Shown here: piece after piece, positions 1 through 64,000 of the stretch
Layout of the letters: every line of letters starts with the position of its first letter
Numbering within the stretch: position 1 is the first letter of the stretch
IMG/VR virus record: IMGVR_UViG_3300026159_000398
Reading direction: 5' to 3' (one strand)
Source of the DNA: a virus
Taxonomy: Duplodnaviria; Caudoviricetes
DNA: 64,000 nucleotides
Program-made: the position numbers and the translations under genes
The notes under the pieces: model-generated
Databases searched by the model: none
Seen by the model: the letters and a program-made list of their open reading frames with translations, nothing else
Told to the model about the DNA's origin: nothing

Positions 1-601
1 TGCCAAATTTATATCTTGCCAAAAGAGCACCAGCGGCGCTGAAGAGGTTCAGATATACTGTGCCTGTGTAAATAAGAGGCGTGTAACCGCGAGGGTTAAC
101 TGCGTTGAGCCAACCAGCACATGCCAGTGTGAGGCCTGCTGGAAGAGTACCAACGCTCTCACCACGAACTTCAGATGAAGTGTAGTAAGGATCTATACCA
201 ACAGGGTATTTTGCAGGTATAGGTGAAACCCACATTTCTTCGTTAGCTGCAGTTTGGCCTTTAAGATTGCTCTTATACCAACGCAGTGTAAAGATTGGAG
301 ATGTAGGAGTAGGCATTGCTTGTGTACCAACAAGTTCCAAACCAACCATTTGTGGAATGGCACGTGCGATCAAGCCAAGCAGAGCCAGGTTAACACCAGT
401 GAAGGCTGATGTTTGCACTTGGTCTTCAGCGATCAGCGATGGGTTTTCTTGAAGGTGAGTCATGTAGTTTTCAAGAAGAATCGCGGTCGTGCGAGCCATG
501 TGCTCGTCAGAAATACCGTTAACTTTGAGAGCTTTCTCCCATTTCTTAACGAGTGCTTCTTCCATCTGACGACGGGCTTCATAAGCTTCGTTATAAATCA
601 T
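1..601 (-). CDS. major capsid protein (T4 gp23-like), N-terminal part; runs off the window edge
   Basis: Manual translation from ATG at 601 (GGAGG SD upstream): MIYNEAYEARRQMEEALVKKWEKAL..TAILLEN..LIARAIPQMVGLELVGTQAMPTPTSPIFTLR, typical of gp23-family N-termini; follows scaffold and protease genes. Not in the ORF track because it is truncated. Confidence 0.9.
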   Translation of the reverse strand, partial: MIYNEAYEARRQMEEALVKKWEKALKVNGISDEHMARTTAILLENYMTHLQENPSLIAEDQVQTSAFTGVNLALLGLIARAIPQMVGLELVGTQAMPTPTSPIFTLRWYKSNLKGQTAANEEMWVSPIPAKYPVGIDPYYTSSEVRGESVGTLPAGLTLACAGWLNAVNPRGYTPLIYTGTVYLNLFSAAGALLARYKFG

Positions 602-630
602 TGATGATTCCTCCGTTTAAATTTAAACGC

Positions 631-1554
631 TTATTTAAAAATTTTATCTATAATAGCAGCTGTCTTTTGGTCGATTGGCGCTATTTCACGCTTTCCATCG
701 ACTTCTTCCAAGATGGAACGAAATACAGGTTTGCCATCTTCAGATTTCTTAGTTTGTGTTTCTTCTGTGATTGGGGTTTGTTCTTCTTTTGTTGCTCCAG
801 CTTCTTCAGTTACGGGTTTCGTTTCTTCGGCTGGTTTTGTTTTTCTTGCGAAACGTTTTTCACCATCTTCACTTTTGGTTCCAACAGCAAGTTTAGTTTC
901 AAGCATTTCAACGATAGTATTGAATCTTTCAATAACTTCGTCTTCATCTTTTCCAGCTGAAATAAATTCTTCAACAGTTTCAACATAGTCAGCTGGTATA
1001 TCTTTTAACAGAGTGGTAATAGCATTCTGTTTAGCAAGCAATTTGATTTCTTCATCTTTCTTTTCAGTTTCTTCACTGAGTGATTTGATCTTTGCTACGA
1101 GATCATGATCGGTGTCTTCAAGCAACGGCAGAACAAGATTCTTAAGTTGTTGAATGGTTTTATATTCTTTAGATTCCATGAAGTCTTTTTTAACTCTATC
1201 AGAAACTTCATCATAAATTTCTTGAAGAGCAACTGCCATGTTTTCTGTGTATGTCTTTTGAACATCATCAATTCCGAGTTTGAAAGCTTCTTCAGCATCT
1301 TCTTCGAAAAGACCAAATGCTTTTTCAGCATCGTTTTCAAAAAGATCAAAAGCAGCTTCACAATCAGATTCAAAAAGTGCGAATGCTTTTTCAGCATCAG
1401 CTTTAAGAATATATTTTTCGGTGTCAACACCTTCCATGTATTTCTTTTCAATAGCGGCGACTGTAGTTGTCTTCCAATCTTCAAAGAACTTGTCAAGTGC
1501 TTTAACTTGATCTTCGGTAAGTTCTATACCTTTAAGGGCTTCAAGAATTTCCAT
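631..1554 (-). CDS. prohead core/scaffold protein (gp22-like)
   Basis: Acidic helical protein with AF-x-LFE repeats, directly upstream of the capsid gene; GGAGG SD before ATG 1554. Confidence 0.7.
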   Translation of the reverse strand: MEILEALKGIELTEDQVKALDKFFEDWKTTTVAAIEKKYMEGVDTEKYILKADAEKAFALFESDCEAAFDLFENDAEKAFGLFEEDAEEAFKLGIDDVQKTYTENMAVALQEIYDEVSDRVKKDFMESKEYKTIQQLKNLVLPLLEDTDHDLVAKIKSLSEETEKKDEEIKLLAKQNAITTLLKDIPADYVETVEEFISAGKDEDEVIERFNTIVEMLETKLAVGTKSEDGEKRFARKTKPAEETKPVTEEAGATKEEQTPITEETQTKKSEDGKPVFRSILEEVDGKREIAPIDQKTAAIIDKIFK

Positions 1555-1620
1555 TCTTATTCCTCCATTAATGTCGTCATTTATATATTTGCATAAATGC
1601 AATTTCTATATCAAAAAAAA

Positions 1621-2178
1621 TTAAATACAATCGCTTTTCTTTAGATTTTCTTCAGCCCACAATGGTTGAAGATTGGTGAAATGGAAGCATGATTTTTGTT
1701 GATTAAAATCTTCTAAATCAAAACTAGCACATGGTTTTATATGATCAACGTGCCATTTTCCATAATTTTCTTTTGTCATACCTGGTTGAAATTGAGATTC
1801 AAGATGTTGCCATAATTCTTCAACAGAACAACCGAGTAAATCTAGAGTTTGAGAAGCTTTAGTTTTTCCTTTTAAAGCTGAGTAAAGTCTATTTCGTAAA
1901 TAACACGAAATTTTAAAATTAGGATTATTGTTTCTTTTTGCTTTATTATATACTTTTTGGTAACAATTATTACTACAAAATTTTTGATATGATTTTGTGG
2001 CGACAAATTCTTTATCGCAAACAATACATTTTGTTTTTGGTTTCAAAGATTTAAGTTGTAGTTTTTTATCTAAGTGTAATTTTTTATAACCTGCTATACT
2101 GCAGTCTGTGCCACAATATTTTTGGTATGATTTATTAGTGGTAAAATCTTTACCACAAATTAAGCACCGTTTGACCAT
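1621..2178 (-). CDS. HNH homing endonuclease with two Cys4 zinc-ribbon repeats
   Basis: WHVDHIKPC..NLQPLWAEENLKK HNH motif; CxxC..YC/FC repeats. Confidence 0.85.
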   Translation of the reverse strand: MVKRCLICGKDFTTNKSYQKYCGTDCSIAGYKKLHLDKKLQLKSLKPKTKCIVCDKEFVATKSYQKFCSNNCYQKVYNKAKRNNNPNFKISCYLRNRLYSALKGKTKASQTLDLLGCSVEELWQHLESQFQPGMTKENYGKWHVDHIKPCASFDLEDFNQQKSCFHFTNLQPLWAEENLKKSDCI

Positions 2179-2481
2179 TTACTTTTTTTTGCCTTTCGCT
2201 TTGTCTGCTTCGACGCCCTTATCTTCAGGCTTTACTTTGGCATTAAGCTTCTGTTGTTCAACAGCTGCCTTACGATCATCATCACTGTTGAATTCTCCAC
2301 GTCCTTTGCAAACTGGACAAACTGCGTTGTCTTCTTTTTCAAGTTTGCCATAGCCCTTGCAGTTAGGGCAAGGAAATGCTGTATGACTTGCATTGCCGTC
2401 AAGTTTTTCTTCTTTTTTGGCAGCTTTCTTTGCGGCCTTTTTCTTTTTTGCTTCTTCAAGATAAAAATTAAAGTCTTTCAT
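2179..2481 (-). CDS. small basic protein with DnaJ-type zinc finger; putative head internal protein
   Basis: CPNCKGYG / CPVCKGRG; N-terminus MKDFNFYLEE. Confidence 0.6.
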   Translation of the reverse strand: MKDFNFYLEEAKKKKAAKKAAKKEEKLDGNASHTAFPCPNCKGYGKLEKEDNAVCPVCKGRGEFNSDDDRKAAVEQQKLNAKVKPEDKGVEADKAKGKKK

Positions 2482-2843
2482 TATTTTATGTCCTCATCTC
2501 CTTCGGTTTGAGCGGCTTTTTTAGCAGCTTGAATTATTTCTTCGCGTTTATTGGTTAAAAATGTTCTTGCGGTTACTTCAAGTTGATCTGTCAATTGGTC
2601 CATCATTTCACGACCAGCAATAGAGATCAAATATTCACCAAGTTCTTTTGGTGATATGTGTCCTTTACCATCAAGAAAAATGTTTTCCATAATGAGGTCG
2701 AGTTGTGCAAAGCGACCTTCATGACCAAGATAACCACCGACATTATCACCACGAAGATATGTAGCAATTCCTTTCTGTACTCTTTCAGACAGAAAACCTT
2801 TGCCAATATGCACTTGTTCAAGATATTGTTTGAATGTTCTCAT
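2481..2843 (-). CDS. putative head internal protein
   Basis: N-terminus MRTFKQYLEQ; part of the coupled head operon. Confidence 0.55.
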   Translation of the reverse strand: MRTFKQYLEQVHIGKGFLSERVQKGIATYLRGDNVGGYLGHEGRFAQLDLIMENIFLDGKGHISPKELGEYLISIAGREMMDQLTDQLEVTARTFLTNKREEIIQAAKKAAQTEGDEDIK

Positions 2844-2855
2844 AAATAATCCTTC

Positions 2856-3353
2856 TTAGAATTCTTGCTGTTCGGCTGTGTCGCGTTTTTCTTTTGCCAT
2901 CTTTTGGATTGGTTGTTCTTCAGATTCAGGTTCTCCTGTAGTTTCAGTCTCTTCAGGAACTTCAGAATTCTCTTCTCCTCCAAAAGACTTGTTCATATCT
3001 GCATCAACATTTACCGGTCCTTGCATTTTAAAACCACTTTCTTTGACTTGGTCCATAGCCGCTTTCATGATAGATTTAATCATGAAATCGCGTTGCTCAT
3101 TGTCCATTGGTTCATCAAAGTAGTCATTATATTTTTCAATAACTTCTTGAAGGTTCTTACCAGACAATTTAAGAAAAACTTTCTTGCCGTCTTTCTTACC
3201 ACTGAGTTCAAGGGAAATGCCAGCATCACCAGACATAACCATATTCATAAAGTCTTCAATATTCTTGAATTTAACTGTACGAACTTGATTGCCTTCACAA
3301 AAACTTTTCAATTCAGAAGGCATAACATCTTCTAAGTATTTGCCGAAACCCAT
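2856..3353 (-). CDS. putative head internal protein
   Basis: N-terminus MGFGKYLED; acidic C-terminus. Confidence 0.55.
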   Translation of the reverse strand: MGFGKYLEDVMPSELKSFCEGNQVRTVKFKNIEDFMNMVMSGDAGISLELSGKKDGKKVFLKLSGKNLQEVIEKYNDYFDEPMDNEQRDFMIKSIMKAAMDQVKESGFKMQGPVNVDADMNKSFGGEENSEVPEETETTGEPESEEQPIQKMAKEKRDTAEQQEF

Positions 3354-3607
3354 TATTTGACTCCTTTAAAATGAGCATTAACATAATTCACTGCAGCTTT
3401 CTCAGCTTCATCAGGGTCTTTATGTTGTTTCAGCATCGCAGCTCGCGCGGCATTTATAAGATCATTTCTTGATTTTCCGGCTTTTACCATTCCATCAAGA
3501 GTGGTTTTTAAATTGCCACCTTGAACAGCTGCATTTGTCTTTTCTTGTGTTGGCGCAGCCTTCATTTCTTGAGAAGACATTGCTTCGAGATATTCTTTCA
3601 AATTCAT
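3353..3607 (-). CDS. putative head internal protein
   Basis: N-terminus MNLKEYLEA; stop/start overlap with neighbours. Confidence 0.55.
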   Translation of the reverse strand: MNLKEYLEAMSSQEMKAAPTQEKTNAAVQGGNLKTTLDGMVKAGKSRNDLINAARAAMLKQHKDPDEAEKAAVNYVNAHFKGVK

Positions 3608-3825
3608 TATTTGTCGCCTCTCATATAACGTTCTTTAACATGCGCATCATCAATCAAAAGGTTGAGTTCTTTGCGAATTGTCGCCATTATTTGATCGATT
3701 TGTTCTTCATAATCTTCATGATCAATTTCATTAGCTGAATCAAAAATTATTTCAGCTAAATCTTTTTCATCAAAATCAAACTTCTTTTTTCCTGCCATTT
3801 CAAGATAATCATTAAATGCTTTCAT
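3607..3825 (-). CDS. putative head internal protein
   Basis: N-terminus MKAFNDYLEM. Confidence 0.55.
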   Translation of the reverse strand: MKAFNDYLEMAGKKKFDFDEKDLAEIIFDSANEIDHEDYEEQIDQIMATIRKELNLLIDDAHVKERYMRGDK

Positions 3826-4394
3826 TATTCAGCTCCATGCTTTTTCATTGCTTGTCTAGCTAAACTAATTTTTCTTTTTGCTTCTTCAGAATGTTTTCTT
3901 CCAAACATACCATTTTTAGAACCTTTAATATCTCGTTTAGCCATTCCATCTTTATATCGTGTTTGATAATTTTCATCATCAATTCGTTTAGAACATGCTA
4001 TTTTTATATTTAATCTTGTTTCTGATGAGCGTTTTTTACCTTTATTACCACGACGAATTTTTTCTTTATGTTCATCGGTTAAAGTTTTTCCAGTAAAAGT
4101 ATCACCACCATCTCCACCGGGAGTCATATTATAACCACTATTTTTAGAATTAAAAAATTTAATAAAATGTTTTTCTAAATTTGCTAATGTGACTTTATCA
4201 TTTATTTGGTCTTTGATAATTTCAAATCTAAAATTATCAATTCCATGTTTTCTTAAAGCACGAATAATATGTCTTTGACTATTTGTTTCATCAACTTCAT
4301 GTTGATATCTTTTAAATAATTGTCTTTCAGAACCAACATATTTTCCTATATATTTATTATTGGTTTCTGGATTAGTAAAACAATAAATAAACAT
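3825..4394 (-). CDS. GIY-YIG homing endonuclease with NUMOD3 repeats
   Basis: FIYCF..KYIG, GYNMTPGG, HSEEAKRKIS motifs. Confidence 0.85.
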   Translation of the reverse strand: MFIYCFTNPETNNKYIGKYVGSERQLFKRYQHEVDETNSQRHIIRALRKHGIDNFRFEIIKDQINDKVTLANLEKHFIKFFNSKNSGYNMTPGGDGGDTFTGKTLTDEHKEKIRRGNKGKKRSSETRLNIKIACSKRIDDENYQTRYKDGMAKRDIKGSKNGMFGRKHSEEAKRKISLARQAMKKHGAE

Positions 4395-5068
4395 TATATT
4401 TTCGAATGTTTCTCACTTAAAGAAATTAACACTTCCCAAAGTTGACGTTTAGGATGCTTCAACGATTCAAGGAACATGACTTCTTCGTGGAATGCTTGTT
4501 CGAGAATAGCGTTGTGTGTGCTAGGGTCAGTTACAAAGTCGTAGCAAATCATTTGGTAGCTTTCAGGCACATAGAGATAATTGCCTTGCATGATTGGGTC
4601 GCCGCCCATTCCGCGTGAAGAAACAGCAGGACGGAATCCTTTGCGAACGAAAGCAGCGAGTTTGTCGCCTGTGCCGTAGTCGCCAGTAATAACTATTGCT
4701 TTACCATAAACAACTCCACCATTCATTTCAAGTGCCGTTGTAAGAGCACATGCGTTCTCAAGGCCAATGCGTTTGATTTGCTGCATTTGAATTTGAGGAG
4801 GGTCAGTTGGTTTTGGCATTGGGTGGTCCATTCCCATTGGGTGACCGTTTCTCATCTTAATAGAATCACGAAGTTTGTTGGTTTCGCGTTGCAGCAATGC
4901 TTCACTGTAAATTCTATTATTCTTATTTGGCTTTTCGGCTCTTTGGAATTCGCCCTCAAGAGTAATCAGCTGAGCAGGCTTTCCTTTGACTTCAATTGTT
5001 TCTTCATTAAAGCCAAACTTATCAGATACCCAAGCATCCGAAATATATGGTCTCATTATTGCTTCCAT
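4394..5068 (-). CDS. prohead protease (T4 gp21-like)
   Basis: EGEFQRAE..NKNNRIYS, DHP, VSSRGMG, YDFVTDPS motifs. Confidence 0.9.
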   Translation of the reverse strand: MEAIMRPYISDAWVSDKFGFNEETIEVKGKPAQLITLEGEFQRAEKPNKNNRIYSEALLQRETNKLRDSIKMRNGHPMGMDHPMPKPTDPPQIQMQQIKRIGLENACALTTALEMNGGVVYGKAIVITGDYGTGDKLAAFVRKGFRPAVSSRGMGGDPIMQGNYLYVPESYQMICYDFVTDPSTHNAILEQAFHEEVMFLESLKHPKRQLWEVLISLSEKHSKI

Positions 5069-5406
5069 TACTTTTTACCTTCTTCTTCTGACTTAAGAAC
5101 TTGAGGAACTACTTTTCTGAGAACATCAATAATATGCTTTGGTGTATCGACGTCAGGAGTTACCAATTCATCATTGATATAAACCAAATCATTCTCAAGA
5201 TCGATGTCAACTTTATCATCACCAATTTTAATTGATTTATAGTTTGGTGTTTTTTCTTCAGTTGGAGATGCATCCATTTCTTCTGGTGTCTGTGGTAATC
5301 CTTCTTTTGGAGGAGGAGTGGTTGTGCCAGCTTCTAAGAAAGCATGGATGCCGCTCGTCTTACGATCAAAAACGCCGGCTATTTGTTCTTCGGTATATTG
5401 TTTCAT
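5068..5406 (-). CDS. hypothetical head-associated protein; N-terminus paralogous to 5403-5674
   Basis: MKQYTEEQIAGVFDRKTSGIHAFLEA versus MKTYTDEQIAQIFGHKTSGVQKYLEA. Confidence 0.6.
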   Translation of the reverse strand: MKQYTEEQIAGVFDRKTSGIHAFLEAGTTTPPPKEGLPQTPEEMDASPTEEKTPNYKSIKIGDDKVDIDLENDLVYINDELVTPDVDTPKHIIDVLRKVVPQVLKSEEEGKK

Positions 5407-5674
5407 TTGTCTTCCACTTCTTCATCAGCAGCTATGGCTTCATCAACAGCTTGCATAATAACACGCACAAGTTCTTCTTTACCAGGACGTTCGCCTTTAT
5501 ATTGAGGGCCGAAAACACCCGTGATAATATCAGCAACTTCAGTTCTTACTTGTTCCCAAAGTTCTGCTTGCCAATCTTCTTTTTTTCTTCTTCAGCAGCT
5601 TCAAGATACTTTTGAACGCCACTAGTTTTGTGGCCAAAGATTTGAGCTATTTGTTCGTCAGTATATGTTTTCAT
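5403..5674 (-). CDS. frameshifted head-associated protein (-1 shift at A_AAA_AAG)
   Basis: Frame 0 stops at 5546 (42 aa); the -1 frame continues EDWQAELWEQ..VEDK to a TGA that overlaps the next ATG. Confidence 0.6.
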
Positions 5675-5747
5675 TTATAATATCCAAAAATAAATTTTTA
5701 ATAAAAGAACTAAACTATGCCAGAAACTCCAAAGGAACTTCCAGATG

Positions 5748-6959
5748 TTATTCTTTTGCTGGTCCTGCACTAACCTCGAAACCTTGCTTGTGACCAACTT
5801 TTTGTTGTGCGCGATCTTTCCAAGCCAATTGTTTTGTAGCATCGTCAAAATCCTTTTGAAGATCTTTTGCAAATCTTGTGTTGAAGCTTTCGACAATCTC
5901 AGCAATTAAGTGGTCATTGATTTGCTGGCTATTATACATGTATTCGAGTTTCATTTTAATATCAGACATGAACATCATATCTTCTTCGTTATAATCACCA
6001 ACGCGACTCCATGCTTCATTAACTTCATTGATCATGGTACGAACATCATCAAGAGAGAAGACGCCCATTTTGAAGCGAAGGAATTTTGGAGTGTATTTAT
6101 TATCTTTTGCAAGATTGTAAATAGCAGGCATTGGGGCGCCGCCGATAGGAAGCATGTTGTTTTCAAATAGAGAAACAAGCTTGCTGCTGGCGTCTTTAAG
6201 ATCAAAGTCTTCGTTCATTTGTTTAAGGCTAACCAGAGTTTTTGTAACTCCAACTTTGATATTCTTTGAGAAGTCGATGCTTTCAAAGAATTTTGCTGCG
6301 AGCTTTTCGTCACCAAGAATCATGAGTGCTTCTTTTTGAACTTTATCAAAGATCGCTGCATCAGCGGAGAATTTCTCGTATGCTTCGTCAGTTTGTTTCA
6401 GCATCTCAAGAATCTCACCTCTTTCAAGAATTTCACCTTCAATAAGGTCATCATTCTCGTCGAAGAGATTGATTGCTTTTTTGAATTCAGCTTCTTCTTG
6501 GTAATATGCTTGCATCTTTTTGCCGAAGTTTTTAACCAAAGAGACAACATATTTATCAGAATCACGATTATCTATAATCGCGGTTACTTCTTCATTGATT
6601 GCAGTAACATCAACAGTTGGAAGATTGCGAATAGTGTCTTTCAGAGCGTCGATTGCATCATCAAGATTTTCTTCTGCGAAGATATTTTTGATGTTGGTTT
6701 GAAGAACATCACAATTCTCTTTGAATTCTTCAATTTTTTGTTGGCCTTTTTTGGCTTTCTTTTTCTTTTCTGTTAAAGCCTTTTTGCCTTTGGTTTTGAA
6801 GACCATTCCACAATCGCTTTCTTCATATTCGATTTCGAACATTTGTTCGGTTTCGGTGTTCTGAATGCAGACTTTGCCGTCTTCAAGAATAGAAACGAAC
6901 TTTGTCTTTGGGAAAGCTTCGACTGCAGATTTTATTTTTTCAAGTTGTTCAAAAGTCAT
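5748..6959 (-). CDS. hypothetical helical protein (likely virion/head)
   Basis: Long ORF; GAGGAG SD before ATG 6959; AATATAAT promoter motif at ~6997. Confidence 0.6.
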   Translation of the reverse strand: MTFEQLEKIKSAVEAFPKTKFVSILEDGKVCIQNTETEQMFEIEYEESDCGMVFKTKGKKALTEKKKKAKKGQQKIEEFKENCDVLQTNIKNIFAEENLDDAIDALKDTIRNLPTVDVTAINEEVTAIIDNRDSDKYVVSLVKNFGKKMQAYYQEEAEFKKAINLFDENDDLIEGEILERGEILEMLKQTDEAYEKFSADAAIFDKVQKEALMILGDEKLAAKFFESIDFSKNIKVGVTKTLVSLKQMNEDFDLKDASSKLVSLFENNMLPIGGAPMPAIYNLAKDNKYTPKFLRFKMGVFSLDDVRTMINEVNEAWSRVGDYNEEDMMFMSDIKMKLEYMYNSQQINDHLIAEIVESFNTRFAKDLQKDFDDATKQLAWKDRAQQKVGHKQGFEVSAGPAKE

Positions 6960-6996
6960 TTGAGTTCTCCTCTGGTTATTTACCTTATTGATTGAA

Positions 6997-7578
6997 TTAT
7001 ATTCCACCTAAGAAATATAATGAAACGATATCCATATCTTCTTTATCAACATCATGATATATAAATTCACCCATCATATCAACTAATTCCTCATAGTCAA
7101 TTTTGTTGCTTTTACAAAATTGTTTTAAAGCAGATGTTGCGGCTGCATGAATTTTTTTTCTAGGAATTAGTTTTTCAATTGCGTCTTGCACTACCTGTAC
7201 TGCATCGTATGCATAATTTTCAATAGGTTCAGGTTCATCTTCTTCATCATCTTCTGATGGTTCAATCATTTTACCTTTGAAAGGCTCAAAAAGCTTTTTG
7301 TCTTTTTTGGGCTTAGTTTTCTTAACTTCATCTTCATCATCATCATCATCATCTTTTGACATTTTAACAACATCAAAATTATGTTGACGTGATTTTTCTA
7401 TAAAATTTTTACGTTGTTCTATTGTATTAAATACATATTTACGGCCATTGATTGATACACCATAACCAGAAGGATTTTTAAAATATTTTATTTCTGGCTC
7501 AGTTTTTTTAGCTTCAAGAATTGCTTTGAAACTTTTATCATCGAACTGTTTAAGAACATCTTCCATTAAAATTTTCAT
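6997..7578 (-). CDS. hypothetical acidic protein
   Basis: ORF in the - strand gene chain; D/E-rich tracts. Confidence 0.55.
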   Translation of the reverse strand: MKILMEDVLKQFDDKSFKAILEAKKTEPEIKYFKNPSGYGVSINGRKYVFNTIEQRKNFIEKSRQHNFDVVKMSKDDDDDDEDEVKKTKPKKDKKLFEPFKGKMIEPSEDDEEDEPEPIENYAYDAVQVVQDAIEKLIPRKKIHAAATSALKQFCKSNKIDYEELVDMMGEFIYHDVDKEDMDIVSLYFLGGI

Positions 7579-7584
7579 TTTTAC

Positions 7585-8154
7585 CTACCAACTGTATGTT
7601 AAAGATAATTGGGCTCCAGCATTCCACAACGATTTGTCCATACTTGTAAAATAAAATGGACCACCACCAAATCCCAAGAAAGGAGTAAAGTGATGAATGT
7701 AGAATATTGAGCCACCAAATATTGGAACGACTTTTCCATCGTATCCGCCCACTCCAACGCCGGGATTAAACATCAAAGTGTGTTTGTAATACAAAACAGG
7801 AACTTGATATTTGTCTTCTTTATATTTGCACATGTTCCACGCTCTGATAGTTGCAAAATTGTTTTGGAGCGTGAACTTCGTAAAAATTTCTGATTGAGCA
7901 CATTTCTTAAAATCGTCGCAATTTTTAGGAACAGGAGGAATATCACCAGCTTTTCCTTTTCCTTTTTTGGGAATTTCTTGTTTTTCACTGCTAACAGCTT
8001 TGGTTATTTTCTTTGTTCCATAAAAACAACCACCAACAAAACTTCCACTTGAAATTGCAATAACTATAATGGCCACAATAAAGTACCATTTGTAGTTTAT
8101 AAGAACTTCTTTTAATCTAACTCCTACACTCTTCTTTTCAGTAATCTCATCCAT
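7585..8154 (-). CDS. membrane protein with N-terminal TM helix and C-terminal beta-strands ending in Trp (spanin candidate)
   Basis: WYFIVAIIVIAIS TM segment; C-terminus NAGAQLSLTYSW. Confidence 0.5.
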   Translation of the reverse strand: MDEITEKKSVGVRLKEVLINYKWYFIVAIIVIAISSGSFVGGCFYGTKKITKAVSSEKQEIPKKGKGKAGDIPPVPKNCDDFKKCAQSEIFTKFTLQNNFATIRAWNMCKYKEDKYQVPVLYYKHTLMFNPGVGVGGYDGKVVPIFGGSIFYIHHFTPFLGFGGGPFYFTSMDKSLWNAGAQLSLTYSW

Positions 8155-8166
8155 GATAGTCTCCTA

Positions 8167-8658
8167 TTATTTTCCTACCGGAGGAGTACCAGCAGGAGGT
8201 GGAGGAGGGCCTTGTTTTCCGGCACCCAACACACTATCAATATAAGATTTGGCTTGATCGACCATTCCCTTGCTCAGTACTTCTCCTTTCTCGTCTGAAC
8301 CAACTTTGTTTTGGCGTTGACGATAAAATGTCGTAATAACAACTGATAACGAAATGATCAAAGACAAAAATGTGACAGAGAATCCTGCAAGATGTTTACC
8401 AATAAGAGCGCCCGCAGAATATACATACACCCAAGAAAGGGCTACTTGACATTCCACAAACGTTACAATTGCAACAAGCACCATAACAAAAAAGAGAATG
8501 GTGATAGTAAGTGATGGTGTTCCTTTAGAGTCTGTGAGATAAAATTGTCTAAGAATGTATTGAACCACATTCTCATTAGTTCCTTTTCTAGGAAAAAAAC
8601 TAAAGAACCCATTCACAATTAGGTCTCTGAACTTTTTGATGATAGTTGATATTTTCAT
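8167..8658 (-). CDS. two-TM membrane protein, holin-like
   Basis: Two long hydrophobic segments and a charged/Pro-rich tail. Confidence 0.45.
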   Translation of the reverse strand: MKISTIIKKFRDLIVNGFFSFFPRKGTNENVVQYILRQFYLTDSKGTPSLTITILFFVMVLVAIVTFVECQVALSWVYVYSAGALIGKHLAGFSVTFLSLIISLSVVITTFYRQRQNKVGSDEKGEVLSKGMVDQAKSYIDSVLGAGKQGPPPPPAGTPPVGK

Positions 8659-8716
8659 AGGCTTTCAGTTAATATATTTAATAAGACACTTAAAAATGTG
8701 TATCTTTTTTTGTCTT

Positions 8717-9124
8717 CTATATCGATTTCGCAACCACTGGTACTTTTAATGATGCAATTGATGCAAAGTGTTTTTTGATATCAGTGGCATTTTGTTTCGT
8801 TTTATCAATGCTTTCACCTACATAAAGCTTTCCATTGAACTTCTGAACCGGTAGAAAACCAGCGACGCTTTTATTGTAATTGACATTTGCTAATTGTGAG
8901 TTCATTTCACCTGTTTTTATAAGCCATCTGCGAATTTCATTATGAAGAACTCCTGCGCCTGCGCTTCTTGTCATAAACAATTTGCCATTGGTAATAATAC
9001 CACGACATTCATCAGGAGTATCAAAAAACTCTTGTTGTGAATCTATTCGTTGCATGAGGCTTTTGCCAAAATTACCTTGAATTTGGCCTTCAAGAATTTC
9101 TTCAATATATTTTTTAAAAATCAT
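8717..9124 (-). CDS. paralog 1 of the RG..LF..H..ES family; putative internal protein
   Basis: ECRGII..KLFM..LHNEI..KFNGKLYVGES. Confidence 0.55.
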   Translation of the reverse strand: MIFKKYIEEILEGQIQGNFGKSLMQRIDSQQEFFDTPDECRGIITNGKLFMTRSAGAGVLHNEIRRWLIKTGEMNSQLANVNYNKSVAGFLPVQKFNGKLYVGESIDKTKQNATDIKKHFASIASLKVPVVAKSI

Positions 9125-9441
9125 AATGGCTCCGTTTTTTGTGTCATGGTCACATGAAATACCATGCCACGAATTACACTTTTATCTTTATTGAGCCATA
9201 AGACATAAATCTTATCTTGTTCTTCTGGAAACATCTTCAGTATGGCACGTCCTTCGTTCTCGGCTTGAATGCATTGACGATACTTCATTATCTCAAGCAT
9301 CTCTTCTGCTGTGAATTCTTCAATGACATGATCGCCACATTTCAATTGAAGCTTATCACATTTGGATTTTTCTAGTGAGTTAGAAGGCTTAAATACAAAT
9401 AGCATACAAATAGTTGCAAATAATACAAATAGTTTTTTCAT
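9121..9441 (-). CDS. hypothetical protein with signal peptide
   Basis: MKKLFVLFATICMLFVF N-terminus. Confidence 0.5.
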   Translation of the reverse strand: MKKLFVLFATICMLFVFKPSNSLEKSKCDKLQLKCGDHVIEEFTAEEMLEIMKYRQCIQAENEGRAILKMFPEEQDKIYVLWLNKDKSVIRGMVFHVTMTQKTEPL

Positions 9442-9965
9442 GAGTCTATTTTCTCCAATATAATTTTGAGTCCTTTGCCACGTAATTTATTAAAACTCGT
9501 TTTGAACATTTTTGCAATTTTAGCTTTATTTTGTGGTCCTTTAAAATGACGCAGCGCATCATAACCATAACTTTCAGAGAGTTTTATTTCATCATTAAAG
9601 TCAACTTGCATCGCCAAGAACTTAACGAACGAAGGGTCCATTTCTGACCATAAATTTAAGAAGTTTTGTTCTCGTTTTATGATGTTGTCTATCATGAGTT
9701 TGCCAATCATTATATAATGAATTGTAGTATCATCACAGACATAATAATCATTTGGCATTATAATGAGGCGATCATTTACTACAACATTACTATTCTTTTT
9801 AACAATCTCTTTTCCAAAACGATTGCGTGAAATAATGTTATTCGCCATCTTGAGCCATTCTGGTAACTCATCTTTTTGAGATGGCTTCACATCAAGAGTA
9901 CCTTTAGCTCTTTCTTCTTTGAATTTCTCAGGCATCCATTCAAGATAGGATTGAAATTTATTCAT
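9438..9965 (-). CDS. paralog 2 (diverged) of the RG..H..ES family
   Basis: MNKFQSYLEW; NDRLII..IHY..KLSESY. Confidence 0.5.
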   Translation of the reverse strand: MNKFQSYLEWMPEKFKEERAKGTLDVKPSQKDELPEWLKMANNIISRNRFGKEIVKKNSNVVVNDRLIIMPNDYYVCDDTTIHYIMIGKLMIDNIIKREQNFLNLWSEMDPSFVKFLAMQVDFNDEIKLSESYGYDALRHFKGPQNKAKIAKMFKTSFNKLRGKGLKIILEKIDS

Positions 9966-10383
9966 AAAAACCTTCTTTTGGTTTGGCGACGCAAATAATA
10001 TTAAATTTGGTCTTTAATATTGTTTTCATTTTTAAATAAACGTCTTCAATTGCATAAAAATCATCTCTGTCATAGGATTCTGCTAAGTATAATTTATTAT
10101 TAAATTTAAAAACTCCAATAGCGTTATCATATAAAAACAATTCTTTGAATCCTAGTCGTATTAGTTCACGTATTATATCATCATGCACAATTAGTGCTTT
10201 AGGGTTGCTTAACATAAATAATTTAGTTTTAGAGCCATCAACAACTGCTATTCCTCGTGCATCATTTGGAATTGTTTTAAATTCTTGCGCAGATTTAATA
10301 TCAACTAGTTGTGTTGATGGTGAATTGATGGTGTATTTGTCGCGCATAGAACTTATGACTGCTTCTAAATATGTTTTTACCAT
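9958..10383 (-). CDS. paralog 3 of the RG..LF..H..ES family
   Basis: MVKTYLEA; DARGI..KLFM..VHDDII..KFNNKLYLAESY. Confidence 0.55.
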   Translation of the reverse strand: MVKTYLEAVISSMRDKYTINSPSTQLVDIKSAQEFKTIPNDARGIAVVDGSKTKLFMLSNPKALIVHDDIIRELIRLGFKELFLYDNAIGVFKFNNKLYLAESYDRDDFYAIEDVYLKMKTILKTKFNIICVAKPKEGFYE

Positions 10384-10871
10384 GCAGCCTCCAATTCCAA
10401 TTCAAATCCACGTTTCTTCATTTTAGCTTGATATTCTTTTAACATGCCTTCTTGTTTATCATTCATTTCTTTGAGCTCTTCACTATAACTTTCAGACATC
10501 ATGAATTTGTTTGTTTTCCCGTGACGAGTAACAAGAATGAAGTCATTCATAAGAGATAATAAATCAAGATCAGGCATGTTAACATAATTAAAATATCTGA
10601 ACTTTTTTGGCAAATAACCATTCTCTACCATGACATTTATCATATCGGAATGAATTAATGTTCCACGTTTTGCTGGTTTTAATTCTTTATCTAGATTTTC
10701 CATAATAAAAAGATCACCTTTAAAAGTCATAAGACCACGAACATCAGCAGTAAAATTGCTTAAATGAGATGGATTTTTATAAATCTCTGCTACGGCTTGA
10801 TTGTCATACATTGGATAGCGTCCAAGAAGCACTTCGAGGTATTCTCTCATAAAAATTGTCCTAATTTTCAT
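10377..10871 (-). CDS. paralog 4 of the RG..LF..H..ES family
   Basis: MREYLEV; DVRGL..DLFIM..IHSDMI..MMSESY. Confidence 0.55.
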   Translation of the reverse strand: MKIRTIFMREYLEVLLGRYPMYDNQAVAEIYKNPSHLSNFTADVRGLMTFKGDLFIMENLDKELKPAKRGTLIHSDMINVMVENGYLPKKFRYFNYVNMPDLDLLSLMNDFILVTRHGKTNKFMMSESYSEELKEMNDKQEGMLKEYQAKMKKRGFELELEAAW

Positions 10872-10939
10872 CCACGGCTTAATATAATCTAATAGTATAT
10901 TAAGACTTCACGTCCAAATCTAACAAATAAAAGGCGTAT

Positions 10940-12982
10940 ATGGAAAATCCACATGATCTTATTGCTCCTCGCAGTAAATTAACCAGAGACGAAATTAAGT
11001 TGGCGCTCAAACGTGTTGACCGTCGACTCAAACTCTCTTCAACAGATACAGAAGTTGCTGGTATTCCCAACGCGTTAGTTCAATCTTTTGATGACCTCCC
11101 ATTAACTCTTTATCAAGCTGGTGAATACAACGCTCTTGGTGCAGTTACAGCAAATGAATTGCTTGGTCACTTATATCAAAAAGAAGAACTCATCGGTGAA
11201 AGACGTCTGCGTTACAGTCGTCTTAAAGAAGCACAAAATCATCCTGAAATCGTTGGTGCATTAAATATTCATGCAGACGAAGCTACCACAGAAGATGAAG
11301 ATGGAGACATTCTTCATGTTGTGCACCCAAAAGAAGAAGTAATAGAAATTCTTGAAGAGCTGTATCAACGCCTCGGCATGAAAGATAAAGCATGGCAAAT
11401 AATTCGTGATATGAGTGGCTTTGGTGATACATTCTATGAAGTTGTTGTTTCACAAAATCTCAAACGTATTCTTAAACTTATTCCTATTCCACGTGAATAT
11501 ATAAAAAGACTTGAAGAATTCGGTGACCTTAAAGGCTTTGAAATAAGCGACATTGAAATAAAAGATGCAAACTCATTGCAATATTTCTCATACTCGGTCA
11601 ATTATAACACCGAGAAAGAGGCGCAAGACAAACGACTTTATCCATTCCGAATATTACACTTCAGAATTCCATCTTCTAAATATGGAATTTATGGTGAATC
11701 TGTTATTGATTCGGTTCTCTCTTCTATAGAACAATTATCAATCATGGAAAAAGCTCTCTTGATTGCACGCGTTACTCGTGCTCCTGAGCGCCGTATTTTC
11801 AACATTAATGTTGGAACTCTTCAAGGCGACTCTGCAATTAAGTACGTCAAAGATGTCATGAACAACTTTCGCAATAAAAGAAAGTTAGATGTCTTTTCTC
11901 GTGATAAAGTCGACTGGCAAAAAGACATCTTTGGAACCGTTGAAGACATTGTTATTCCTCACCGTTCTGGAGAAGAAGGCCATAAGGTTGATGTATTGCA
12001 ACAGTTGAATAATCCTGGAGATATTGGTGATCTTGAATTCATGAGAGACAAGATCTTCCCTGGTCTTGGTATTCCTCGTCAATATTTATTCGACGACCAA
12101 TTTGCCAGCGCAAATACAAATTTATCAAGTAAATCAAAACCATTTGCTAAGAAAATACGCCGCATTCAACGTTGTTTCTTGTATCAAATGTACAAATTAG
12201 CTTACATTGAATTGAAGCTTCAAGGTTATAGTGATCGTGATTTTAAAGAACTTGTATTGTTGATGAATAACCCATCAAATATAGATGAAAAAGAAAATCT
12301 TGAAATTGAAACGACTCGTTGGGGTCTCATTTCAACAATGAAACAAAATAACGCTGAGCGTGTATTCGTTCCTGATTATGTTATTTATCGTGATGTTTTG
12401 AAACTAAGTGATGAAGAAATAGTTGAATGGATGAAGCTTGCCGAATTGCAAGCAGCTCGCAAGAATATTTTTGAGGCTCTCCCAGAAGAAGAAAGACCCG
12501 AGGGTGCTGAAGATCTTACTGGACAACAAGAACCTCAAATGGGCGGAGAAGCCGGAGGCGGTGCTCCAGGCGGAGGCGCGCCTCCTCCAGAGGGTGGCGA
12601 AGGTGCGCCTCCAGAAGAAGGAGAAGCTCCAGCGGAAGGCGAGGAAGAGGGCGTGCCAAAAGACGCTATTAAGGCACTCGGTCCACCTCCTGCAAAAGCA
12701 GAAGTTGCTGAGTATGTTCCAATATTCAAAAACAAAGAAAAGTATCTGGAAGCGAAGCAGAAGAAAGAAGCATTCCTTAAAATGATTTCTGAAAGCATGA
12801 GCGCTCAGATAATTGAAATGGAAAAAGTTCATCAAGAAGAAGTCGAAAGAAAACGCAAGAAAACAAATGTAGCGTATCAAGAGATGGAACTTGCTGGTGA
12901 ATTTGAAGGATTGGATATTATACTCAACAAAATCTATACTGAAGAAAATCAATCCAAAAGGAATAAAAAAACCCGCCAATAG
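10940..12982 (+). CDS. portal protein (T4 gp20-like) with G/P/E-rich C-terminal extension
   Basis: HPEIVGALNIHADE, YGESVID, EKALLIARVTRAPERRIFNINVG, EDIVIP motifs. Confidence 0.92.
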   Translation: MENPHDLIAPRSKLTRDEIKLALKRVDRRLKLSSTDTEVAGIPNALVQSFDDLPLTLYQAGEYNALGAVTANELLGHLYQKEELIGERRLRYSRLKEAQNHPEIVGALNIHADEATTEDEDGDILHVVHPKEEVIEILEELYQRLGMKDKAWQIIRDMSGFGDTFYEVVVSQNLKRILKLIPIPREYIKRLEEFGDLKGFEISDIEIKDANSLQYFSYSVNYNTEKEAQDKRLYPFRILHFRIPSSKYGIYGESVIDSVLSSIEQLSIMEKALLIARVTRAPERRIFNINVGTLQGDSAIKYVKDVMNNFRNKRKLDVFSRDKVDWQKDIFGTVEDIVIPHRSGEEGHKVDVLQQLNNPGDIGDLEFMRDKIFPGLGIPRQYLFDDQFASANTNLSSKSKPFAKKIRRIQRCFLYQMYKLAYIELKLQGYSDRDFKELVLLMNNPSNIDEKENLEIETTRWGLISTMKQNNAERVFVPDYVIYRDVLKLSDEEIVEWMKLAELQAARKNIFEALPEEERPEGAEDLTGQQEPQMGGEAGGGAPGGGAPPPEGGEGAPPEEGEAPAEGEEEGVPKDAIKALGPPPAKAEVAEYVPIFKNKEKYLEAKQKKEAFLKMISESMSAQIIEMEKVHQEEVERKRKKTNVAYQEMELAGEFEGLDIILNKIYTEENQSKRNKKTRQ

Positions 12983-12994
12983 TTGGCGGGTTTT
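12966..12994. terminator. bidirectional intrinsic terminator
   Basis: AAAAACCCGCCAA-TAG-TTGGCGGGTTTT between convergent genes. Confidence 0.75.
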
Positions 12995-13019
12995 AATCAC
13001 AACATGAAAATCTGCTTGC

Positions 13020-13202
13020 TTAGGAGTAGGAACCTACACTGTAGCTGGCGAGATTTTCGGATTCCAGAAAGGACATTACCTGACGTCGAGGGGTTCCGGT
13101 CAGCATGGCGATTTTGCGCGCATCCTTGATGCCTTTCTGTTTCTTCGTACCTTCATAAATCTTGAGGATACGGTTTTGGGTTGAAGCTTTGAGCATATAC
13201 AC
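13020..13202 (-). CDS. small hypothetical protein
   Basis: AGGAG SD; divergent from the terminase gene. Confidence 0.45.
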   Translation of the reverse strand: MYMLKASTQNRILKIYEGTKKQKGIKDARKIAMLTGTPRRQVMSFLESENLASYSVGSYS

Positions 13203-13307
13203 TCTCTCCTGAAGTTATTAAATTTAACAACAACAAAATTTGTTGATTGAACTATATATAATTATATATCGGGAAACATATATTCATTTAGAAAAAAGTG
13301 GGAAAAA

Positions 13308-15119
13308 ATGGCATTCCAGGCACGAAAAGATGGACTTACGGAATCACAAATTGCTGATGAACTTGATAAATTGACTAAGGTTGATGACAAATCTGGATTT
13401 CTGTATTTCCTTGAAAATTATGTCTACGTTGAGCACCCAAAGGGTTACGCTTTCTTGGGAGATGAAATATTTAATTGGCAAAAAAATGCTGCGCCGACCT
13501 TCTTATCCTCACGTTACATTATCGCGAAAAAGCGTCGTCAGGTTGGTTATTCAACTGTCGTTGGCGCTTATTGTCTCTATCGCGCTTTGTTGTTTGATTC
13601 TCAAATCATTAACGTTGTATCTATTAAGTTAAAAGATTCTACAACGTTCCTTCGCCGTACAAAATTCATCTACAATAAACTGCCCGTTTGGATGAAGCAA
13701 AAACGAATTGAAGATGCGAAGACCGTTATGGTTTTTGAACATAACGGTTCTTCAATCTCCAGTTTGCCATTGACTGATGACCCTGCTCGTGGTGATACTC
13801 TTTCATTGTTGGTTCTCGACGAATTTGCTGCAATGAGAAATGCCGCACAAGTTCTTGCTGCTGGTGTTCCTTCTCTTGCAGCTGGTGCTTTCATTCCATG
13901 GACAAGTACAACTCTTCCATCACAATTGTTCATCATTTCAACGTATCCAGAAAATCCAGTTGACAATGAGTATGTTCGTCTTTTGAATATTGCTCGTGAA
14001 GATCGTGATAGTGGTTATGCTGTAGTTGATGTCGACCCAAGTGATATTCCATATTACAACAACCCACAATGGATTAAAGAGCAAGTTGACTTGCTTGGCC
14101 ATAAGAGAGCAGCAGTTGAAATTTTTGGTGAAGAGCCAATTGATTCTGAAAATGCTCTACTTCCAGCTCACGTATTAAAAGAACTCAAAGATGTACCACC
14201 AATTCGCTGTGACTTCTTGTTGCCTGATGATATTGACGAAGAAGGTTACTACAAAGATCTTAATGTACTTGGACAAGCCGAAGATAATTTCGATGAGTCA
14301 ATCAACTATATCAAAGGACTTTGGATTTGGGAAAATCCAGACCCAAATGCAGAATATTGTATTACGTGCGACGTTGCAAAAGGTATTGGCGGTTCTGCTT
14401 CTACTTTTGTAGTGTTCAATTTGCATACGATGGAGCAAGCCGCTGAATATGAGAATGACAAAATAGATATCGAAGGTTTCAAAAAGATAATTGAGATAGT
14501 GACCAACTATTACAATAAAGCCAAACTTTCAATTGAAAATAACGGTCTTGGTATTGGTGTAGTTGCTTATTTCTCTGAAACAAAAATGTACGACAATCTT
14601 TATTATCATCGAATGGCTAAAAAGAGATATGAGCCAGGATTTCCGATGGGTGTCAATACTCGTGGTCCTTCGATTGTTCACATGCAATCAATGCTTTCCA
14701 ATAAAGAATACACCATCAAATCAATTCGCCTAATCAATCAACTTCGAAACTTTGGCTACACGAATCATGGCAAGATTAAAGCATTGGGTTCTGGAAGAGA
14801 TGACATCGTTCTGGCTCTTTGCCAATTCTCATACCTCTTGAATATTGGCTGGGCGGTTTCCCTGAAACAAACTCGAGATGAAAGACCTCTTGGCATTATT
14901 AGCAGCCAAGAAATTGAAGCGATGAATCAGAAAGAAGAAGAAGAAAGATTGTTGAGTTCAAATAAACCCAAGTCACAAGTGTTTAAATATTGGGAAGATA
15001 TGGGGATTGATTTTGATTCGTTGGATGATAGAACAAAAGAGGCCATTGAAATGATCAAGGCCTCTGGTATGTCAATATCTCGTGAAGAAATAGAAAATAT
15101 TCTGAAAGGAAATTATTGA
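13308..15119 (+). CDS. terminase large subunit (gp17-like)
   Basis: KKRRQVGYS Walker A, LLVLDEFA Walker B, CDVA/IENN/RDD nuclease motifs. Confidence 0.92.
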   Translation: MAFQARKDGLTESQIADELDKLTKVDDKSGFLYFLENYVYVEHPKGYAFLGDEIFNWQKNAAPTFLSSRYIIAKKRRQVGYSTVVGAYCLYRALLFDSQIINVVSIKLKDSTTFLRRTKFIYNKLPVWMKQKRIEDAKTVMVFEHNGSSISSLPLTDDPARGDTLSLLVLDEFAAMRNAAQVLAAGVPSLAAGAFIPWTSTTLPSQLFIISTYPENPVDNEYVRLLNIAREDRDSGYAVVDVDPSDIPYYNNPQWIKEQVDLLGHKRAAVEIFGEEPIDSENALLPAHVLKELKDVPPIRCDFLLPDDIDEEGYYKDLNVLGQAEDNFDESINYIKGLWIWENPDPNAEYCITCDVAKGIGGSASTFVVFNLHTMEQAAEYENDKIDIEGFKKIIEIVTNYYNKAKLSIENNGLGIGVVAYFSETKMYDNLYYHRMAKKRYEPGFPMGVNTRGPSIVHMQSMLSNKEYTIKSIRLINQLRNFGYTNHGKIKALGSGRDDIVLALCQFSYLLNIGWAVSLKQTRDERPLGIISSQEIEAMNQKEEEERLLSSNKPKSQVFKYWEDMGIDFDSLDDRTKEAIEMIKASGMSISREEIENILKGNY

Positions 15120-15523
15120 TCTTCATCTTCCTCATAAGAAAGTTCTTGTTGTTTGCGTTGTTGAATCTCTCTAAAGTTGACAGCACCTTTAGGAATAAGA
15201 TTTCCTGTACCGCCTTGACTAAATGTTTGAGCAATCTTTTCACGGCTCTCATTAGTCATTTGTATCTTTATGATTCCTGATACTTGCGAAATAACTTTAT
15301 CAAGCTTTGCAGAAGCCGCAAAAACCAACTTCAGAGCATCATTAACTTTGGCTTCAAGAATTCCATCTTGACTCATCTCAAAATCTTGATCAAGAACACT
15401 TTGTAATTGACTTTTCATGTCTTTATAGTTTTGAATTGCCAAATCACGATCAGCTTCATAGACGGCAAGAGCGTCTTTTAGAAGTTTTGAAAGTTCTTCA
15501 AATTTTTCATTTTGAAAGTTCAT
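15113..15523 (-). CDS. hypothetical protein
   Basis: Helical ORF in the - strand chain. Confidence 0.55.
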   Translation of the reverse strand: MNFQNEKFEELSKLLKDALAVYEADRDLAIQNYKDMKSQLQSVLDQDFEMSQDGILEAKVNDALKLVFAASAKLDKVISQVSGIIKIQMTNESREKIAQTFSQGGTGNLIPKGAVNFREIQQRKQQELSYEEDEDQ

Positions 15524-15855
15524 TTCTTTAACAACCTTTTTAAGAGTATTCCCATACCTGTCAACAAATAATAGGCTGGTTCATTTCCTTTGCAATATTC
15601 TTCCATTTGTTTTTCAAGTTGACTTTGTGGTATATAAAACCATTTACCAAATATATTTGCCGAGAAACACCATTCAACGTGATCTGTTTCATGGCAATCC
15701 CATTCTTTACATTTATCACTGTCTTGAACAACGCATTTATGTTTTTGGCACCATTCAACTTCATAGCCATAATAGAATGTTAATTTACTGGTGATTTCCA
15801 ATGTAGCATAATCATCATTGATTCCAATGCTAATCATTTTCTTCCTCCATCTCAA
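15520..15855 (-). CDS. hypothetical protein
   Basis: ORF in the - strand chain. Confidence 0.45.
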   Translation of the reverse strand: MRWRKKMISIGINDDYATLEITSKLTFYYGYEVEWCQKHKCVVQDSDKCKEWDCHETDHVEWCFSANIFGKWFYIPQSQLEKQMEEYCKGNEPAYYLLTGMGILLKRLLKK

Positions 15856-16513
15856 GTAAAACTTTAATTTCCTTCTTTAAAGAAAGCTTTTTTGCATACG
15901 AAAAGAAATTGTTGACACTCGCCGGTGAATAATTATGGGCCTTGGCAAATGCAATGAATTTCTTTTTAACAAAATCTTTACCAGAGTGAATTTGATAATA
16001 ATGGTACAATAAATCCGTCAGCTCCTCAAACTTCTTTTTACCTTCAAAGAATTTCTTGAGAGCTTCAAAAGCATCGTCAACCATCAAATTATCATTAAAG
16101 TTTTGATAATATTTTACATTCTGGTTGTTAAAAACATCATTTATATCGATCCCGATATTGCGATACAAATATTTATTTTGTTTTTTCGTATAGTTCATGA
16201 GATTTTTGGCAACAACAGTGGAAAAGAAATTGAAGATTGAACCACGATCAGGATTGAATTGTTTTTTATGGATAGAAGAAATAATAGCAAGGCGACCCTC
16301 TTGAAAGAGTTCATCAATATCGCCAAATCTCCAGAAGCGATACTTCTGGTTATAAATCATACCATAAATTAACTTATCGAAGTATTGCGCGAACAACACT
16401 GTCATGATTTGTTCGGTACGTTTTGTGTTCTCTGTCGTGCTCTCGAATATTGCCAAATACTCGTCGATCAGAACTTTCATTTTCTCCTGATCTTCGCGTG
16501 TTATGTAATGCAT
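15830..16513 (-). CDS. sigma-like transcription factor (possible late sigma, gp55-like)
   Basis: DELFQEGRLAII..FNPDRGSIFNFFSTVVAKNL resembles sigma region 2. Confidence 0.65.
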   Translation of the reverse strand: MHYITREDQEKMKVLIDEYLAIFESTTENTKRTEQIMTVLFAQYFDKLIYGMIYNQKYRFWRFGDIDELFQEGRLAIISSIHKKQFNPDRGSIFNFFSTVVAKNLMNYTKKQNKYLYRNIGIDINDVFNNQNVKYYQNFNDNLMVDDAFEALKKFFEGKKKFEELTDLLYHYYQIHSGKDFVKKKFIAFAKAHNYSPASVNNFFSYAKKLSLKKEIKVLLEMEEEND

Positions 16514-16928
16514 GATTGGTCCTCAGTGTCCCAAAGTCTTCTGTCCAATATGGGCACTTGAAGTGGCTATGCTTTCCATTGGCCACACCACGCATCAAAC
16601 AGATAGACTTTTGATTTATAGTTTTCTCGTAACAACACACTCGACACTTCTTTTCACCAAGAATAGGTGAATATTGTATTTTGATCTGTTTGGTTTGTGG
16701 CACGTTAATATTTTTAAAGTCGTAAACATAAACTGTATTATCTTTGTTATGAATTATACGTCGCAGTGGCAGAATATCTGCCAGCGAGTTTTTATTTCGA
16801 TAGTACCAAAGAGCAAAATAAATCGCTCGATGTTTGTCTACTATCAAAGAGTTCTTTGGAAAGGTCGTAAAGATCTCCCAAAGTTCGTTGCCATGTTTTA
16901 TTCTATTGATGTTCAGTGTTATTATCAT
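16374..16928 (-). CDS. hypothetical protein with Cys cluster
   Basis: ORF track; overlaps the next gene by ~140 nt. Confidence 0.45.
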   Translation of the reverse strand: MIITLNINRIKHGNELWEIFTTFPKNSLIVDKHRAIYFALWYYRNKNSLADILPLRRIIHNKDNTVYVYDFKNINVPQTKQIKIQYSPILGEKKCRVCCYEKTINQKSICLMRGVANGKHSHFKCPYWTEDFGTLRTNHALHNTRRSGENESSDRRVFGNIREHDREHKTYRTNHDSVVRAILR

Positions 16929-17836
16929 ATCATTGGTGTGAATTCCATTCTATCGATGACATTCTTCATAATTTTTGAATATTTGATTGGCATTTTTTCC
17001 ATGTACTCATTGAAGTTCAATAACTTATAACGAGCCATGTGCAATGCGTCATCCATCACATTCTCTTGGAACATTGTCATTTTCTTCATATCTGAAGAAG
17101 TGATAATTGAATTCATGATATTGTCGTAAAGAACTGTTGATTGCGGTTTGTTGCAATGTTGACAATAATAATGAACTCGACTATCGATACCAAATTGTCC
17201 GTCAAACGTTCTTGCGACCGAATAAGCCTCAAGAATTTCACTGTAGTGCATATTAAATAGAAGCACATCCAAGTAATGTTCAGGTGGAATCACAGTGTCC
17301 ATAAATTTCAGTTCTGATAATTGTGTAGAAATAAACAACGCCAACAAAAACCAGTCCTGCTCACCGTGTTCCGAATTCAAAAGAAGATTGCCAAAGAAGA
17401 TGTTGTCTTCCACCAATCTGATTCTGAACGTAAGTTCCATATTACGAGACGAATACGAGACTGTAGGCGATAATCGGCTCTGGAACTTATTCATGATATT
17501 GACATTGAACTTGTCGACATCCATGTAAATTTGATTTTCTTTTTTACAGTCTGAACACACTCCATTCAGATACACTCCTGTTCCTTCTTCTAATTCATTG
17601 ACATATAAATACATCCACAAATAAAAAAAATCTTGTGTTGCCATTTTCATAATGTGGACGTCTGAATCTGTGTATCGTCTTAAAACAGCGAGCTGATAAT
17701 CGAACACAGAGTCAAATAAATTATTGTCACTTTGGAATAACAAGAAGTCGTTCGTAATTTGTCGAACGAGAACAAACGGCGAATATAATAATCCGCCGCT
17801 TGGTAAAAATATAAGCTTTTCGAAAGAATTCTTCAT
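16925..17836 (-). CDS. baseplate hub assembly protein-like (gp26-like), paralog
   Basis: LPSGG..Y, two CxxC zinc ribbons; similar layout to the neighbouring gene. Confidence 0.55.
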   Translation of the reverse strand: MKNSFEKLIFLPSGGLLYSPFVLVRQITNDFLLFQSDNNLFDSVFDYQLAVLRRYTDSDVHIMKMATQDFFYLWMYLYVNELEEGTGVYLNGVCSDCKKENQIYMDVDKFNVNIMNKFQSRLSPTVSYSSRNMELTFRIRLVEDNIFFGNLLLNSEHGEQDWFLLALFISTQLSELKFMDTVIPPEHYLDVLLFNMHYSEILEAYSVARTFDGQFGIDSRVHYYCQHCNKPQSTVLYDNIMNSIITSSDMKKMTMFQENVMDDALHMARYKLLNFNEYMEKMPIKYSKIMKNVIDRMEFTPMI

Positions 17837-17839
17837 TGG

Positions 17840-18802
17840 TTATTTTTTAGTTTGAAGCCTGATAATTCGATCGAAGATACTTTCAATTGGAAGTTCTTTA
17901 ACAACTTCTTTGTTGTTAAGTGTACAACTCTTATTGGTGCAAAGACGAATCTTCATATCCAATTCGACTGAATAAGAACCAAATTCATTCTCGAATTTAG
18001 AGAACGCTTTGAGGTCGTCTTCGTTGAGGTTGTTGATGATTTCTTGATAATCGTCTTCAGTAATTTCACGAGCTTCTCCGTTCTCAACAACGGTACCTTC
18101 AAATTTGACGGTAACCATCTTCAGTGTTTCAATAGAAGTTGCATCCATGTAGTCGCTTGATTGTTGAATGGTTGGGTACATGACATACCAATCAATCTTT
18201 GCTCCAGGAAAACTGGTGAGCTTGATTTTATGTGGGAGAACTATTGAAGCAGGCAGGTACTTTGTTTTCAGATCTTTGACAAGATCTACCATGAAATGAT
18301 ATTCAGTACCACACTCATCACACTGAAAGACCACATCAATAGGACCATAAGTCAAATCCAATATCTTGAAAAAGATTGGCAATTTATCGATGAGGCTGAG
18401 ATCGTAGACATTGATGTTCGATTTAACGCAACTTGCAATGACAGCGTCCATGGTCGTGTTGATTGCTTTGAAGTTGTTATTGGAAAGCAATTGGTAGAAA
18501 AGACTTTCTTCTGCAGCACCCATACGACGAACATAGATTTCGTTATTTGGAACACTGATGAATTTGTTTCCGCTGACCAATTTCATTGGCTTGGGGTCTG
18601 GTTCAAATACAGAAGATTTTGGTTTTAAGTCACCAGCTACAGCGGCCTTAGGTTTTGGTTTTTGTTGTGGTTGAACTTCTTCTTTTTCTGCCATCTCTTC
18701 AGCAGTCATGCCATCAGTAGCTTTACTTCTTTTAAGTTGTTCGATTTCCTCAAGCGATGGGTTACGAATTACTCGAGCTTTACCGTTTTTTTCTTCGGCC
18801 AT
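17840..18802 (-). CDS. baseplate hub assembly protein-like (gp26-like)
   Basis: VRRMGAAEE..DLSLIDKLPIFFKI..TYG..CDEC..YPT pattern. Confidence 0.6.
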   Translation of the reverse strand: MAEEKNGKARVIRNPSLEEIEQLKRSKATDGMTAEEMAEKEEVQPQQKPKPKAAVAGDLKPKSSVFEPDPKPMKLVSGNKFISVPNNEIYVRRMGAAEESLFYQLLSNNNFKAINTTMDAVIASCVKSNINVYDLSLIDKLPIFFKILDLTYGPIDVVFQCDECGTEYHFMVDLVKDLKTKYLPASIVLPHKIKLTSFPGAKIDWYVMYPTIQQSSDYMDATSIETLKMVTVKFEGTVVENGEAREITEDDYQEIINNLNEDDLKAFSKFENEFGSYSVELDMKIRLCTNKSCTLNNKEVVKELPIESIFDRIIRLQTKK

Positions 18803-18950
18803 TTATTTTACTCCTATTGGATTCTCATAGAATTATATTCCAGAACTCGAAAAAAAATTAAAAAAAGTCACCAATTTTGGAATATAATTTAATAGGGCAA
18901 TCCCACCATAAAAGTTGGAACACCTGGTCAATCTCACTTAATATAATTTC

Positions 18951-19562
18951 ATGAAACAATTAGATCATTATCTTTTAGCGGTTCTTGAAGCAAAGCAAAT
19001 GAGCTCATTGAATGCTTTAATAGCTAAGATTAACTCTGGAAAGCCTGTGTATATTTTACTATCTGGTGGATTTGGCGCAGGCAAATCTCATGTAATCGAG
19101 AAAGTCCTTGGTATTCCTAAAACTGACATCGTAGATATCGATGAGATTAAAGTGTCACAGAATCTTAGTGTGCCAAAAGCAATCAATGAAATGAGAAAAA
19201 TTCTGCAAGAGCGCATGACAAAGAAGCAAAACATCATTCAACAAGGAACCAGCGCCAATCTGCAATTAACTAAAAATAAAATTATCCTTGCCAAAAAAGC
19301 TGGTTATGTGACTATTTTGTTTCGAATCGAACGTGATGTTGATGAGCAAGTTACCTCTTTATTTAAAAGAGGTGAAGAGACTGGTCGTGGTTATGAAAAG
19401 GACGATCCTTCGAAGCCAATGGAAGAGCGCATTAAAGCAGCAAAAAGTACTGTTGAATTTAAAAATCAAAAATCTCTTGAGGTTTTTGAAGCATTGAAAG
19501 ATTTGCCAGAATTGGATTATGTTCTCACATATAATACGACCACTGGTAAGGTAAGTGTATGA
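18951..19562 (+). CDS. P-loop kinase (zeta-toxin/AAA_33-like)
   Basis: ILLSGGFGAGKS Walker A followed by DID. Confidence 0.75.
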   Translation: MKQLDHYLLAVLEAKQMSSLNALIAKINSGKPVYILLSGGFGAGKSHVIEKVLGIPKTDIVDIDEIKVSQNLSVPKAINEMRKILQERMTKKQNIIQQGTSANLQLTKNKIILAKKAGYVTILFRIERDVDEQVTSLFKRGEETGRGYEKDDPSKPMEERIKAAKSTVEFKNQKSLEVFEALKDLPELDYVLTYNTTTGKVSV

Positions 19563-20188
19563 GTCAACCATCTAATTTTTTAGGTAAAAAACATTCTGAA
19601 GAATCAAAAAAGAAATTGAGTGATTCACATCTAGGAAAGATTCCATGGAATAAAGATAAAAAGTGGTCAGAAAATACAAAAAATAAAATAAGTAAAGCTT
19701 GTGAAGGCCGCATACCATGGAACAAAGGATTAAAAGGAGTACAAAAACATTCTAAGGCCACTAAATTAAAAATGAGTAAAATACATACTGGCCAAAAGCA
19801 CACAATCCAATCAAAACAAAAAATAAGTGAATCTTGGACTCCACGAATGATAGGAAGAGGCATAAAAGGACATCATAATGGAATTTATTATGATTCATCT
19901 TATGAGCTTCATTTCATGCAATTACTTGATGAATATAAAATTCCTTATGAAAGAGCAGATAATAAGAAATTTAGAGTGAAATATACTTTTGAAAACCAAG
20001 AAAGATTTTATTATCCTGATTTTTATTTACCAAGAGAAGGAAGTATTGTTGAAATTAAATCTTCATTTGGTTTAAATAATTTAGTAGTCCAATTAAAATT
20101 AGAAGCAGCTCAAAAACAGTACGGAACAAAGTTTATTGTTATAACAGAACAAGAAATTCCAGAATTAAAAAATAATCATTATGTTTAA
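19559..20188 (+). CDS. homing endonuclease, NUMOD3 repeats + PD-(D/E)xK domain
   Basis: HSEESKKKLS repeats; DSSYE..YYPDFYLP..IVEIK. Confidence 0.8.
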   Translation: MSQPSNFLGKKHSEESKKKLSDSHLGKIPWNKDKKWSENTKNKISKACEGRIPWNKGLKGVQKHSKATKLKMSKIHTGQKHTIQSKQKISESWTPRMIGRGIKGHHNGIYYDSSYELHFMQLLDEYKIPYERADNKKFRVKYTFENQERFYYPDFYLPREGSIVEIKSSFGLNNLVVQLKLEAAQKQYGTKFIVITEQEIPELKNNHYV

Positions 20189-21812
20189 ATTATATTGTGA
20201 AGCCATATCCAGTTCCAACGTGAACGTATTTGTGGTATTCCCGGGTAGATTTCAACCATTTACCAAAGGGCATTTTGATGGTGTTAAAACCGCTCTAGAT
20301 ATTGCTGGACCATATTTGAACAAACTGATTGTTTTGACGAGTGATATTCGAGGCGAAAAAAGCTTTCTGTCATTTGAAGAAAGAAAGTATTTAATAGAAG
20401 AAGGTGTAAATCACGATGCTAGAGTAGTTGTACGTCAGTTAAAAGAAGGAACTCCGTACAACTACAAAAGCATTCTGAATAGCATTCCTGAAATTGATTC
20501 ATCCAAACACCATTTAATTCTTTTAGTCACATCTGCAGATGACGCCAATAGAATTAAGAATGCGTTTCCAATTAACTCTCTTGAAGACATTGAGAACCTT
20601 GCAGGAAAAGCAGGATTCGAAAGACGCGTCAAAATGGTCAAGGATAAAATTGGTGATAAATTCAATCCAAAGACATTTGTCTTTTCAGCCATGGGCAAAA
20701 TTGTAATGCCTCGCATGAAAGAAGGCGGCCAAAAGATTTCTGGAACAAGAGCACGCGAAGCAATCAAAAACAATGATTGGAAAACCGTGCAGCAATTAGT
20801 TCCATACACCATAAACGAACACATAAAGACTATTTTAAAGAAACTAATTTCCATGGAAAATGCCGTAACACCACCTGAAATGAAAGCAGATAAAGGTCTC
20901 CATTTGGAACACCTTGAAAAAGCAATTACTCGACCATCACGTAAAGAAGCTGCTCTTGATATTCTGCAGAAACTCATAAATGCCAATAAGAATCTTGTTG
21001 TAACTCAAAAGATCGATGGCCGCCCAGTAATCATATTTGGTCGTGACATGGACAATAAATTCTTTATTGGCATGAAAGATGAAGTTCTCAAAGGACGATT
21101 CATGAAGTCGTACGACGACATTGAAAGCTTTCATTCATTTGACGAAAAGAAAGCTGGTGACAAAGCAGAAATGGTCAAAGGAAAACTTGGTGGCAAAATC
21201 AAAATGTTCACCACTTTATTTCAGACTCTTTCAGGCATGAAGATTCCTGCTGGAGTCGCGTACGCAGCTGATGTTTTGTTTTACCCAGGTTTTGGCAATA
21301 AATCAATGAAGAATAATATGTACGCCGTAAAGCCTAATACGACGTGGTACATTGCAACTAATAAAGACATTTCAGAAAGAATCAAAGCTGCAGAAATTGG
21401 GCTCGCTGTTCATACTCGTTTCAAAATGGATGGTGGAGTTTCTAATCCTGTGGCAGTCACGACCGCAACAAGCGGACTTCAACAGATTCCTCAAGTATTT
21501 ATTCCACGAACACAATTCAATCTTGAACCGTTGCGTGGTGTAGAATCAGACCTGGCTAAGTTCAAAAGAACTGGTGATGTTGAAGCAATAAAGAAAATAA
21601 GAAATAAACTTCTTGATAAATATCAACAATTGGATTTACGAGCAGAAGTAACCACAAGTGATACAAGTGATGAAGTTTCTTCAGACAAAGGTGAAGGACT
21701 TGTCGTGCACGATTCAACCAACGGCAACACATTCAAAATTGTAGATCTTGAGGGATTCACCAAACATGCTCGTGAAATTCATGCAACAAGAAAACAAAAT
21801 ATGTGGAGTTAA
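20181..21812 (+). CDS. cytidylyltransferase-like (HxGH) domain fused to an RNA-ligase-like domain
   Basis: FPGRFQPFTKGH and ISGTRARE in the N-half; HLEH, TQKIDGRP (KxDG), GEGLVV and FKIVD ligase motifs in the C-half. Confidence 0.7.
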   Translation: MFKLYCEAISSSNVNVFVVFPGRFQPFTKGHFDGVKTALDIAGPYLNKLIVLTSDIRGEKSFLSFEERKYLIEEGVNHDARVVVRQLKEGTPYNYKSILNSIPEIDSSKHHLILLVTSADDANRIKNAFPINSLEDIENLAGKAGFERRVKMVKDKIGDKFNPKTFVFSAMGKIVMPRMKEGGQKISGTRAREAIKNNDWKTVQQLVPYTINEHIKTILKKLISMENAVTPPEMKADKGLHLEHLEKAITRPSRKEAALDILQKLINANKNLVVTQKIDGRPVIIFGRDMDNKFFIGMKDEVLKGRFMKSYDDIESFHSFDEKKAGDKAEMVKGKLGGKIKMFTTLFQTLSGMKIPAGVAYAADVLFYPGFGNKSMKNNMYAVKPNTTWYIATNKDISERIKAAEIGLAVHTRFKMDGGVSNPVAVTTATSGLQQIPQVFIPRTQFNLEPLRGVESDLAKFKRTGDVEAIKKIRNKLLDKYQQLDLRAEVTTSDTSDEVSSDKGEGLVVHDSTNGNTFKIVDLEGFTKHAREIHATRKQNMWS

Positions 21813-22492
21813 AAATGCCACCTAGAGGTTTTAAATGTTCTAAAGAAACTAAAGAAAAAATGAGTAAAAGTAAAAAAGGAAAAGTTTCTAATCGTAAAGG
21901 ACAAAAAGATTCTGAAATTACTCGATTAAATAAAAGTAATGCACATTTAGGAAAACAATGTTCTGAAGAAGCTAAATTAAAATTGCATAATATTCATGTT
22001 GGTAAAGTATTATCAGAAGAAACAAAACAAAAGATGCGCAAGCCAAAATCGGATATTCATAAACAAAAAATAAGTCAATCATTAAAAGGAAAAAAATTCT
22101 CAGAACAACGCAAAAATAGATTAAAAGAAAATTGGTCTCCAAACCCAAAAAGAAATTATGGTAAAGGAGGTATTTATAATGGAATTCCATTTGATTCTTC
22201 TTACGAACTCAAATTCATGCAACTTCTTGACGAATACAAAATTCCTTATGAAAGAGCAGACAATAAGAATTTCAGAGTAAAATATATTTTTGAAAATCAA
22301 GAACATTATTATTATCCTGATTTTTATTTGCCTAGAGAAGGAAGTGTTGTGGAAATTAAACCATTTTATAAATTAACTGAAATTGGTACATTAACTAAAT
22401 TAAATGCAGCTAAAGAAGTATATGGCAATAATTTTATTATTATTACTGAAAAAGAACTGCCAGAACTTATGAAAGGAAAAAACAATGTTTAA
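21803..22492 (+). CDS. homing endonuclease, NUMOD3 repeats + PD-(D/E)xK domain
   Basis: SEETKQKM repeats; YYPDFYLP..VVEIK. Confidence 0.8.
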   Translation: MELKMPPRGFKCSKETKEKMSKSKKGKVSNRKGQKDSEITRLNKSNAHLGKQCSEEAKLKLHNIHVGKVLSEETKQKMRKPKSDIHKQKISQSLKGKKFSEQRKNRLKENWSPNPKRNYGKGGIYNGIPFDSSYELKFMQLLDEYKIPYERADNKNFRVKYIFENQEHYYYPDFYLPREGSVVEIKPFYKLTEIGTLTKLNAAKEVYGNNFIIITEKELPELMKGKNNV

Positions 22493-23744
22493 TCAATATC
22501 TTGAAAATATACTTTCCAATGCGTTTCTCGAAGGTGGCAACGTTGCCGTTCGCAGCGGAGATAAATGGATTGGCGCGCAAAAGATTGACGTCAAAACTTA
22601 TGGTCGTGAAGCTTCAAGAGACGCTATCAAAGAAGTTCTGCACGCTCTTAATAAGAAACTACAACTGTGGAATGCTAAAGACATCGACAATGGTTTGATG
22701 CTTGCTGGTTCTGGCAAAGCATTATTCAATACCTCTATTAGTGATGAAGAGTTTCTTACTCATAAACCTCTTGTTGGTGATGTTGACGTCCAGATTCCCC
22801 TTGAAGCCAAACCTGCACTTGAAAAGATCTTAAAGCCGGGCGCCAGATTCGGCAAAGCAATTTATATTGGTGCTGGCGAAAAAGCTCAAGGTGGCGATCA
22901 AGAAGGTGCTCAAATAAATACGCTCTTTAAACTGCCTCTCGGTGATGGCGTAAATGCGCAATTTGACTTCGAATTCGTTGGATATGAAAAGAAAACGAAG
23001 CTGCCATCTGAATGGAGCCAATTTTCACACGGTTCATCATGGCGTGACACTTCTGTACAAATTAAAGGTGTACTGCATAAATACTTGCTTCGTGCTGTGG
23101 CTGCTGGTAAAATCAAAATAGCAAAAGTCACGACTCCTGCTGGAACCAAAATCAAAGAAGAACCAATAAAAGAACTTGCATTCTCTGTCGCTAAAGGTCT
23201 TCGCGTAAAAATGGTGCCTCTGGCAGATTATCTCGCTAACAAGCGAGTTCCTGATGAAAACAAAATCAAGCTTCTCAAGAATCTTGAAAAAGTAACTGGT
23301 AAAACTTCATTGCAACTCAAACGTGAAAAAGATATCATGATTGAAATGCCAACCGCAAGTTCAGAATACGTTACTGATGTTCAGCAAATCATGACTGATA
23401 TTGGATTGAAGTATAATAAAGCAGATGTGGATTCATTTGTTGGTGTGATTCAGATGCTCAAGGAAATGCCTGCAGCAAACATCACGAATATCTTCAATAA
23501 TTTTGTTGATTTATTATTTGAGCAGGAAATAGAAAACCCTGCAAATTATGCAGGGTCTGAAAAAGAAAAGATTCGTAAAGCTGCTGAAGTTGATGTCGCT
23601 GTGAAAAAAGCAGGAATAGACTACTTCATGCAAGAATTCCCTGCTTTGAAAGGACTTTCTCAATCGGTAAATCAACGACTCGTCGATTGGCAAAAAAATT
23701 ATGGCAAGCGTTATCAAGCTCGAAAAGAGGTTGGTACGGAATAG
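22485..23744 (+). CDS. Pol-beta-superfamily nucleotidyltransferase-like protein
   Basis: LAGS..GDVDVQI..AQFDFE (GS, DxD, third acidic residue). Confidence 0.6.
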   Translation: MFNQYLENILSNAFLEGGNVAVRSGDKWIGAQKIDVKTYGREASRDAIKEVLHALNKKLQLWNAKDIDNGLMLAGSGKALFNTSISDEEFLTHKPLVGDVDVQIPLEAKPALEKILKPGARFGKAIYIGAGEKAQGGDQEGAQINTLFKLPLGDGVNAQFDFEFVGYEKKTKLPSEWSQFSHGSSWRDTSVQIKGVLHKYLLRAVAAGKIKIAKVTTPAGTKIKEEPIKELAFSVAKGLRVKMVPLADYLANKRVPDENKIKLLKNLEKVTGKTSLQLKREKDIMIEMPTASSEYVTDVQQIMTDIGLKYNKADVDSFVGVIQMLKEMPAANITNIFNNFVDLLFEQEIENPANYAGSEKEKIRKAAEVDVAVKKAGIDYFMQEFPALKGLSQSVNQRLVDWQKNYGKRYQARKEVGTE

Positions 23745-23746
23745 AG

Positions 23747-23947
23747 TTAACCAATCCCTCTGCCATATCTTGCCGTATAAAGAGTATTACGAACGAGTCT
23801 TCGGATGTAGCACAATTCTTCTCGCTTTTGTTTTTTCGTGAGAACCAGCGTATCCATAAACTCGTCAACCAATTTATCAAGATCATATCCTGAATTCCTT
23901 GCTACCCAAAGTATGTTTTCAACTTTCAAAAAATCTTCAAATGTCAT
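23747..23947 (-). CDS. hypothetical protein
   Basis: Coupled to the helicase stop. Confidence 0.45.
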   Translation of the reverse strand: MTFEDFLKVENILWVARNSGYDLDKLVDEFMDTLVLTKKQKREELCYIRRLVRNTLYTARYGRGIG

Positions 23948-25278
23948 TCTCCGTTGTCCTCATCATCTAGTATAGGACTATCAAAGCTGTCGTAAATTCG
24001 TAAGCATGGATAGTCTACGTTCATTGGAAGGATGATATCCTTTTGTCCTTCGCGATCTTTTAGAATCTTAAAATTGATTCTGCCTCTTGAACGCTCTTCT
24101 GGAGTATTGATCATTGCAAGCATCCAGTCGGCAATTTTGTATTTTATGAATGACTCGCCCATTGTTGCTTCATTCAATTCTTCAACGGTCATATTGTACT
24201 GAACTACCGATTTCGACAATTGTCCTGCGGTGAGTACTGGAACGTTAATTTCCTGAGCGAGAGAGCGGAGACTTTCGAATGCTCCACCTGTGTCTTTGTA
24301 CATATTACCAAAGACTTTGGAGGGTTTGAGGATATCACCGTAATCGACGACGATGAGATCAATGTCCCGTAGATGAAGCCCAGCGTAAAGCTCAAGGTTG
24401 TAAAGATAACCCATAATGTGATGCTCAACAGTGGCTTTTCCAGTAGGAAACTCTTTGACGAACAATCTGTTTTCACATTTTTCATCTTCATAGAATTTTA
24501 TTACCTTTTCTTTTTGACCAACCAACTCCTTAAGAGGAATTTTCATTCCGTAAGCGTCCATTCGCTGGCATTTCTTTACTTCAGAAACTTCCAGTGTGAT
24601 AGAGACTACATTTTTTTTGAGATTCTTCCATGTATGGAATGACACGTTGTCCAGGAAAATTGTCTTTCCTACAGAACTGGAAGCAACATTCACATACAAT
24701 TGTTTACGGAACATGCCTTCTGAAATAGCATTGAGACGTTCCCATGGCCATCGTATGAGACCTTCGTATGCCGCTTCAATTTGTTTATAACGTTCGCGAG
24801 CCTCAGTGATTTGCATACCAAGATCGATATCATTATTCCACTGAACGGCCTCACGCATTACTTGCGTAATTTCAGGATATTTTTTCTGTTCTTTGAGGTC
24901 AATAATTTTAATGACGGCGTCTTCAATTTTCTTTTCGTGTATGAATTCATTGCATTCGTCGTACAAAAAGTCAATTTCATGTTTTGGCATTGATTTGACA
25001 TTTTTGTAAATGAGTTTAATTTGCTTGACGACTGAATCTTCGTAGCCTTTCTTTTCTGCCATACTGATGGCGGTTTCTTCAGTAGGAAACTCTTTGTATT
25101 TGTTGAAATAGACGCGAAGTATTTGGAACACGCGATTATTATCCCCATTTTTGAAATACATGGGATTGATGTGTTGGTACATGCGTATCCAAAGCTTTCT
25201 TTCTTGCATGAAAGCAGACAGTAAGTCTGTCTCCATGTCTTGAATAAAAGGAAATGTGTCTTGATTTATTTCGTTCAT
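23944..25278 (-). CDS. DnaB-like replicative helicase (gp41-like)
   Basis: ASSSVGKT, SITLE, IVVDYGD, TAGQL, KDR motifs. Confidence 0.9.
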   Translation of the reverse strand: MNEINQDTFPFIQDMETDLLSAFMQERKLWIRMYQHINPMYFKNGDNNRVFQILRVYFNKYKEFPTEETAISMAEKKGYEDSVVKQIKLIYKNVKSMPKHEIDFLYDECNEFIHEKKIEDAVIKIIDLKEQKKYPEITQVMREAVQWNNDIDLGMQITEARERYKQIEAAYEGLIRWPWERLNAISEGMFRKQLYVNVASSSVGKTIFLDNVSFHTWKNLKKNVVSITLEVSEVKKCQRMDAYGMKIPLKELVGQKEKVIKFYEDEKCENRLFVKEFPTGKATVEHHIMGYLYNLELYAGLHLRDIDLIVVDYGDILKPSKVFGNMYKDTGGAFESLRSLAQEINVPVLTAGQLSKSVVQYNMTVEELNEATMGESFIKYKIADWMLAMINTPEERSRGRINFKILKDREGQKDIILPMNVDYPCLRIYDSFDSPILDDEDNGE

Positions 25279-25451
25279 TAAACCCTCTTGATAATTTTTA
25301 CACGATGATCGAGCAGAAATAAGGCGAGTTTGTCAAGAAGTTGTTCTTCGGCTGTGGTTTTGAACTTACCGTTCTTTTCACGCATTATGATTTTGATGTC
25401 TTCCATCATGCCCATAACTTCTTTGTTTATCACTTTGTATTTCTGTTTCAT
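25278..25451 (-). CDS. small hypothetical protein
   Basis: GAGG SD and AATATAAT promoter upstream. Confidence 0.5.
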   Translation of the reverse strand: MKQKYKVINKEVMGMMEDIKIIMREKNGKFKTTAEEQLLDKLALFLLDHRVKIIKRV

Positions 25452-25541
25452 TTCGTACCTCTGATATATAATTATATTCCGGAAAAAGGCGCCACGATAA
25501 AAATTTGTGGACAAATATATAATTTAATAAAGGAGATAATT

Positions 25542-25790
25542 ATGGCAGAGCCAACCGTTAAAATAAACCCTGACGAATTATTCAATACCGTGATGGACAC
25601 TGTTTTCACTCCTACATTGGAGCGTCATAGTCAACCGGTCACTGAAGAGGCATTAGGAACCAAAATAGCTTCTATGAAGTTCAATCTCGAACGAGAAATT
25701 TTTGAAGTGCTTTCTCACTTTGATATTCCTCGTGAGAAAGCGATTGGAGCTGTCGCAAATTTTATCCAGAATTTAGCACGCATTAAATAG
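25542..25790 (+). CDS. small hypothetical protein
   Basis: AAGGAG SD before ATG 25542; TATAAT upstream. Confidence 0.55.
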   Translation: MAEPTVKINPDELFNTVMDTVFTPTLERHSQPVTEEALGTKIASMKFNLEREIFEVLSHFDIPREKAIGAVANFIQNLARIK

Positions 25791-26328
25791 GTTTTAAATG
25801 ACCAGTAACTTGGTCAATGATGGCTGATTCAGCCGGTCCAATAGCCATACAAGTGGTAGTTGGCTTGCTGACTTTGCCATCACCATCACATCTTATGCAT
25901 TTAAGTTCCATTGTGCTAGTGGCGCAAGAAACGCCAGTACCAAGGCAAACAGGACAAGTGTCAAAGAATTCGGTTTTGCCTGCATCCTCAATGACTGCAA
26001 AAGGAAGATCGAGAAAAGCCGCTTTATTGCGTAATTCGTAAAGTTCTTCCAGCGAACCAACACCTAAAACAATTTTAGTAAAAAGTCCATCAAGCCATTT
26101 ATCCCAATCAGAATTGGGGTCGTACATGAGTGACTTGATTTTGATGTCTTTTTGGTATGTTGGACCTATTTTATTTGATTGTTCATTGACCAAAAACACA
26201 GGAACAACTTTGCATTCAGTACTCATACGGTCAAGAAGTACTTTCATTGATGCGTGAGCTACTTGTGCACCTATTTTGCCTTTACGCATATTCAAATCGG
26301 TTCTTACGACTATAACTTGCTTTACCAT
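25783..26328 (-). CDS. pth2: peptidyl-tRNA hydrolase type 2 with inserted zinc finger
   Basis: KQVIVVRTDLNMRKGKIGAQVAHA, KIVL, DAGKTE, TCMAIGP..IDQVTGHL. Confidence 0.9.
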   Translation of the reverse strand: MVKQVIVVRTDLNMRKGKIGAQVAHASMKVLLDRMSTECKVVPVFLVNEQSNKIGPTYQKDIKIKSLMYDPNSDWDKWLDGLFTKIVLGVGSLEELYELRNKAAFLDLPFAVIEDAGKTEFFDTCPVCLGTGVSCATSTMELKCIRCDGDGKVSKPTTTCMAIGPAESAIIDQVTGHLKPI

Positions 26329-26645
26329 GGAAAAACACTCCCGCAATAATTACATTTTGATTTTCGTTCTGTTGGAGCACCACAACCAGGACATTTTTCA
26401 GGTCTTTTTTCTTTTTGTATTTGCCCGCGTTTATAGAATGGATTTACTTGTAATTCACTATTGAATTTTCTTCCACCTAAATCCATCGGCTCATAACCTG
26501 CTTCTTTCATACGTTTATCTGTATCAGCTGAAGACATATTGTTGACCCATTGTGTAGCCAAATGTCTAGCAACTGCTTCACGTTGAGCCATTGGTCCTAT
26601 GAGTGGTTTTGGTGTTGTTGGTTTTTTGTTACTGAAGAATCTCAT
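26322..26645 (-). CDS. hypothetical protein with C-terminal zinc ribbon
   Basis: CPGCG..CNYCG. Confidence 0.55.
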   Translation of the reverse strand: MRFFSNKKPTTPKPLIGPMAQREAVARHLATQWVNNMSSADTDKRMKEAGYEPMDLGGRKFNSELQVNPFYKRGQIQKEKRPEKCPGCGAPTERKSKCNYCGSVFPW

Positions 26646-26845
26646 ATCACTCCGCTACGCAATAAATTATTCGTCCATTGATCAAAACGAATAAAAACTT
26701 CGCTTTGATTATTTGGACATCTATGATACCGTAAAACTTCTGTTATGTAAATATCAGGTTCACAATTTGAGAATCCATAATATTCGACATTCTGAAAGCA
26801 ACCAGTCAATAATAGACAAATGAAAATTATTTTCTTCATTACCAA
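26642..26845 (-). CDS. putative lipoprotein
   Basis: MKKIIFICLLLTGC lipobox. Confidence 0.5.
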   Translation of the reverse strand: MVMKKIIFICLLLTGCFQNVEYYGFSNCEPDIYITEVLRYHRCPNNQSEVFIRFDQWTNNLLRSGVI

Positions 26846-26852
26846 AGTTCTT

Positions 26853-27515
26853 TTAAATTAGTTTATTGATTCTATTTTGAATTAGTCCGCGTGAACATCC
26901 CAGTTGATCAGCAATTTGTCTTTGTGTTTTACCACAATCTAATAATTTTAAAATCATTTCATCTTTAATGTTTTTTTTGCGATATATTGAAGCAATTGTT
27001 TTCATTTTTTCTTTTTCTATTGGATTTGAAAATCTTTTTTGTTGTGCTATTTTCATATTAACTGTATTGGCTTTTTTTACTTTTAATGATTTTCGCCATT
27101 TTAGATAATCTTTTTTAGATAATTTGTTAATTCTATCTTTTTGAGCAATTTTTTGTGAATTGCTCATTTTAAGCAAGCTTTCTGTTGAATGTTTATGACC
27201 AAAATTTCCTGATTTAGCCTTTGGAGTTAAATTATAACCATAAATTTCATCATAGTTTTGGCCATCACTTCCATAAGCACGATAAAAATATATACATTCT
27301 GTTTCAGCTTTATCTAATTCTTTTTTATTTTTACACAATCCAATAATTCTTTTTTCTAAATGATGATGACGAGTTTTTATTATTTCTTTTATTTGTTTGC
27401 CTGAACCAAAATATTTAGTAGTTTTAATAGGGTCTCCAAGTTTTTGTCCTACATAAACTTTGTGTGTATAATGATCAAGTATTAAATAAATATAACCAAA
27501 AGATTTTTTAGACAT
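26853..27515 (-). CDS. GIY-YIG homing endonuclease with C-terminal HTH
   Basis: GYIY..VYVG, YFGSG, GYNL; TQRQIADQLGCS. Confidence 0.85.
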   Translation of the reverse strand: MSKKSFGYIYLILDHYTHKVYVGQKLGDPIKTTKYFGSGKQIKEIIKTRHHHLEKRIIGLCKNKKELDKAETECIYFYRAYGSDGQNYDEIYGYNLTPKAKSGNFGHKHSTESLLKMSNSQKIAQKDRINKLSKKDYLKWRKSLKVKKANTVNMKIAQQKRFSNPIEKEKMKTIASIYRKKNIKDEMILKLLDCGKTQRQIADQLGCSRGLIQNRINKLI

Positions 27516-27561
27516 AATGATTGTTTCTCCAATATGATTATATTATCTTTTGGTAAATATA

Positions 27562-28581
27562 TTAAATAATTTTTTTTAGTTTCCATAGTAATTTGGCTTT
27601 ATAGTCCCAAAAATGAATTCTTTCTTTAAAATCAAATTTTATTCCTTTTTCGGCTAATGTGCCAAAATCTTTTTCATTTAAACCTTTATAATCGAATACA
27701 TAGACTCCGGGTTGATTATGTTCGGTCAACCATTCGGCCCATTTCCATCGAGCATTACGGCCGGCGTCATCATTGTCGAAAACAAGAATTACTTTATTAA
27801 GTTTCTTAGCAAGAATCTTTTTAAATTGTTCTTCAGTTCCGACACCGAACATCGCAACGCCATTAGGACGTTGGATTGCATCAAAACAAGCTTCAAATAC
27901 TGCGCAAGTGGTGCTGAGATTGTCAAGATTCCAGATCGGAAAAACATTTTCACCTCTACTTTTCTTCCATAATAATGGACTTTTGTTTTTAATATCTCGT
28001 CCTGCATAGAAGATTAAATTGCCATCTTCATACACAGGAAAAATTATTCTGTTCTCTTCTTTATTGACAAATAGAACCGTCTTTTTGATGCGATCTTCTG
28101 GAACTTTTCTAGCTCGCAAATAATCAGCATATTCAGTATGGACTTTAGCGTTAAATTTCTCAAACGTATCTGGAATATTTATGTCGCTGACTTCTGCACG
28201 TTCAGAAACAAATAGACAACGAGGTTTGCTGTTACCAAGCATCTCTTTGATGTCAACGCCAACCATGTAGCGTCCAATAAACCATTGCTTGGCTTCTTTA
28301 ACTGAATTAAGGTGCATTACCATTTTAACGAATTTGAAAAATTCTCCATGGTAATCTGAGCCATAAAGAGCTGCAGCCTTGAAGCCATTAAAGACTACAA
28401 TCTTTTTGTCGTCTACTTGCTTGACGCCAATGCCACACCTCCATTTTCGGTCATTTGTACCCCATGAAGGTGGTTCATTGATTTGAATTCTCCAAGCCTC
28501 AGGGTCGCTCTTTGCGATTTTATAAGGCCCGAGATTTTCGTCAGCAATAAAATTTACAACCGCATCTAGTGGTATAAACAT
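27562..28581 (-). CDS. DNA primase (TOPRIM)
   Basis: YLRAR, RIIFP, FEACFDA, VFDNDDAG, KDFG. Confidence 0.85.
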   Translation of the reverse strand: MFIPLDAVVNFIADENLGPYKIAKSDPEAWRIQINEPPSWGTNDRKWRCGIGVKQVDDKKIVVFNGFKAAALYGSDYHGEFFKFVKMVMHLNSVKEAKQWFIGRYMVGVDIKEMLGNSKPRCLFVSERAEVSDINIPDTFEKFNAKVHTEYADYLRARKVPEDRIKKTVLFVNKEENRIIFPVYEDGNLIFYAGRDIKNKSPLLWKKSRGENVFPIWNLDNLSTTCAVFEACFDAIQRPNGVAMFGVGTEEQFKKILAKKLNKVILVFDNDDAGRNARWKWAEWLTEHNQPGVYVFDYKGLNEKDFGTLAEKGIKFDFKERIHFWDYKAKLLWKLKKII

Positions 28582-28582
28582 A

Positions 28583-29050
28583 TTACTTTGTCGTGTCTTT
28601 TGCTTCCTTTGTTATTTCAACCAGATTGTCCATTGAGATCAAAAGTTCGCCATAAAGTTGCTCATGTGCCGTCTTGATATCAATACCTTCAGGCAGCGGA
28701 CGAGTTGCTCCAAGCGAATAACGTTTGTTGTCAACGAGCCAATCGATTTTCAAATCAACTACAGGTCTCTGTTGAATCTCAATTTTTTGAATGATTGCAG
28801 GGGGAACAGTGGATTGTGGTGCCACAGTTTTGGCTGCTGCGAGAGCTTCTCTTTCTGCTTGAACTTCTGCAGAAGATCTGCGTCTACGTACAGGCGGAGC
28901 CAGTGTTTCACCAATTTCTTTGAGGGATTTCCCACTCTTTATTAAGCTAGCGATCTTGTCAATTTCTTCTTGACTTAATACTACACTCTCTTGCACTTCT
29001 TGCGTTTCTTGAACCTCTTCAGCAGGGCTCACTACTTTCTTTCGTCTCAT
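28583..29050 (-). CDS. hypothetical protein
   Basis: ORF in the - strand chain. Confidence 0.55.
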   Translation of the reverse strand: MRRKKVVSPAEEVQETQEVQESVVLSQEEIDKIASLIKSGKSLKEIGETLAPPVRRRRSSAEVQAEREALAAAKTVAPQSTVPPAIIQKIEIQQRPVVDLKIDWLVDNKRYSLGATRPLPEGIDIKTAHEQLYGELLISMDNLVEITKEAKDTTK

Positions 29051-29051
29051 G

Positions 29052-29606
29052 TTACTTCAATCCTGTATATTTTTTCGTGTCAATCTTTGGTTTTATGATT
29101 GACTTGATTTTGCTGAAATAATCTTCTACACTGTCGACTATTTGAAAACTCGGAACAGCGAGCATAAATTCCTCAGGAGATTCTGCCGTCTCCTTGACTG
29201 CGTCAATCTCCTTCTGGACACTCCGCTTAATCTTTTCTTCGGAAGCCGATGCGGTCGATTTAAGCGTTTCAATAAACCTCCTCGACGTTTCAAAGCCGTA
29301 TGAAACGATCACTGCATTTTGGATGTGTGGCGTCTTATACACTCGATAACATTTTTGAATAACGTGAGGCAATTTAGGCTTTAAAAAATTGTGGTAGAAA
29401 CGATAGGCGTCTCGCGCATCAAGTCTTTTCAAAGCGACACGCGCTATCATTTCTACCAGTTCATCTGTAAGATCTTTAGACAGATAGTGGATATTGAGGC
29501 AATGAAGTACTTTATCGTCGGCATAAAGGACCAAAGCAAGGGGGTATGGGTCCTTATGGTAACGAGAGTACTTGAAGTACGCGATATATCCACGTTTCAG
29601 CTGCAT
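29052..29606 (-). CDS. DNA end-protector-like protein (T4 gp2-like)
   Basis: DPYPLALVL..CLNIHYL..CYRVY pattern. Confidence 0.6.
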   Translation of the reverse strand: MQLKRGYIAYFKYSRYHKDPYPLALVLYADDKVLHCLNIHYLSKDLTDELVEMIARVALKRLDARDAYRFYHNFLKPKLPHVIQKCYRVYKTPHIQNAVIVSYGFETSRRFIETLKSTASASEEKIKRSVQKEIDAVKETAESPEEFMLAVPSFQIVDSVEDYFSKIKSIIKPKIDTKKYTGLK

Positions 29607-30238
29607 TACATTTCCATCGAGAGTTGTTTGAACTCAGGTTTCTTAGTAGCATAGAAATACATTGAACGAATAGTGTGGATGTTCTTTTTGAGCATCTTGG
29701 CTATTTCATCCATTTTGTAGCCTTGCTGCTTTAGTATAATTATATTCTTTTCAGTGGGAGAAAATTTATTCAACATTTGCTCTTTAGAGATTTTGTTGAT
29801 AATTTGATCTTCCATTGAAAGAGAAGCACGCATAGGTTTCCATTTGGCTTCATAGTATTCACTTGAAGCTTCAACAGATTCTCCATGCTCTACCGATTTC
29901 CAGTTTTCCATGGAATGCTCATGAGCATTTTTCTTATTCATCTTTTTGCATTCTTGGATTAAATCGTTCTTGATTATCTCCCATGCCCATGTTGAAAGTT
30001 TGGCGGCTTTCTTGCTCTTTTCGTTGAAAGTATCAAGCGCCTTGAAAAGACCGATGCACGCTATTTGATACATATCGTCATAGTGGCTATCGGATTTTTT
30101 CGCAAACTTCAGAGTTATTTCGTTCAAAAATCCTTTATTGCGATTCATGAACAAATTGAACTTGCGAGGGTCTGCTTTGATTTCAAGAATACGCTCATTA
30201 GTCATGTCCGCTATTTTGTAGCTTTCCTTTTTGCTCAT
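29606..30238 (-). CDS. sigma70-family RNA polymerase sigma factor
   Basis: DDMYQIACIGLFKALDTF..KLSTWAWEIIKN (region 2); GYKMDEIAKML HTH (region 4). Confidence 0.85.
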   Translation of the reverse strand: MSKKESYKIADMTNERILEIKADPRKFNLFMNRNKGFLNEITLKFAKKSDSHYDDMYQIACIGLFKALDTFNEKSKKAAKLSTWAWEIIKNDLIQECKKMNKKNAHEHSMENWKSVEHGESVEASSEYYEAKWKPMRASLSMEDQIINKISKEQMLNKFSPTEKNIIILKQQGYKMDEIAKMLKKNIHTIRSMYFYATKKPEFKQLSMEM

Positions 30239-30334
30239 ACACTCTCCTGAAAATTTGTTGTGATATATTAAATATAATAAAATTTTATCAAAAAGTAAAC
30301 TAAAAATTTACATTCTAATAAAATTTTAAACTTC

Positions 30335-31072
30335 TTACATTAAAATCGAATATGCATACTTTTTCCAATCATGCGAAACTGCGTCGGGGTCTTTGCTTGC
30401 TGCTACCCATAACATAACATCCTCGAACACACGAAAATCCAGTCTCTTGACTTTGTTTACACCAATTTCTTTGGTGATGTAATGCCATGCTTCGTGTTTC
30501 CATTCAACTGGAACTTTAGCAGGCGGAGCATCTTCGAGATGTTCTTCGATGTACGGCGCGATTTCTGACGGACTCACGATTATTTCTATTGGACTTGTTC
30601 GACTTACTATTGCTGGGTCGATCTTGTTTTTAGGAATATTCGTGATCAGAATAACTTTGCTCTGAAAATCAAGAGTCGGCTTGAATGATTTCGTACCTTG
30701 AACAATGAGCATTGTCTGATCGAAATAAGTAATTCGTCTGACGGGTTCATTGGTAACCGCAGCACGAAGAATTTCGACATTTAATTTTTTGCGAATAATG
30801 TCATTAACATCATCGAAAACAATGATCATATTAGGGTCATTGTATTTATGCAATGTGACATACAAAGCTTGGGCGTCTTTAATACCACCTGTTATGTGAG
30901 TGAAAGGAACTCCTTCTTTTTCGAGTTCATCAACAACAGCGAATGATTTGCCGATACCTACACTGCCCATTATCAGTCGAGAAGTTTTATAACCTCTCGT
31001 AACTGCTCTCACTCCCATCCTCAACATCTCCATTTTCTCATTCAGAGACATTGTGTAGTCTTGTTTTTTCAT
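30335..31072 (-). CDS. AAA+ ATPase
   Basis: GSVGIGKS, IIVFDD, ILITN, SR motifs. Confidence 0.8.
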   Translation of the reverse strand: MKKQDYTMSLNEKMEMLRMGVRAVTRGYKTSRLIMGSVGIGKSFAVVDELEKEGVPFTHITGGIKDAQALYVTLHKYNDPNMIIVFDDVNDIIRKKLNVEILRAAVTNEPVRRITYFDQTMLIVQGTKSFKPTLDFQSKVILITNIPKNKIDPAIVSRTSPIEIIVSPSEIAPYIEEHLEDAPPAKVPVEWKHEAWHYITKEIGVNKVKRLDFRVFEDVMLWVAASKDPDAVSHDWKKYAYSILM

Positions 31073-31084
31073 TGTAACTTTGTC

Positions 31085-31414
31085 CTATTTGAAGAGCTTC
31101 AACTGTCCAGCTTTTGTTAGCTCTTCATCTTTTTGGTATTGTAGTTGATCATTGTACATTTTTATTGCTTCACTCAAATTCGGTGCGCTCCAACTACGAC
31201 CTTTGTCGTCTCTCACATAAATTGTCACTTCATGATTTGAATCATCATAGACTTCATCGCCATTTTCGACAATAAAATCATACAAATCATCTTTGTCAAT
31301 TGTTTCAAGAGCATCTATTCTTAGCATTTCACGCAATTGATCTGGAGAATCTACTTCCAGTTCATGTTCTATTTCAAGTGTATGGGCACTTTGAAAAACA
31401 ATTTTCATACTCAC
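31085..31414 (-). CDS. hypothetical acidic protein
   Basis: AGGAG SD. Confidence 0.55.
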   Translation of the reverse strand: MSMKIVFQSAHTLEIEHELEVDSPDQLREMLRIDALETIDKDDLYDFIVENGDEVYDDSNHEVTIYVRDDKGRSWSAPNLSEAIKMYNDQLQYQKDEELTKAGQLKLFK

Positions 31415-31756
31415 TCCTACGCCTTTTCGTCAAATTTCTGTCCTTTAAGAATTATATTCCGGGACCAATCCGTTTGTTTAGAATTATAGGGACATGGCTC
31501 ACTTATTTTTTCGATTGGTTTTACTTTTAGATTCTTTTTTACCGGAAACTGAATCACCACTGTTTGATTCGGCGCTGTCGGTTTTAACATCTTTTTTGCT
31601 CCCTAGTTTTAATATGATGCACATCAGTGTCGTGGCACCAATAATTACCCAATCATAGAATCCCATGTTATCCCTTCAGTTGTTTAAAAATGTAGTTGCC
31701 AAAAACTGCGGCAGCTATTAGAATCATCAACACTATCAGAATTACGGCCAATGTTT

Positions 31757-32530
31757 TCATTTCTTTTTTCCTATTTTCGCTATGTACTTTTGTAACAAAT
31801 TATTTTTTGGACCATCAATCATTGTTGAGTGGCTCCAAACAAGATTCTCAAAAAATGCATTGACTCGACTTACATCAATGTCAGCGTATTTATTGAACTT
31901 GCTCAACTTCAATGAGTTATCCAAAAGATACGCGGCCCATTCATCTTCAATACGGTCGGCAGTGTTGTATCTATTGGTCAACTGGGTTTGCATAATTTCT
32001 TGGTATGCTATTCCAGTTTTCTCGTAAATACGATTTACGAAAGTTTTGTAGCTCTTGTTTGCACAATAAAGAGCGTGAGACATTTCATGAATCAAAGTTG
32101 TTTCTGGGCTGACGCCATTTTCTTTGCAAGTTATTTTATTGATCGCAATGATCGCGAACTTGCGGAGTTTCTTGCATGTTTTTCCATTAGTGGTAAAACA
32201 TTCAAATTTCTCCAATGATTTCAGAACGGATTTTTCTTCTTTAGAAAGACTTTCATTAAATAGAGGATAAAATTCCGTCAAATGAAAATCCTGCATGAAG
32301 AGACCATAATATGAAGTCTCGTATGGATTTTCTTTTTCCAACATGAGACTCCAGTTTGAAAAATCTTCTGCTGTTATAAACTTCGCTTTGTCCTCAAAAA
32401 AGCATTCGAAATTGAATGCTTCACTTATTCGCAAGAAATAAGTTGTCATATCAAGCGGGTTTTCCACAAGATACAAAAAGATTCGAAGGTTGTTGATGTC
32501 AACGACCGTAGGCTTGATGAAATTGATCAT
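31757..32530 (-). CDS. zincin-like metallopeptidase domain protein
   Basis: LIHEMSHA (HExxH) and downstream DEWAAY. Confidence 0.6.
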   Translation of the reverse strand: MINFIKPTVVDINNLRIFLYLVENPLDMTTYFLRISEAFNFECFFEDKAKFITAEDFSNWSLMLEKENPYETSYYGLFMQDFHLTEFYPLFNESLSKEEKSVLKSLEKFECFTTNGKTCKKLRKFAIIAINKITCKENGVSPETTLIHEMSHALYCANKSYKTFVNRIYEKTGIAYQEIMQTQLTNRYNTADRIEDEWAAYLLDNSLKLSKFNKYADIDVSRVNAFFENLVWSHSTMIDGPKNNLLQKYIAKIGKKK

Positions 32531-34766
32531 GAATCGTTCCTGATTAAAATATCTTCGAGCTGCTTATGAAAATATTTTAATTCAGAAGCGGTCGCAGGTC
32601 TTATTTTTATTTGGTCGCCATTTGCCAGCGCCAGTTGAACCTCGGCCCATGAAAAGCGAGAATAGTGTTTATGGTGCTTTTCGTAGACCGAACTCATTAT
32701 GGTGCAAGATTTTGAATAAAAATCCTCGCCTATGAAAATTAAATTATGCGTCACTGGTTTTTTACTTTTTTTCATTTAATATCCTATCCATGTTGTCTAG
32801 GGCACGTTGAAAATGAAATGTCACCCAATCCGATATCGGCAATTGAAGACGTAAAAGCCATTTGAATCTGGTGACCAATTGTGAATAACCAATCCAGAAC
32901 GCAACTTGAATTCCGTAAAACCACGCTCTGAACCATTGGCTCCATGTGATGTAGTCAGGATTGTCTTTATTCATCAGCTGCACCTCATAGAAATTTCTGT
33001 TACTTGTTGTTTGTCTGTTTTTATTTCAGTAACAGACCAATCTTCTTTTGAAGAAGAAGGATATTCAGTAAGTGCCAATCCTAATGCCACTGATTCGCAT
33101 TCAGCAACTACAATGGTTTCTATTTCTTCAAAAGCTCCACGATTGCCATGCCAATAATATGAGCAATGAAAAACTTTTAAAGACTTAGTTTCTGTTTCAG
33201 TAAGTTTTTCTTCAAGTTTTTCTTCGAGTTTCTTTGCTTGAAATGCCCACCAATCACGCTCTTCCCATGTGAACATGAAACGCGGGCATTTAAGTTTTTC
33301 AGTCATTACTCATCGCCCTCCTCTTCTTTATCAGCCGAAGATTTTCTGCGCATTATCTTTTGGCCACCAGATCTCGCCAATTTCTTGAGTTCACGTTCTT
33401 TTTTCTTTTCAGCTTTGTAACGTTTGGCAGCAGCACGGTCTTCTTCAGTAATGAAGACAGTTTGGGCATCGTAGCCAAGTTCTTTTCGTTCGGCATGCAG
33501 AACATGAAGTTGTTCACGAAGCCCAAGATGTTCAGGGCAACCACGTTTTCCATTGGCAGTGTATTGCCAAATTTTCAACGTAAGTTCGTGCATTTGTTCA
33601 GTGATAGCTTCTATGCGAGCAGCATTCAACTTCTTGCGTTTCTTTTCTTCACGATACGCCTTGAGTTCACCACGTTTCCACTTATTCTTGCCACGCTTTT
33701 TACGGCCAGTAGGAGTGAGTTCTTCCTCTTCTTGCTCCTCAACAATACCGTCTTTCAAGGCTTCCATTGCGGTAAGGTCTTCCATGTTACTCTCCTCTTC
33801 TGAGTTAACGACGTTTGTCGGCGCTTTGAATTTCTGCTGCTAATTGATTATATCGAATCTCGATATATTTTTCTCCATTGTGGAGACGCTCATATATGTT
33901 GCTTGCATTACCAAAACTTTGACCATGTTCTACAAGCAAATATTCTTCCATATACCCAATGAGATGGGCTTTTGCGGCCATTATAGGATGACGATTTTTA
34001 TCCTTGAGCCACTCATGAAAATGTTTCAAATCATAATTCGCCATTTGCAATCCTCAGTAATTGTCCACAATATTTCTTGACACGCTTACGAGCATCATCA
34101 AGATGACGACCAGACAGGTGACGGCCCGACTTAAGCCAACAAGCATAATACGTCATGCGATGGGCATCAGGTCCGTTGAATCCACGAAAATTTTGATATT
34201 TGGAAGTTTCAGAGACTTGCTCGTCTCTTGTTTGGCGTTCATAGATGGCTAGAATGGCCCTCTCAAGCCACCTTTGATCAGTAGCTATTTTTGCCTCGAT
34301 ATGCTCTTTTGTTATGCTGTTCATGATAATATCATAACATTAAAAGAGGTTTTTGTAAATACTTTTATTAGATAATCAGGCGTTTATGATATTCTTCCGC
34401 CATAACTTCTTTTGTCTTACGGGGGTCATAGTCTCTTAAAAATTCAGAAACTATTTTGAGCGCCATTTGATTGGGTGTGGTTAATGAATCATTGTCCTTT
34501 GCGGCGTCACAAAGTTTTGTATAGGTGTCGTTTTCAAGTGCGAATGCGACGGTTTGGCAGTAAAGATTGTCTTTGACAACTTCACGAACTTTTTTAGCAC
34601 AACGTTCAATAAAAGCAATGCAATCATCAGGCCTCGATGATGAATAAACTTCTTTCCATTTGAAAAGTTTCTTTTTTTCGACAGCGTATGCTACTGAACT
34701 GCCTTGCATCACTCTTACAAAACGAAATTTATTATTCTTCATAGTCATCCTCAACAAGCGCTCCAC
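32527..34766 (-). other. cluster of small hypothetical genes (32527-32775, 32762-32983, 32974-33306, 33306-33785, 33805-34050, 34031-34324, 34368-34766)
   Basis: Tightly packed - strand ORFs with no recognisable motifs. Confidence 0.55.
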
Positions 34767-34944
34767 TTACGCATTGAAAACTTAATTGACACACTCCACA
34801 GTTTTCGCAGAGTTCAGGGTGAATAAAACATTTTTTGTATTGGCCACGAATATCAATTGGTTCAGTAGATTGAAATATCGCACCCATCGGGCATTGCATG
34901 ACGCAAAGCCCGCAGCCAATACACTTACTTTCAATTATCTTCAT
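34732..34944 (-). CDS. 2x[4Fe-4S] ferredoxin
   Basis: CIGCGLCVMQCP and CENCGVC..C. Confidence 0.85.
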   Translation of the reverse strand: MKIIESKCIGCGLCVMQCPMGAIFQSTEPIDIRGQYKKCFIHPELCENCGVCQLSFQCVSGALVEDDYEE

Positions 34945-35147
34945 ATCTTTTTGTTTAAGTGTAATTGTATTTCTTCGTCAATCAACTTCTCAAATGCATC
35001 ATCTTCGAGTGCATGCATTTTATCAGGGTTCATGGCGATTTGGTAAAGGATATTGTAAATCATTTGACCAAAACGAAGATCGGGGTATGTCTTCCATAAA
35101 CCACGAAGCTTTCCGATAATTCTGTCGATTCTGTCAATGTCTCTCAT
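34941..35147 (-). CDS. hypothetical protein (MRDxxRI..W..PDLRFGQ family)
   Basis: Motif recurrent in small phage proteins. Confidence 0.55.
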   Translation of the reverse strand: MRDIDRIDRIIGKLRGLWKTYPDLRFGQMIYNILYQIAMNPDKMHALEDDAFEKLIDEEIQLHLNKKI

Positions 35148-35428
35148 TTGTAACCTTTTTTAATACACTCTTCAATTTCTTTTTCGGACCACATTTTACG
35201 TTTGGCCCATGCACCAGCCTTTTTGATTTTGATGTTCAAAACAGGTTGATGATTGTCTTGAACTAATTTGAAGAACCACCAATAAAGTTTTTCTTCGTCT
35301 TTTGTGGATGTCATACAAAAATCGTATCCTAAATACTGAGGACCACCAGCTCTCATGTCAACAATATCATTACGCTCGCAGTCAATAGTGATCTCGAATA
35401 CGTTTTTTGCCATGATGTTCACCACCAT
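35144..35428 (-). CDS. hypothetical protein
   Basis: ORF downstream of tmRNA. Confidence 0.5.
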   Translation of the reverse strand: MVVNIMAKNVFEITIDCERNDIVDMRAGGPQYLGYDFCMTSTKDEEKLYWWFFKLVQDNHQPVLNIKIKKAGAWAKRKMWSEKEIEECIKKGYK

Positions 35429-35455
35429 CTTTAGAGTTGTGACTCACTCTTGATG

Positions 35456-35801
35456 TGGACCCGCGGAGAGTCGAACTCCGGTCTTACATAAATACAACTA
35501 ATGTTGAATTACAAGCTTTTTTCATTTTTCTATCTTTGGTAGTGCACCATAAAATGAATAAACGCGTAGCACCTAACATGTTTTTGTTTCAGTTGAAAGC
35601 CAACACCCAAATTGAATTCAATCAACCTATCCTCTAAATGAAGGTGATCAGTAGTCGAGGAATCTATCTGACACCATGTTGCTTAGTTATTAAGCAGCGA
35701 GTTGTTCTTCAGCATTTAACTGTTTTGCCCCGTTTAACCACTCTGAGCAAGTGGGCTTGCACCATTAACTTTACCTCTGCAATCGAAACCAGTTCGGGCC
35801 C
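35456..35801 (-). ncRNA. ssrA: tmRNA, tag peptide (A)AEEQLAA
   Basis: 5' GGGCCCG pairs with 3' CGGGUCC-A (G3:U alanine identity); T-arm CGGAG-UUCGACU-CUCCG; tag ORF GCT GAA GAA CAA CTC GCT GCT TAA TAA starting at 35713. Confidence 0.93.
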
Positions 35802-36524
35802 TCAGGTTCTTAATTCTTTAATATCTTTTTCAGTGATAACAATAAACTTATCACCTAAAATTTTTTTTGCAGCTTTAAATTTTGCTTTATTAACAGGATT
35901 TTTGACAGCAAAACTTGCTTTTATTTCTACTATTACATCTGTTTCAGGCAAATAAAAATCAGGGTAATAATAATGTTTTTGATTTTTAAAAAAATATAAA
36001 ATTCTATGTTCTTTTGTGTCGGCTTTTTGAAATAAAATATTATTTTGTTCTAAAAATTTCATGTAATTTAATTCATAATTAGATTGATAAATAAAATCTT
36101 TATAAATACCTTGTTTTCCTCTGCCATTAACATTTTTATTTTTAGGACTCCATGCATCTCTTGCTTTGGCGCGTTCAGTTTCGTTTTGATATCTTTTAGT
36201 TTGTGCTTCACTCATTTTCTTTTTAGCTATTTCTGAATGTGTTTTACCTAATCTGATAGTATTATTTTTCATTATTTTGCTATAACGTTTTCGTTCTTTT
36301 GGATTATTGAATCTAACTTTTTGTGATTCGCTAATACTTCTTAAACTAATATTGTTTGCTTTTAATACTCTTCGGATACATGTATCAGAACATCCAAACA
36401 ATTTAGCAATTTGTCTAGGAATTTGTTTTTCATGGACATACAATCGTATAATCTCATTTTGTTGTTCAGAAGTAAACTTAATCATGGTTTTATGCTTCTT
36501 TGAAGTCTTGACATCCATCTGCAT
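35802..36524 (-). CDS. homing endonuclease: HTH + NUMOD3 + PD-(D/E)xK
   Basis: RQIAKLFGCS HTH; YYPDFYLP..IVEIK. Confidence 0.8.
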   Translation of the reverse strand: MQMDVKTSKKHKTMIKFTSEQQNEIIRLYVHEKQIPRQIAKLFGCSDTCIRRVLKANNISLRSISESQKVRFNNPKERKRYSKIMKNNTIRLGKTHSEIAKKKMSEAQTKRYQNETERAKARDAWSPKNKNVNGRGKQGIYKDFIYQSNYELNYMKFLEQNNILFQKADTKEHRILYFFKNQKHYYYPDFYLPETDVIVEIKASFAVKNPVNKAKFKAAKKILGDKFIVITEKDIKELRT

Positions 36525-36693
36525 TTCGTGGCATCATAATCATTGCACCATATTTTTCAGACAATTTGGTACAAACAATATGTTGACCGAGAATTATCAA
36601 TTTGAAAGCATCTTTATTCATCGAAGGAAATAAAGTATGTAGTTCAACAATGGGAATATCTCCACCTCTGACACAAAATTCGCAGTTATGCAT
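36490..36693 (-). CDS. small Cys-rich hypothetical protein
   Basis: GGAGG SD before ATG 36693. Confidence 0.5.
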   Translation of the reverse strand: MHNCEFCVRGGDIPIVELHTLFPSMNKDAFKLIILGQHIVCTKLSEKYGAMIMMPRNADGCQDFKEA

Positions 36694-36702
36694 AATTCCT
36701 CC

Positions 36703-36780
36703 AAAAAAAATACCGTGGAGACCAAGCAAAAATCTTTTTAAAACCCGCCTATCTCCACCAGCTTGATTCTCCACGGTATT
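36703..36780 (-). ncRNA. promoter-proximal long hairpin with U8 tail (sRNA or leader terminator)
   Basis: AAUACCGUGGAGA / UCUCCACGGUAUU stem right after the TAATATAAT motif at 36791. Confidence 0.5.
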
Positions 36781-36801
36781 AACTTATATAATTATATTAC
36801 G

Positions 36802-36957
36802 TCATTCACTGCTTTGTTTAGATTTTTTATGCGCATCATCCGGAATTTTTTCGTCCCATGATAAGCAACTATAAATTCCGTTTTCTGGCGCTTTACAGAA
36901 ATGACATTCTGCTTCAGAAAGAACGATCTGCTTACTTTTTTTACAGTAACCTATCAT
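36802..36957 (-). CDS. small Cys-containing protein (51 aa, below the ORF-track cutoff)
   Basis: MIGYCKKSKQIVLSEAECHFCK..; ATGA overlap with the Ro60 stop. Confidence 0.45.
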   Translation of the reverse strand: MIGYCKKSKQIVLSEAECHFCKAPENGIYSCLSWDEKIPDDAHKKSKQSSE

Positions 36958-38570
36958 ATCTTTCCAGCAACAAATTCACTTATTACTCGAGGCGCATTTG
37001 CATCAAATCCTACGATGTCCAACATTCCAGCATCATTTGGGTCAGCAATTGAGAATCCATTACTGTTCATACCCACAACGATCAGACGAGCATCATGAAC
37101 AAATTGGTTACGGTATTGTTTCAATGCTTGCACAGGTTGAATATTTCCAGCCCATGTTTCATTGTCTGTGTAGACGATGAAAGCATCAAACATATATTTC
37201 TTTTCTTTTGCCCAAATCATTGGCAATGCGCAATCTGTTCCTCCGAAATTGACACCATCAACTTTGTTCAAAATGGCTTCAAAACTCATGTTTGGAGTAA
37301 TGTCAAGTTTTTGGAATCTGTTGTTGAAAGCCATGATTGTGTATTCTTTTTCAACACGAGCAGTTACCATAGCCATCAATGCTGAACATTCAGCACATGT
37401 TAAAATTCCACTTGAAATTTCAGAACTCATAGAGCCTGATACGTCTATTCCAAGAAGCATTCTTTTTCCAGAAGGCTCAATTGTTTTGAAGCTCAAGTAA
37501 AACGCTTGTTCAAGAGCATCAACAATTTTTCGCACTGGAGTCCATGTCAAGTTGCCTCTGAAGCCACGACCCATGCTATAAGTTTTTTGAGCGAGAAGAA
37601 TATCCATAGGGTGAATACGGCTTTTCTTTAGATACGCTTCATCTGTGATTTTACTTACGACCATGCTCACGTATTCATTTTGGCCACTATCAAGAACTCC
37701 AATAGAAGTCAGACGATTCAAGTTGCGAATGAGAGCCTTCAGAGGAATATCTTTCAAAGCTGCTTTCCATACTGCGACATTGTTTTTTATCTCAGTTGGC
37801 CATGCATCTTGAGGAATCTTGTGCTCAGCGATCAATTCAATAGAACGCTTGACATCTTCTGCACGAAGAGACTTCAATTCTTCGGTTGCATAAACCAAAG
37901 GAAGATCTTCTGTAAACTCGTTCTTTACGGCATACTTAAACAACTGTGCGTGCACAGGAGTCATAGGTTTGACGTGTGCAGAACGCAGAATATCTTTGTG
38001 TGTCCATTGGTTCTCTGTTCCTTGAACAGTACGGCCTGCATATTTGATCATTTGATATTCAAGTTTTGTTGGGTCCATTGAATACCAGTTGCCAAATGCG
38101 TTACGAATGGCACGTCCCCAGCTTCTCAGATCGTCAATGTACTGGGCAAATGTAAACATGTGTGTTCCAGTACGGCAAATCTCAGGGAACATTCTCGATG
38201 CCGCATGTTTGATTATCTTGTCGTCTGTTTCTGAAAACAAAACTGCAAGCAGCATAATTGCTGGGTCATTCTTGTGTGCACGGCCTTCGACAGAAATATT
38301 GTACAGCATTGTAAGAACTTTTCCTGCATCTTCCTTAATGCAAGCAATGCTGTTCTTGATATTCTCTTTTGTCAGTTTGTTTTCACGTATGTAGTAAGTG
38401 CCGCCCTCACTTCCGAGAATCAGGAATCTTTCAAGACGTTTCCATTTGTCAAGTGCAAATGAGAATCCACCGGCTGAGTTGGCAACCATGTCTGCCTCAC
38501 GACCTGGTATAGGTTTTGATTGAGGAGTAACAGTTTTCTTTGCTTGACTGTTTGTGTAGTTGTGTGCCAT
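36954..38570 (-). CDS. rsr: Ro60/Rsr TROVE-domain RNA-binding protein
   Basis: NSAGGFSF..LERFLILGSEGGTYY, RTGTHMF, WGRAIR, SRIHP, DVSGSM vWA, GGTDCALP, TDNETW, GFDA. Confidence 0.95.
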   Translation of the reverse strand: MAHNYTNSQAKKTVTPQSKPIPGREADMVANSAGGFSFALDKWKRLERFLILGSEGGTYYIRENKLTKENIKNSIACIKEDAGKVLTMLYNISVEGRAHKNDPAIMLLAVLFSETDDKIIKHAASRMFPEICRTGTHMFTFAQYIDDLRSWGRAIRNAFGNWYSMDPTKLEYQMIKYAGRTVQGTENQWTHKDILRSAHVKPMTPVHAQLFKYAVKNEFTEDLPLVYATEELKSLRAEDVKRSIELIAEHKIPQDAWPTEIKNNVAVWKAALKDIPLKALIRNLNRLTSIGVLDSGQNEYVSMVVSKITDEAYLKKSRIHPMDILLAQKTYSMGRGFRGNLTWTPVRKIVDALEQAFYLSFKTIEPSGKRMLLGIDVSGSMSSEISSGILTCAECSALMAMVTARVEKEYTIMAFNNRFQKLDITPNMSFEAILNKVDGVNFGGTDCALPMIWAKEKKYMFDAFIVYTDNETWAGNIQPVQALKQYRNQFVHDARLIVVGMNSNGFSIADPNDAGMLDIVGFDANAPRVISEFVAGKI

Positions 38571-38600
38571 TTTATATCTCCATTTAGATTATTTGCGACC

Positions 38601-38638
38601 AAAAAAAACCACCCGTATCATCATTTGGTACGGGTGGT
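38601..38638 (-). terminator. intrinsic terminator in the Ro60 leader
   Basis: ACCACCCGUA / UACGGGUGGU stem + U8, ~30 nt upstream of the Ro60 ATG. Confidence 0.8.
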
Positions 38639-38705
38639 CTTGTGGTTGGTTCGTAGCTTCAAAGATTTTACCTCCTCGCTAGGAACCATCATACAATAGG
38701 TATCT

Positions 38706-38757
38706 GATAACGCTTATCCCCCGTACCTTTTAAATAAGGTCAAATTTTTGGAAAGCG
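38706..38757 (-). promoter_or_regulatory. loop-closed Ro-binding helix in the Ro60 leader
   Basis: CGCUUUCC-AAAAA-UUUGACCUU-loop-AAGGUACGGGGGAUAAGCG-UUAUC; same motif as the Y RNA at 38857. Confidence 0.65.
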
Positions 38758-38856
38758 ATATTGCTCTCTATTGAGAGCAGCGATTTTTAAAACCGTTAAG
38801 TCATAAAAATCTCCTGTAAAAATAAGTTCGTTGAGACTAGTAACTAATAAAAAATT

Positions 38857-38945
38857 GATCGGTCAAGTTGATGGATTGGGAGAGTGGCACATGGCCACGA
38901 TACACACCAAAAGTTTGTAGATAACCCAAGTCCTTCCGTACCGTC
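38857..38945 (-). ncRNA. Y RNA (Ro60 partner)
   Basis: 5' CGGUACGG..GGACUUGGGUUAUC pairs with 3' CCCAAUCC..CUUGACCG, matching the GGUCCGA/CUUGAC bulged helix of Y RNAs; own promoter at 38959 and a U-run after it; next to Ro60. Confidence 0.75.
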
Positions 38946-38974
38946 TAAACTATATAGAATTATATTACATGCGA

Positions 38975-39460
38975 CTATTTTTTTATAGGTTTTTTTTCTT
39001 TTTTTGCCACTTTTTTCTTGCGTGCGGCTTTAACTTCTGCTAATCTTTCGTCTTCTTTTTCTTGAAAAGCTTTCTGCAGTGCTATAGATTGTTCGTGATG
39101 GATTTTGGTATTGACATTCATTGTTGCCATAAGCCAATTTTTACGGAGCCATCTTATAAGTTCAACAATTGGAAGAGATGTAATTCCTGCGACAACTATA
39201 TCAGAACCACCAATAACCCAATACATTTCATTGACGGTTTTGAATGTCACGAATCCTGAAAAAATCCATCCAATCATATTAACATGAAGCCACCCAATAC
39301 AAAATACAACTCCAGCAAATATACACATTATCGCTACTGAAATGGCTATTATCAATAAAAACCCCGCAAGACATCGTGGTCCTGTGAATAAAGCATGTTT
39401 AAGTTCTTCTCTTTTCAGTCGAAAGAATTCTTTCCAGATCATTTTAAGTTTATTATCCAT
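38975..39460 (-). CDS. membrane protein
   Basis: Two hydrophobic segments. Confidence 0.55.
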   Translation of the reverse strand: MDNKLKMIWKEFFRLKREELKHALFTGPRCLAGFLLIIAISVAIMCIFAGVVFCIGWLHVNMIGWIFSGFVTFKTVNEMYWVIGGSDIVVAGITSLPIVELIRWLRKNWLMATMNVNTKIHHEQSIALQKAFQEKEDERLAEVKAARKKKVAKKEKKPIKK

Positions 39461-39462
39461 AT

Positions 39463-39699
39463 TTATTTCCTTACCATTACTTTACAATTTCTCATTATCG
39501 ATGTAGAAAAACAATATGTTTTTGAATAATCTGTATTTTGGCGACAAATTGTTGATTCTTTGATTGCAACTTTGTATTCTTGTTCTGAACATTTATATTC
39601 TTCAAGAGCATAGTTGTAATTTGTTCCAACTTCATGTCCCAGACAACCAACAAAAAATAGTAAACAAATAAACAATAGTGCTTTTTTCATTACTTCCAC
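39463..39699 (-). CDS. putative lipoprotein
   Basis: MKKALLFICLLFFVGC. Confidence 0.5.
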   Translation of the reverse strand: MEVMKKALLFICLLFFVGCLGHEVGTNYNYALEEYKCSEQEYKVAIKESTICRQNTDYSKTYCFSTSIMRNCKVMVRK

Positions 39700-40823
39700 C
39701 TTTTCATTTTTGACGATATTGGCGAATGGCTTATAAATACATCAACAATCTTGAATTTCCTTTTGAGAGTGAAAAAAATCCATGATACAAATTGATCTTC
39801 ATCATCAAAATAGATTATTTCACCATCGTGTATAAGCCGCCATTCATTCTCAATGCAATCAAGGCATGTAATTACCAGATTGAAAGGAACATTTCGTAAA
39901 TAAGCATCTTTATAAATGCCATATTCAAGCCAATCATAATCAAGAAGCCCTACTCTGAATTTACCTTGCGGCGAATCATCAAAGTTTTGTTCAAACGGAT
40001 TTGGCTTGATATTATGAGGAATATGTTCAGTTGGGTGCGGACCATTTCCATGACGAGTATGGTACGCTCGAGTGACAATCCAAGGAAAAGGCGTATATTG
40101 AACAAAATTCCTGCTTCCTGTGTTGGAAGGAGTCACATGCGGAAAAAATCCATTATGTTGGTCAAGAAGCAATCCTTGGGAGCCTTCATAAATAAGACTT
40201 TTGAATTCTTTGCCTTTTCTATCTTTTGTAAGATTGTCAGGTGCCATTTTTACAAAAGGATTATTCGTAATAATGAAGCTTGCGTTCAGAAAATTCTTCA
40301 CATATTCAGTATCATATTCGCATTTATAGTGTTTAGCAATAAGCTTCAATTTTTCATGAAGAACAGATTGATAAAATAAATCTTCAAATTTTAGATGATA
40401 AAAGTTTTCTTCACGACGGTATGTCGCGTTGATTCCAAGCCCGCAACTTCCATGAGCATTTTGGCTTTCTGCTATTCTGCCAGCTCCAATATCGTATGGA
40501 GTTGTCACAGGACAGCGGCGATCAATGTAGAGTTCGGGTTCAATGCCCATTTTCATGAGCATATCAAGTTCGACTAAAAGAGCTACGGGGTCAATGGTAC
40601 ACTCAGGGAACCAATAAGTCGGAATTCCTCTGAGTGTACCACTGCCGAAACTTGAGAACACATGGCTAGTTTTTTCATCTACAACAACTTGATGACCTGC
40701 CTGTTGGCCTCCGCAGTAACGTACCACAAGCGGGCGTTTTAATTTCTGACAAAGGTAGTCAACAACCATACCTTTCCCTTCATCACCAAAACCTGCGCCA
40801 ATTACTGCGTTGCTAACATTCAT
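39690..40823 (-). CDS. purA: adenylosuccinate synthetase-like protein
   Basis: GAGFGDEGKG, GGQQAGH, HGSCGLGI, EGSQGLLLD, FPHVTPS, TRHGNGP. Confidence 0.8.
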   Translation of the reverse strand: MNVSNAVIGAGFGDEGKGMVVDYLCQKLKRPLVVRYCGGQQAGHQVVVDEKTSHVFSSFGSGTLRGIPTYWFPECTIDPVALLVELDMLMKMGIEPELYIDRRCPVTTPYDIGAGRIAESQNAHGSCGLGINATYRREENFYHLKFEDLFYQSVLHEKLKLIAKHYKCEYDTEYVKNFLNASFIITNNPFVKMAPDNLTKDRKGKEFKSLIYEGSQGLLLDQHNGFFPHVTPSNTGSRNFVQYTPFPWIVTRAYHTRHGNGPHPTEHIPHNIKPNPFEQNFDDSPQGKFRVGLLDYDWLEYGIYKDAYLRNVPFNLVITCLDCIENEWRLIHDGEIIYFDDEDQFVSWIFFTLKRKFKIVDVFISHSPISSKMKRWK

Positions 40824-41737
40824 TAAAGTATGATCTCCTGTTTTGTTGTGTTGTTTGTTCCTGCTGTGTTGCTCATATTAGGGATATCGCCTTGACGATT
40901 TTTGACAATAATGTCAGAAATAATTCCATCGATATCCTTGTGACTGTCTGCAACAAATAAATGATCTTTAAGAATCTGTTTCCAATCATCTACCGTTGAT
41001 GACATACTTCCTGCATACGTTTCTACCACGTGAATGTGATAGCATTCGTATTTCTTGGAAGCTTCTGCAAGCAATTCTTCTGTGGTAAAATCATGATATT
41101 GGCCAGGGCCCATGATTCTTTCGAGATCGCGTGCATTAAGAGTCTTCAAAACTGGCTCATCACCAATCGTTATGAGAATTCCTTTTTTGCCGCGTTTTTC
41201 GAAACAATCGATGGAGGTATGGAATGCTGCAAAATACCATGCCAACATGTAGCTTTCACCAGTGTTTCCACCACCACGGCCTTCAAGCCAGGTGTCTCCG
41301 AGCCAGTTGTCAAGAAGCTCATCACTTGTTTCAAACTGACCAACCTGAAGAGGTGCCGAATCGCATGTGTGGTCACCTATCGCAAGAAATAAAACTTGAG
41401 GATGCTTTATTCCTTTTTGATAAATCTTGTTCATGATGTTAGGGAGTCCCTTCTTTATCATGAAATTAGGAACAGAACCCATCGAACCAGTAACATCAAG
41501 TGCGATAATTATCGCATCAGATTCAGGGTGTTCTTCAGAATCACGCGATTCACGAATTTTTACGCCATTGGGATTCATGCTCGCCTTCATGCCATGAGCA
41601 TCATAAAGGCGATTATTATCCAGCATATCAAAATCGGCCATGTTGTCGACTTTGAATTTGCTTTTGAGGCGCAAATTACGAGGGTTGAGTTCAGCATCTC
41701 CTACGTAATTGACGATCGAATAACTTCCGTGACCCAT
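40823..41737 (-). CDS. vWA-domain protein
   Basis: IIIALDVTGSMG MIDAS; GGGNTGESY; ITIGDE. Confidence 0.8.
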   Translation of the reverse strand: MGHGSYSIVNYVGDAELNPRNLRLKSKFKVDNMADFDMLDNNRLYDAHGMKASMNPNGVKIRESRDSEEHPESDAIIIALDVTGSMGSVPNFMIKKGLPNIMNKIYQKGIKHPQVLFLAIGDHTCDSAPLQVGQFETSDELLDNWLGDTWLEGRGGGNTGESYMLAWYFAAFHTSIDCFEKRGKKGILITIGDEPVLKTLNARDLERIMGPGQYHDFTTEELLAEASKKYECYHIHVVETYAGSMSSTVDDWKQILKDHLFVADSHKDIDGIISDIIVKNRQGDIPNMSNTAGTNNTTKQEIIL

Positions 41738-41739
41738 AG

Positions 41740-42096
41740 TTACTTCGCTCCTTCGCCGAACAGTTGTTTGTATTGCTCTTTGGCGATCTCGAGAGTTATT
41801 TCGAGATTCCTGATGTCAATGCCCCTCTTGATATCCGTTTCGGTAAAAACAGCGGCATCAAAATCTTTGGGAGCAACAACAGTGCTGACTGCGTTGTTAG
41901 GTGCGAGGTCGATGCTGTTTTCGCGTACGCGTCTCAGCTTCTTGATATCATCTTCGATATCTTCGATCTTGCGCCTGTAAAGACGTTCAGTGTCTTCAAA
42001 GATCGCTTGAGCACGATCTTCACGAATCTGTTTCGCATTGCGTTTCAGAGACGTAAGAAAAGTACCTTCAACTTTTACTTCTTCATTATCTACCAT
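41740..42096 (-). CDS. coiled-coil hypothetical protein
   Basis: AGGAG SD; heptad pattern. Confidence 0.6.
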   Translation of the reverse strand: MVDNEEVKVEGTFLTSLKRNAKQIREDRAQAIFEDTERLYRRKIEDIEDDIKKLRRVRENSIDLAPNNAVSTVVAPKDFDAAVFTETDIKRGIDIRNLEITLEIAKEQYKQLFGEGAK

Positions 42097-42112
42097 GCGC
42101 TTTCTCCTTTTA

Positions 42113-42415
42113 TTAAGATTTTAAAATTGCGTTTATAGCGTCAATTTTCTTTTGTAATGCATTGCGTTCTTTTACGGCATTTTCATCGATACGGTATTCT
42201 CTTTTAAGAATCTCATCTACCCATTCTTTGTTGAGAATTGCAACACCGTGAGCAGCTTCTTCAGTAAAGAAATATCCACGAGTTTCGCCAATCATTACTG
42301 AATAAAAACTTCTGACAATGTCCTCAATCATTTTATCTTTAAAATGCTTATTGAGCTTTGTCAACTCCTGATAGACATCATCAGGAACTTCAAATTCTAA
42401 TTTTACTTTTTTCAT
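42113..42415 (-). CDS. hypothetical protein
   Basis: ORF in the - strand chain. Confidence 0.5.
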   Translation of the reverse strand: MKKVKLEFEVPDDVYQELTKLNKHFKDKMIEDIVRSFYSVMIGETRGYFFTEEAAHGVAILNKEWVDEILKREYRIDENAVKERNALQKKIDAINAILKS

Positions 42416-42835
42416 TTAATCCTTATTGTATTGAAGTGTGCCATCGGGATAAATGACAACAATTCGTTTTCCTGATTTTCTGGCGTAACGAATAGTTGCC
42501 CATGTGCCTGAACGAAGTTCTTCAGCATATTCCCATGGTGTTGCGATCAAAAGTCCGCATTCATCTACAATATCATGATTGCGAACTAAATAAGGTTTTT
42601 CATCACGTGTTTCGTTAAAGGACGTGAATGCTCTTTTAGAAGGATTTTCAGGCGGATGACAGACCACATGAACATCAGGTTGAACATAAATTACAGCTTC
42701 AACTGCTTCTTTGTCTGCGCCAACACAGTCACCATGGTGAAATTCATCAATACGAAGTTTTTTGATAATTTCACCAAAGGTGCGTAACTGTTCGGCAGTC
42801 ATGCCGTTTTGTGTTCCTGTAAATCCGACCTTCAT
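42416..42835 (-). CDS. SLOG-family (DprA/YspA-like) nucleotide-binding protein
   Basis: VGFTG, HGDCVGAD, RNHDIVD, SGTWATIRYA. Confidence 0.75.
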   Translation of the reverse strand: MKVGFTGTQNGMTAEQLRTFGEIIKKLRIDEFHHGDCVGADKEAVEAVIYVQPDVHVVCHPPENPSKRAFTSFNETRDEKPYLVRNHDIVDECGLLIATPWEYAEELRSGTWATIRYARKSGKRIVVIYPDGTLQYNKD

Positions 42836-42841
42836 GAATAA

Positions 42842-43483
42842 TTATATTGGTGCGGCAGGTCCTATGTTTAGGAAAAAAGTGGGCCAGCGCTTCTTAAATT
42901 CCCAAAGCAAAGGAATCATAATGCGCTTCATGTCTGGGTGGGCGGCGTCTGCGGTTCTTAATTCAAAGATATGACGCCATTCGCGGATATTAGCTTTTAC
43001 GACAATTTCAGTCTTCAAATCATTTGGTAGGATGCCCCTCGCTGCGTTAGGCGGCAAGCCAGCGGCAATCATTTTCATGTACATTTCTTCAACCGCAATA
43101 AGAGTTTTAATGTAATCATTAAGGACTACACTCCCTTCACTTCCGGTAAGCCAATACGGATTTATGAATGTAATCTCATTACCAAATTTGTCTTTTGAGT
43201 AGTTGCAATAACGGGTGCTTTCTTGTGCGAAGCTGCACATACGATGGCGGACAATCTCATGTGTAAATCCACGATTATGAATGAATCGAACAGTGATGTC
43301 TGCAAATTCAATCATGGCTTCATGGCCACGTTTGATTATGTTTTCTACAAAATGTTCTGCAGAATCTTCTGTGATTTTGTCTTCGGATTTGTAGCAAGTC
43401 CTTGCTGCACATTCAATTGCTTGAAGAAGAATTTCGGCGGTGCTATCTATGAGGATGTGAAAACTCGGCTCTATTAACTGCAT
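42842..43483 (-). CDS. thyX: flavin-dependent thymidylate synthase
   Basis: RGH, HEIVRHRMCSFAQESTRY, ARGILP, NIREWRH..LR..AHP. Confidence 0.95.
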   Translation of the reverse strand: MQLIEPSFHILIDSTAEILLQAIECAARTCYKSEDKITEDSAEHFVENIIKRGHEAMIEFADITVRFIHNRGFTHEIVRHRMCSFAQESTRYCNYSKDKFGNEITFINPYWLTGSEGSVVLNDYIKTLIAVEEMYMKMIAAGLPPNAARGILPNDLKTEIVVKANIREWRHIFELRTADAAHPDMKRIMIPLLWEFKKRWPTFFLNIGPAAPI

Positions 43484-43707
43484 TTACTCTCTCCTGAATT
43501 TTCAGATCGGTTTTCAAATTGATCACATGTTTCTGAACTTTGTTTGCTTATTATGTTTTCTTTATCAATATGGCAATCGCCTTTAACATTTTGAACTGAT
43601 TTTTCTCCAAAAATTTCATGAATAAATGGGTTATAAATGCTATGCCACGATTTGCAATTAAAACACACTTTTTCTTTTGGATGAGATGCTTCTTTTACTT
43701 TGAACAT
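43474..43707 (-). CDS. small Cys-rich hypothetical protein
   Basis: CFNC..C..C; AGGAG SD. Confidence 0.5.
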   Translation of the reverse strand: MFKVKEASHPKEKVCFNCKSWHSIYNPFIHEIFGEKSVQNVKGDCHIDKENIISKQSSETCDQFENRSENSGESKCS

Positions 43708-43721
43708 TTACTCTCTCCTGT

Positions 43722-44384
43722 TTAAAAAATTATCTTTCTTCCTTTAATCCAACCTTGATCTAACCATTTTTGAAGATCAGATTTAGGAATTGATTTACTT
43801 ATTTTTGTCTCTAAACTATGAATCCAACAATTACCATAATTTGAATTATTTTTACCTTGCTGATATTTAGAATTCGCTTTTCCTATTTTCTTTTTGGATT
43901 CATCTGTATGTTTTTTGCCAGTCCATGACCAGCCGCCTTTCTTTTCAAATGTTTTACGAGTTGAATTAACTCTTTTTTGTAATTGTTCTTTAGAATTCCA
44001 TTTATCTAGATATGCTTTTCTAAATTCTAAATCATTTTTTACTTTATCACCGGTAATTCTACCACCAATTAAACCAGACTTCGAAGGTGATTTTTCTAAA
44101 TCTGTAGCTTGCCCACCAACCTGACAGTTATATGTATCATCACGAGCAACAAATTCGTCATCTACAATTTGTTGTTCTCTACGATTCATATCTTCATAAT
44201 CTTCACAAAAAAATAAAATTTCTTTTTTAAAATTTTCTTTTCCAAATAATTTAATATCACGATGCAAAAGTATTCCACTACCCAAATAATTGTCATTCGG
44301 ATTTGTAGTTTGATGTTGACCGATATAAATTTTATTATTGACTAAACATGTTGTTTTATAAATAGTGAAATATTGTTTTTTCAT
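43722..44384 (-). CDS. GIY-YIG (Seg-like) homing endonuclease
   Basis: TIYKTT..IYIGQH, YLGSG, FKKEIL, YN..GG; NUMOD3. Confidence 0.88.
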   Translation of the reverse strand: MKKQYFTIYKTTCLVNNKIYIGQHQTTNPNDNYLGSGILLHRDIKLFGKENFKKEILFFCEDYEDMNRREQQIVDDEFVARDDTYNCQVGGQATDLEKSPSKSGLIGGRITGDKVKNDLEFRKAYLDKWNSKEQLQKRVNSTRKTFEKKGGWSWTGKKHTDESKKKIGKANSKYQQGKNNSNYGNCWIHSLETKISKSIPKSDLQKWLDQGWIKGRKIIF

Positions 44385-44455
44385 AAAAAACCTCTTAATA
44401 AATTATATTAAGAGGCAGTTCAATTTTTGTTCAATATTTTTTATTGAACTCTGAT

Positions 44456-44529
44456 TATCCTCCGGCAGAGTCGAACTGCCATCACTGAGTTCGTAGCCCA
44501 GTACTCTAAATCCATTGAGCTAGGAGGAC
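44456..44529 (-). tRNA. tRNA-Arg(ACG)
   Basis: Cloverleaf; anticodon loop CUACGAA. Confidence 0.9.
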
Positions 44530-44533
44530 GAAT

Positions 44534-44611
44534 TACCCTCAGAAGGACTTGAACCTCCATGCATCCAATTAACCTTTCAACGCGTTCGTAGCGCGAGGGT
44601 ATACGGAGAGA
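44534..44611 (-). ncRNA. atypical tRNA-Arg(ACG)-like RNA lacking a normal D arm
   Basis: CGCG-CUACGAA-CGCG arm and GGAGG-UUCAAGU-CCUUC T arm; weak acceptor stem. Confidence 0.6.
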
Positions 44612-44615
44612 AATG

Positions 44616-44687
44616 TCCTGAGAGTCTGAGTTGAACAGACACCTGCTGGGCTTCAACTAACCGTGCGACCAAGTACACTATCTCAGG
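44616..44687 (-). tRNA. tRNA-Phe(GAA)
   Basis: CCUGAGA/UCUCAGG acceptor; loop UUGAAGC. Confidence 0.85.
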
Positions 44688-45261
44688 TAAAATATAATTC
44701 TGGCAATTCTTGTTCAGTAACGACAAAAAAATTATCGCCATATTGTTTATTTGCGGCTTTTAATTTAGCCTGAATTTTTGATTCCTTTAATCTAAAATGA
44801 GGTTTTATTTCCACTATACTTTTTTCTCTTGGTAAATAAAAATCAGGATAGTAGTAATGTTCATTGCCTTCAAAAGTATATTTGACTCTAAATTTTTTAT
44901 TATCTGCTCTTTCATAAGGAATTTTATATTCATCAAGAAGTTGCATGAATTTGAGTTCAAATGAAGATTCATAAGGAATGCCATTATAAATTCCATTTAT
45001 ACTTTTTAATCTTTTATTGCTGGGTTCCCATCCGTCACGAATATGTTGTTTATGTTCTTCGGAAAGTTTCTTTCCTTTTCGAGAATTACTTATTTTAAGT
45101 TTTGTTTCTTGCGAAATTTTATATCCTTTAGAACGATTCTTTCCGATGCATGACACACTTATTTTTAATTTTGTTTCTTGGGAAACTTTGTGTCCTTTGA
45201 GTGAATCGCTAATTTTTTGATTTCGTGCTGATGAATATTTGAAACCCTTTTTTCTTGACAT
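44683..45261 (-). CDS. homing endonuclease, NUMOD3 + PD-(D/E)xK
   Basis: SQETKLKIS repeats; YYPDFYLP..IVEIK. Confidence 0.8.
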   Translation of the reverse strand: MSRKKGFKYSSARNQKISDSLKGHKVSQETKLKISVSCIGKNRSKGYKISQETKLKISNSRKGKKLSEEHKQHIRDGWEPSNKRLKSINGIYNGIPYESSFELKFMQLLDEYKIPYERADNKKFRVKYTFEGNEHYYYPDFYLPREKSIVEIKPHFRLKESKIQAKLKAANKQYGDNFFVVTEQELPELYFT

Positions 45262-45365
45262 GATAATTACCTCTACTATAATTATAAACGGAAGTTAGGC
45301 TGATTGAGTAGAGCAATCAGCCAAGGGAGCTACCCTCTTTCCTTCCTGTATTTATAATTATATTA
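45262..45365 (-). promoter_or_regulatory. structured endonuclease leader, copy 1 (SD-sequestering pseudoknot)
   Basis: GAGGGUAGCUCCCUU core; hairpin loop CUCUACU complementary to AGUAGAG at the SD. Confidence 0.7.
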
Positions 45366-45369
45366 CATG

Positions 45370-45651
45370 TCAAAGATTTTTTTGATATTGTTTTTTAAAT
45401 TTTGTTAATTTCTTCCAGCTTTTTGTTGTATAACAACTGGGATATTTTTCAAGATTCCCCCACCTATTTAGATATGAAGGGCCTCTTCTTTTACGTAACA
45501 AAATTCCATCATCAATATCTTTTTGCCATCTGCATCTCTCTTGTTGAACTCTTTGACGACGATATCCAAGCCATCTGTGTTCAGCAAGCATCCACCATTT
45601 AGGGCAAGGATGTTCTTCATATCCCCACCACTTTGACCAATGATAGTACAT
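45370..45651 (-). CDS. small basic Trp-rich protein
   Basis: AGGAGG SD; preceded by an MTFK minigene and hairpin. Confidence 0.55.
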   Translation of the reverse strand: MYYHWSKWWGYEEHPCPKWWMLAEHRWLGYRRQRVQQERCRWQKDIDDGILLRKRRGPSYLNRWGNLEKYPSCYTTKSWKKLTKFKKQYQKNL

Positions 45652-45760
45652 TATAACCTCCTAAGTTTTCACTTAAAAGTCATAAAGTACCTCCATAAAA
45701 AGTTTTTTCATAATAACATCCTTTTTGAATTTTAACATGAACAATGTTAATGTTCAGCTT

Positions 45761-45961
45761 TTATGTTAATGACACCATTGTTTGATGTTCACATGTATCT
45801 TCAGCATCTTTTTTGGTATTATTCAATTCACAAATTCCTGTAGTACTTTGAAATTCTTGTAAGTCTTTTTCTGTATGTTTATAAAGACTTTCCCACTTTT
45901 GGCAATTTGCACAAATTTTTAATTGTCTGTCAATTGGTTTTCTCATTGTTATTTTCCTCAA
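45761..45961 (-). CDS. small Cys-rich hypothetical protein
   Basis: CANC..GIC..C, similar to 43474-43707. Confidence 0.45.
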   Translation of the reverse strand: MRKITMRKPIDRQLKICANCQKWESLYKHTEKDLQEFQSTTGICELNNTKKDAEDTCEHQTMVSLT

Positions 45962-46601
45962 ATTCTTTTTTTATTCTTATAATTTGTGTTCTACTAATTT
46001 TTAGATTTTCTGAAGCTCGTGATATCCAGCCGCGTTTATCATAATCATATAATTTTATTTTTTTATATAATTCAGCACGTATTTGTTTGGCTTTTTCTGA
46101 TGAATATGTTAAATTTAATTTTTTGAGACAACGAGTTATATGAACAACACTGCAATTAAATTCTTTAGCTAATTCTTCTGTATTGATATTACTTTCAAAT
46201 AATCTTTTTAATTTTTCAAAATCAATTTCTTTTTTATTCCATGCCTTTTGTGAATTTTTTGCGCCTTTATTCCATGGTGAACATCCCTTTCTGTTACCTG
46301 GAATTGTATGAATAAATCCGCCTTGACCACCTTCTAAAATATTGTAACCATAAAGTCGATTATTACTTTGAAAAAACTTTATGCATTCTTTTTCAGCTTT
46401 ATTAAGTAATTTTTCTGAATTACACCAACCTAGAATTATTTTTTCTAAATGAATAGAACCACGTTTTTGAATAACTTGACGAATTATTTTTCCTGAGCCA
46501 AAATAATTCTTTATACCTTTTAAACTTTGATTAGTTGTTTTACCAACATAAACTTTTTTTGTAAAATGATCTTTAATGAGATAAATGTAGCCGTATGACA
46601 T
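45930..46601 (-). CDS. GIY-YIG homing endonuclease with HTH
   Basis: GYIYLI..VYVG, YFGSG, GYNILEGG. Confidence 0.85.
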   Translation of the reverse strand: MSYGYIYLIKDHFTKKVYVGKTTNQSLKGIKNYFGSGKIIRQVIQKRGSIHLEKIILGWCNSEKLLNKAEKECIKFFQSNNRLYGYNILEGGQGGFIHTIPGNRKGCSPWNKGAKNSQKAWNKKEIDFEKLKRLFESNINTEELAKEFNCSVVHITRCLKKLNLTYSSEKAKQIRAELYKKIKLYDYDKRGWISRASENLKISRTQIIRIKKEFEENNNEKTN

Positions 46602-46706
46602 GATAATTAGCCTCAACATAATTATAAATATAGAAGTGAGACCAGTAAGTTGAGGTTACTGGTCAAGGGAGCTACCCTCTGTCCTTCTGATATTATAATT
46701 ATATTA
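46602..46706 (-). promoter_or_regulatory. structured endonuclease leader, copy 2
   Basis: Same core; loop CCUCAAC complementary to GUUGAGG at the SD. Confidence 0.7.
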
Positions 46707-46734
46707 CATCATCGACTAAATTCTTCTCTCATTT

Positions 46735-47211
46735 TTACTGGACGAGTGAATCCGCGGCGTGCGTCGCTGCCCAGCTATCATGCTTGATTTTGTATTCGAA
46801 GCCCATTGCTTCCACCCATCCAATAGCTTCTTTAGCAATAGAGTTGGATTTGTGTTCAGGGTTTGGGTTGATGTCCAAGTGAACTTGGAATCCACGAGTT
46901 CCAACAAGATCAAGTAGCTTTGTAGAAGCATCAACCACAAGTTCAACTTCCTTCATCAAGCGTTCACGCATACTTCTGATGCGAGCGGTTTTTGAAACTT
47001 CCACAAACATGTGGCCGCCTTTTGAACTTTCAATGTGAACGATGATAGCAAGACCAAAACTTGTATAAGCTTTGTGGTTCTGGCTGTCAACTCCAACATA
47101 GATTGTGCTGGTTTGAGGAGTATTTTTGATGTACTCTTTCAAATCATCCCAATCAATAGCTTGTGTGATTCTTCTTTCCCCTTCTTTTAGATCGCTCTTG
47201 AACTTTTTCAT
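46735..47211 (-). CDS. RNase H-like YkuK/DUF458 family protein
   Basis: IYVGVDSQ, RLMKEV, VHLDIN..HKSN, KHDSWAATHAAD. Confidence 0.8.
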   Translation of the reverse strand: MKKFKSDLKEGERRITQAIDWDDLKEYIKNTPQTSTIYVGVDSQNHKAYTSFGLAIIVHIESSKGGHMFVEVSKTARIRSMRERLMKEVELVVDASTKLLDLVGTRGFQVHLDINPNPEHKSNSIAKEAIGWVEAMGFEYKIKHDSWAATHAADSLVQ

Positions 47212-48262
47212 ACGAACGTCATCTCCATCTTACCCAGAACTTTTATTTGAGATGGTTCTATCATGGCTGAAAAACAGCCACTCTGATAAAAATCAGCAGT
47301 GTCGCCGTTCTTATCATAGGAACCGTCTTTTTTCAGACGTTTTACGAAAACATGATGGCCATCAGGATAAACGTCATTGTGTGCTTTTCCACCGCCATCC
47401 ATTTTCGTCTTTATAACTACAAACTTTCCACCTTTGAGACAAAACTTTTCATAGGAAAGTTGTTGCTTGCTTAATTGTGTTTTTACAAAGTTGATTATTA
47501 CTTTATTATCGACTTTCGCTCCAACTCTTTTAAAGGCGTTGCGAACTTCATTGGCAATGTCATGATAATCTGTATCAATTATCGGGTCATATTTTTCATC
47601 AATAGTTACTTCATGATGGCATTTATCATTTGAGAATGCCATGTTCTGATAAACATATCGTTCAGGAACATCGGTATAAACGCAATGACCTTTTCTCAGT
47701 TCAACAACATCACCAACTTTCAGCATGACTCACTCCTTTTCATCTAAATGTCTTTCAATGTATGCCTTATCCTGTTGAACTTTGTATGTGTCAAGTTCTC
47801 TAGACATCATTTTCAGAAGTTCTTTTTCAAGATCGCAGCTCATGGTTTTTAATTCTTCAGCTGCTTCAACTGTCCATTTGCATTTAAATGGTTTATTGTG
47901 ATAAATTTTACGAATCTTCCACCAATTACGCCATCCAACTTTCTTGAACGCTTGGCGAACTGGAACATTCATTACAATTCTGGTGGTTGGTATTTTTCCA
48001 AGCTCACCAAAATCTATTACGTCTCCTTTCCAATGAATGGTAATTCTCATTACCACCCTCTTTCGTTGTTTGTTGTAATTTCTATGACAGCGAAAACTGC
48101 CATCAATAATCCTAAGAGACCTAAAAAGAAAATAATCGAGAAAAACAACCAATCTTTAGTGATAATTTTATTTCCAGCTTCTTTAATCATGTGCCACAAA
48201 AATGCGACACCACATCCACCAAAAAATAACCATCCTAAAACAAAGGCTAAAACAATTTCCAT
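47208..48262 (-). other. three hypothetical genes (47208-47726, 47730-48050, 48050-48262 membrane)
   Basis: Coupled - strand ORFs. Confidence 0.55.
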
Positions 48263-48273
48263 ACTCTCTCCAT

Positions 48274-48354
48274 TAGGGATACCCAGACTCGAACTGGGAC
48301 GCCATTAGGCACAGGGTTTGAGCCTGCTGAGTAGACCAATTCCTCTATATCCCC
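48274..48354 (-). tRNA. tRNA-Leu(CAA)
   Basis: Loop CUCAAAC; variable arm. Confidence 0.9.
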
Positions 48355-48608
48355 GTATTTTTATTTATTTATTGCAAGGCAGATTTTCTTGAATTCTGCA
48401 TCGCATGCTTTCATTGATGTTTCTTCGTCTTCTTCTACACCAAAATCCCAGGTGTATTCATTGCCATTACGCATAGTGAATTCAATGGAACACAAATCAT
48501 CTGTTTTATGAAATGATTCAATGTCATAAGTACGTATAACATCATTTTGAGGATGACCATCTTTACTCTTGCATATCAGAAAATCCATAACTCTCTCCTT
48601 TTGTTTTG

Positions 48609-48682
48609 TGCATCCCGTGAGATTTGAACTCACCACTTTCCCGTTATGAGCGGGGTACTCTAACCAACTGAGTTAGGGATGC
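48609..48682 (-). tRNA. tRNA with CAT anticodon (elongator Met or Ile2)
   Basis: Loop CUCAUAA; fully paired acceptor. Confidence 0.85.
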
Positions 48683-49098
48683 TTATTTCACTTCTTTGGC
48701 GTTTCTCAATCTCATTATCAATTCTTCAATTTTGACTCGTTTGAATGGAAAAAATAATGAGTGCTTCGCTCTATCAAGAGCAGTTTTCAGAAGTTCAATT
48801 TCTTCTTCAGTGAGAATGTCGATCATGTAACGTCTTTGACGGTAATTTCTCATACGCTCTCCTTTGGATATTTTATTGAAATAGATTTTATGATTATTTC
48901 TTTTGGTTCTAAAATCATTAAGTCACCAAAAACCACACCAAAATTTTCTAGACTTGCATTTCCATTTCTTCGCATAACATCAGTAATGAAGGCTTCAGCT
49001 TGTTCTACCATTTCAAAACCTTTCATGCCGTGCTCGAATTCGGTATCGTAAAATACCCAGACTTTTCGTTTCATTTCCATAACTCACTCCTTTAAATG

Positions 49099-49170
49099 TC
49101 CGCTCGACAGGAATCGAACCTATTTCTCCGGTTTATCAGACCGGTGCTTCGCCATTTAAGCTACGAGCGG
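49099..49170 (-). tRNA. tRNA-Ile(GAT)
   Basis: Loop CUGAUAA. Confidence 0.9.
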
Positions 49171-49176
49171 GTGATG

Positions 49177-49250
49177 CAGAAGTGACTGGATTCGAACCAG
49201 TATCTTTCGATTTTGGAGATCGATATTTTGGCCAGTTAAACTACACTTCT
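49177..49250 (-). tRNA. tRNA-Trp(CCA)
   Basis: Loop CUCCAAA; G73. Confidence 0.9.
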
Positions 49251-49294
49251 AAATGTCTTCTTATTGAATTATATTATAATTATTTATACTTTAT

Positions 49295-49963
49295 TTAGAT
49301 TTTTAATAATTCTGGTAATTCTTTTTCAGTTATAAGTAAAAATTTATTTCCAAATTGTTGTTTGGCTGCTTTTAATTTTGCTTTTGTTTTTAAATCTTTT
49401 AAATAATATACTGATTTAATTTCAATAATAGAATCTTCTCTTGGTAAATAAAAATCAGGATAGTAGTAATGTTCTTGATTTTCAAAAATGTATTTTATTT
49501 TAAATTGATTCGCTCTTTCATAAGGAATTTTGTATTCGTCTAATAACTTCATAAAATTAAGTTCATAAGATGATTGATAAAATATTCCATTATGAAAACC
49601 GTATTTTCCTTTTGCACGTTTATTGTTAGGTGTCCATGCTTCACTAATATGTTTTTTATGTTCTTCAGAAAATGGTTTTTTGGGTTTACCTTTTCTTAAG
49701 ATACTTTTTTGTTGATTGGCTTCTAAAGAGTGTTTGCAGCCTTTAGCATTTTTATTACCAATTTGTGCAAGAGACATTTTTTGTTTTGTGGTTTCAGAAA
49801 ATGGTTTTCTTTTTTTCCCTATATTAGAAAGACTTATTTTTAATTTAGTTTCTTCTGAATGTGGAACTCCAGATTTGCCTTTTTTGGGTGATGGTTTACC
49901 TTTTTTAGCCTCACTCATTTTTCTTTTGGATTTTTCTGACATTTTATATCCTTTATAGCTCAT
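49295..49963 (-). CDS. homing endonuclease, NUMOD3 + PD-(D/E)xK
   Basis: HSEETKLKIS repeats; YYPDFYLP..IIEIK. Confidence 0.8.
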   Translation of the reverse strand: MSYKGYKMSEKSKRKMSEAKKGKPSPKKGKSGVPHSEETKLKISLSNIGKKRKPFSETTKQKMSLAQIGNKNAKGCKHSLEANQQKSILRKGKPKKPFSEEHKKHISEAWTPNNKRAKGKYGFHNGIFYQSSYELNFMKLLDEYKIPYERANQFKIKYIFENQEHYYYPDFYLPREDSIIEIKSVYYLKDLKTKAKLKAAKQQFGNKFLLITEKELPELLKI

Positions 49964-50158
49964 AATTGTTTCCTTAGAGTATTGTAATTATTGCACCATA
50001 ATTTTTAAAATGATCAATAATATTCTCAAAATGTTTGCCAAGAGTCCATTGAGCAATATCAGGTGCTCCAGTGATTATTGTATTTTCTTCCTTTAAAACG
50101 AAATATTTTCCATCTGGCATCTTCACTGAAAACAACCGCATACGCGCCTCCACGAATG

Positions 50159-50231
50159 GGAGAATATCGAGACTCGAACTCGAACTGCTAGGGTCACGAC
50201 CTAGGGTGCTAACCATTACACCATACTCTCC
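50159..50231 (-). tRNA. tRNA-His(GTG)
   Basis: G-1:C73; loop UCGUGAC. Confidence 0.9.
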
Positions 50232-50288
50232 ATATGCAAGTCACGTAAAACGTGACAAGAACCATTTGTACACATGGTACATTGGATG

Positions 50289-50360
50289 TGGGCCCATAGA
50301 GAATCGAACTCTACTCAATCGGTTAAAAGCCGATTGCTTCGCCAACAAAGCTTTGAGCCC
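50289..50360 (-). tRNA. tRNA-Lys(TTT)
   Basis: Loop CUUUUAA. Confidence 0.9.
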
Positions 50361-50436
50361 AAAATGATTTACTCTTTTTTTAGAGAGGCAGTTAATCTCA
50401 TTCCTCTACACGATTAAAGCTAATGCGTACTATATG

Positions 50437-50523
50437 CGGATGACCAGAGATTCGAACTCTGAGAGCCTTTCGACCCGCTTGTTTTCAAGACAAGTCCCCG
50501 CACCCACTGGGGTCAAGCCATCC
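50437..50523 (-). tRNA. tRNA-Ser(TGA)
   Basis: Loop CUUGAAA; long variable arm; G73. Confidence 0.9.
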
Positions 50524-50668
50524 ATAAATACTGAGTGACCATAATATAAAGGTTGTCTCGAGATCTCTTTATACCACACATTTTTACCCCAATGTGCCGG
50601 ATATATCATCTTGATGGTCAAAATTTTTCTTGCGTCTAGTTCGGAAGAAAAATTTTCTTTACTCATTT

Positions 50669-50755
50669 CGGAGCCGAGAGGATTCGAACCTCTGTAGGAG
50701 TTACCCATACAACAGTTTAGCAAACTGTCCACTTACCTGGCTAGTGTACGACTCC
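50669..50755 (-). tRNA. tRNA-Ser(GCT)
   Basis: Loop UUGCUAA; long variable arm. Confidence 0.9.
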
Positions 50756-50770
50756 ATTCACAACTTAAAA

Positions 50771-50902
50771 GAGAAAATATAAATGAGGGACCGATATAGA
50801 TTATGTGTTTATATCTGGCAGGTTCACCCACAGGCATCTTATCTACGAGCTATGTCTCTCACCAGCTGCCAACCTCTAACATAGATCACTTTACATTTTC
50901 TC
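50771..50902 (-). ncRNA. unassigned structured RNA (~132 nt)
   Basis: Closing stem GAGAAAAUGUAAA / UUUAUAUUUUCUC plus inner stems. Confidence 0.5.
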
Positions 50903-50905
50903 ATG

Positions 50906-50979
50906 AGACGCGGATGGGACTCGAACCCACACAAAACAGTTTTGCAGACTGACCCATTATTCCATTCTGGTACCGCGTC
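50906..50979 (-). tRNA. tRNA-Cys(GCA)
   Basis: Loop CUGCAAA; U73. Confidence 0.9.
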
Positions 50980-52705
50980 ATGAATAATCTACTTCACTGA
51001 ATTTGAATCCTTTGTTTTGAAATAGATCAATACAAATATCAACTAATTCAGCATTATATTTTGTGCCTCTGCCATCGCGTAATTCTTGAATAGCAATATC
51101 AATTCCGAGAGCCGGACGATATGGTCTATGAGAAGCGATAGCTTCAACAATATCTGCAATACAAATAATTTGTGCACCTAAAAGAATTTGATTTTCTTTT
51201 AATCCTTGTGGATATCCCGAGCCGTCTATTTTTTCATGGTGCTGATAAATCATTTCAGCAATTGGCCAAGGAAAATCAATCTTCTTTAAAATATCATAAC
51301 CATCTTTTGCGTGCATTTGAATCAATTGAAATTCAATGCTATTAAGAGATGATGGTTTTGCAAGCAATTCAGATGGAACTCCAAGTTTTCCAATATCATG
51401 AATACTGGCTGCGAGTTCTATTCCTTGAATATCTTCAAAATCAAGACCTTTGGCTTTGGCTATCTCTTTCGCAAGTTCTGCAACTCGCAATTGATGGCCT
51501 GCAGTATAAGAGTCTCGAGTATCAACAACCAATCCAAGAGCTTGAATAATACCACTCAACGTTCTTTGAAGTTTATATTCAGCTTCTTTTTTCGAAGTAA
51601 CATCAATCGAAAAATTCAATGTTGCTGGCTTGCCTTTCCATTCAACGCGTGAAGAAGTTATTTCAACCCATTTAATATTACCACGAGTATCTTGTACTCG
51701 AAAAGCGTAATTAGTTGGGACATCTTCTCCGTTTAATCTGCGTTGATATCGATCAAAAACAAAACCTAAATCTTCTTTATAAATAACTTCAGATACTTTT
51801 TTATTGGCAATAATTTCTTCTGGCGGACATTCCATCAATTTTCCGAATGCCGGATTTGCCAATGTAAAACCATCTTCTTGTGCAACAAAAATTGCTATTG
51901 GTGCGTCTTTAAAAAGTCGAACATAATCTTCTTCGGTCTTTTTCTTTTCTGTAATGTCAATACCAAACGACAACGTTCCAATAACTTTTTCAATAACCTT
52001 TACAAGAGTATTGCGCCAAAGAATGTATTTTTCTTGTCCGTCTTTGGTTAATATGGGATTTTCGAATTCGTATGGAATTCCCTTTTCTGTCAGTCTGTCA
52101 AACTGTTCCCATATTTCTGGATATTTTTCTCTCGGAACAAAAATTTCAAGAACTTTTTTATTCTTTACTTCATCAAACTTATACCCAGTAATTTCTTCAG
52201 CTGCTTTATTAAAAATAACGGCTCTTGCGTTATGATCAAGCATGAGAATCATTGTATTAGCGTGTTGAATTAAATCATCTGCAAATTCTTTTGCTAATCG
52301 CAGTTCTCTTTCTGTCTGCTTGGCGACTGTAACATCATGAATGATTCCTAACAAAAATTCTTCTTCAGCGATTTCAATTCGCGTCAAGAATATTTCTGTC
52401 TCAATCATCTTTCCTTCAAAATCAATACAAGTCCAATCATATTGTTGATTTTCAATTTGAGCAACTTGAATGATGCACTTACATTTATCTTCCGATAATT
52501 GTCCGTCTTTTTGATATTTTGGAGAAAGTTGTACAGGTGTTAAACCAATCAAATCCTCTCTTTGACATTTAAACATCTTTTCTGCTTGAGGATTGCAATC
52601 GACTATCATGTCACCCGCAAGAATTAAAATAGCGTTTGGTGTTTTATCAAACAGCAAACGATATCGTTGCTCTGATTCGAGCAACTTCTTTTTCAGCTGT
52701 TCCAT
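50978..52705 (-). CDS. PAS-PAS-PAS / HD-GYP cyclic-dinucleotide phosphodiesterase
   Basis: Three PAS repeats (N..AE..F/TG; DIT/DVT); YTAGHQ, IHDIGK, HHEKIDGSGYPQGL, RPYR. Confidence 0.92.
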   Translation of the reverse strand: MEQLKKKLLESEQRYRLLFDKTPNAILILAGDMIVDCNPQAEKMFKCQREDLIGLTPVQLSPKYQKDGQLSEDKCKCIIQVAQIENQQYDWTCIDFEGKMIETEIFLTRIEIAEEEFLLGIIHDVTVAKQTERELRLAKEFADDLIQHANTMILMLDHNARAVIFNKAAEEITGYKFDEVKNKKVLEIFVPREKYPEIWEQFDRLTEKGIPYEFENPILTKDGQEKYILWRNTLVKVIEKVIGTLSFGIDITEKKKTEEDYVRLFKDAPIAIFVAQEDGFTLANPAFGKLMECPPEEIIANKKVSEVIYKEDLGFVFDRYQRRLNGEDVPTNYAFRVQDTRGNIKWVEITSSRVEWKGKPATLNFSIDVTSKKEAEYKLQRTLSGIIQALGLVVDTRDSYTAGHQLRVAELAKEIAKAKGLDFEDIQGIELAASIHDIGKLGVPSELLAKPSSLNSIEFQLIQMHAKDGYDILKKIDFPWPIAEMIYQHHEKIDGSGYPQGLKENQILLGAQIICIADIVEAIASHRPYRPALGIDIAIQELRDGRGTKYNAELVDICIDLFQNKGFKFSEVDYS

Positions 52706-52774
52706 TTATTTTCCCTTAATAAAAATTGGTGTCAATTATATATTAAGTCGAAATTTATAAATGGAACAGAAAAT

Positions 52775-52847
52775 TAGGGCTACGGAGGTTTGAACTCCGA
52801 TCGTCAGGTTGAAAACCTGATGTCCTCACCAATTAAACGATAGCCCC
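52775..52847 (-). tRNA. tRNA-Glu(TTC)
   Basis: Loop UUUUCAA. Confidence 0.9.
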
Positions 52848-52849
52848 AT

Positions 52850-52953
52850 TGGCGGGGTCAGGAGTGTTTGAGCCTCCATCTCCTCTCACGGACGAGAGGT
52901 GTTTTAGTATGGCACGCTTGACATGCCAGGCCGGCCAATTAAACTACAACCCC
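52850..52953 (-). ncRNA. aberrant tRNA-Asp-like RNA with D-loop hairpin insertion
   Basis: GGGGUUG/UGACCCC-G-CCA acceptor; 8-nt loop CGUCCGUG; degenerate T loop. Confidence 0.6.
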
Positions 52954-52958
52954 ATAAT

Positions 52959-53030
52959 TGGGGTGAATGGGAGGATTCCCTCCATTTCAGGACCCGCTGT
53001 CCTGTGTCCTAGGGTTAGACGACATTCACC
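52959..53030 (-). ncRNA. aberrant tRNA-like RNA (8-bp His-type acceptor, GCG at the anticodon position, 4-nt T loop)
   Basis: GGUGAAUG/CAUUCACC-CCA; CAGGA-CAGCGGG-UCCUG; GGAGG-GAAU-CCUCC. Confidence 0.6.
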
Positions 53031-53033
53031 ATG

Positions 53034-53106
53034 TCTACGACCTGGGAGTCGAACCCAGATTTTTCTCCACCCCAAATGGAGTACCATTCCGCTAGGCGAG
53101 TCGTAG
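53034..53106 (-). tRNA. tRNA-Pro(TGG)
   Basis: Loop UUUGGGG; C1:G72, A73. Confidence 0.85.
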
Positions 53107-53110
53107 TTAT

Positions 53111-53181
53111 TTGTCCCTAAAGGAATTGAACCTTTACTGTGGGGGCCAAAACCCCATGTCTTACCGTTAGACGAAGGGACA
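53111..53181 (-). tRNA. tRNA-Gln(TTG)
   Basis: U1:A72; loop UUUUGGC. Confidence 0.9.
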
Positions 53182-53187
53182 ATGTTT

Positions 53188-53269
53188 GATGAAGAGCGGT
53201 CCGGTTTGCTACTAGCTACCATACGGCAACCTTCAAATGCATCCTTTGGGGCCTTGATTATTCTTCATC
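53188..53269 (-). ncRNA. unassigned tRNA-sized structured RNA
   Basis: GAUGAAGA/UCUUCAUC closing stem with two inner hairpins. Confidence 0.45.
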
Positions 53270-53272
53270 GAT

Positions 53273-53352
53273 TAGCCCACCCCAGATTCGAACTGGGACG
53301 CCGAAGCACAGGGTCTAGACCTGCTAGATAGACCAGATTCTCTTAGTGGGCC
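53273..53352 (-). tRNA. tRNA-Leu(TAG)
   Basis: Loop UCUAGAC. Confidence 0.88.
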
Positions 53353-53360
53353 GTAAAAAT

Positions 53361-53441
53361 TCGGGATACTCGGATTCGAACCGAGACGCAATTAAGCACT
53401 GGGTTTAAGCCAGCTGGATAGACCTATTCTCCTATACCCCG
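53361..53441 (-). tRNA. tRNA-Leu(TAA)
   Basis: Loop CUUAAAC. Confidence 0.9.
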
Positions 53442-53445
53442 TAAT

Positions 53446-53521
53446 TCGTGATGAAGAGATTTGAACTCTTACTGAATACGCTCTCAACGTATTTCCTCTA
53501 CCAAAATTGGGATACATCACG
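53446..53521 (-). tRNA. tRNA-Leu(GAG) with short variable loop
   Basis: AUACG-UUGAGAG-CGUAU; 5-nt variable region. Confidence 0.8.
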
Positions 53522-53604
53522 TTAATGCGACGCACTTTTGTTACTGTGATCAGCAGTTTTTTGTTTGTGCGCCTTATCGCTTTTACCGTGCGACAATTGC
53601 AATG

Positions 53605-53676
53605 TGGGTTGTCAAGGATTTGAACCTTGCCCTGCGATTTTACAGACCGGCGTGCCACCAGCAACACTTACAACCC
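53605..53676 (-). tRNA. tRNA-Tyr(GTA) with short variable loop
   Basis: Loop CUGUAAA; 4-nt variable region. Confidence 0.8.
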
Positions 53677-53681
53677 AAATG

Positions 53682-53752
53682 AGCATTCGACCAGAATTGA
53701 ACTGGCATCTCAGCGTTGGCAACACCGAATTCTACCATTAAACTACGAATGC
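53682..53752 (-). tRNA. tRNA-Gly(GCC)
   Basis: Loop UUGCCAA; U73. Confidence 0.9.
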
Positions 53753-53756
53753 AAAA

Positions 53757-53880
53757 CGTACTGGCGATAGGAATCGAACCTATACCGTCATCTTTTAAGG
53801 GTGATAATCAATCTCTGTCCGTACCAGTTTGGTCTAATGTGTAGAAATTGAGTTTTACGCTTTACCAAAAGCGCCAGTAC
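53757..53880 (-). ncRNA. tRNA / Y RNA hybrid (Ro-binding module at the anticodon position)
   Basis: Acceptor ACUGGCG/CGCCAGU, T arm AUAGG-UUCGAUU-CCUAU, internal UAGACCA-AAC-UGGUACGGA..AUUGA-UUAUC. Confidence 0.75.
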
Positions 53881-53884
53881 TATG

Positions 53885-53956
53885 AGCGGGAAAAGGGATT
53901 CGAACCCTCAACGATCAGTTTGGAAAACTGAGCTTCTACCATTGAATTATTCCCGC
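53885..53956 (-). tRNA. tRNA-Gly(TCC)
   Basis: Loop UUUCCAA; U73. Confidence 0.9.
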
Positions 53957-53958
53957 AT

Positions 53959-53990
53959 AATAAAAATGCCCCTCTTTGTGGGAGGGGCAT
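53959..53990 (-). terminator. attenuator terminator upstream of the tRNA array
   Basis: AUGCCCCUC-CCACAAA-GAGGGGCAU-UUUUAUU, 2 nt before tRNA-Gly. Confidence 0.8.
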
Positions 53991-54025
53991 CATTCCGATT
54001 TTAAAATTTAACACCAATTAAAACA

Positions 54026-54118
54026 TCACGGATGACATGCCCCAACCTGTCCTGGGAGAATCTGACCTTCCAGACTTGAGGGTTGATAAAAACGTTTATG
54101 TAAGGAACATATCATCAT
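54026..54118 (-). CDS. 30-aa leader peptide MMICSLHKRFYQPSSLEGQILPGQVGACHP
   Basis: Follows the TAATATAAT promoter (54136-54144) and an AGGU SD; last codons form an antiterminator strand. Confidence 0.75.
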   Translation of the reverse strand: MMICSLHKRFYQPSSLEGQILPGQVGACHP

Positions 54119-54135
54119 TTTGAATTACCTATAGA

Positions 54136-54144
54136 ATTATATTA
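54136..54144 (-). promoter_or_regulatory. recurrent phage promoter motif (T)AATATAAT (example copy)
   Basis: Same motif just upstream of genes or RNAs at ~6997, 10880(+), 18831, 18881(+), 18939(+), 25471, 27538, 31451, 36791, 38959, 42841, 44402, 45357, 46698, 49268, 52736, 57255, 59255, 59477. Confidence 0.75.
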
Positions 54145-54172
54145 TTGCACTTTGAAATTTATTTATAAAAAT

Positions 54173-54448
54173 TTACGCTACTTCTAAAAATTGTGCGTCC
54201 TCTCTGTCTTTTTGTTTTAACTCGGCATTTGAAAGAGGACGCTTACCAAATGCTCTTGTTTTACATGATTCACATCCACAAGATAATGGGTGGTGTTTTT
54301 TGTAATGACCTTTAAAATCTGCAAGAAACTTTTCGCCGTTAAGCGTGTTAAATTTTTCTGGCATCTTGATTTCGTCTTTCATTACATGATAACGTTTTTC
54401 GGTGATGCGTTTATTCTGGTGTCTTTTGTACGCTATTCCACGTCCCAT
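54173..54448 (-). CDS. small basic protein (H..CGCESC)
   Basis: GAGG SD; ORF track. Confidence 0.55.
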   Translation of the reverse strand: MGRGIAYKRHQNKRITEKRYHVMKDEIKMPEKFNTLNGEKFLADFKGHYKKHHPLSCGCESCKTRAFGKRPLSNAELKQKDREDAQFLEVA

Positions 54449-54454
54449 AAGACC

Positions 54455-54891
54455 TCACAAATAATTTTTGTAAAAGCTAATATAGCCTAAAGTCACTCCC
54501 CAATAATATCCAGTATTTTGTTGCTCAACTTCATCAACACATCTAATGAATCTGAATTGAGGTAAATAGAGAATATTTGGTTTTTCAAAAATTTGTTCTA
54601 TTTCAATGGTATATCGTTTTTTAAAAATATCTTTTGAATACATACTCATTCCTATTTTTTATTCAAGACTCTATACCACGAAAGTCTTCCATTTGAACCA
54701 CAACTATGATAAATTACAGTGTCTTTGCAAACAATATAATAATGATTGTATTCACCTTTAATGTCCAAGCCCCATATTTCGCATTCAGGAAACATAGTCT
54801 TTAGTATTTTGACATTTTTATCCCATTGTGGTTTGTCATTACCGCAAGCCAAAAACATCAGAAACACAAGACATAAAAATATTTTTTTCAT
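54455..54891 (-). other. two small genes (54455-54649; 54652-54891 putative lipoprotein, FLAC)
   Basis: Coupled ORFs with SD sequences. Confidence 0.5.
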
Positions 54892-55060
54892 TTTTCACTC
54901 CTTCCATCATTTGCTCTCAATAATTCAAGCTCCTCAAGAAGAGGTTTAATGTCTTGAAATTTTACCAGAGTATTGTCGTCATCTGGTTTTGCCTTAAATA
55001 AAGCTACATCAGGATTCCAATAATATTGGGGCACTTGTATCATCACTCACTCCTTTAATG

Positions 55061-55134
55061 TCGGGGCGAAAGGATTTGAACCTTCGACCACATGTTCCCA
55101 AAACACGTGCGCTACCAGACTGCGCTACGCCCCG
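55061..55134 (-). tRNA. tRNA-Pro(TGG), second copy
   Basis: CGGGGCG acceptor; loop UUUGGGA. Confidence 0.9.
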
Positions 55135-55308
55135 AAAATGACCAATGCAATTAAAGCCAATGCTGCTAAGATATACAAAAATAAAATGAATTTTATTTCC
55201 ATTTCTTTTCGTGCAATTCGACACTCCAACCACTCTGCTATCTGATGAAACGCCGATTCTTCTGGCTCTTCATGAATTGGTATTCTTGCTACTTTTTTAG
55301 TAGGCACT

Positions 55309-55554
55309 TTAGTTAGAGCTACCTTTAAAAAGTATTCCGCAAAGCCAACTGAGAAGAACCGCATGCCACCATCCGATTTCGCCGATGATGAATCCTTTAA
55401 CTACTATGCCAGGAAGAACAAAAGGCACTACATACGGCCATATCAGCCATACAAGCGTTCCAGCAAAAACCGCTACAATGAAAAGAAGCACTAATGCTAC
55501 AACGGCCGCTCCTACACCAGCAATAAGCTTGGCAATAAAATCACTCATTCGCAT
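55309..55554 (-). CDS. small membrane protein
   Basis: Highly hydrophobic; AGGAG SD. Confidence 0.55.
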   Translation of the reverse strand: MRMSDFIAKLIAGVGAAVVALVLLFIVAVFAGTLVWLIWPYVVPFVLPGIVVKGFIIGEIGWWHAVLLSWLCGILFKGSSN

Positions 55555-55701
55555 ACTCCTTAAATTTATTTACAACTCTTAAAGCATTCAAGTTGTTGTT
55601 GCTGTATTTCAATAGTCGAATTCTTTACTGAATTATTGCAAAATTGGACAATATTAGCCAGTAATAGCACACTCACAACAACCAATAAAATTCGTTTCAT
55701 T

Positions 55702-56049
55702 TTATATTTCCTTTTCAAAAAGTTGCTTTAGAATTGGACTTTGCCAACCAAAAAGTTTCACATGACGATTGATACAATAAAGAGTTACTTTTTTCCAACC
55801 TTCAAGTTCATTGTCTTCAAGATCATGCCACATAAGAAGTGGTCGTAAGACTTGAACGAGCGTAAATGTCCGTTTGCCGTAATATGAGTCTTCAGTTTTC
55901 TGTGTGATTTTGGTTACTTTTCCAAAATTCATCCACAATGAACTTCCAGTACGGCCAGGATATGTGATGACATCTCCGACTTTTACGTCATTGCCACAAC
56001 AATCTTTATAACTTTCGAGTTGAACAATAATGTCCTCTTTCATACTCAC
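55702..56049 (-). CDS. hypothetical protein (D..G..VKVGD.I)
   Basis: AGGAG SD. Confidence 0.55.
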   Translation of the reverse strand: MSMKEDIIVQLESYKDCCGNDVKVGDVITYPGRTGSSLWMNFGKVTKITQKTEDSYYGKRTFTLVQVLRPLLMWHDLEDNELEGWKKVTLYCINRHVKLFGWQSPILKQLFEKEI

Positions 56050-56059
56050 TCCTTTAATG

Positions 56060-56131
56060 TAGAGTCGGAGAGACTTGAACTCTCATCCTACTGCTTGTAG
56101 GGCAGCCGCTCCGCCATTGAGCTACGACTCT
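56060..56131 (-). tRNA. tRNA-Val(TAC)
   Basis: Loop CCUACAA. Confidence 0.9.
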
Positions 56132-56165
56132 GTGTGGCCGTTAGTTGACGGCCAGTTTACAATAA

Positions 56166-56471
56166 TTATTTTACGAGTTTTTTTCTCTGCTTGTCAGTCA
56201 GAACTTTATCCATTGCTTTAACTTGTTTTTCAAGATCAGCAATTTCGACTTTCAAACCTTTCATTGCAGCTTGTTTTTCTTCAAGCTGAACTTTGACGCT
56301 TTCTGTTTTCTTCATTTGAATTTTGCATCCAGTGACTCCACCGAATGTCATGCCAGCGAAAAATATCAGAGCAGCGAGAGCGCCGTAAATGACAACCTTA
56401 CCAATCTTCGTTGCTTTGAAAGCTACGAATTTGGCTTTTGCGGCCGCAAAAAATGCTTTAACTTTTTCCAT
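56166..56471 (-). CDS. TM + coiled-coil protein
   Basis: Hydrophobic helix followed by heptads. Confidence 0.55.
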   Translation of the reverse strand: MEKVKAFFAAAKAKFVAFKATKIGKVVIYGALAALIFFAGMTFGGVTGCKIQMKKTESVKVQLEEKQAAMKGLKVEIADLEKQVKAMDKVLTDKQRKKLVK

Positions 56472-56497
56472 TGTTCACTCCTTGTTTTTTTAAACTG

Positions 56498-56572
56498 CGG
56501 GGCATACGGGACTCGAACCCGTGATGATTCCTCCGTGACAGGGAGGTGGCATTGCCGCTAGCCCAATACCCC
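56498..56572 (-). tRNA. tRNA-Asp(GTC)
   Basis: Loop CUGUCAC; G73. Confidence 0.9.
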
Positions 56573-57235
56573 AAATTGTTCGTAATATCGAATAGTATTT
56601 TCGAACCAAACTTCTAATTTATATCCTAAACTTTTTACAGCATTCCATTTTAAAATATCATTGTCTTTTTCGTATCCTTTAACTTCAATGTAATAAAAAG
56701 TATCATCGTGATTTATTACTTTAAAATCTAAAAGATATGAGTGGTCTTTTTTGTCTTTTCCAATATATGTGAATCTGTCTTTGGTATATTCCCAGTCTTT
56801 AATTAAATTATTATTTTTCCAATAATCAAGAATTTTACAAGTTCTTAATTCATAAGTTCCTTGAACTTTAATACCGTTGTAGTCATACCATTTGGTAGTT
56901 CCGCCTGCTACAAAATTATTTCCATCTTTATAAGCTTTTTTGTTGATTGTGCTCCAATTTGGAGGTTGAATTTTTTGTTTTAAAATAGCTAATTTGATAT
57001 TGACTTTTCTTGCGCATTCTTTTGAACAGTATTTTTGGTTTTTGGTTTTTGGAATAAAAGATTTTCCACAAACACAAATTTTTGGCTCTCTAATAATTTT
57101 TAATTTTTTGCTGACTTTTCTATTGATTTGTTCTCTGTTTTCTTTTGTACTAAATCCTCTAGCACATTTTGAAGAACAAAATCTTCCAGAGCCGTATGAA
57201 CCATTATGTTCATTGCCACAATTTTCACATTTCAT
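56558..57235 (-). CDS. homing endonuclease: zinc fingers + PD-(D/E)xK
   Basis: CENCG..FCSSKC; QGTYE..YLLDF..YIEVKG. Confidence 0.75.
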   Translation of the reverse strand: MKCENCGNEHNGSYGSGRFCSSKCARGFSTKENREQINRKVSKKLKIIREPKICVCGKSFIPKTKNQKYCSKECARKVNIKLAILKQKIQPPNWSTINKKAYKDGNNFVAGGTTKWYDYNGIKVQGTYELRTCKILDYWKNNNLIKDWEYTKDRFTYIGKDKKDHSYLLDFKVINHDDTFYYIEVKGYEKDNDILKWNAVKSLGYKLEVWFENTIRYYEQFGVLG

Positions 57236-57295
57236 ATTCGAACCTCTATATTTAATTATATTACAAGAGTTCGAATAAAATTATTAAAATAAATG

Positions 57296-57369
57296 CGGGG
57301 AAGGTGAGAGTCGAACTCACAACCCAACGGTTAACGGCCGTTTGCTCTAGCCATTAGAGCTACATCCCC
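57296..57369 (-). tRNA. tRNA-Asn(GTT)
   Basis: Loop CCGUUAA; G73. Confidence 0.88.
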
Positions 57370-57406
57370 GAAGTCTCCGTTTAATTCGCCAAACGGATAA
57401 AATGCG

Positions 57407-57525
57407 ATGAGCAGCCATTTTGATTAGTAAGGAGTTGGACTTATGTGCACACATTACCAACCCAGTCTAATCAAGTCCCTTTGCAGAACGGGCTTGGACT
57501 AGTATGTCACCGTTCTTTTACTCAT
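57407..57525 (-). ncRNA. unassigned multibranch structured RNA
   Basis: AUGAGUA/UGCUCAU, AGAACGG/CCGUUCU, UUGAUUAG/CUAAUCAA and GGGUUGG/CCAACUC stems. Confidence 0.5.
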
Positions 57526-57526
57526 G

Positions 57527-57599
57527 TGGAGCCGGGGAGATTCGAACTCCCGACCTAGTGCTTGCAGGGCACCCGCTCTCCCAACTGAGCTACGACCCC
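57527..57599 (-). tRNA. tRNA-Ala(TGC)
   Basis: G3:U70; loop CCUGCAA. Confidence 0.92.
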
Positions 57600-57605
57600 A
57601 AATAC

Positions 57606-57785
57606 CAGAAGTGTGGGCTAAACACACTTCTGAACAATAAAGAATTTTCCGGTTTCTCTATTGGATTGGATTTTATTTAACAGTAAAAACCCTTGTCTAA
57701 AAACTGCGGCATCCTACTCGGTACCGACGAGTTCCTTCGCTATAACCCTCCAAGGACTGAGGGACCGAGAACTTAGCCCGTTCTC
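57606..57785 (-). ncRNA. unassigned structured RNA with potential kissing loops
   Basis: Hairpin loops GGGCUAA and UUUAGCC are complementary. Confidence 0.5.
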
Positions 57786-57789
57786 AAAT

Positions 57790-57860
57790 TGGCGGGAATG
57801 GGAGTCGAACCCATCTGGCGAGGTTATGAGCCTCGAAACTCGCCGCTAGTCTATCCCGCT
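57790..57860 (-). tRNA. initiator-like tRNA-fMet(CAT)
   Basis: A1xC72 mismatch; loop CUCAUAA. Confidence 0.8.
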
Positions 57861-58411
57861 ATGTAGTTGCTGCCATTTCATGTTCAAGAAGAATTTTCTT
57901 CTTTTCGAAATACCAGTCAATTAACTTCTTTAAAAAATATATCAACACCGTTGAAACTGCGGCCAATGCAATATCCAAAACCACATTTCCAACTTCAAAC
58001 GACAAACCTTCTTTTGTAACTTTGACAGTTGTCTTAACTTGCTTCGTTACTTTTTTCGCAGGTATGACAACTTTCTTTTCAACTAATTCTTCTTTATAAG
58101 AAGGAACTTCTCTTTCTTCATAACTATCAGAATGATAATCAGGTCTTGCAGCATAAGAATAAGTGTCTAATTTTTTTCTTTTTGCCGCCAGGTCTTGCAT
58201 GAAAACTTTCTGCTTCGTATGGAACAATTTTACGTTCTAAAACCGTTACTTGTTTGGCTGGAATTATTTCTTCCTTTTTGACCATTACGGTTTTATCAAC
58301 TAATGGCTTGAATAATTTATCATGATTGAGAAATATGATAGTTGACGTCAAGCCAATTACAATTGCTATTGAAATGACTAAAGTTAGTTTGTGCTTTTGG
58401 TTTATGTTCAT
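57859..58411 (-). CDS. two-TM protein split by a frameshift at A7 (58171-58177)
   Basis: ORFs 58139-58411 and 57859-58227 join if one A is removed; internal repeats IPAKQVT/IPAKKVT and ARPG/ARPD. Confidence 0.5.
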
Positions 58412-58457
58412 TGCAATTTTTGCATGGTTGCCATATCCGTCAGCGCAAATTCTTTCT

Positions 58458-58712
58458 TCAGTCCGAAAGCTCCATTAGACTTTTTTTCGTACCACATATA
58501 CAGTACGTTTTTGACTTTGGCTTCGACTCTGTTTCCACCACTTTTCTTTGCTTCTGTTGGATTTTTTCCCATGCTTTCTCTTCCTGTTTTTCTTTAATTC
58601 CTAACGCAAACACACTCGGAAGAAGCAATAATCCAACTAATGCAACAAAGCCAAAAATCAACATGAACAAATTTTTAGCAAATGATTCATTACTTCCTGG
58701 TCCTACCATCAT
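58458..58712 (-). CDS. small membrane protein
   Basis: Single TM segment. Confidence 0.5.
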   Translation of the reverse strand: MMVGPGSNESFAKNLFMLIFGFVALVGLLLLPSVFALGIKEKQEEKAWEKIQQKQRKVVETESKPKSKTYCICGTKKSLMELSD

Positions 58713-58732
58713 TCACTCTCTTTTCTTTTATG

Positions 58733-58806
58733 AGCCAGGAAGAGGAATCGAACCTCCGACATCCTCATTACAAGTGAGGCGCTCTAGCCGTCTGAGCTAC
58801 CCTGGC
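58733..58806 (-). tRNA. tRNA-Thr(TGT)
   Basis: Loop CUUGUAA. Confidence 0.92.
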
Positions 58807-58807
58807 A

Positions 58808-59236
58808 TTATTGATACTTATACTTTTTACGATACTCTCGCTTACTCTTTTTATTTTTTGATTTATATGTTGGCAATTGACTATCACAATTACTGCATAT
58901 CAATCTCAAATTACTAAATTTCCAATTTAAAGAATTACCATCAATATGATCAAGAATTTTGACTAACGGTTTACCTTGCCAATTTTCTAGACCACAAATT
59001 TCACATTTATCTCCACGCTTTTCAGTTAAATAATCTTTGAGAACTTTTACATTAGTATATGGACCATTCTTTCCAGCTATACTCGGTGCTGTTTGATGTT
59101 TCTCATAATAAGCAACAAGTTCTTCACACATTTGTTTGTGTTGAAAAGCCTTTTGGCATTTATTATCACAATACGTTCCTGTACTTCTGCCATTGGCTCG
59201 TATTATTTTTTTGCCACAATTCTTACATACGTTCAT
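58808..59236 (-). CDS. HNH homing endonuclease
   Basis: CEICG..LDHIDGN..NLRLICSNC. Confidence 0.85.
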   Translation of the reverse strand: MNVCKNCGKKIIRANGRSTGTYCDNKCQKAFQHKQMCEELVAYYEKHQTAPSIAGKNGPYTNVKVLKDYLTEKRGDKCEICGLENWQGKPLVKILDHIDGNSLNWKFSNLRLICSNCDSQLPTYKSKNKKSKREYRKKYKYQ

Positions 59237-59513
59237 GGTAGACCTCATTATTAAATTATATTAAGGTCTACCAAGAAAAAATATCGCTTTTTTCTACATC
59301 AACGCAATTCCGATCATCGACAGAATTATTACTATGAGGCCAATAATCGAAATGAATTTAATATTCATATCCTCCCAGTTCTTAAGAGCACTGACGAGAA
59401 ACTTTACGGCACCTAATGCTAACAAAGCTTCGATTATTAGAGTGGCTATCATTGTAATTTCGTTGTCCTTTTAATAATTATATTACGCGACGATCAAAAA
59501 AGTTTATTTTTTT

Positions 59514-60976
59514 TCACTTATCCAGCTTAAATTCGCGCTTTACCGTGCCAACAGGAACATAAAAGAAGCGCTTGACTTCATGGGCGCCCGGATTACATAT
59601 AACTTTGTAACCAAAGATTTTTGTATCATAGTACTCTTGAACACGAAGCAAATAAGGCTTTGCAATTTCTTGCCTCGATTTTTCTACTATTGACACATTC
59701 TCATTGAAGTCTGCCTCATACCTCTTAAGTGCATAATCATTTATCATATCATCATGGTACTTAATATAGTACGCTATGATAGTTTTGGTGCCGCTTTCAC
59801 CACTGCCTGTTCCAAGAAAAAGATAGAATTGTCCGAATGTCGTATCTTTGTCTCGAAGCACTTCAAGCGGAAAATATTTCTTTTCATACTTGAGATTTTT
59901 ATCTCGATGAAGATCAGCACAGGCTCCAATGCAACCACCAATAAAAATCAAAGATGAACATATTATTGCCGTGCCAGTTTTATCAAAATCGAAATAATCA
60001 TGCACAACCAATCCTACTACAACTAAAACAACTACTATGCCAGCTACGATAAATCCTAAAAGTGCTATTTCCATTGTCTTCTCCTATGCCCAAGATATAA
60101 GCAAATATTGTTTTCCGTGCAGTGACGCAGAAACCTGATAATTCATTCGCTGAAGTTCGTGTTGGATTTGTCCTTTTCTCAATCCAGACCCTAACGATTC
60201 AATATCAAATTCAATTTCATATTCTCCTCGTTCTGCGGCTTTTCCAATTTCTTTAAATATTGCATAAAGCTGCTTGCGGTTTACGTCTGTTGCAATTTCA
60301 TTCGCTTTCCCTGGAGTTATGTATTCTGTTTTAGCTACTGGCATTATTTCTTCTCCAATTTTTCAGAAAAATTATGCGACGAAATTTCCATCTGCTTTAA
60401 ATCACATTTTATTTGGTGGTCCGAACAAGCCGACAAATAACCCACTTTGAAAGAATCAGTCGAGAGTTCAGTAACCGCTCTCCGAATTTCTTTTATGTCT
60501 TTTCGTGCATTGATGGGTATTGTAGCAAATAAACCTATTAAAGCCAAACCTAAACCGACACCTAAAAGAATTTCAACTACTTTTGTCATTGTTCCTCCTA
60601 ATATTCACGCGGTATTTCGGAACGTCTGCAACGTTGTTCTTCTTCACCAGGAAATTTCTTAGTGTAATAAAACGGACACTCACTTCCTTGGCATGGCACA
60701 AATGCTTCAACAGTACTTTCTGGAACTTGTGTAAAAGGTATAGTTCCATTGTTGACATAATGTGCTTTAGTGATTATTGTCTGTTTCAGCCATGGACACA
60801 GCATCTTTATTTCCTCCGTTTACTGCCGCTTTCATTATTTCAACAGCAAAACCCATTAAAGCGACAGTTAGTGTTTGAGCAGACACTCGCATTGCAAGCG
60901 GAAATTCTTCATCTTCTTGAACCGCATCACAAAATTGAATCATCTGTTTTATTTCTTCTAAAATTTTTATTTGCAT
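59514..60976 (-). other. cluster of small hypothetical genes (59514-60074 membrane, 60084-60344, 60344-60589, 60598-60804, 60767-60976)
   Basis: Coupled - strand ORFs. Confidence 0.55.
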
Positions 60977-61191
60977 TAGAATATCTCGTTATACGTCATG
61001 ATTGAAATACCAAGCTTTCTGGCATTTTGAAGCTTTACAGAATCGCCACTTTTGTCTTCGCAAAGCAGAATATCAGTTTGCGAATTGACGTAATTGACGA
61101 CTTGATAGCCCATGTCCTCAAGCTCTTTTGTCAGTTCTACTCGAGACTTATGACCAGTTCCTGTCATGCACACTCGTTTTTTCATATTCAC
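60976..61191 (-). CDS. stand-alone BRCT domain protein
   Basis: VCMTG..SR..L...G..V...V...TDILL..S.KLQNARKLGISI. Confidence 0.8.
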   Translation of the reverse strand: MNMKKRVCMTGTGHKSRVELTKELEDMGYQVVNYVNSQTDILLCEDKSGDSVKLQNARKLGISIMTYNEIF

Positions 61192-61286
61192 CTCTTAGTC
61201 CATTCCTATGCCGAGCAATACGAGAATAATTCCAAGCATATTGCCACTAGCAATAAGAAGTATTCCACCAACTATAAGTAGTGCTT

Positions 61287-62420
61287 TCATTTTTCCTCAC
61301 TCATATCTTTTTCATCACGGAATCCTTTAAGAACTCCGAAAATCGGCTTTCCAGTATTCTCATCATACTTTTGGAACTTAATGGTCGCCATGCGGCCAAT
61401 AAATTCTTTTTGATGAGAAAGCATGTAATTCCTTTCAGCATCTGTCCCCATTGGACGAGCTTTGAATTCTTGGCCATCTTTCATCTTGCAAATGATGGCA
61501 CCAAGCCTTTTGTCATCACCACGTTCAGTGGTAAATCCAACGACTTCAAATTCCTCGTCAACAAACATCTTGTACTTGAATATTGCATAACTATGTTTGT
61601 TTTCGTACGGAAATCCCATCAGTCGAATCATGACACCTTCATGGCCTTGATCGACGAATTTATCATGCCAATGTTGGATGCGACTTGGGTCTGTTATATA
61701 AGAAGGAACTATTTTGACCCTATCGCTTTCTTCCACGAATTCATCAATATTCTTGACGCGCACTTCAGCAACATCCATGCTCATGTAGTCAAAAATATTA
61801 TACTTGATTTTTTCTGCTTCTTTTACGTCTACTTGTTTTGTGGTGCGAATGATGGATTGAATTTCATTGAAAGACAAATCCATAGAGAATAATTCGCCAT
61901 CTACCCACGTTACATCTCTCAGATGCTTGCACGCTTCTTTTATAATATCTCCCAGATGAGGAATAGAAACAATTTCTTTCCTCGAACGAGCGTACATTTT
62001 TCCAGTTTTGATGTTAACCATGCAACGGTTTCCGTCAAGTTTAGGTTGTACAATCACCTTCGGAAGATGATCAACCTTTTTGTGATGATTCACATACTTG
62101 TCGGCATGCATGATCTTCGGCACTGCCTCATTGACAGCAGTTTTCTTGCTGTGATCTGAAGTCAACTTACCCTTTACGAGCTCGAAACCTTGATTCATCT
62201 TATTGATGATTTTATTTTCAGCAGTGAAAATGGCTTGCTCCTCTGCTGTGGTTTCGTTTGCTCGACCAATGTTCTTGCCACTTTTTATGACTTGAACCTT
62301 GGTATTTCTGGCACCACCTTCTTGGCCCCATTCATAAGTAATTTTATTACCATTGACCGTGGCTTTCCAGAGTTGGCTGGTACCCCTTGAGTTCGTCTTC
62401 TTCAATTCGTAATTTATCAC
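61287..62420 (-). CDS. ATP-dependent DNA ligase with N-terminal WGR-like domain
   Basis: EWGQEG; QPKLDGNR, VDGEL, IFD, EGVMIR, KYK; OB-fold tail. Confidence 0.9.
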   Translation of the reverse strand: MINYELKKTNSRGTSQLWKATVNGNKITYEWGQEGGARNTKVQVIKSGKNIGRANETTAEEQAIFTAENKIINKMNQGFELVKGKLTSDHSKKTAVNEAVPKIMHADKYVNHHKKVDHLPKVIVQPKLDGNRCMVNIKTGKMYARSRKEIVSIPHLGDIIKEACKHLRDVTWVDGELFSMDLSFNEIQSIIRTTKQVDVKEAEKIKYNIFDYMSMDVAEVRVKNIDEFVEESDRVKIVPSYITDPSRIQHWHDKFVDQGHEGVMIRLMGFPYENKHSYAIFKYKMFVDEEFEVVGFTTERGDDKRLGAIICKMKDGQEFKARPMGTDAERNYMLSHQKEFIGRMATIKFQKYDENTGKPIFGVLKGFRDEKDMSEEK

Positions 62421-62544
62421 TCAGTTTCTCCTCTATTTGGCCTGTTCCATGACATGAATAACAGTCATACGTTATGCTTCGCTTTTCTGTTTGCATGTAC
62501 ATGGTTATTTTTCCGGTTCCTTTGCACAGCGGACATTTTTTCAT
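62347..62544 (-). CDS. small DnaJ-type zinc-finger protein
   Basis: CPLCKGTG / CYSCHGTG. Confidence 0.5.
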   Translation of the reverse strand: MKKCPLCKGTGKITMYMQTEKRSITYDCYSCHGTGQIEEKLSDKLRIEEDELKGYQPTLESHGQW

Positions 62545-62648
62545 TTTTATTCCCTTTGAGATTATTAGTGCTCATATCCGCCTTACCCATTTTTTGCAGA
62601 CGTTTTAAGACTTTGTCGTCCACAATAACTACTTCTATTTTTGGACCG

Positions 62649-63812
62649 TTACCCATTAAGCCTCTTTATGAAGACGTCGAATGGAATTGCCATCACGAGG
62701 CCTTCTTCTTTATATGAATATACTTTGCGAAATGCTTTGTTGATATTTGGCATGTAAATCCCTTTGGTTATTGCTTCAGTTCCATCGGATTTTTGCCGTC
62801 TTTTTTCATGCCACCCCTTGCTTGCCCAGATTTGGAGCGCATAGTTTCTCGCACCAGCAAAACTCATGAAATGAACAAGTGGTGCTTGAAAAGCAGGAGA
62901 ATTAACGAACTTGAAATTGACTACCACAAGATAATCAGGCGCCGATGTTTTCGCTTCAAGAAGACTTTTGCTCAAAAAGAATTCTCCATCTTGCTTGGTT
63001 ACTTTGAAGTCAAGTTTCAGATCTTTCAGTATGGCGTCAACATGCCAACCATTACGTTTTCTCCACTCCTCATCTTCTGAACCATGTTCATAGACACACG
63101 GTAAATTAGAAGGCAATGCGTTTATGACATACATTTGTGCCTTGTAGCCGAAGTCAGCATCCTTTTGGACGAAATTTCTAGCCATAGATGACCTTTCCGA
63201 ATATAGTGAATTGTATTAAGGCATCTGTGGAAATTGCATCCCAGCAACAGGGGTCCATGATGCTCTTGAGACCATCTTCCATGCCATCAAGAAATATCTC
63301 ACCCTTGAGAACTGCGTTGATGAAAAGAGGCAGTCCTTTGGCGGCTATTTCTTCAACAGTCACGGAATACCGCTTGGCTTTTCCATCATCATCTTCTTCT
63401 TCATCTTCGAAAATCAGCACACCCTTTTCGTAATTCCATCCGACACATTGAAGGCAGAAGGAATATTCAGGATAGTTTTGAATTACCTCTTTTGCTAATT
63501 CGAGCAGTTGTCCATCAGGTACGTCTATGGTCACCTTCATTTTGCAACCTCCATGAGACATTGTTTGGGAAAACACCAGACATCATGCTTTCCAAAAGCT
63601 ACGTAATAGACATTTTTTCTATTGAGAAAATTTTTATCTATACGAATTATTTTGCCTTGTTGTCCTAGTCGCCTGTCCATGCGAACGTCATTCCATCCAA
63701 GATACGGAGTATGTTTCATCAACAATTCTTTTGCATTTTGCTTGACTATTACTTGGTCGCCTACTTTCATTAAAGCCCCCATGGTCCAAATTCTCTCCAG
63801 TCCCATCCACAA
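62649..63812 (-). other. hypothetical genes (62649-63185, 63178-63576, 63537-63812)
   Basis: Coupled - strand ORFs. Confidence 0.5.
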
Positions 63813-64000
63813 CCTTCGGGTTCAGGACCTTTAAGCGAACGATGTCCGCCACACTTGTCACAAATTTCATGACTGCCATTTCTTCGTGCACCTTCATGAT
63901 CACATGCGGCGACTATCTTCTTTCTCATTTCCCATTCAAAATCGCGCCACAGTTCGTTGAATTTCGATTCGATCAGTTTGTTCAGAATCTGATTGTCATT

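What the first reader, a model, noticed from the sequence alone, without database searches (positions are those of the whole stretch)
38571..38815. Ro60 leader contains a Ro-binding helix that is mutually exclusive with an antiterminator (candidate autoregulatory switch)
Seen: a strong terminator (38601-38638) sits ~30 nt before the Ro60 ATG. Upstream (38706-38757) is a loop-closed copy of the Y RNA helix (UUUGACCUU / AAGGU-A-CGGG, then GGA/UCC, a bulge, a 5-bp stem and UUAUC). Its strand GGUACGGG is exactly complementary to CCCGUACC in the terminator 5' arm. A GGAGG-led TTG uORF (38662-38621, MKLRTNHKTTRTK, four ACC codons) also runs over the terminator arm and stops in its loop. Inference: free Ro60 clamps the helix so the terminator forms; when Ro60 is titrated by Y RNAs or damaged RNA the antiterminator forms and Ro60 is made. 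I am not aware of this feedback being described for bacterial or phage Rsr.
Basis: partly seen in the sequence, partly recalled or inferred. Interest (0 to 1): 0.85.

Follow-up and report, generated by a model that had tools for sequence, protein, structure and literature searches.

The report
Permuted Y-RNA element gating phage Ro60
Just before a giant phage's Ro60 gene lies a conserved folded RNA that carries a back-to-front copy of Ro60's own RNA docking site and ends in a transcription stop signal, so Ro60 can only be made by reading through that stop; whether Ro60 itself sets the read-through is plausible but not shown.

Summary
The window is part of a 205-kb phage contig found in anaerobic digester and biogas samples. 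Between a canonical Y RNA and the Ro60 gene lies a structured RNA of about 250 nt. It holds hairpin A, a loop-closed (circularly permuted) Y-RNA stem, a small hairpin, hairpin B and a strong intrinsic terminator 30 nt before the Ro60 ATG. No promoter follows the terminator.

The element is conserved in four related phages. Its permuted stem belongs to a 17-member family. In sister phages, and at 53.8 kb in this genome, that stem replaces the anticodon arm of tRNA-shaped RNAs. This scan noted one such tRNA-shaped Y RNA before, in a crAss-like phage.

The antiterminator pairing is non-random (3 of 3000 shuffles). In the nascent transcript it is isoenergetic with the Ro helix, and in one relative it is kept through a compensatory change. 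It is absent in another relative and probably in a third. It may also be a by-product, because the terminator's 3' arm looks like the 5' strand of a collapsed Y RNA.

My odds are about 0.5 for a Y-like small RNA with a leaky terminator and about 0.3 for a Ro60-sensing attenuator. The upstream ORF (uORF) is not conserved.

The parts
38959..38967 (-). Promoter-like motif TAATATAAT in front of Y RNA 1. It is the only copy (up to 1 mismatch) on this strand between 39273 and the Ro60 stop.
   Evidence: 81 matches with up to 1 mismatch against 36 expected; 11 exact copies on the coding strand against 2 on the other. The motif is kept upstream of Y RNA 1 in L002-L005.
38856..38948 (-). Canonical Y RNA 1. 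Its terminal helix is CGGU-A-CGG / UUGACCG, and a U-run follows at 38854-38849.
   Evidence: weak match to the nematode stem-bulge/Y family RF01656 (26.7 bits, E 0.015, below gathering). Searches show the sequence and fold.
38796..38815 (-). Shine-Dalgarno (SD)-like AGGAG followed by the mini-ORF AUG ACU UAA.
   Evidence: Read. An SD-like site, an AUG and 1-5 codons sit at the same place in L002, L003, L004 and L005, each with a different peptide. Role unknown.
38763..38778 (-). Hairpin A (GCUCUC-AAUA-GAGAGC), at the position of a tRNA D arm in the tRNA-shaped relatives.
   Evidence: Present in all folds. A hairpin of entirely different sequence sits at the same place in L002, L004 and L005.
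38706..38757 (-). Loop-closed (circularly permuted) Y-RNA stem. Region 1 is UUUGACCUU (38744-38736) and region 2 is AAGGUACGGGGG (38729-38718). The outer helix is CGCUU/AAGCG, followed by UUAUC.
   Evidence: 81.9% of cells paired against 39-55% when partners are slid; 10 pairs change on both sides. Covariance model (CM) hit of 64.8 bits.
38691..38703 (-). Small hairpin (AUAC...GUAU), at the position of a tRNA variable arm.
   Evidence: MFE folds.
38648..38687 (-). Hairpin B. The outer stem GGUUC/GAACC encloses an inner hairpin that pairs GGAGGU with AUCUUU.
   Evidence: The outer stem differs in sequence but still pairs in L003, L002, L004 and L005.
38621..38675 (-). SD GGAGG plus a UUG-initiated 13-codon uORF that ends in the terminator loop.
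   Evidence: The SD-spacer-UUG arrangement is kept in 4 of 5 relatives, but the frame, length and stop position are not.
38627..38637 (-). Region 3, CCACCCGUACC: the terminator's 5' arm and the candidate antiterminator partner of region 2.
   Evidence: It is identical in the window, L003 and L002, while the 3' arm differs.
38601..38638 (-). Intrinsic terminator: hairpin plus U8.
   Evidence: (listed on the opposite strand because of the scan's loop-size rule).
38597..38602 (-). UUGGUC, a possible relic of the 3' strand of a collapsed last Y RNA. It could pair with GAU-A-CGG in the terminator's 3' arm.
   Evidence: it aligns with the UUGACC that lies 13-15 nt before the Ro60 SD in L005, L006, L007 and L009. 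One search supports the same origin. Weak.
36954..38581 (-). Ro60 gene with its SD (GGAG at 38581-38578).
   Evidence: TROVE 8e-34, vWA_Ro60 3e-68; thousands of homologues.
53758..53880 (-). tRNA-shaped RNA of the same genome. It has an acceptor stem, a D-like hairpin and a T arm, and its anticodon arm is replaced by the same loop-closed Ro helix.
   Evidence: cloverleaf fold, z -2.98; 36.7 bits, E 3.7e-5, although it was in the training set.

Best explanation
The stretch is a conserved RNA of about 250 nt derived from Y RNAs, not a plain mRNA leader. It is transcribed with Y RNA 1 from the TAATATAAT promoter at 38967. It folds into hairpin A, a loop-closed Y-RNA stem, a small hairpin and hairpin B. 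This is the layout of the tRNA-shaped Y RNAs of sister phages, minus the acceptor stem and the T loop. Most transcripts end at the intrinsic terminator 38638-38601, so most of the RNA is released as a Ro60-binding small RNA. Ro60 is translated only from the fraction that reads through. That arrangement keeps the RNA partners in excess over Ro60 mRNA. In this reading, the complementarity between the Ro-helix strand and the terminator's 5' arm is physically real. It arises because the terminator's 3' arm is the 5' strand of a collapsed last Y RNA, and it is not a dedicated Ro60 sensor.

Shown: the anatomy, its conservation, family membership of the stem, the absence of a downstream promoter motif, and the alternative-pairing energetics. 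Inferred: Ro60 binding, release as a small RNA, leaky read-through, and the evolutionary origin of the terminator.
For: The five-part architecture recurs in L002, L003, L004 and L005 with covarying hairpins. The stem belongs to a 17-member family with covariation. Eleven members in L004-L009 lie in RNAs of about 125 nt; six of those score 44-58 bits on the Rfam tRNA model, and L009:2063-2186 folds as a cloverleaf. A twelfth tRNA-shaped member lies in the window itself at 53758-53880; it folds as a cloverleaf but gave no Rfam tRNA match. In L005 the same module has its own unrelated terminator and is separated from Ro60 by four further Y RNAs, so the module works as a stand-alone RNA there. The full-length MFE is Ro helix plus terminator, 12.8 kcal/mol better than the forced antiterminator. 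The terminator loop and 3' arm are 18 of 21 identical to the start of L005's second Y RNA, including a 7-nt flank. UUGGUC after the U-tract aligns with the last-Y 3' strand of four sister phages. In the metatranscriptome run X7, a relative's contig over the module has word depth 55.8, against 10 for its Ro60 coding contig. This is only a weak hint that more RNA lies upstream of the stop. No promoter-like site or TAATATAAT motif lies between the terminator and the ATG.
Against: The 5' arm is identical in the window and L002, while the 3' arm has drifted. C38628 mismatches its own 3' arm yet pairs with G38726 of the module, which suggests a constraint beyond the terminator. In the nascent transcript the antiterminator is as stable as the Ro helix, and a pure by-product has no reason to be so balanced. 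L004 keeps the pairing through a compensatory change. There are no 3'-end data, so release as a small RNA and the read-through level are both inferred.
Confidence: 0.5

Rival explanations
1. Ro60-sensing transcription attenuator. Free Ro60 clamps the loop-closed helix (regions 1:2). Region 2 then cannot pair with region 3, the terminator (3:4) forms, and Ro60 is not made. When Ro60 is titrated by Y RNAs or misfolded RNA, region 3 invades the G-U-rich helix, the antiterminator (2:3) forms and the polymerase reads through.
For: The 10-pair 2:3 duplex scores -19.3 kcal/mol, reached by 3 of 3000 shuffles and 4 of 4102 genome windows. In transcripts ending before the 3' arm, E(2:3) is -54.8 and E(1:2) is -53.7 kcal/mol, and 2:3 is the MFE in the window, L003 and L002. 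The antiterminator covers nearly the whole 5' arm. L004 has a G-to-A / C-to-U change that keeps the pair. The 5' arm is more conserved than the 3' arm. No promoter lies after the terminator. A terminator this close to Ro60 within a Y-RNA unit is unusual: none of 80 other phage Ro60 loci shows this layout.
Against: There are effectively only two independent lineages. L005 lacks the pairing (an A.C mismatch and a different terminator). In L004 the antiterminator is 3.9 kcal/mol worse than the Ro helix. A close relative in run X7 shows a different sequence at region 3, with 30 nt visible. The Ro helix forms about 95 nt earlier and offers no single-stranded toehold. The complementarity can be explained by descent of region 4 from a Y-RNA 5' strand.
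Confidence: 0.3
2. Translation-coupled attenuation. Ribosomes translating the UUG uORF across the terminator's 5' arm stop the hairpin from forming, so Ro60 expression follows uORF translation. This resembles the pyrBI or thr leaders.
For: The SD-spacer-UUG arrangement is kept in 4 of 5 relatives. The frame always crosses the 5' arm.
Against: The peptide, length, frame and stop position are not conserved, and L005 lacks the SD. The SD is sequestered in hairpin B. The ACC codons follow from a C/A-rich spacer that is read in another frame in L002. The Rfam Thr_leader match is noise (E 6.4).
Confidence: 0.08
3. Translational operator. Ro60 acts on read-through mRNA, either by binding the module or by binding a mini Ro helix (GAU-A-CGG / UUGGUC) about 15 nt before the SD, and it blocks ribosome entry rather than termination.
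For: In L005, L006, L007 and L009 the 3' strand of a canonical Y RNA lies 13-15 nt before the Ro60 SD. The window keeps a compensated remnant at the same place.
Against: The mini helix is far weaker than the terminator that competes for the same strand. The covariation rests on three short triplets.
Confidence: 0.07
4. A decaying relic of a Y-RNA array with no present function.
For: The terminator looks like a collapsed Y RNA. One biogas contig breaks off inside the helix.
Against: The 52-nt stem is nearly invariant across phages whose Ro60 proteins are only 67-86% identical, while the flanking hairpins keep their pairing with new sequence.
Confidence: 0.05

Closest known systems
Bacterial and phage Y RNAs, including YrlA (Chen et al. 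2014, PMC4201824; Wang et al. 2018, bioRxiv 10.1101/312249; Thermus phage phiLo Yrl1/Yrl2, PMC12135203)
   Same: It has the same bulged Ro-type helix (GGU-N-CG / UUGAC), a second helix and a GUUAUC-like continuation. It is encoded directly upstream of Ro60 and co-transcribed with other Y RNAs.
   Different: The helix is closed by a loop instead of being formed by the RNA's 5' and 3' ends. The element has no T or D arm, matches no Rfam family, and ends in an intrinsic terminator 30 nt before the Ro60 start. YrlA is described as resembling a circularly permuted tRNA with a closed acceptor stem. The sister-phage RNAs found here have the opposite topology, with an open acceptor stem.
tRNA-shaped Y RNAs with the Ro site in place of the anticodon arm
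   Same: The Ro-binding arm is homologous (CM hits of 37-65 bits). The order of elements is the same: a hairpin, the arm, a small hairpin, then another hairpin.
   Different: The leader element lacks the acceptor stem and the T-loop consensus. It carries SD-like sequences and is followed by a terminator and the Ro60 gene.
PyrR-controlled pyr leaders of Bacillus subtilis (from my own knowledge, not read here)
   Same: It has the same logic as the switch model. A protein stabilises an anti-antiterminator hairpin, so the downstream terminator forms.
   Different: Here the effector would be the gene's own product, and the binding hairpin mimics its natural RNA ligand. Nothing has been tested.
Autoregulation by target mimicry: the B. 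subtilis L20 / infC leader (transcription attenuation) and the E. coli ThrRS operator (tRNA anticodon-arm mimic) (from my own knowledge)
   Same: An RNA-binding protein's own leader carries a copy of its cognate RNA site.
   Different: No Ro60 case is described in the papers I searched. Here the mimic also appears to be a free-standing RNA in at least one relative.

Membership tests
Y RNA (Ro60-binding RNA) | A conserved bulged helix: 5' strand GGU-N-CG(G/A) paired with 3' strand UUGAC(C/U) | tested here: met
   The core pairs C-G (17 of 17), A-U (15 of 17), G-C (13 of 17) and U-G (16 of 17) are kept across the family.
Y RNA (Ro60-binding RNA) | The Ro helix is formed by the 5' and 3' ends of the RNA | tested here: not met
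   The two strands are joined by a 6-nt loop, and the helix opens toward the rest of the RNA. This is a permuted topology.
Y RNA (Ro60-binding RNA) | Encoded next to a Ro60/Rsr gene | tested here: met
   It lies 135 nt upstream of the Ro60 ATG, on the same strand.
Y RNA (Ro60-binding RNA) | Bound by Ro60 | not testable with these tools
   This needs an EMSA or co-purification.
YrlA (Rfam RF02553) | A tRNA-like domain (T arm, D arm, closed acceptor stem) on a Ro-binding stem formed by the RNA ends | tested here: not met
   No Rfam match to YrlA or tRNA in 38571-38975, even at E up to 10.
Protein-dependent transcription attenuator (PyrR / L20-leader type) | An intrinsic terminator between promoter and ORF, with no promoter after it | tested here: met
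Protein-dependent transcription attenuator (PyrR / L20-leader type) | An antiterminator that shares a strand with the terminator and is competitive in the nascent RNA | tested here: met
   Computed only.
Protein-dependent transcription attenuator (PyrR / L20-leader type) | The alternative pairings are conserved with covariation among relatives | tested here: inconclusive
   three near-identical sequences, one with a compensated change, one lacking the pairing; one relative probably differs.
Protein-dependent transcription attenuator (PyrR / L20-leader type) | Termination responds to the protein | not testable with these tools
   This needs in vitro transcription or reporter assays.
Leader-peptide attenuator | A conserved leader ORF whose regulatory codons and stop are positioned relative to the hairpins | tested here: not met
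   The frame, length and stop differ in L002 and L004, and the ORF is absent in L005.

The most novel reading that the evidence does not exclude
The phage measures its pool of free Ro60 with a circularly permuted Y-RNA stem placed in cis. Ro60 bound to that stem blocks an antiterminator and forces termination 30 nt before its own start codon. This would be the first autoregulatory circuit described for any Ro60, and the first use of a Y-RNA mimic as a transcriptional operator. It would have been built by collapsing a tandem Y-RNA array.
Probability: 0.3. Interest if true: 0.8.

Novelty: new variant of a known kind. Interest (0 to 1): 0.6.

Why it matters
Ro60 and its Y RNAs are conserved from bacteria to humans, yet how cells or phages keep the protein and its RNA partners in balance is not known. 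Here a strong stop signal sits between the RNA partners and the protein gene, wired to a copy of the protein's own docking site. That gives a compact system, testable in vitro, for asking whether Ro60 regulates itself. The work also shows that the Ro-binding stem is a portable module. It occurs at RNA ends (classical Y RNAs), in place of a tRNA anticodon arm (sister phages and this genome), and inside a leader-like RNA (this case). That bears on the proposed tRNA origin of YrlA RNAs.

Tried and rejected
- Exact-pattern scans for the module found nothing beyond chance. Viral contigs gave no hit and one coding-region chance hit. Metagenome contigs gave one chance hit inside a coding region. Species genomes gave none.
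- A single-protein locus search in viral contigs found nothing.
- DNA for the P0004, P0007 and P0011 loci was not available.
- A search for short N-terminal Ro60 fragments found nothing closer than 54% identity. The comparison therefore rests on five sequences.
- GenBank phages gave only weak coding matches to Streptomyces phage Ro-like genes.
- The Rfam Thr_leader, mir-186 and IR_84 matches are noise (E 4-6).
- A sigma-70-type promoter after the terminator, or at the TAAAAT inside hairpin B, was considered and rejected because neither is listed.
- I looked by eye for an acceptor-like closing stem for the leader RNA and did not find one.
- A pairing between the hairpin B loop and the first SD region exists in the window but is not conserved in L003.
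- The read-laying job used assembled contigs only, so no transcript ends or strand information were obtained. Parts of the stretch without cover in runs X1, X2, X7 and X16 say nothing.
- Runs with small word shares that I did not lay are not used for habitat.

Full report
**Setting.** The window is the reverse strand of a 205-kb viral contig. It carries 27 tRNA genes and a tmRNA. Near-identical or related sequence was laid from biogas-fermenter, anaerobic-digester and sludge runs. Genes in this region run on the minus strand. ORF 36954-38570 is a complete Ro60, with TROVE and Ro60-type vWA domains. The 405 nt between it and the upstream ORF (38975-39460) hold no credible ORF.

- Terminator: in the minus-strand sequence it has a 10-bp stem plus two inner pairs and eight U's, at 38638-38601, 30 nt before the ATG.
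- Loop-closed helix: UUUGACCUU, a 6-nt loop and AAGGU-A-CGGG, extended by GGA/UCC and AAGCG/CGCUU and followed by UUAUC (38757-38706).
- Complementarity: the 8-nt match GGUACGGG / CCCGUACC is exact and extends to ten pairs over a bulged A.
- Folding: the 276-nt region folds far better than shuffles (z -5.6).
- Chance: the duplex between the terminator's 5' arm and the upstream 195 nt is -19.3 kcal/mol. Only 3 of 3000 dinucleotide shuffles and 4 of 4102 windows of the phage genome reach that. Among seven strict terminators in the genome, this one has by far the best upstream complement.

**What the element is.** Upstream, at 38948-38856, lies a canonical Y RNA with the same A-bulged helix. It gives a sub-threshold match to the nematode Y/stem-bulge family. 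It is preceded by TAATATAAT, a motif enriched on the coding strand and conserved before the first Y RNA of all relatives. No further copy, and no sigma-70-like site on this strand, lies between that promoter and the Ro60 ATG. From sequence alone, Ro60 must therefore be transcribed through the terminator.

**Relatives.**
- The closest Ro60 proteins (86, 86, 68 and 67% identity) come from contigs L003, L002, L004 and L005.
- All four carry the same order of parts after the first Y RNA: an SD-like site with a 2-6 codon mini-ORF, hairpin A, the permuted stem, a short hairpin, hairpin B and a terminator.
- The permuted stem is almost invariant. Hairpins A and B keep their pairing with different sequence, so this is a structured RNA under selection.
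- In L005 the module has an unrelated terminator, and four more Y RNAs (one of YrlA type) follow it before Ro60. There it is a free-standing RNA rather than the immediate Ro60 leader.

**A wider family.**
- In phages whose Ro60 is 57-59% identical (L006, L007, L009), and also elsewhere in L004 and L005, the same loop-closed stem replaces the anticodon arm of tRNA-shaped RNAs of about 125 nt.
- ARAGORN does not call these RNAs. Six of them score 44-58 bits on the Rfam tRNA model.
- The window's own genome has one at 53758-53880. It folds as a cloverleaf with z -2.98.
- An alignment of 17 stems supports the structure: 81.9% of cells are paired against 39-55% for slid partners, and ten pairs change on both sides.
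- A covariance model built from the alignment recovers all 17 (37-65 bits). It finds almost nothing in 78 more distant phage Ro60 loci.
- The published view is that YrlA resembles a circularly permuted tRNA with a closed acceptor stem (bioRxiv 10.1101/312249). The RNAs found here have the opposite topology, which I did not find described.
- The leader element shares the order of hairpins with these RNAs. It lacks the acceptor stem and the T loop, and it matches no Rfam family.

**The switch.**
- For the full leader, the MFE is Ro helix plus terminator. Forcing the antiterminator costs 12.8 kcal/mol in the window, 13.3 in L003, 6.4 in L002 and 19.6 in L004.
- For transcripts that end before the terminator's 3' arm, the two pairings are isoenergetic in the window: -53.7 for the Ro helix and -54.8 for the antiterminator. 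The antiterminator is the MFE in the window, L003 and L002. In L004 it is 3.9 kcal/mol worse.
- The Ro helix is weak where region 3 would invade, because it has three consecutive G-U pairs there.
- Region 3 is identical in the window and L002, although the loop and 3' arm differ. C38628 mismatches its own 3' arm but pairs with the module.
- L004 carries G-to-A in the module, C-to-U in the 5' arm and G-to-A in the 3' arm, all at the same register.
- These points favour a functional 2:3 pairing.

**Against the switch.**
- L005 has the A in the module and a C in the remnant of region 3, with no related terminator.
- A relative seen in metatranscriptome run X7 reads differently where region 3 should be, although only 30 nt are visible.
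- There are really only two independent lineages.
- The terminator loop and 3' arm are 18 of 21 identical to the start of L005's second Y RNA, including seven flanking bases. UUGGUC after the U-tract aligns with the UUGACC of the Y RNA that lies 13-15 nt before the Ro60 SD in four sister phages. The terminator thus looks like a collapsed last Y RNA. A strand that pairs with one Y 5' strand will also pair with the module's Y 5' strand, whether or not that is used.

**Other evidence.**
- In X7 the relative's contig over the module has word depth 55.8, against 10 for its Ro60 coding contig.
- In X16 one RNA-library contig joins the end of Y RNA 1 to the module. Both are weak hints of co-transcription and of less RNA beyond the stop. 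Contigs cannot show ends or levels.
- Only 6 of 80 other phage Ro60 loci show any terminator-like hairpin within 160 nt upstream, and none has this layout.
- The uORF start signals are kept in four of five sequences, but its frame, length and stop are not.

**Verdict.** The element is a new, permuted and leader-embedded variant of a Y RNA.
- The most likely reading (about 0.5) is a Ro60-binding small RNA whose leaky terminator sets how much Ro60 mRNA is made.
- uORF coupling, translational occlusion and a functionless relic share the rest.
- No paper in the searched library describes Ro60 autoregulation or this RNA topology.

Noticed in passing
window 53758-53880 (-); L004:828-950, L005:4800-5400, L006:2150-2410, L007:449-704 and 2218-2341, L009:2064-2403: These are tRNA-shaped RNAs of about 125 nt with an open acceptor stem, a D arm and a T arm. 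Their anticodon arm is replaced by a long arm ending in a loop-closed Ro60-binding helix. ARAGORN misses them. Six of those in L006, L007 and L009 score 44-58 bits on the Rfam tRNA model; the window copy gave no Rfam tRNA match. Their topology is the reverse of published YrlA.
   Followed up: partly
window 38796-38815 (-) and the same place in L002-L005: An SD-like site, an AUG and a 1-5 codon mini-ORF are kept at the same position in five phages, each with a different peptide. Their role is unknown.
   Followed up: partly
window 38597-38626 (-): The terminator loop and 3' arm resemble the 5' end of a Y RNA (18 of 21 identical to L005's Y2, including its flank). UUGGUC after the U-tract sits where sister phages have the last Y RNA's UUGACC. 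GAU-A-CGG / UUGGUC could still form a compensated mini Ro helix next to the Ro60 SD.
   Followed up: partly
window 38741 (run X1, 9.2-kb contig): A biogas-fermenter contig is 100% identical from 39100 down to 38741. It then continues with unlike sequence, so the breakpoint lies inside the UUUG|ACC strand of the Ro helix. This is either a mosaic relative or an assembly chimera.
   Followed up: no
L005:2580-2985: One relative carries five canonical or YrlA-type Y RNAs plus the permuted module upstream of Ro60, and three tRNA-shaped permuted ones downstream. This is an unusually large Ro60 ligand set.
   Followed up: no
window, minus strand: 27537, 36791, 38959, 44402, 45357, 46698, 49268, 54136, 57255, 59255, 59477: Exact TAATATAAT occurs 11 times on the coding strand and twice on the other strand, often before RNA genes. 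It is probably the phage's promoter -10 element.
   Followed up: partly
window 35453-35801 (-) and 44456-58806 (-): The phage encodes a tmRNA and 27 tRNAs, including a CUA-anticodon tRNA that ARAGORN labels Pyl at 53273-53352.
   Followed up: no

What the first reader, a model, noticed from the sequence alone, without database searches (positions are those of the whole stretch)
45262..46706. Covarying pseudoknot leader shared by two unrelated homing endonuclease genes
Seen: two copies (45262-45365 before a PD-(D/E)xK gene; 46602-46706 before a GIY-YIG gene) share promoter - GAAGGA.AGAGGGUAGCUCCCUUG - hairpin - CUUC - UUUAUAAUUAU - SD - UAAUUAUC-AUG. The 9-bp hairpin stems differ but stay paired (GGCUGAUUG/CAAUCAGCC versus GACCAGUAA/UUACUGGUC). 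The loops covary with the SD region: CUCUACU with AGUAGAG, CCUCAAC with GUUGAGG. Inference: a riboswitch-like or protein-responsive translational repressor that moves independently of nuclease family.
Basis: seen in the sequence. Interest (0 to 1): 0.72.

Follow-up and report, generated by a model that had tools for sequence, protein, structure and literature searches.

The report
Ribosome-site-locking leader RNA of phage nucleases
Two selfish DNA-cutting-enzyme genes of an uncultured T4-like phage are preceded by the same folded RNA leader, in which one hairpin loop always pairs with the gene's own ribosome-binding site; it most likely keeps nuclease synthesis low, and it belongs to a widespread RNA family absent from Rfam and from the papers I could search.

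Summary
On the minus strand, 45365..45262 and 46706..46602 each hold a promoter motif, helix P1, hairpin P2, a 9-bp hairpin P3, and a 7-nt P3 loop fully complementary to the bases over the Shine-Dalgarno (SD) site.

My covariance model finds 8 copies in this 205-kb phage: 7 before GIY-YIG genes and 1 before a PD-(D/E)xK gene. It finds more than 30 further copies in other phage contigs, before GIY-YIG, HNH and REase-like genes, and one in cultured Enterocloster phage CB457P1.

- **Covariation:** 97% of cells are paired and 16 of 18 pairs change on both sides.
- **Loop specificity:** 30 of 36 loops match their own SD flank over at least 6 nt. Only 5% of swapped pairs do.
- **Kissing loop:** in this phage the SD sits in the loop of an AU-only hairpin (P4), which would make the contact loop-to-loop. 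P4 never varies, so it is only predicted.

There is no Rfam match, even at permissive thresholds, and I found no paper describing it.

Best reading: a cis-acting translational lock. It resembles the T-even endonuclease hairpins, but the promoter lies upstream of the whole lock. Nothing supports ligand or protein sensing. Earlier agents of this scan noted the same family on this and other genomes.

The parts
45356..45364 (-). Copy A: promoter motif AATATAATT, ending about 9 nt before P1
   Evidence: The motif is strongly enriched in the genome. 59 of 131 TATAATT are preceded by AA, and ATATAATT[AC]TA occurs 28 times against about 2 expected. It also precedes non-nuclease genes. The transcription start is inferred, not mapped.
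45290..45346 (-). Copy A: three-way junction. P1 is 45346..45342 with 45294..45290. P2 hairpin is 45337..45323. P3 hairpin is 45322..45298, with its 7-nt loop at 45313..45307.
   Evidence: Model R1 scores it at 80 bits. The minimum-energy fold recovers P1 to P4. Covariation is shown.
45262..45285 (-). Copy A: P4 hairpin. Arms are 45285..45279 and 45269..45263. Its 9-nt loop holds the P3-loop complement AGUAGAG (45277..45271) and the SD site GAGG (45273..45270).
   Evidence: Loop-to-SD pairing. P4 is predicted by folding but never varies among the 8 copies.
44683..45261 (-). Copy A: 192-aa homing-type nuclease with NUMOD3 repeats and a PD-(D/E)xK core (PD...EIK)
   Evidence: Pfam NUMOD3, with weaker TnsA-like and endonuclease I matches. 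PHROG endonuclease families. Motif read from the translation.
46697..46705 (-). Copy B: promoter motif AATATAATT
   Evidence: Same as for copy A.
46632..46688 (-). Copy B: three-way junction. P1 is 46688..46684 with 46636..46632. P2 is 46679..46665. P3 is 46664..40, with its loop CCUCAAC at 46655..46649.
   Evidence: Model R1 scores it at 77.9 bits. The P1 pair G-C of copy A is A-U here.
46602..46625 (-). Copy B: P4 hairpin. Arms are 46625..46619 and 46609..46603. Its loop holds GUUGAGG (46617..46611), which is complementary to the P3 loop and includes the SD site.
   Evidence: The minimum-energy fold of this copy prefers an alternative in which the P1 3' strand pairs near the SD site.
45930..46601 (-). 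Copy B: 223-aa GIY-YIG homing endonuclease (N-terminus GYIY...YVG)
   Evidence: PHROG 314 'homing endonuclease', E 3.7e-15. Weak Pfam GIY-YIG and SegE matches.

Best explanation
The element is a cis-acting translational lock carried by mobile nuclease (homing endonuclease) cassettes.

1. A phage promoter (AATATAATT here, T4-type TATAAATA in several relatives) starts the transcript a few bases before P1. This step is inferred.
2. P1, P2 and P3 fold into a three-way junction at the 5' end. This is shown by covariation.
3. When the ribosome-binding region emerges 10-20 nt later, the 6-7-nt P3 loop pairs with the bases just upstream of and inside the SD site. This is shown by covariation and a swap control.
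4. In this phage the SD site is presented in the loop of an AU-only hairpin (P4), so the contact is a loop-to-loop kiss. This is predicted only.
5. The 30S subunit is kept off the SD site, and the nuclease is made at a low level. It may be made only from transcripts that a ribosome catches before the lock closes. This is inferred by analogy with the T-even endonuclease genes.

The whole unit, from promoter to AUG, moves as one piece between nuclease families.
For: **Copies and gene context**
- The genome holds eight copies, all directly upstream of nuclease genes and on the sense strand.
- Downstream genes belong to at least four nuclease types.
- Seven of the genome's 13 GIY-YIG genes carry the leader, as does 1 PD-(D/E)xK gene.

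**Family alignment of 36 distinct sequences**
- 97.3% of cells are paired, against 77% in shuffles and 39-57% for slid partners.
- 16 of 18 pairs change on both sides.
- No shuffle out of 500 reaches the observed values.

**Loop-to-SD pairing**
- 23 of 36 loops have 7 contiguous Watson-Crick pairs with their own downstream region, and 7 more have 6.
- Among 1252 swapped pairs, only 5 reach 7 nt and 60 reach 6 nt or more.
- Within the genome, 6 of 7 pseudoknot pairs change on both sides.
- Copy A and the copy at G000:101333 are near-identical, yet they differ by three compensated double changes, one each in P1, P3 and the loop-to-SD pairing.
- The loop duplex is as strong as or stronger than SD with anti-SD in 6 of 8 copies: -6.8 to -10.1 against -4.6 to -9.9 kcal/mol.

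**RNA level and sense strand**
- G-U pairs occur in the stems and in the pseudoknot.

**Precedent**
- RBS sequestration is the documented control of the T-even endonuclease genes (PMC2988022).
Against: - No expression data exist. Repression is inferred from the pairing alone.
- The transcription start is not mapped.
- P4 never varies, so covariation says nothing about it. It is absent in other phages.
- Two copies have minimum-energy folds with an alternative pairing, P1 3' strand with the SD site.
- A few family members lack the loop complement (the L064/L107 type).
- Nothing explains how, or whether, the lock is ever opened.
- Nothing explains why P2 is kept.
Confidence: 0.7

Rival explanations
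1. It is a regulated switch. The three-way junction or P2 binds a metabolite, a phage or host protein, or a second RNA, and this opens or tightens the loop-to-SD contact.
For: - Junction bases are conserved: GACA(R) after P1 and U-N-A before the P1 3' strand.
- P2 is retained in all members although it plays no part in SD pairing.
- P2 apical loops are self-complementary far more often than chance.
Against: - No Rfam riboswitch or any other family matches, even at E up to 5-10.
- The P2 sequence varies freely.
- Conserved unpaired bases are few, and part of their conservation comes from how I found the sequences.
- There is no conserved alternative helix and no second site for the loop.
- Hosts appear very diverse, so a protein partner would have to be universal.
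Confidence: 0.12
2. It uses T4-type two-transcript logic. The TATAATTAT box in the 5' arm of P4 is a second, embedded promoter, so short transcripts lacking P1-P3 are translated while longer ones are locked.
For: - The box lies 6-7 nt before GAGG. Bona fide AATATAATT promoters of this genome with short leaders have the same spacing, as does the classical hairpin of the neighbouring GIY-YIG gene.
- The P4 arm sequence is invariant, which suggests a constraint on sequence beyond pairing.
Against: - The promoter motif is marked by AA before TATAATT (59 of 131 occurrences). All internal boxes have TT or CT instead, and two copies lack TATAAT altogether.
- Family members in other phages have no promoter-like box between P1 and the SD site.
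- The true promoter motif sits upstream of the whole lock in 7 of 8 copies.
Confidence: 0.1
3. It is mainly an mRNA stability or processing element. A base-paired 5' end would protect the transcript from 5'-end-dependent decay, or the fold could be a cleavage site or a self-cleaving RNA. The SD pairing would then be secondary.
For: - The promoter spacing puts the 5' end within a few bases of P1.
- The fold sits at the very start of the transcript.
Against: - The strongest and fastest-evolving covariation is the loop-to-SD contact, which a stabiliser does not need.
- No known ribozyme family matches.
Confidence: 0.06

Closest known systems
RBS-sequestering hairpins of T-even phage homing-endonuclease genes (I-TevI, I-TevII, I-TevIII, segB; mobE of Aeh1), as reviewed in PMC2988022
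   Same: - A cis RNA structure hides the SD site of a phage homing-endonuclease gene.
- It is linked to a phage (late-type) promoter.
- Its purpose is to hold nuclease synthesis down.
- A textbook example sits in this very window, before the GIY-YIG gene 43722-44384.
   Different: - Here the SD site is bound by a hairpin loop held on a conserved three-way junction, as a pseudoknot or kissing loop. It is not buried in a simple stem.
- The promoter lies upstream of the whole lock, so its own transcripts are locked. In T4 the late promoter sits inside the hairpin and yields unlocked transcripts.
- This is one homologous RNA family shared across many phages and nuclease families, not a set of case-by-case hairpins.
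SD-occluding pseudoknots of riboswitches and r-protein leaders (for example SAM-II, preQ1-II, the S15 leader; recalled from general knowledge)
   Same: A long-range loop or linker pairing that covers the SD site is the means of translational control.
   Different: No ligand or protein partner is known. No sequence or model match was found. The architecture differs, being a three-way junction plus a variable loop.
Rfam RF02996 int-alpA motif (a lead from earlier scan note e1-5354283)
   Same: It is said to have a hairpin loop complementary to the SD site of phage or integrase-linked genes.
   Different: No int-alpA match to any leader, at E up to 5-10, on six loci or at the gathering score on the window. 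The leader is not a member.
Loop-to-loop kissing complexes with 6-7 paired loop bases (ColE1 RNAI/RNAII, HIV-1 DIS; recalled from general knowledge)
   Same: Two hairpin loops pair through all or nearly all of their bases, as predicted here for the P3 and P4 loops. P2 loops are often 6-nt palindromes like the HIV-1 DIS.
   Different: Here the P3-P4 contact is intramolecular and controls translation. The P4 hairpin and any P2 dimerisation are untested.

Membership tests
Uncatalogued phage nuclease-leader family (three-way junction plus loop-to-SD pairing) | P1, P2 and P3 helices in the same order, supported by covariation | tested here: met
   Model R1 scores both window copies at 78-80 bits. 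97.3% of cells are paired and 16 of 18 pairs covary.
Uncatalogued phage nuclease-leader family (three-way junction plus loop-to-SD pairing) | P3 loop complementary to the bases at or just upstream of its own SD site | tested here: met
   7 of 7 nt in both window copies and 6-7 nt in all 8 genome copies.
Uncatalogued phage nuclease-leader family (three-way junction plus loop-to-SD pairing) | Lies immediately upstream of a homing-type nuclease gene, on the sense strand | tested here: met
T-even type RBS hairpin with embedded late promoter (I-TevI, segB, mobE) | The SD site is sequestered by a cis RNA structure | tested here: met
   The pairing is shown by covariation. Repression itself was not tested.
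T-even type RBS hairpin with embedded late promoter (I-TevI, segB, mobE) | A promoter inside the structure, so that its transcripts lack the inhibitory arm | tested here: not met
   The true motif AATATAATT lies upstream of P1. The internal boxes lack the AA hallmark and are absent in relatives. Transcript mapping would settle it.
T-even type RBS hairpin with embedded late promoter (I-TevI, segB, mobE) | A simple stem that contains the SD site | tested here: not met
   The SD site is bound by a distant hairpin loop.
Any Rfam 15 family (riboswitches, ribozymes, int-alpA and the rest) | Covariance-model match | tested here: not met
   Nothing at the gathering score on the window. Nothing on the leaders at E up to 10 (L003, L004) or up to 5 (L008, L016, L041, L169).
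Riboswitch | Specific ligand binding that changes the fold | not testable with these tools
   This needs in-line probing, SHAPE or ITC.

The most novel reading that the evidence does not exclude
The lock may be regulated rather than constitutive. P2's apical loop is a 4-6-nt palindrome in most variants (AGCU, UGAUCA, UGGCCA, GUGCAC, GCAUGC). It could let leader RNAs dimerise loop to loop, or dock a symmetric factor. Nuclease translation would then respond to the concentration of leader transcripts, for example late in infection or during co-infection. That would be a new kind of RNA-level dosage sensor for selfish genes.
Probability: 0.1. Interest if true: 0.8.

Novelty: new variant of a known kind. 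Interest (0 to 1): 0.62.

Why it matters
Homing endonucleases are toxic if over-made. How phages restrain them is known only from a few T-even cases with ad hoc hairpins.

Here a single homologous, strongly covarying RNA module is reused across many uncultured phages. It comprises a promoter, a three-way junction and a loop that tracks its own ribosome-binding site. It sits in front of at least four unrelated nuclease families and reaches up to 6 copies in 33 kb. That makes it a portable 'expression governor' that travels with selfish genes.

It is a clean candidate for a new Rfam family and a natural, tunable translational lock. A copy in a cultured Enterocloster phage offers a system in which to test it. 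The copies in one genome all have different loop and SD-flank pairs. This gives a natural compensatory-mutation series for studying kissing or pseudoknot control.

Tried and rejected
- **DNA similarity to GenBank phages.** The 2.7-kb region gave no match in near or distant mode.
- **Relatives of the GIY-YIG protein in IMG/VR.** The search for related loci confirmed none.
- **First pattern scan.** Most of the 38 hits to the P2 16-mer were chance or tRNA-like. Only about a dozen were true members.
- **Second pattern scan.** Only about 17 of 118 loci were true members.
- **Rfam.** Nothing at the gathering score or at permissive E-values. I therefore rejected membership of int-alpA, the riboswitches and the self-cleaving ribozymes.
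- **A second 'parking' site for the P3 loop.** None lies within -200..+400 nt.
- **Embedded promoter in the P4 arm.** I considered it and down-weighted it because the AA hallmark is missing.
- **P2 as an invariant protein or ligand site.** Rejected, because other copies carry quite different, covarying P2 sequences.
- **PDB sequence search for the PD-(D/E)xK protein.** Nothing useful came back.
- **Literature.** Six full-text searches found no description of such a leader.

Full report
**Observation**

All genes here lie on the minus strand. Read on that strand, 45365..45262 and 46706..46602 each contain the following, in order:
- a promoter-like AATATAATT box;
- a 5-bp helix P1 (GGAAG with CUUCC in copy A, AGAAG with CUUCU in copy B);
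- a small hairpin P2, identical in the two copies;
- a 9-bp hairpin P3 with a different but paired stem in each copy;
- a 7-nt P3 loop;
- the 3' strand of P1;
- an AU-rich stretch, the Shine-Dalgarno (SD) site, and the AUG.

The P3 loop is fully complementary to the 7 nt that overlap the SD site: CUCUACU with AGUAGAG in copy A, CCUCAAC with GUUGAGG in copy B. The shared P2 17-mer occurs exactly twice in the window, against 0.08 expected.

- The 192-aa protein has NUMOD3 repeats and a PD...EIK nuclease core.
- The 223-aa protein is a GIY-YIG homing endonuclease.

**Copies in the genome**

The window is part of a 205-kb IMG/VR record. Its gp20-type portal is only about 25-27% identical to those of T4-like cyano-, flavo- and enterophages, so it is a distant T4-superfamily phage.

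I built covariance model R1 for P1, P2 and P3. It finds eight copies in the genome. Seven precede GIY-YIG genes and one, copy A, precedes the PD-(D/E)xK gene.

The four copies outside my first motif search carry quite different P2 sequences, so P2 is a covarying hairpin and not an invariant site. All eight P3 loops differ. Each loop's complement occurs exactly once within -200..+400 nt, always at the SD site.

Copy A and the copy at G000:101333 are near-identical, yet they differ by three compensated double changes, one each in P1, P3 and the loop-to-SD pairing.

On an alignment of the eight copies:
- 6 of 7 loop-to-SD pairs change on both sides;
- 8 of 9 P3 pairs change on both sides;
- 3 of 5 P1 pairs change on both sides;
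- no shuffle out of 500 reaches the observed values.

**The family beyond this genome**

Two pattern scans of IMG/VR, filtered with R1, gave 39 matches, of which 36 are distinct (alignment A5). On A5:
- 97.3% of cells form standard pairs, against 77% in shuffles and 39-57% when partners are slid;
- 16 of 18 pairs change on both sides.

Loop-to-SD complementarity is specific to each leader:
- 23 of 36 loops have 7 contiguous Watson-Crick pairs with their own downstream region, and 7 more have 6;
- among 1252 swapped loop/downstream pairs, only 5 reach 7 nt and 60 reach 6 nt or more.

Downstream genes include GIY-YIG+NUMOD3, HNH (with or without NUMOD3), a CapR/treble-clef+REase-like protein, and the PD-(D/E)xK type.

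Some fragments are dense with copies: 6 in 33 kb and 4 in 12 kb.

A member also sits in cultured Enterocloster phage CB457P1 (OP172753.1, 8655-8711). It is unannotated, lies upstream of an annotated I-TevI-like gene, and lies just downstream of a group I intron core.

**Anatomy specific to this phage**

In the eight copies the SD site lies in the 8-9-nt loop of an AU-only hairpin, P4, with arms AUAAUUA and UAAUUAU. The P3 loop would therefore kiss the P4 loop. The minimum-energy fold recovers P1 to P4 in most copies.

P4 never varies, and it is absent from relatives, where the SD site sits in a single-stranded linker. P4 is therefore predicted, not shown.

The loop-to-SD duplex (-6.8 to -10.1 kcal/mol) is as strong as or stronger than SD with anti-SD in 6 of 8 copies.

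**Promoter**

AATATAATT is a real motif of this genome:
- 59 of 131 TATAATT are preceded by AA, against a 14% background for that dinucleotide;
- ATATAATT[AC]TA occurs 28 times against about 2 expected.

It precedes many non-nuclease genes as well. In 7 of 8 leaders it ends about 9 nt before P1, so the transcript should begin a few bases before P1. In 9 of the 36 family members, two of them this genome's copy A and a weak L115 case, TATAAATA lies within 45 nt upstream. In seven of these, all from other phages, it starts 8-16 nt before the model match.

The TATAATTAT box inside P4 could be a second promoter, as in the T4 design. However, all internal boxes have TT or CT in place of the AA hallmark. 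Two copies lack TATAAT altogether, and relatives have nothing comparable. I give this rival about 10%.

**Mechanism**

The best-supported reading is a cis-acting lock on translation initiation. The three-way junction folds first and holds P3 so that its loop captures the SD region as that region emerges. 30S binding is then reduced.

What is shown:
- the helices;
- the loop-to-SD pairing;
- the association with nuclease genes.

What is inferred:
- the transcription start;
- repression itself;
- the kissing geometry.

I found no sign of how the lock is relieved. There is no alternative conserved helix, no second target for the loop and no Rfam aptamer. Constitutive or kinetic attenuation is therefore the economical reading.

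**Comparison with what is known**

The review PMC2988022 describes RBS-sequestering hairpins for I-TevI, I-TevII, I-TevIII, segB and mobE. In those, a late promoter placed inside the structure makes late transcripts translatable. The present family shares the aim and the target but differs in three ways:
- the architecture is a junction plus a pseudoknot or kiss, not a simple stem;
- the promoter lies upstream of the lock;
- it is one homologous, mobile RNA family.

The same window also holds a classical T4-type case. The GIY-YIG gene 43722-44384 has an 11-bp hairpin (44416..44390) that buries its SD site, with AATATAATT embedded in it.

Rfam 15 has no matching family, at the gathering score or at permissive thresholds. 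Six full-text literature searches found no description.

**Earlier notes of this scan**

Earlier agents had already reported the same family on this genome and on others. I re-derived independently the count of eight copies, the covariation and the absence from Rfam. The idea that the SD site sits in a second loop came from one of those notes, and I then checked it by folding and pair counting. A lead to Rfam int-alpA did not hold for these leaders.

**Unexplained**

P2 apical loops are self-complementary far more often than chance. Of 23 distinct P2 sequences, 17 contain a 4-nt palindrome and 10 contain a 6-nt palindrome. Shuffled loops average 9.3 and 2.4, and none of 2000 shuffles reaches the observed values. 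The P3 loops, as a control, give 6 of 35 and 1 of 35.

This may point to loop-to-loop dimerisation or to a symmetric partner. The P2 types are related to one another, and one of my scans was biased towards one P2 type, so I report it as a lead only.

**Verdict**

The structure is real and strongly supported, and it is widespread and uncatalogued. It is a new variant of the known theme of RBS sequestration in phage homing-endonuclease genes. Interest 0.62.

Noticed in passing
window 44390-44416 (-), before the GIY-YIG+NUMOD3 gene 43722-44384: A classical T4-type control element. An 11-bp hairpin (dG -14.3 kcal/mol, z -5.1) buries the SD site AAGAGG. The phage promoter motif AATATAATT (44409..44401) is embedded in it, so promoter-started transcripts would lack the inhibitory arm. 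The phage therefore uses both designs side by side.
   Followed up: partly
whole genome G000; in the window for example 45356-45364, 46697-46705 and 44401-44409 (-): AATATAATT(A/C)TATA is a strongly enriched promoter-like motif. 59 of 131 TATAATT are preceded by AA. It often lies only 6-9 nt before an SD site. T4's TATAAATA is not enriched (30 found, about 42 expected by my estimate).
   Followed up: partly
P2 hairpins of alignment A5; window 45323-45337 and 46665-46679 (-): P2 apical loops are 4-6-nt palindromes far more often than chance or than P3 loops (AGCU, UGAUCA, UGGCCA, GUGCAC, GCAUGC). This could mean RNA dimerisation or a symmetric partner.
   Followed up: partly
L169 (Enterocloster phage CB457P1, OP172753.1), locus 1123-1454 and 1493-1549: A group I intron core (RF00028, 93.6 bits) lies directly upstream of a leader copy and an annotated I-TevI-like gene. 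The flanking 'hypothetical' CDSs may be the exons of one split gene. None of this RNA is annotated in GenBank.
   Followed up: partly
L008 12823-12882 (-): A leader copy whose downstream HNH-type frame has ATA in place of the ATG start, and whose loop-to-SD helix holds one G-U pair. It is probably a decaying cassette.
   Followed up: no
L064, L107, L123, L135 (near-identical leaders): A variant with a longer P2 and a P3 loop CUUCGAAC. It has no complement near the SD site, so either the lock is lost or the loop has another target.
   Followed up: no
window 46602-46691 (-) and G000:C1:101333-101392: The minimum-energy folds of two copies prefer to pair the P1 3' strand (CUUCU) with the SD region (AGAGG). 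P1 5' strands are themselves SD-like (GGAGG or GGAAGG) in most of the family, so a second way of masking the SD site is always available.
   Followed up: no
window 35453-35801 (-) and 44456-58806 (-): A phage-encoded tmRNA (100.8 bits) and 22 tRNA genes. The nuclease cassettes are interleaved with the tRNA genes.
   Followed up: no
G000:C1 about 182030-182077 (+): Another GIY-YIG gene without the leader has a simple hairpin (CUCAAAUGGUA with UACCAUUAGAG) that overlaps its SD site. Most other leaderless nuclease genes abut the upstream gene and look like cassettes without their own promoter.
   Followed up: no

What the first reader, a model, noticed from the sequence alone, without database searches (positions are those of the whole stretch)
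53757..53880. Y RNA module grafted into a normal-topology tRNA (circular permutation of the YrlA architecture)
Seen: between two tRNA-Gly genes lies an RNA with open acceptor ends (GUACUGGCG/CGCCAGUAC), a D-like arm (CUUU-UGGU-AAAG) and a canonical T arm. In place of the anticodon arm it has UCAAU..UAGACCA-AAC-UGGU-A-CGGA..AUUGA-UUAUC. The + strand signature GATAA-N10/11-CCGTACC occurs here and at both Ro60-proximal elements, 15 kb away. Established: YrlA RNAs have the Ro stem at the open ends, the T arm before the D arm, and a loop-closed acceptor. Here the connectivity is reversed. Inference: this Y RNA could be processed like a tRNA (RNase P, CCA addition, possibly charging) and is co-regulated by the tRNA attenuator; it may be an evolutionary intermediate between tRNA and YrlA.
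Basis: partly seen in the sequence, partly recalled or inferred. Interest (0 to 1): 0.85.

Follow-up and report, generated by a model that had tools for sequence, protein, structure and literature searches.

The report
tRNA-shaped Y RNA in phage tRNA array
Between two glycine tRNA genes, a giant phage that encodes the RNA-surveillance protein Ro60 carries a conserved 120-base RNA with tRNA ends and elbow plus an extra arm that copies the Ro60 docking helix of Y RNAs; it is probably a Ro60 partner RNA cut out by the tRNA-processing enzymes, a wiring I found in no paper.

Summary
On the minus strand at 53878-53759 lies an RNA with a 7-bp open acceptor stem, a short D hairpin, a canonical T arm and a 44-nt arm. 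The tip of that arm is the Y-RNA Ro60 helix, closed by a triloop. The motif GGUACGG-N10/11-UUAUC occurs three times in the window against 0 expected.

I found 18 such tRNA/Y chimeras in eight contigs of related Ro60 phages. Most sit beside Ro60 or are packed into tRNA arrays. In 11 of them 96% of pair cells form and 20 of 30 pairs show compensatory changes. A syntenic ortholog differs by three compensatory acceptor pairs and otherwise only at unpaired positions.

Connectivity is that of a tRNA and is circularly permuted relative to YrlA: Rfam YrlA scores 13 bits against a threshold of 69.

Its "anticodon" differs between orthologs (UAA versus GAA), so decoding is unlikely.

Ro60 binding, tRNA-type processing and charging are inferred, not shown. 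The "evolutionary intermediate" idea is unsupported.

I found no published description. Earlier unchecked notes of this scan report the same layout in other Ro60-encoding viruses.

The parts
53872..53878 (-). Acceptor stem, 5' strand ACUGGCG. Two more bases upstream (53880-53879, GU) could also pair with bases 53759-53758.
   Evidence: Pairs 7/7 with 53766-53760. Three of the seven pairs change on both sides in the ortholog L203. The acceptor covaries at 7 of 7 pairs across the family.
53860..53871 (-). Short D-like hairpin CUUU-UGGU-AAAG. It has the GG of a D loop but no U8/A9 linker.
   Evidence: It is 100% conserved in L203. It is degenerate compared with the family consensus UAGCUCAGUUGGUAGAGC.
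53852..53859 (-). A-rich linker CGUAAAAC between the D hairpin and the Y arm.
   Evidence: The family consensus has UAAAA at this place.
53808..53851 (-). Y arm. It has a 9-bp basal stem (53851-53843 with 53816-53808) and an asymmetric internal loop. The distal helix UUAGACCA (53837-53830) pairs with UGGUACGG (53826-53819), with A53822 bulged, and is capped by the triloop AAC (53829-53827).
   Evidence: MFE fold. Model R1 scores it 50.5 bits, E = 4e-9. The basal stem covaries at 7 of 8 pairs and the distal helix is 94% paired. The strands match GGUCCGA/UUGACC of Y RNAs (PMC4201824) and the phage's own open-ended Y RNA.
53803..53807 (-). UUAUC motif at the 3' base of the Y arm. The same motif follows the 5' strand of the open-ended Y RNAs.
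   Evidence: The columns are invariant or nearly invariant in A1 and A2.
53788..53804 (-). Anticodon-like hairpin UCACC-CUUAAAA-GAUGA, with 4 of 5 pairs formed and a C.A mismatch. The loop has U at position 2 and A at position 6, and the 'anticodon' reads UAA.
   Evidence: The Rfam tRNA alignment uses it. The ortholog has CUGAAAC (GAA) in the same stem. Thirteen of 15 long-type family members have such a loop.
53784..53787 (-). Variable-loop equivalent CGGU.
   Evidence: The family consensus at this place is RGGUC.
53767..53783 (-). Canonical T arm AUAGG-UUCGAUU-CCUAU.
   Evidence: The T stem is 100% paired, with 3 covarying pairs.
53759..53766 (-). Acceptor stem 3' strand CGCCAGU plus the discriminator A (53759). 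No CCA is encoded; the next bases are CGUUUU.
53884..53956 (-). Upstream neighbour tRNA-Gly(UCC), 5 nt from the chimera's first acceptor base.
   Evidence: The order Gly(UCC) - chimera - Gly(GCC) is the same in L203.
53681..53752 (-). Downstream neighbour tRNA-Gly(GCC), 6 nt after the discriminator.
36954..38570 (-). Phage Ro60 gene (TROVE and Ro60-vWA domains), the presumed protein partner, 15 kb away on the same strand.
   Evidence: It is 41% identical to the Ro-like proteins of actinophages.
38856..38948 (-). Open-ended Y RNA upstream of Ro60. It carries the same two strands (CGGUACGGA ... UUGACCG) at its termini.
   Evidence: It hits the Rfam nematode Y-RNA homologue family RF01656 at 26.7 bits, E = 0.003.
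38601..38757 (-). Ro60 leader element with the third copy of the GGUACGG...UUAUC motif, ending in a terminator.
   Evidence: Model R1 gives a weak hit of 27 bits. Earlier scan notes e1-5511550 and e1-5511563 describe it.

Best explanation
The element is a Y RNA built on a tRNA frame: a non-decoding, tRNA-shaped partner RNA for the phage's own Ro60.

Proposed course of events:
1. It is transcribed as part of the tRNA polycistron. This is inferred from the 5-6 nt spacers and the lack of a promoter of its own.
2. It is released by the enzymes that release its neighbours: RNase P at A53878, then 3' trimming and CCA addition after A53759. This is inferred from the 7-bp acceptor stacked on a canonical 5-bp T arm.
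3. The tRNA elbow gives it a stable L-shaped body.
4. The extra arm presents the bulged helix UGGU(A)CGG/UUAGACCA, the phage's version of the GGUCCGA/UUGACC helix by which Ro60 grips Y RNAs. This is inferred from the shared motif and from linkage to Ro60 genes.

Functionally it would then act like bacterial YrlA, with a Ro60-binding module joined to a tRNA-like effector module. The connectivity is circularly permuted: the acceptor is open and the Ro helix is closed. The anticodon-like hairpin beside the Y arm is conserved in shape but not in 'anticodon'. It is therefore more likely a recognition or mimicry feature than a decoder.
For: Shown here:
- All helices are present, and the free-energy fold recovers them.
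- The motif occurs 3 times against 0 expected and is shared with the Ro60-proximal RNAs.
- Ro60 is encoded in the window.
- Eighteen chimeras of the same design lie in eight contigs of related phages (Ro60 57-67% identical where that gene is on the contig). They sit within about 2.5 kb of Ro60 in L116, L118, L119, L201 and L202 and/or abut tRNA genes by 2-7 nt.
- A covariance model built without the window's copy scores it 50.5 bits, E = 4e-9, above every ordinary tRNA.
- In 11 members 96% of pair cells are paired, 20 of 30 pairs have double changes, and 0 of 500 shuffles reach this. RNAalifold finds the same helices on its own.
- The syntenic ortholog L203 is 93% identical. It has three compensatory acceptor pairs, and its other five changes lie in unpaired positions (the cap of the Ro helix, the arm's internal loop and the anticodon-like loop).
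- The open-ended Y RNA with the same strands hits the Rfam sbRNA family (nematode Y-RNA homologue; that reading is from my own knowledge).
- The phage encodes a nucleotidyltransferase of the CCA-adding family.

From the literature:
- Ro60 mainly contacts the 5' strand GGUCCGA.
- YrlA couples a Ro60 module to a tRNA-like domain.
- M. smegmatis YrlA is cut by RNase P and receives CCA (PMC4201824; bioRxiv 10.1101/312249).
Against:
- The motif is GGUACGG, not GGUCCGA or GNCGAA. The helix is capped only 4 bp beyond the bulge, so Ro60 binding to a closed helix is unproven.
- In this phage the element is 15 kb from Ro60.
- Its D region is degenerate, with no U8/A9 and a 4-nt D loop, which could impair the tRNA fold.
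- Two extra base pairs beyond the acceptor (GU/AC) could shift or hinder RNase P cleavage.
- The purpose of the retained anticodon-like arm is unexplained.
Confidence: 0.6

Rival explanations
1. It is a bait or decoy. The chimeras display anticodon-loop look-alikes of different tRNAs on a body that carries Ro60, and through it perhaps a host exonuclease such as PNPase. They would then intercept, sense or counter host tRNA-targeting nucleases or tRNA damage during infection. This refines the best explanation rather than excluding it.
For: - Thirteen of 15 long-type members keep a 7-nt loop with U at position 2 and A at position 6, but with different triplets: UAA, GAA, UAU, UGU, UGG, GCA, CAU, GCU, GAU and GCC.
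- The loop triplet changes between orthologs while the stems stay identical.
- The chimeras sit in large phage tRNA arrays together with a tmRNA gene.
- Bacterial Ro60/YrlA genes lie in an RNA-repair operon that is regulated by damaged tRNAs (PMC7790460).
Against: - This is purely inferential.
- Three short-type members lack the hairpin altogether.
- No RtcB is found in the 83%-complete genome.
- The stems of several hairpins are weak, with only 2-4 of 5 pairs formed.
Confidence: 0.15
2. It is a working tRNA with an extra arm. It would be charged and used in translation, and Ro60 binding to the arm would regulate or protect it.
For: - The frame has an open 7-bp acceptor, a T arm, discriminator A73 and an anticodon-like 7-nt loop.
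- Four relatives pass the Rfam tRNA gathering score over their full length, at 44-52 bits.
- In L202 the chimera with a perfect GAA arm lies in a locus where ARAGORN finds no ordinary tRNA-Phe.
Against: - The orthologs read UAA versus GAA on an otherwise identical body.
- The window's copy has a type-I body, although bacterial tRNA-Leu is type II. Ordinary tRNA-Leu(UAA) and tRNA-Phe(GAA) genes are present.
- The anticodon stem has a conserved C.A mismatch and the D region is degenerate.
- To my knowledge no tRNA class carries a 44-nt arm between the D and anticodon stems.
- The short-type members have no anticodon arm at all.
Confidence: 0.08
3. The arm is not a Ro60 site. It binds another factor, or acts in cis on processing or stability of the tRNA transcript. 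Its likeness to Y RNA would then reflect a shared phage motif with some other role.
For: - The motif departs from the published consensus (GGUACGG versus GGUCCGA or GNCGAA).
- Rfam Y-RNA-type hits are below threshold, and exist only for the open-ended copies.
- This copy is far from Ro60.
Against: - Every contig long enough to judge carries Ro60 together with chimeras.
- The same two strands form the terminal helix of RNAs placed directly in front of Ro60.
- Both strands, the bulge position and the asymmetric internal loop match the Y-RNA design.
Confidence: 0.1
4. The arm is an intron or a selfish insertion in a tRNA gene. It would either be spliced out to give a normal tRNA, or be a disrupted pseudogene.
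For: - The insert lies in the anticodon-arm region.
- In some relatives a 5-bp stem is formed by the sequences flanking the arm: GUAGU/ACUAC in L116, and GCAGU/ACUGU in L119. Removing the arm would leave a tRNA-like molecule.
Against: - A 44-nt hairpin cannot be a group I or group II intron.
- The bulge-helix-bulge endonuclease route is archaeal and eukaryotic, whereas the phage carries a tmRNA gene, a bacterial trait.
- Compensatory changes in the arm's basal stem (7 of 8 pairs) and strict conservation of its distal helix show selection on the arm itself.
- Removing the arm from the window's copy leaves a defective tRNA.
- The pattern of substitutions in the ortholog is that of a functional RNA.
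Confidence: 0.04

Closest known systems
YrlA (Y RNA-like A; Rfam RF02553), the tRNA-like Y RNA bound by bacterial and mycobacteriophage Ro60/Rsr (Chen et al. 2014, PMC4201824; Wang et al. 2018, bioRxiv 10.1101/312249)
   Same: - It has two modules: a Ro60-type helix and a tRNA-like body with D and T arms and an acceptor-like stem.
- The Ro module projects from the anticodon-stem position.
- It is linked to a Ro60 gene.
- A variable-region element lies between the Ro-side stem and the T arm.
   Different: - The connectivity is circularly permuted. In YrlA the termini lie in the Ro helix, the acceptor-like stem is closed, and the T arm precedes the D arm. Here the termini lie in the acceptor, the Ro helix is closed by a triloop, and the D arm precedes the T arm.
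- The Rfam YrlA model scores 13.1 bits against a threshold of 69. A mycobacteriophage YrlA core scores 36 bits.
- The element is embedded in a tRNA array rather than placed next to Ro60.
- It keeps an anticodon-like loop.
Deinococcus radiodurans Yrn1 and M. smegmatis YrlA after RNase P cleavage (PMC4201824)
   Same: - Yrn1 has its D-like and T-like arms in tRNA order.
- M. smegmatis YrlA acquires an open, CCA-tailed acceptor end. This shows that a Y RNA with a free acceptor end can exist.
   Different: - In Yrn1 the Ro helix takes the acceptor position and is formed by the termini.
- Cleaved M. smegmatis YrlA is a two-piece RNA that still has open Ro-helix ends.
- Neither has a closed Ro helix inside a one-piece tRNA frame.
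Metazoan Y RNAs and nematode sbRNAs (Rfam RF00019, RF01656)
   Same: The bulged helix has the 5' strand GGU-N-CGR and the 3' strand UUGACC, and the 5' strand is followed by GUUAUC. The phage's open-ended copy hits RF01656.
   Different: - In the finding the helix is capped by a loop instead of being formed by the RNA's ends.
- A replaces the C of GGUCCGA.
- All scores are below the gathering thresholds.
Engineered 'tRNA scaffold' RNAs (Ponchon and Dardel) and viral tRNA-linked small RNAs (MHV68 tRNA-miRNA units), both from my own knowledge and not checked here
   Same: A foreign functional hairpin is carried on a tRNA body, so that host tRNA enzymes process and stabilise it.
   Different: - The scaffold RNAs are man-made, with the insert replacing the anticodon loop.
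- In MHV68 the hairpins follow the tRNA-like unit rather than lying inside it.
- Neither involves Ro60.
Stable non-tRNA RNAs inside the phage T4 tRNA cluster (species 1 and 2 RNAs), and circularly permuted tmRNA and tRNA genes (from my own knowledge, not checked here)
   Same: - Odd small RNAs can be co-transcribed and co-processed with phage tRNAs.
- There is precedent for circular permutation within families of tRNA-like RNAs.
   Different: - No Y module is known in the T4 RNAs.
- The permuted tmRNAs and tRNAs keep their original function.

Membership tests
YrlA (Rfam RF02553) | The covariance-model score reaches the gathering threshold of 69 bits. | tested here: not met
   The best overlap is 13.1 bits, E = 9.2, and it spans the chimera's T arm plus the next tRNA's D arm. 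None of the relatives reaches the threshold.
YrlA (Rfam RF02553) | Arm order is T arm, then a closed acceptor-like hairpin, then D arm, all lying between termini that carry the Ro60 motif. | tested here: not met
   The order here is open acceptor, D arm, closed Ro helix, T arm, acceptor. A mycobacteriophage control shows the YrlA order.
YrlA (Rfam RF02553) | A tRNA-like elbow: a D loop with GG and a T loop reading UUCRA, on conserved stems. | tested here: met
   The D loop is UGGU and the T loop is UUCGAUU. The family consensus is UAGCUCAGUUGGUAGAGC ... GGUUCGAGUCC.
YrlA (Rfam RF02553) | Encoded within about 4 kb of Ro60 on the same strand. | tested here: not met
   The window's copy is on the same strand but 15 kb away. 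Relatives in L116, L118, L119, L201 and L202 do meet this feature.
YrlA / Y RNA in general | Bound by Ro60. | not testable with these tools
Y RNA (metazoan Y, sbRNA, bacterial Y) | A conserved bulged helix with the Ro60-contacted 5' strand (GGUCCGA, or GNCGAAN0-1G) and the 3' strand UUGACC. | tested here: inconclusive
   - The window has UGGUACGGA paired with UUAGACCA, with a bulged A.
- The family consensus is GGUACGR/UUGACC.
- This differs from GGUCCGA by one substitution and does not fit GNCGAA exactly.
Y RNA (metazoan Y, sbRNA, bacterial Y) | The helix is formed by the 5' and 3' ends of the RNA. | tested here: not met
   The helix is closed by the triloop AAC (53829-53827). In relatives it is closed by GAAA, UUUA and similar loops.
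tRNA (Rfam RF00005) | Full-length cloverleaf scoring at least 29 bits. | tested here: not met
   Only a partial alignment is found (53759-53828, 27.6 bits), and it uses an internal pseudo-acceptor. ARAGORN does not call it. Four relatives do pass over their full length at 44-52 bits.
tRNA (Rfam RF00005) | [quoted passage not shown] | tested here: met
tRNA (Rfam RF00005) | A decoding anticodon arm whose identity is conserved. | tested here: not met
   The hairpin has a C.A mismatch, and the triplet is UAA here but GAA in the ortholog.
tRNA intron (group I, or bulge-helix-bulge) | A self-splicing core of about 200 nt or more, or a BHB motif together with an archaeal or eukaryotic host. | tested here: not met
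   The insert is a 44-nt hairpin under selection of its own. The phage carries a tmRNA gene, which points to a bacterial host. Whether splicing occurs could not be tested, because no RNA reads were available.

The most novel reading that the evidence does not exclude
These phages make a panel of CCA-tailed, possibly chargeable tRNA look-alikes. Each displays a different anticodon loop and each carries Ro60 on an extra arm. Ro60, and any exonuclease it recruits, would then be delivered to whatever recognises that tRNA: host anticodon nucleases, tRNA-modifying toxins, synthetases, EF-Tu or the ribosome. That would be an anticodon-addressed RNA-surveillance or counter-defence system.
Probability: 0.12. 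Interest if true: 0.9.

Novelty: new variant of a known kind. Interest (0 to 1): 0.7.

Why it matters
Bacterial Y RNAs were shown to mimic tRNA, but what their tRNA-like domain does, and how Y RNAs arose, remains open. The current proposal is an origin from dimeric tRNA transcripts (bioRxiv 10.1101/312249).

This finding bears on both questions:
- A conserved family carries the same Ro60-type helix on a one-piece RNA with real tRNA ends, inside tRNA operons. The two modules can therefore be joined in more than one way.
- Y RNAs could be made by the tRNA-processing pathway, and a free acceptor end is compatible with the design.
- The finding supplies concrete, short constructs for testing Ro60 binding to a closed helix, RNase P and CCA processing, and charging.

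There is also a practical point. Annotation tools either skip these genes or miscall part of them as a tRNA: ARAGORN called the 3' part of the ortholog tRNA-Phe.

Tried and rejected
- The search for related loci with Ro60 in viral contigs found no relative.
- Two pattern scans of the viral contigs returned only chance matches, apart from the window's own record and the L116 phage.
- A strict D-arm plus Y-helix pattern found two contigs in the metagenome collection: a new 2.1-kb contig and one I already held. It found none in 185,579 prokaryote genomes. The pattern is specific to this clade's motif, so the blank says little about other lineages.
- Rfam at gathering thresholds names nothing at the site.
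- The contig for Ro60 homologue P0004 had no DNA on hand.
- I first considered a D stem GCUU/AAGC that uses G53872, as the model alignment suggested. I rejected it because that base covaries with the acceptor's 3' strand in the ortholog.
- I weighed a 'flanking anticodon stem' for the window's copy. It does not form here, although it does in L116_a, L118_c and L119_b.
- My first tRNA-frame script used a wrong T-loop length and found nothing. I corrected it.
- No RtcB is found in the genome.

Full report
**Setting.** The window is the reverse complement of the first 63.4 kb of a 205-kb IMG/VR phage record estimated to be 83% complete. On the minus strand it carries 27 tRNA genes and a tmRNA gene. 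It also carries a Ro60 gene at 36954-38570 with TROVE and Ro60-vWA domains, which is 41% identical to the Ro-like proteins of actinophages. The finding lies between tRNA-Gly(UCC) (53884-53956) and tRNA-Gly(GCC) (53681-53752).

**Checking the observation.** Read on the minus strand, the RNA has these parts:
- acceptor 5' strand ACUGGCG (53878-53872), with two further bases GU that could pair upstream;
- a short hairpin CUUU-UGGU-AAAG;
- a linker CGUAAAAC;
- a 44-nt arm;
- UUAUC;
- a hairpin UCACC-CUUAAAA-GAUGA;
- CGGU;
- a canonical T arm AUAGG-UUCGAUU-CCUAU;
- acceptor 3' strand CGCCAGU and discriminator A.

No CCA is encoded. The 44-nt arm has a 9-bp basal stem, an asymmetric internal loop and a distal helix UUAGACCA/UGGU(A)CGG capped by AAC.

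RNAfold recovers all five helices without constraints, at -33.6 kcal/mol and z = -3.15. The motif GGUACGG-N10/11-UUAUC occurs three times in the window against 0 expected. The other two copies lie directly upstream of Ro60. One belongs to an open-ended RNA at 38856-38948 whose two ends form the same helix. That RNA hits the Rfam family of nematode sbRNAs, which are Y-RNA homologues, at 26.7 bits and E = 0.003. The Rfam tRNA model aligns to that hairpin in a sub-threshold partial hit of 27.6 bits.

**Relatives.** Ro60 homologues of 57-86% identity exist in metagenome assemblies. I fetched five of their contigs, and four of those hold chimeras. Three further contigs also hold them:
- a contig found through the neighbouring PAS-HD gene;
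- a contig found by a pattern scan of metagenomes;
- the window's own record.

Motif and tRNA-frame scans and a covariance model found 18 RNAs of the same design in eight contigs. The shared design is:
- a 7-bp open acceptor;
- usually a textbook D arm, UAGCUCAGUUGGUAGAGC;
- an A-rich linker;
- the arm, with the distal helix UUGACC-loop-GGUACGR;
- UUAUC;
- a canonical T arm.

They lie within about 2.5 kb of Ro60 in L116, L118, L119, L201 and L202, often in tandem. Several are packed 2-7 nt from ordinary tRNA genes.

Three are short, about 100 nt, with the arm simply replacing the anticodon arm. Fifteen are long, 120-133 nt. Thirteen of the long ones keep a 7-nt loop with U at position 2 and A at position 6, followed by a 5-nt strand and an RGGUC-type variable loop. 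The triplets differ: UAA, GAA, UAU, UGU, UGG, GCA, CAU, GCU, GAU and GCC. In three members (L116_a, L118_c and L119_b) the sequences flanking the arm form a perfect 5-bp stem instead.

**Is the structure under selection?** The model was built from ten relatives and did not include the window's copy. It scores that copy 50.5 bits, E = 4e-9, above all ordinary tRNAs, whose maximum is 46.5 bits. The results on the 11 best members are:

| Measure | Result |
|---|---|
| Pair cells forming standard pairs | 96% |
| Same with partners slid by one to three columns | 37-50% |
| Pairs with changes on both sides | 20 of 30 |
| Shuffles reaching these values | 0 of 500 |
| Acceptor stem, covarying pairs | 7 of 7 |
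| Basal stem of the arm, covarying pairs | 7 of 8 |
| T stem, covarying pairs | 3 of 5 |
| Distal helix | nearly invariant, 94% paired |

The acceptor pairing of most members was a selection criterion of my scan, and the alignment was fitted to the model. RNAalifold nevertheless predicts the same helices independently.

The cleanest test is the syntenic ortholog L203:1555-1674, which has the same order Gly(UCC) - chimera - Gly(GCC). Its neighbouring PAS-HD protein is 84% identical. Over the 120 nt there are 11 differences:
- Six form three compensatory acceptor pairs: A-U to G-C, G-C to A-U, and G-C to A-U.
- The other five lie in unpaired positions: the cap of the Ro helix, the arm's internal loop and the anticodon-like loop.

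This result also fixes the acceptor register and rules out a D stem that uses G53872.

**What it is.** The arm carries both strands, the bulge position, the asymmetric internal loop and the trailing UUAUC of this phage clade's open-ended Y RNAs. The two strands are joined at the end where those RNAs have their termini. GGUACGR differs by one base from GGUCCGA, the strand contacted by Xenopus Ro60 (PMC4201824). Together with the linkage to Ro60 genes, this makes a Ro60 docking arm the best reading, but binding is inferred and not shown.

The frame is that of a tRNA. [quoted passage not shown] The 5-6 nt spacers, and the absence of a promoter-like site on this strand between 54141 and 52735, imply co-transcription with the neighbouring tRNAs from the promoter and terminator-like leader upstream of 53957. 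The phage also encodes a 256-aa nucleotidyltransferase of the CCA-adding/PcnB family.

A decoding role is unlikely for four reasons:
- The 'anticodon' differs between orthologs on an identical body.
- The stem has a conserved C.A mismatch.
- The D region lacks U8/A9.
- Ordinary tRNA-Leu(UAA) and tRNA-Phe(GAA) genes are present.

An intron is also unlikely. The arm is too small for a self-splicing intron, and the host is bacterial, as the phage's tmRNA gene indicates. The arm is itself under structural selection.

**Comparison with known families.** YrlA has the same two modules. However, its termini lie in the Ro helix, its acceptor-like stem is closed and its T arm precedes its D arm (PMC4201824; bioRxiv 10.1101/312249). 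The Rfam YrlA model gives 13 bits here against a threshold of 69. It finds the expected T - closed hairpin - D core in a mycobacteriophage control at 36 bits. The finding therefore works like YrlA but fails YrlA's defining connectivity: it is a circular permutation.

D. radiodurans Yrn1 has tRNA arm order but places the Ro helix at the acceptor position. M. smegmatis YrlA gains an open CCA end only after RNase P cleavage, and it remains open at the Ro helix (PMC4201824).

Three full-text searches and reading of five papers found no description of a closed Ro helix inside a one-piece tRNA frame. The 2020 Annual Review on bacterial Ro60 could not be read.

Earlier notes of this scan, which are unchecked, report the same layout in other Ro60-encoding viruses: giant viruses, a crAss-like phage, and lake and marine phages. 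I saw these notes only after reaching my reading, and I did not test them.

**Verdict.** The architectural interpretation is supported, with the correction that an anticodon-like arm is retained. The functional claims are plausible inferences, and the 'evolutionary intermediate' claim is not supported.

My estimates:

| Claim | Probability |
|---|---|
| Conserved structured RNA | about 0.97 |
| tRNA frame carrying a Y-type helix | about 0.9 |
| Binds Ro60 | about 0.7 |
| Released by tRNA processing | about 0.75 |
| Aminoacylated | about 0.2 |

Noticed in passing
window 53273-53352 (-); also L118 8358-8430: ARAGORN calls a tRNA with anticodon CUA (labelled 'tRNA-Pyl'), that is, an amber-suppressor-type tRNA, in the array of this phage and of a relative. 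This could mean that TAG is recoded or suppressed late in infection.
   Followed up: no
G000:C1 about 177.9-178.6 kb (L209:1414-2184, outside the window): The phage encodes a 256-aa class II nucleotidyltransferase head-domain protein. Its best matches are CCA tRNA nucleotidyltransferase and PcnB, below the curated cut-offs. No RtcB is found in the record.
   Followed up: partly
L203 1605-1675 (ortholog of window 53759-53828): ARAGORN miscalls the 3' two-thirds of the chimera as 'tRNA-Phe(gaa)', using the Ro-helix strand ACUGGUA as a false acceptor. Rfam does the same with the window's copy at 27.6 bits. Automatic annotation will mislabel these genes.
   Followed up: yes
L118 9200-10000; L119 9230-10000; L202 7600-10000: Related phages carry up to five open-ended Y-like RNAs with the GGUACGG...UUAUC motif, interleaved with chimeras in the 0.8-2.4 kb in front of Ro60. 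One of them (L118, about 9790-9900) has an internal T arm, as YrlB does.
   Followed up: partly
L118 12115-12270: About 155 nt between tRNA-Gln and a chimera ends in a T-arm-like UUAGGUUCAAUUCCUAA. No tool called it as a tRNA, and it may be another odd tRNA-like RNA.
   Followed up: no
window 50978-52705 (-); L201 6075-7475; L203 2798-4510: A PAS-PAS-HD(HD-GYP-type) signalling protein is conserved next to the tRNA arrays or Ro60 in this phage clade. Its nearest cellular relatives are about 30-40% identical and come from Smithella/Syntrophaceae-like bacteria, a possible hint to the host.
   Followed up: no
window 53965-53991 (-) and 54141-54169 (-): A promoter-like site and a strong terminator-like hairpin with a U run lie directly upstream of the tRNA block that contains the chimera. 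This is the 'attenuator' of another finding. The chimera has no promoter-like site of its own.
   Followed up: partly
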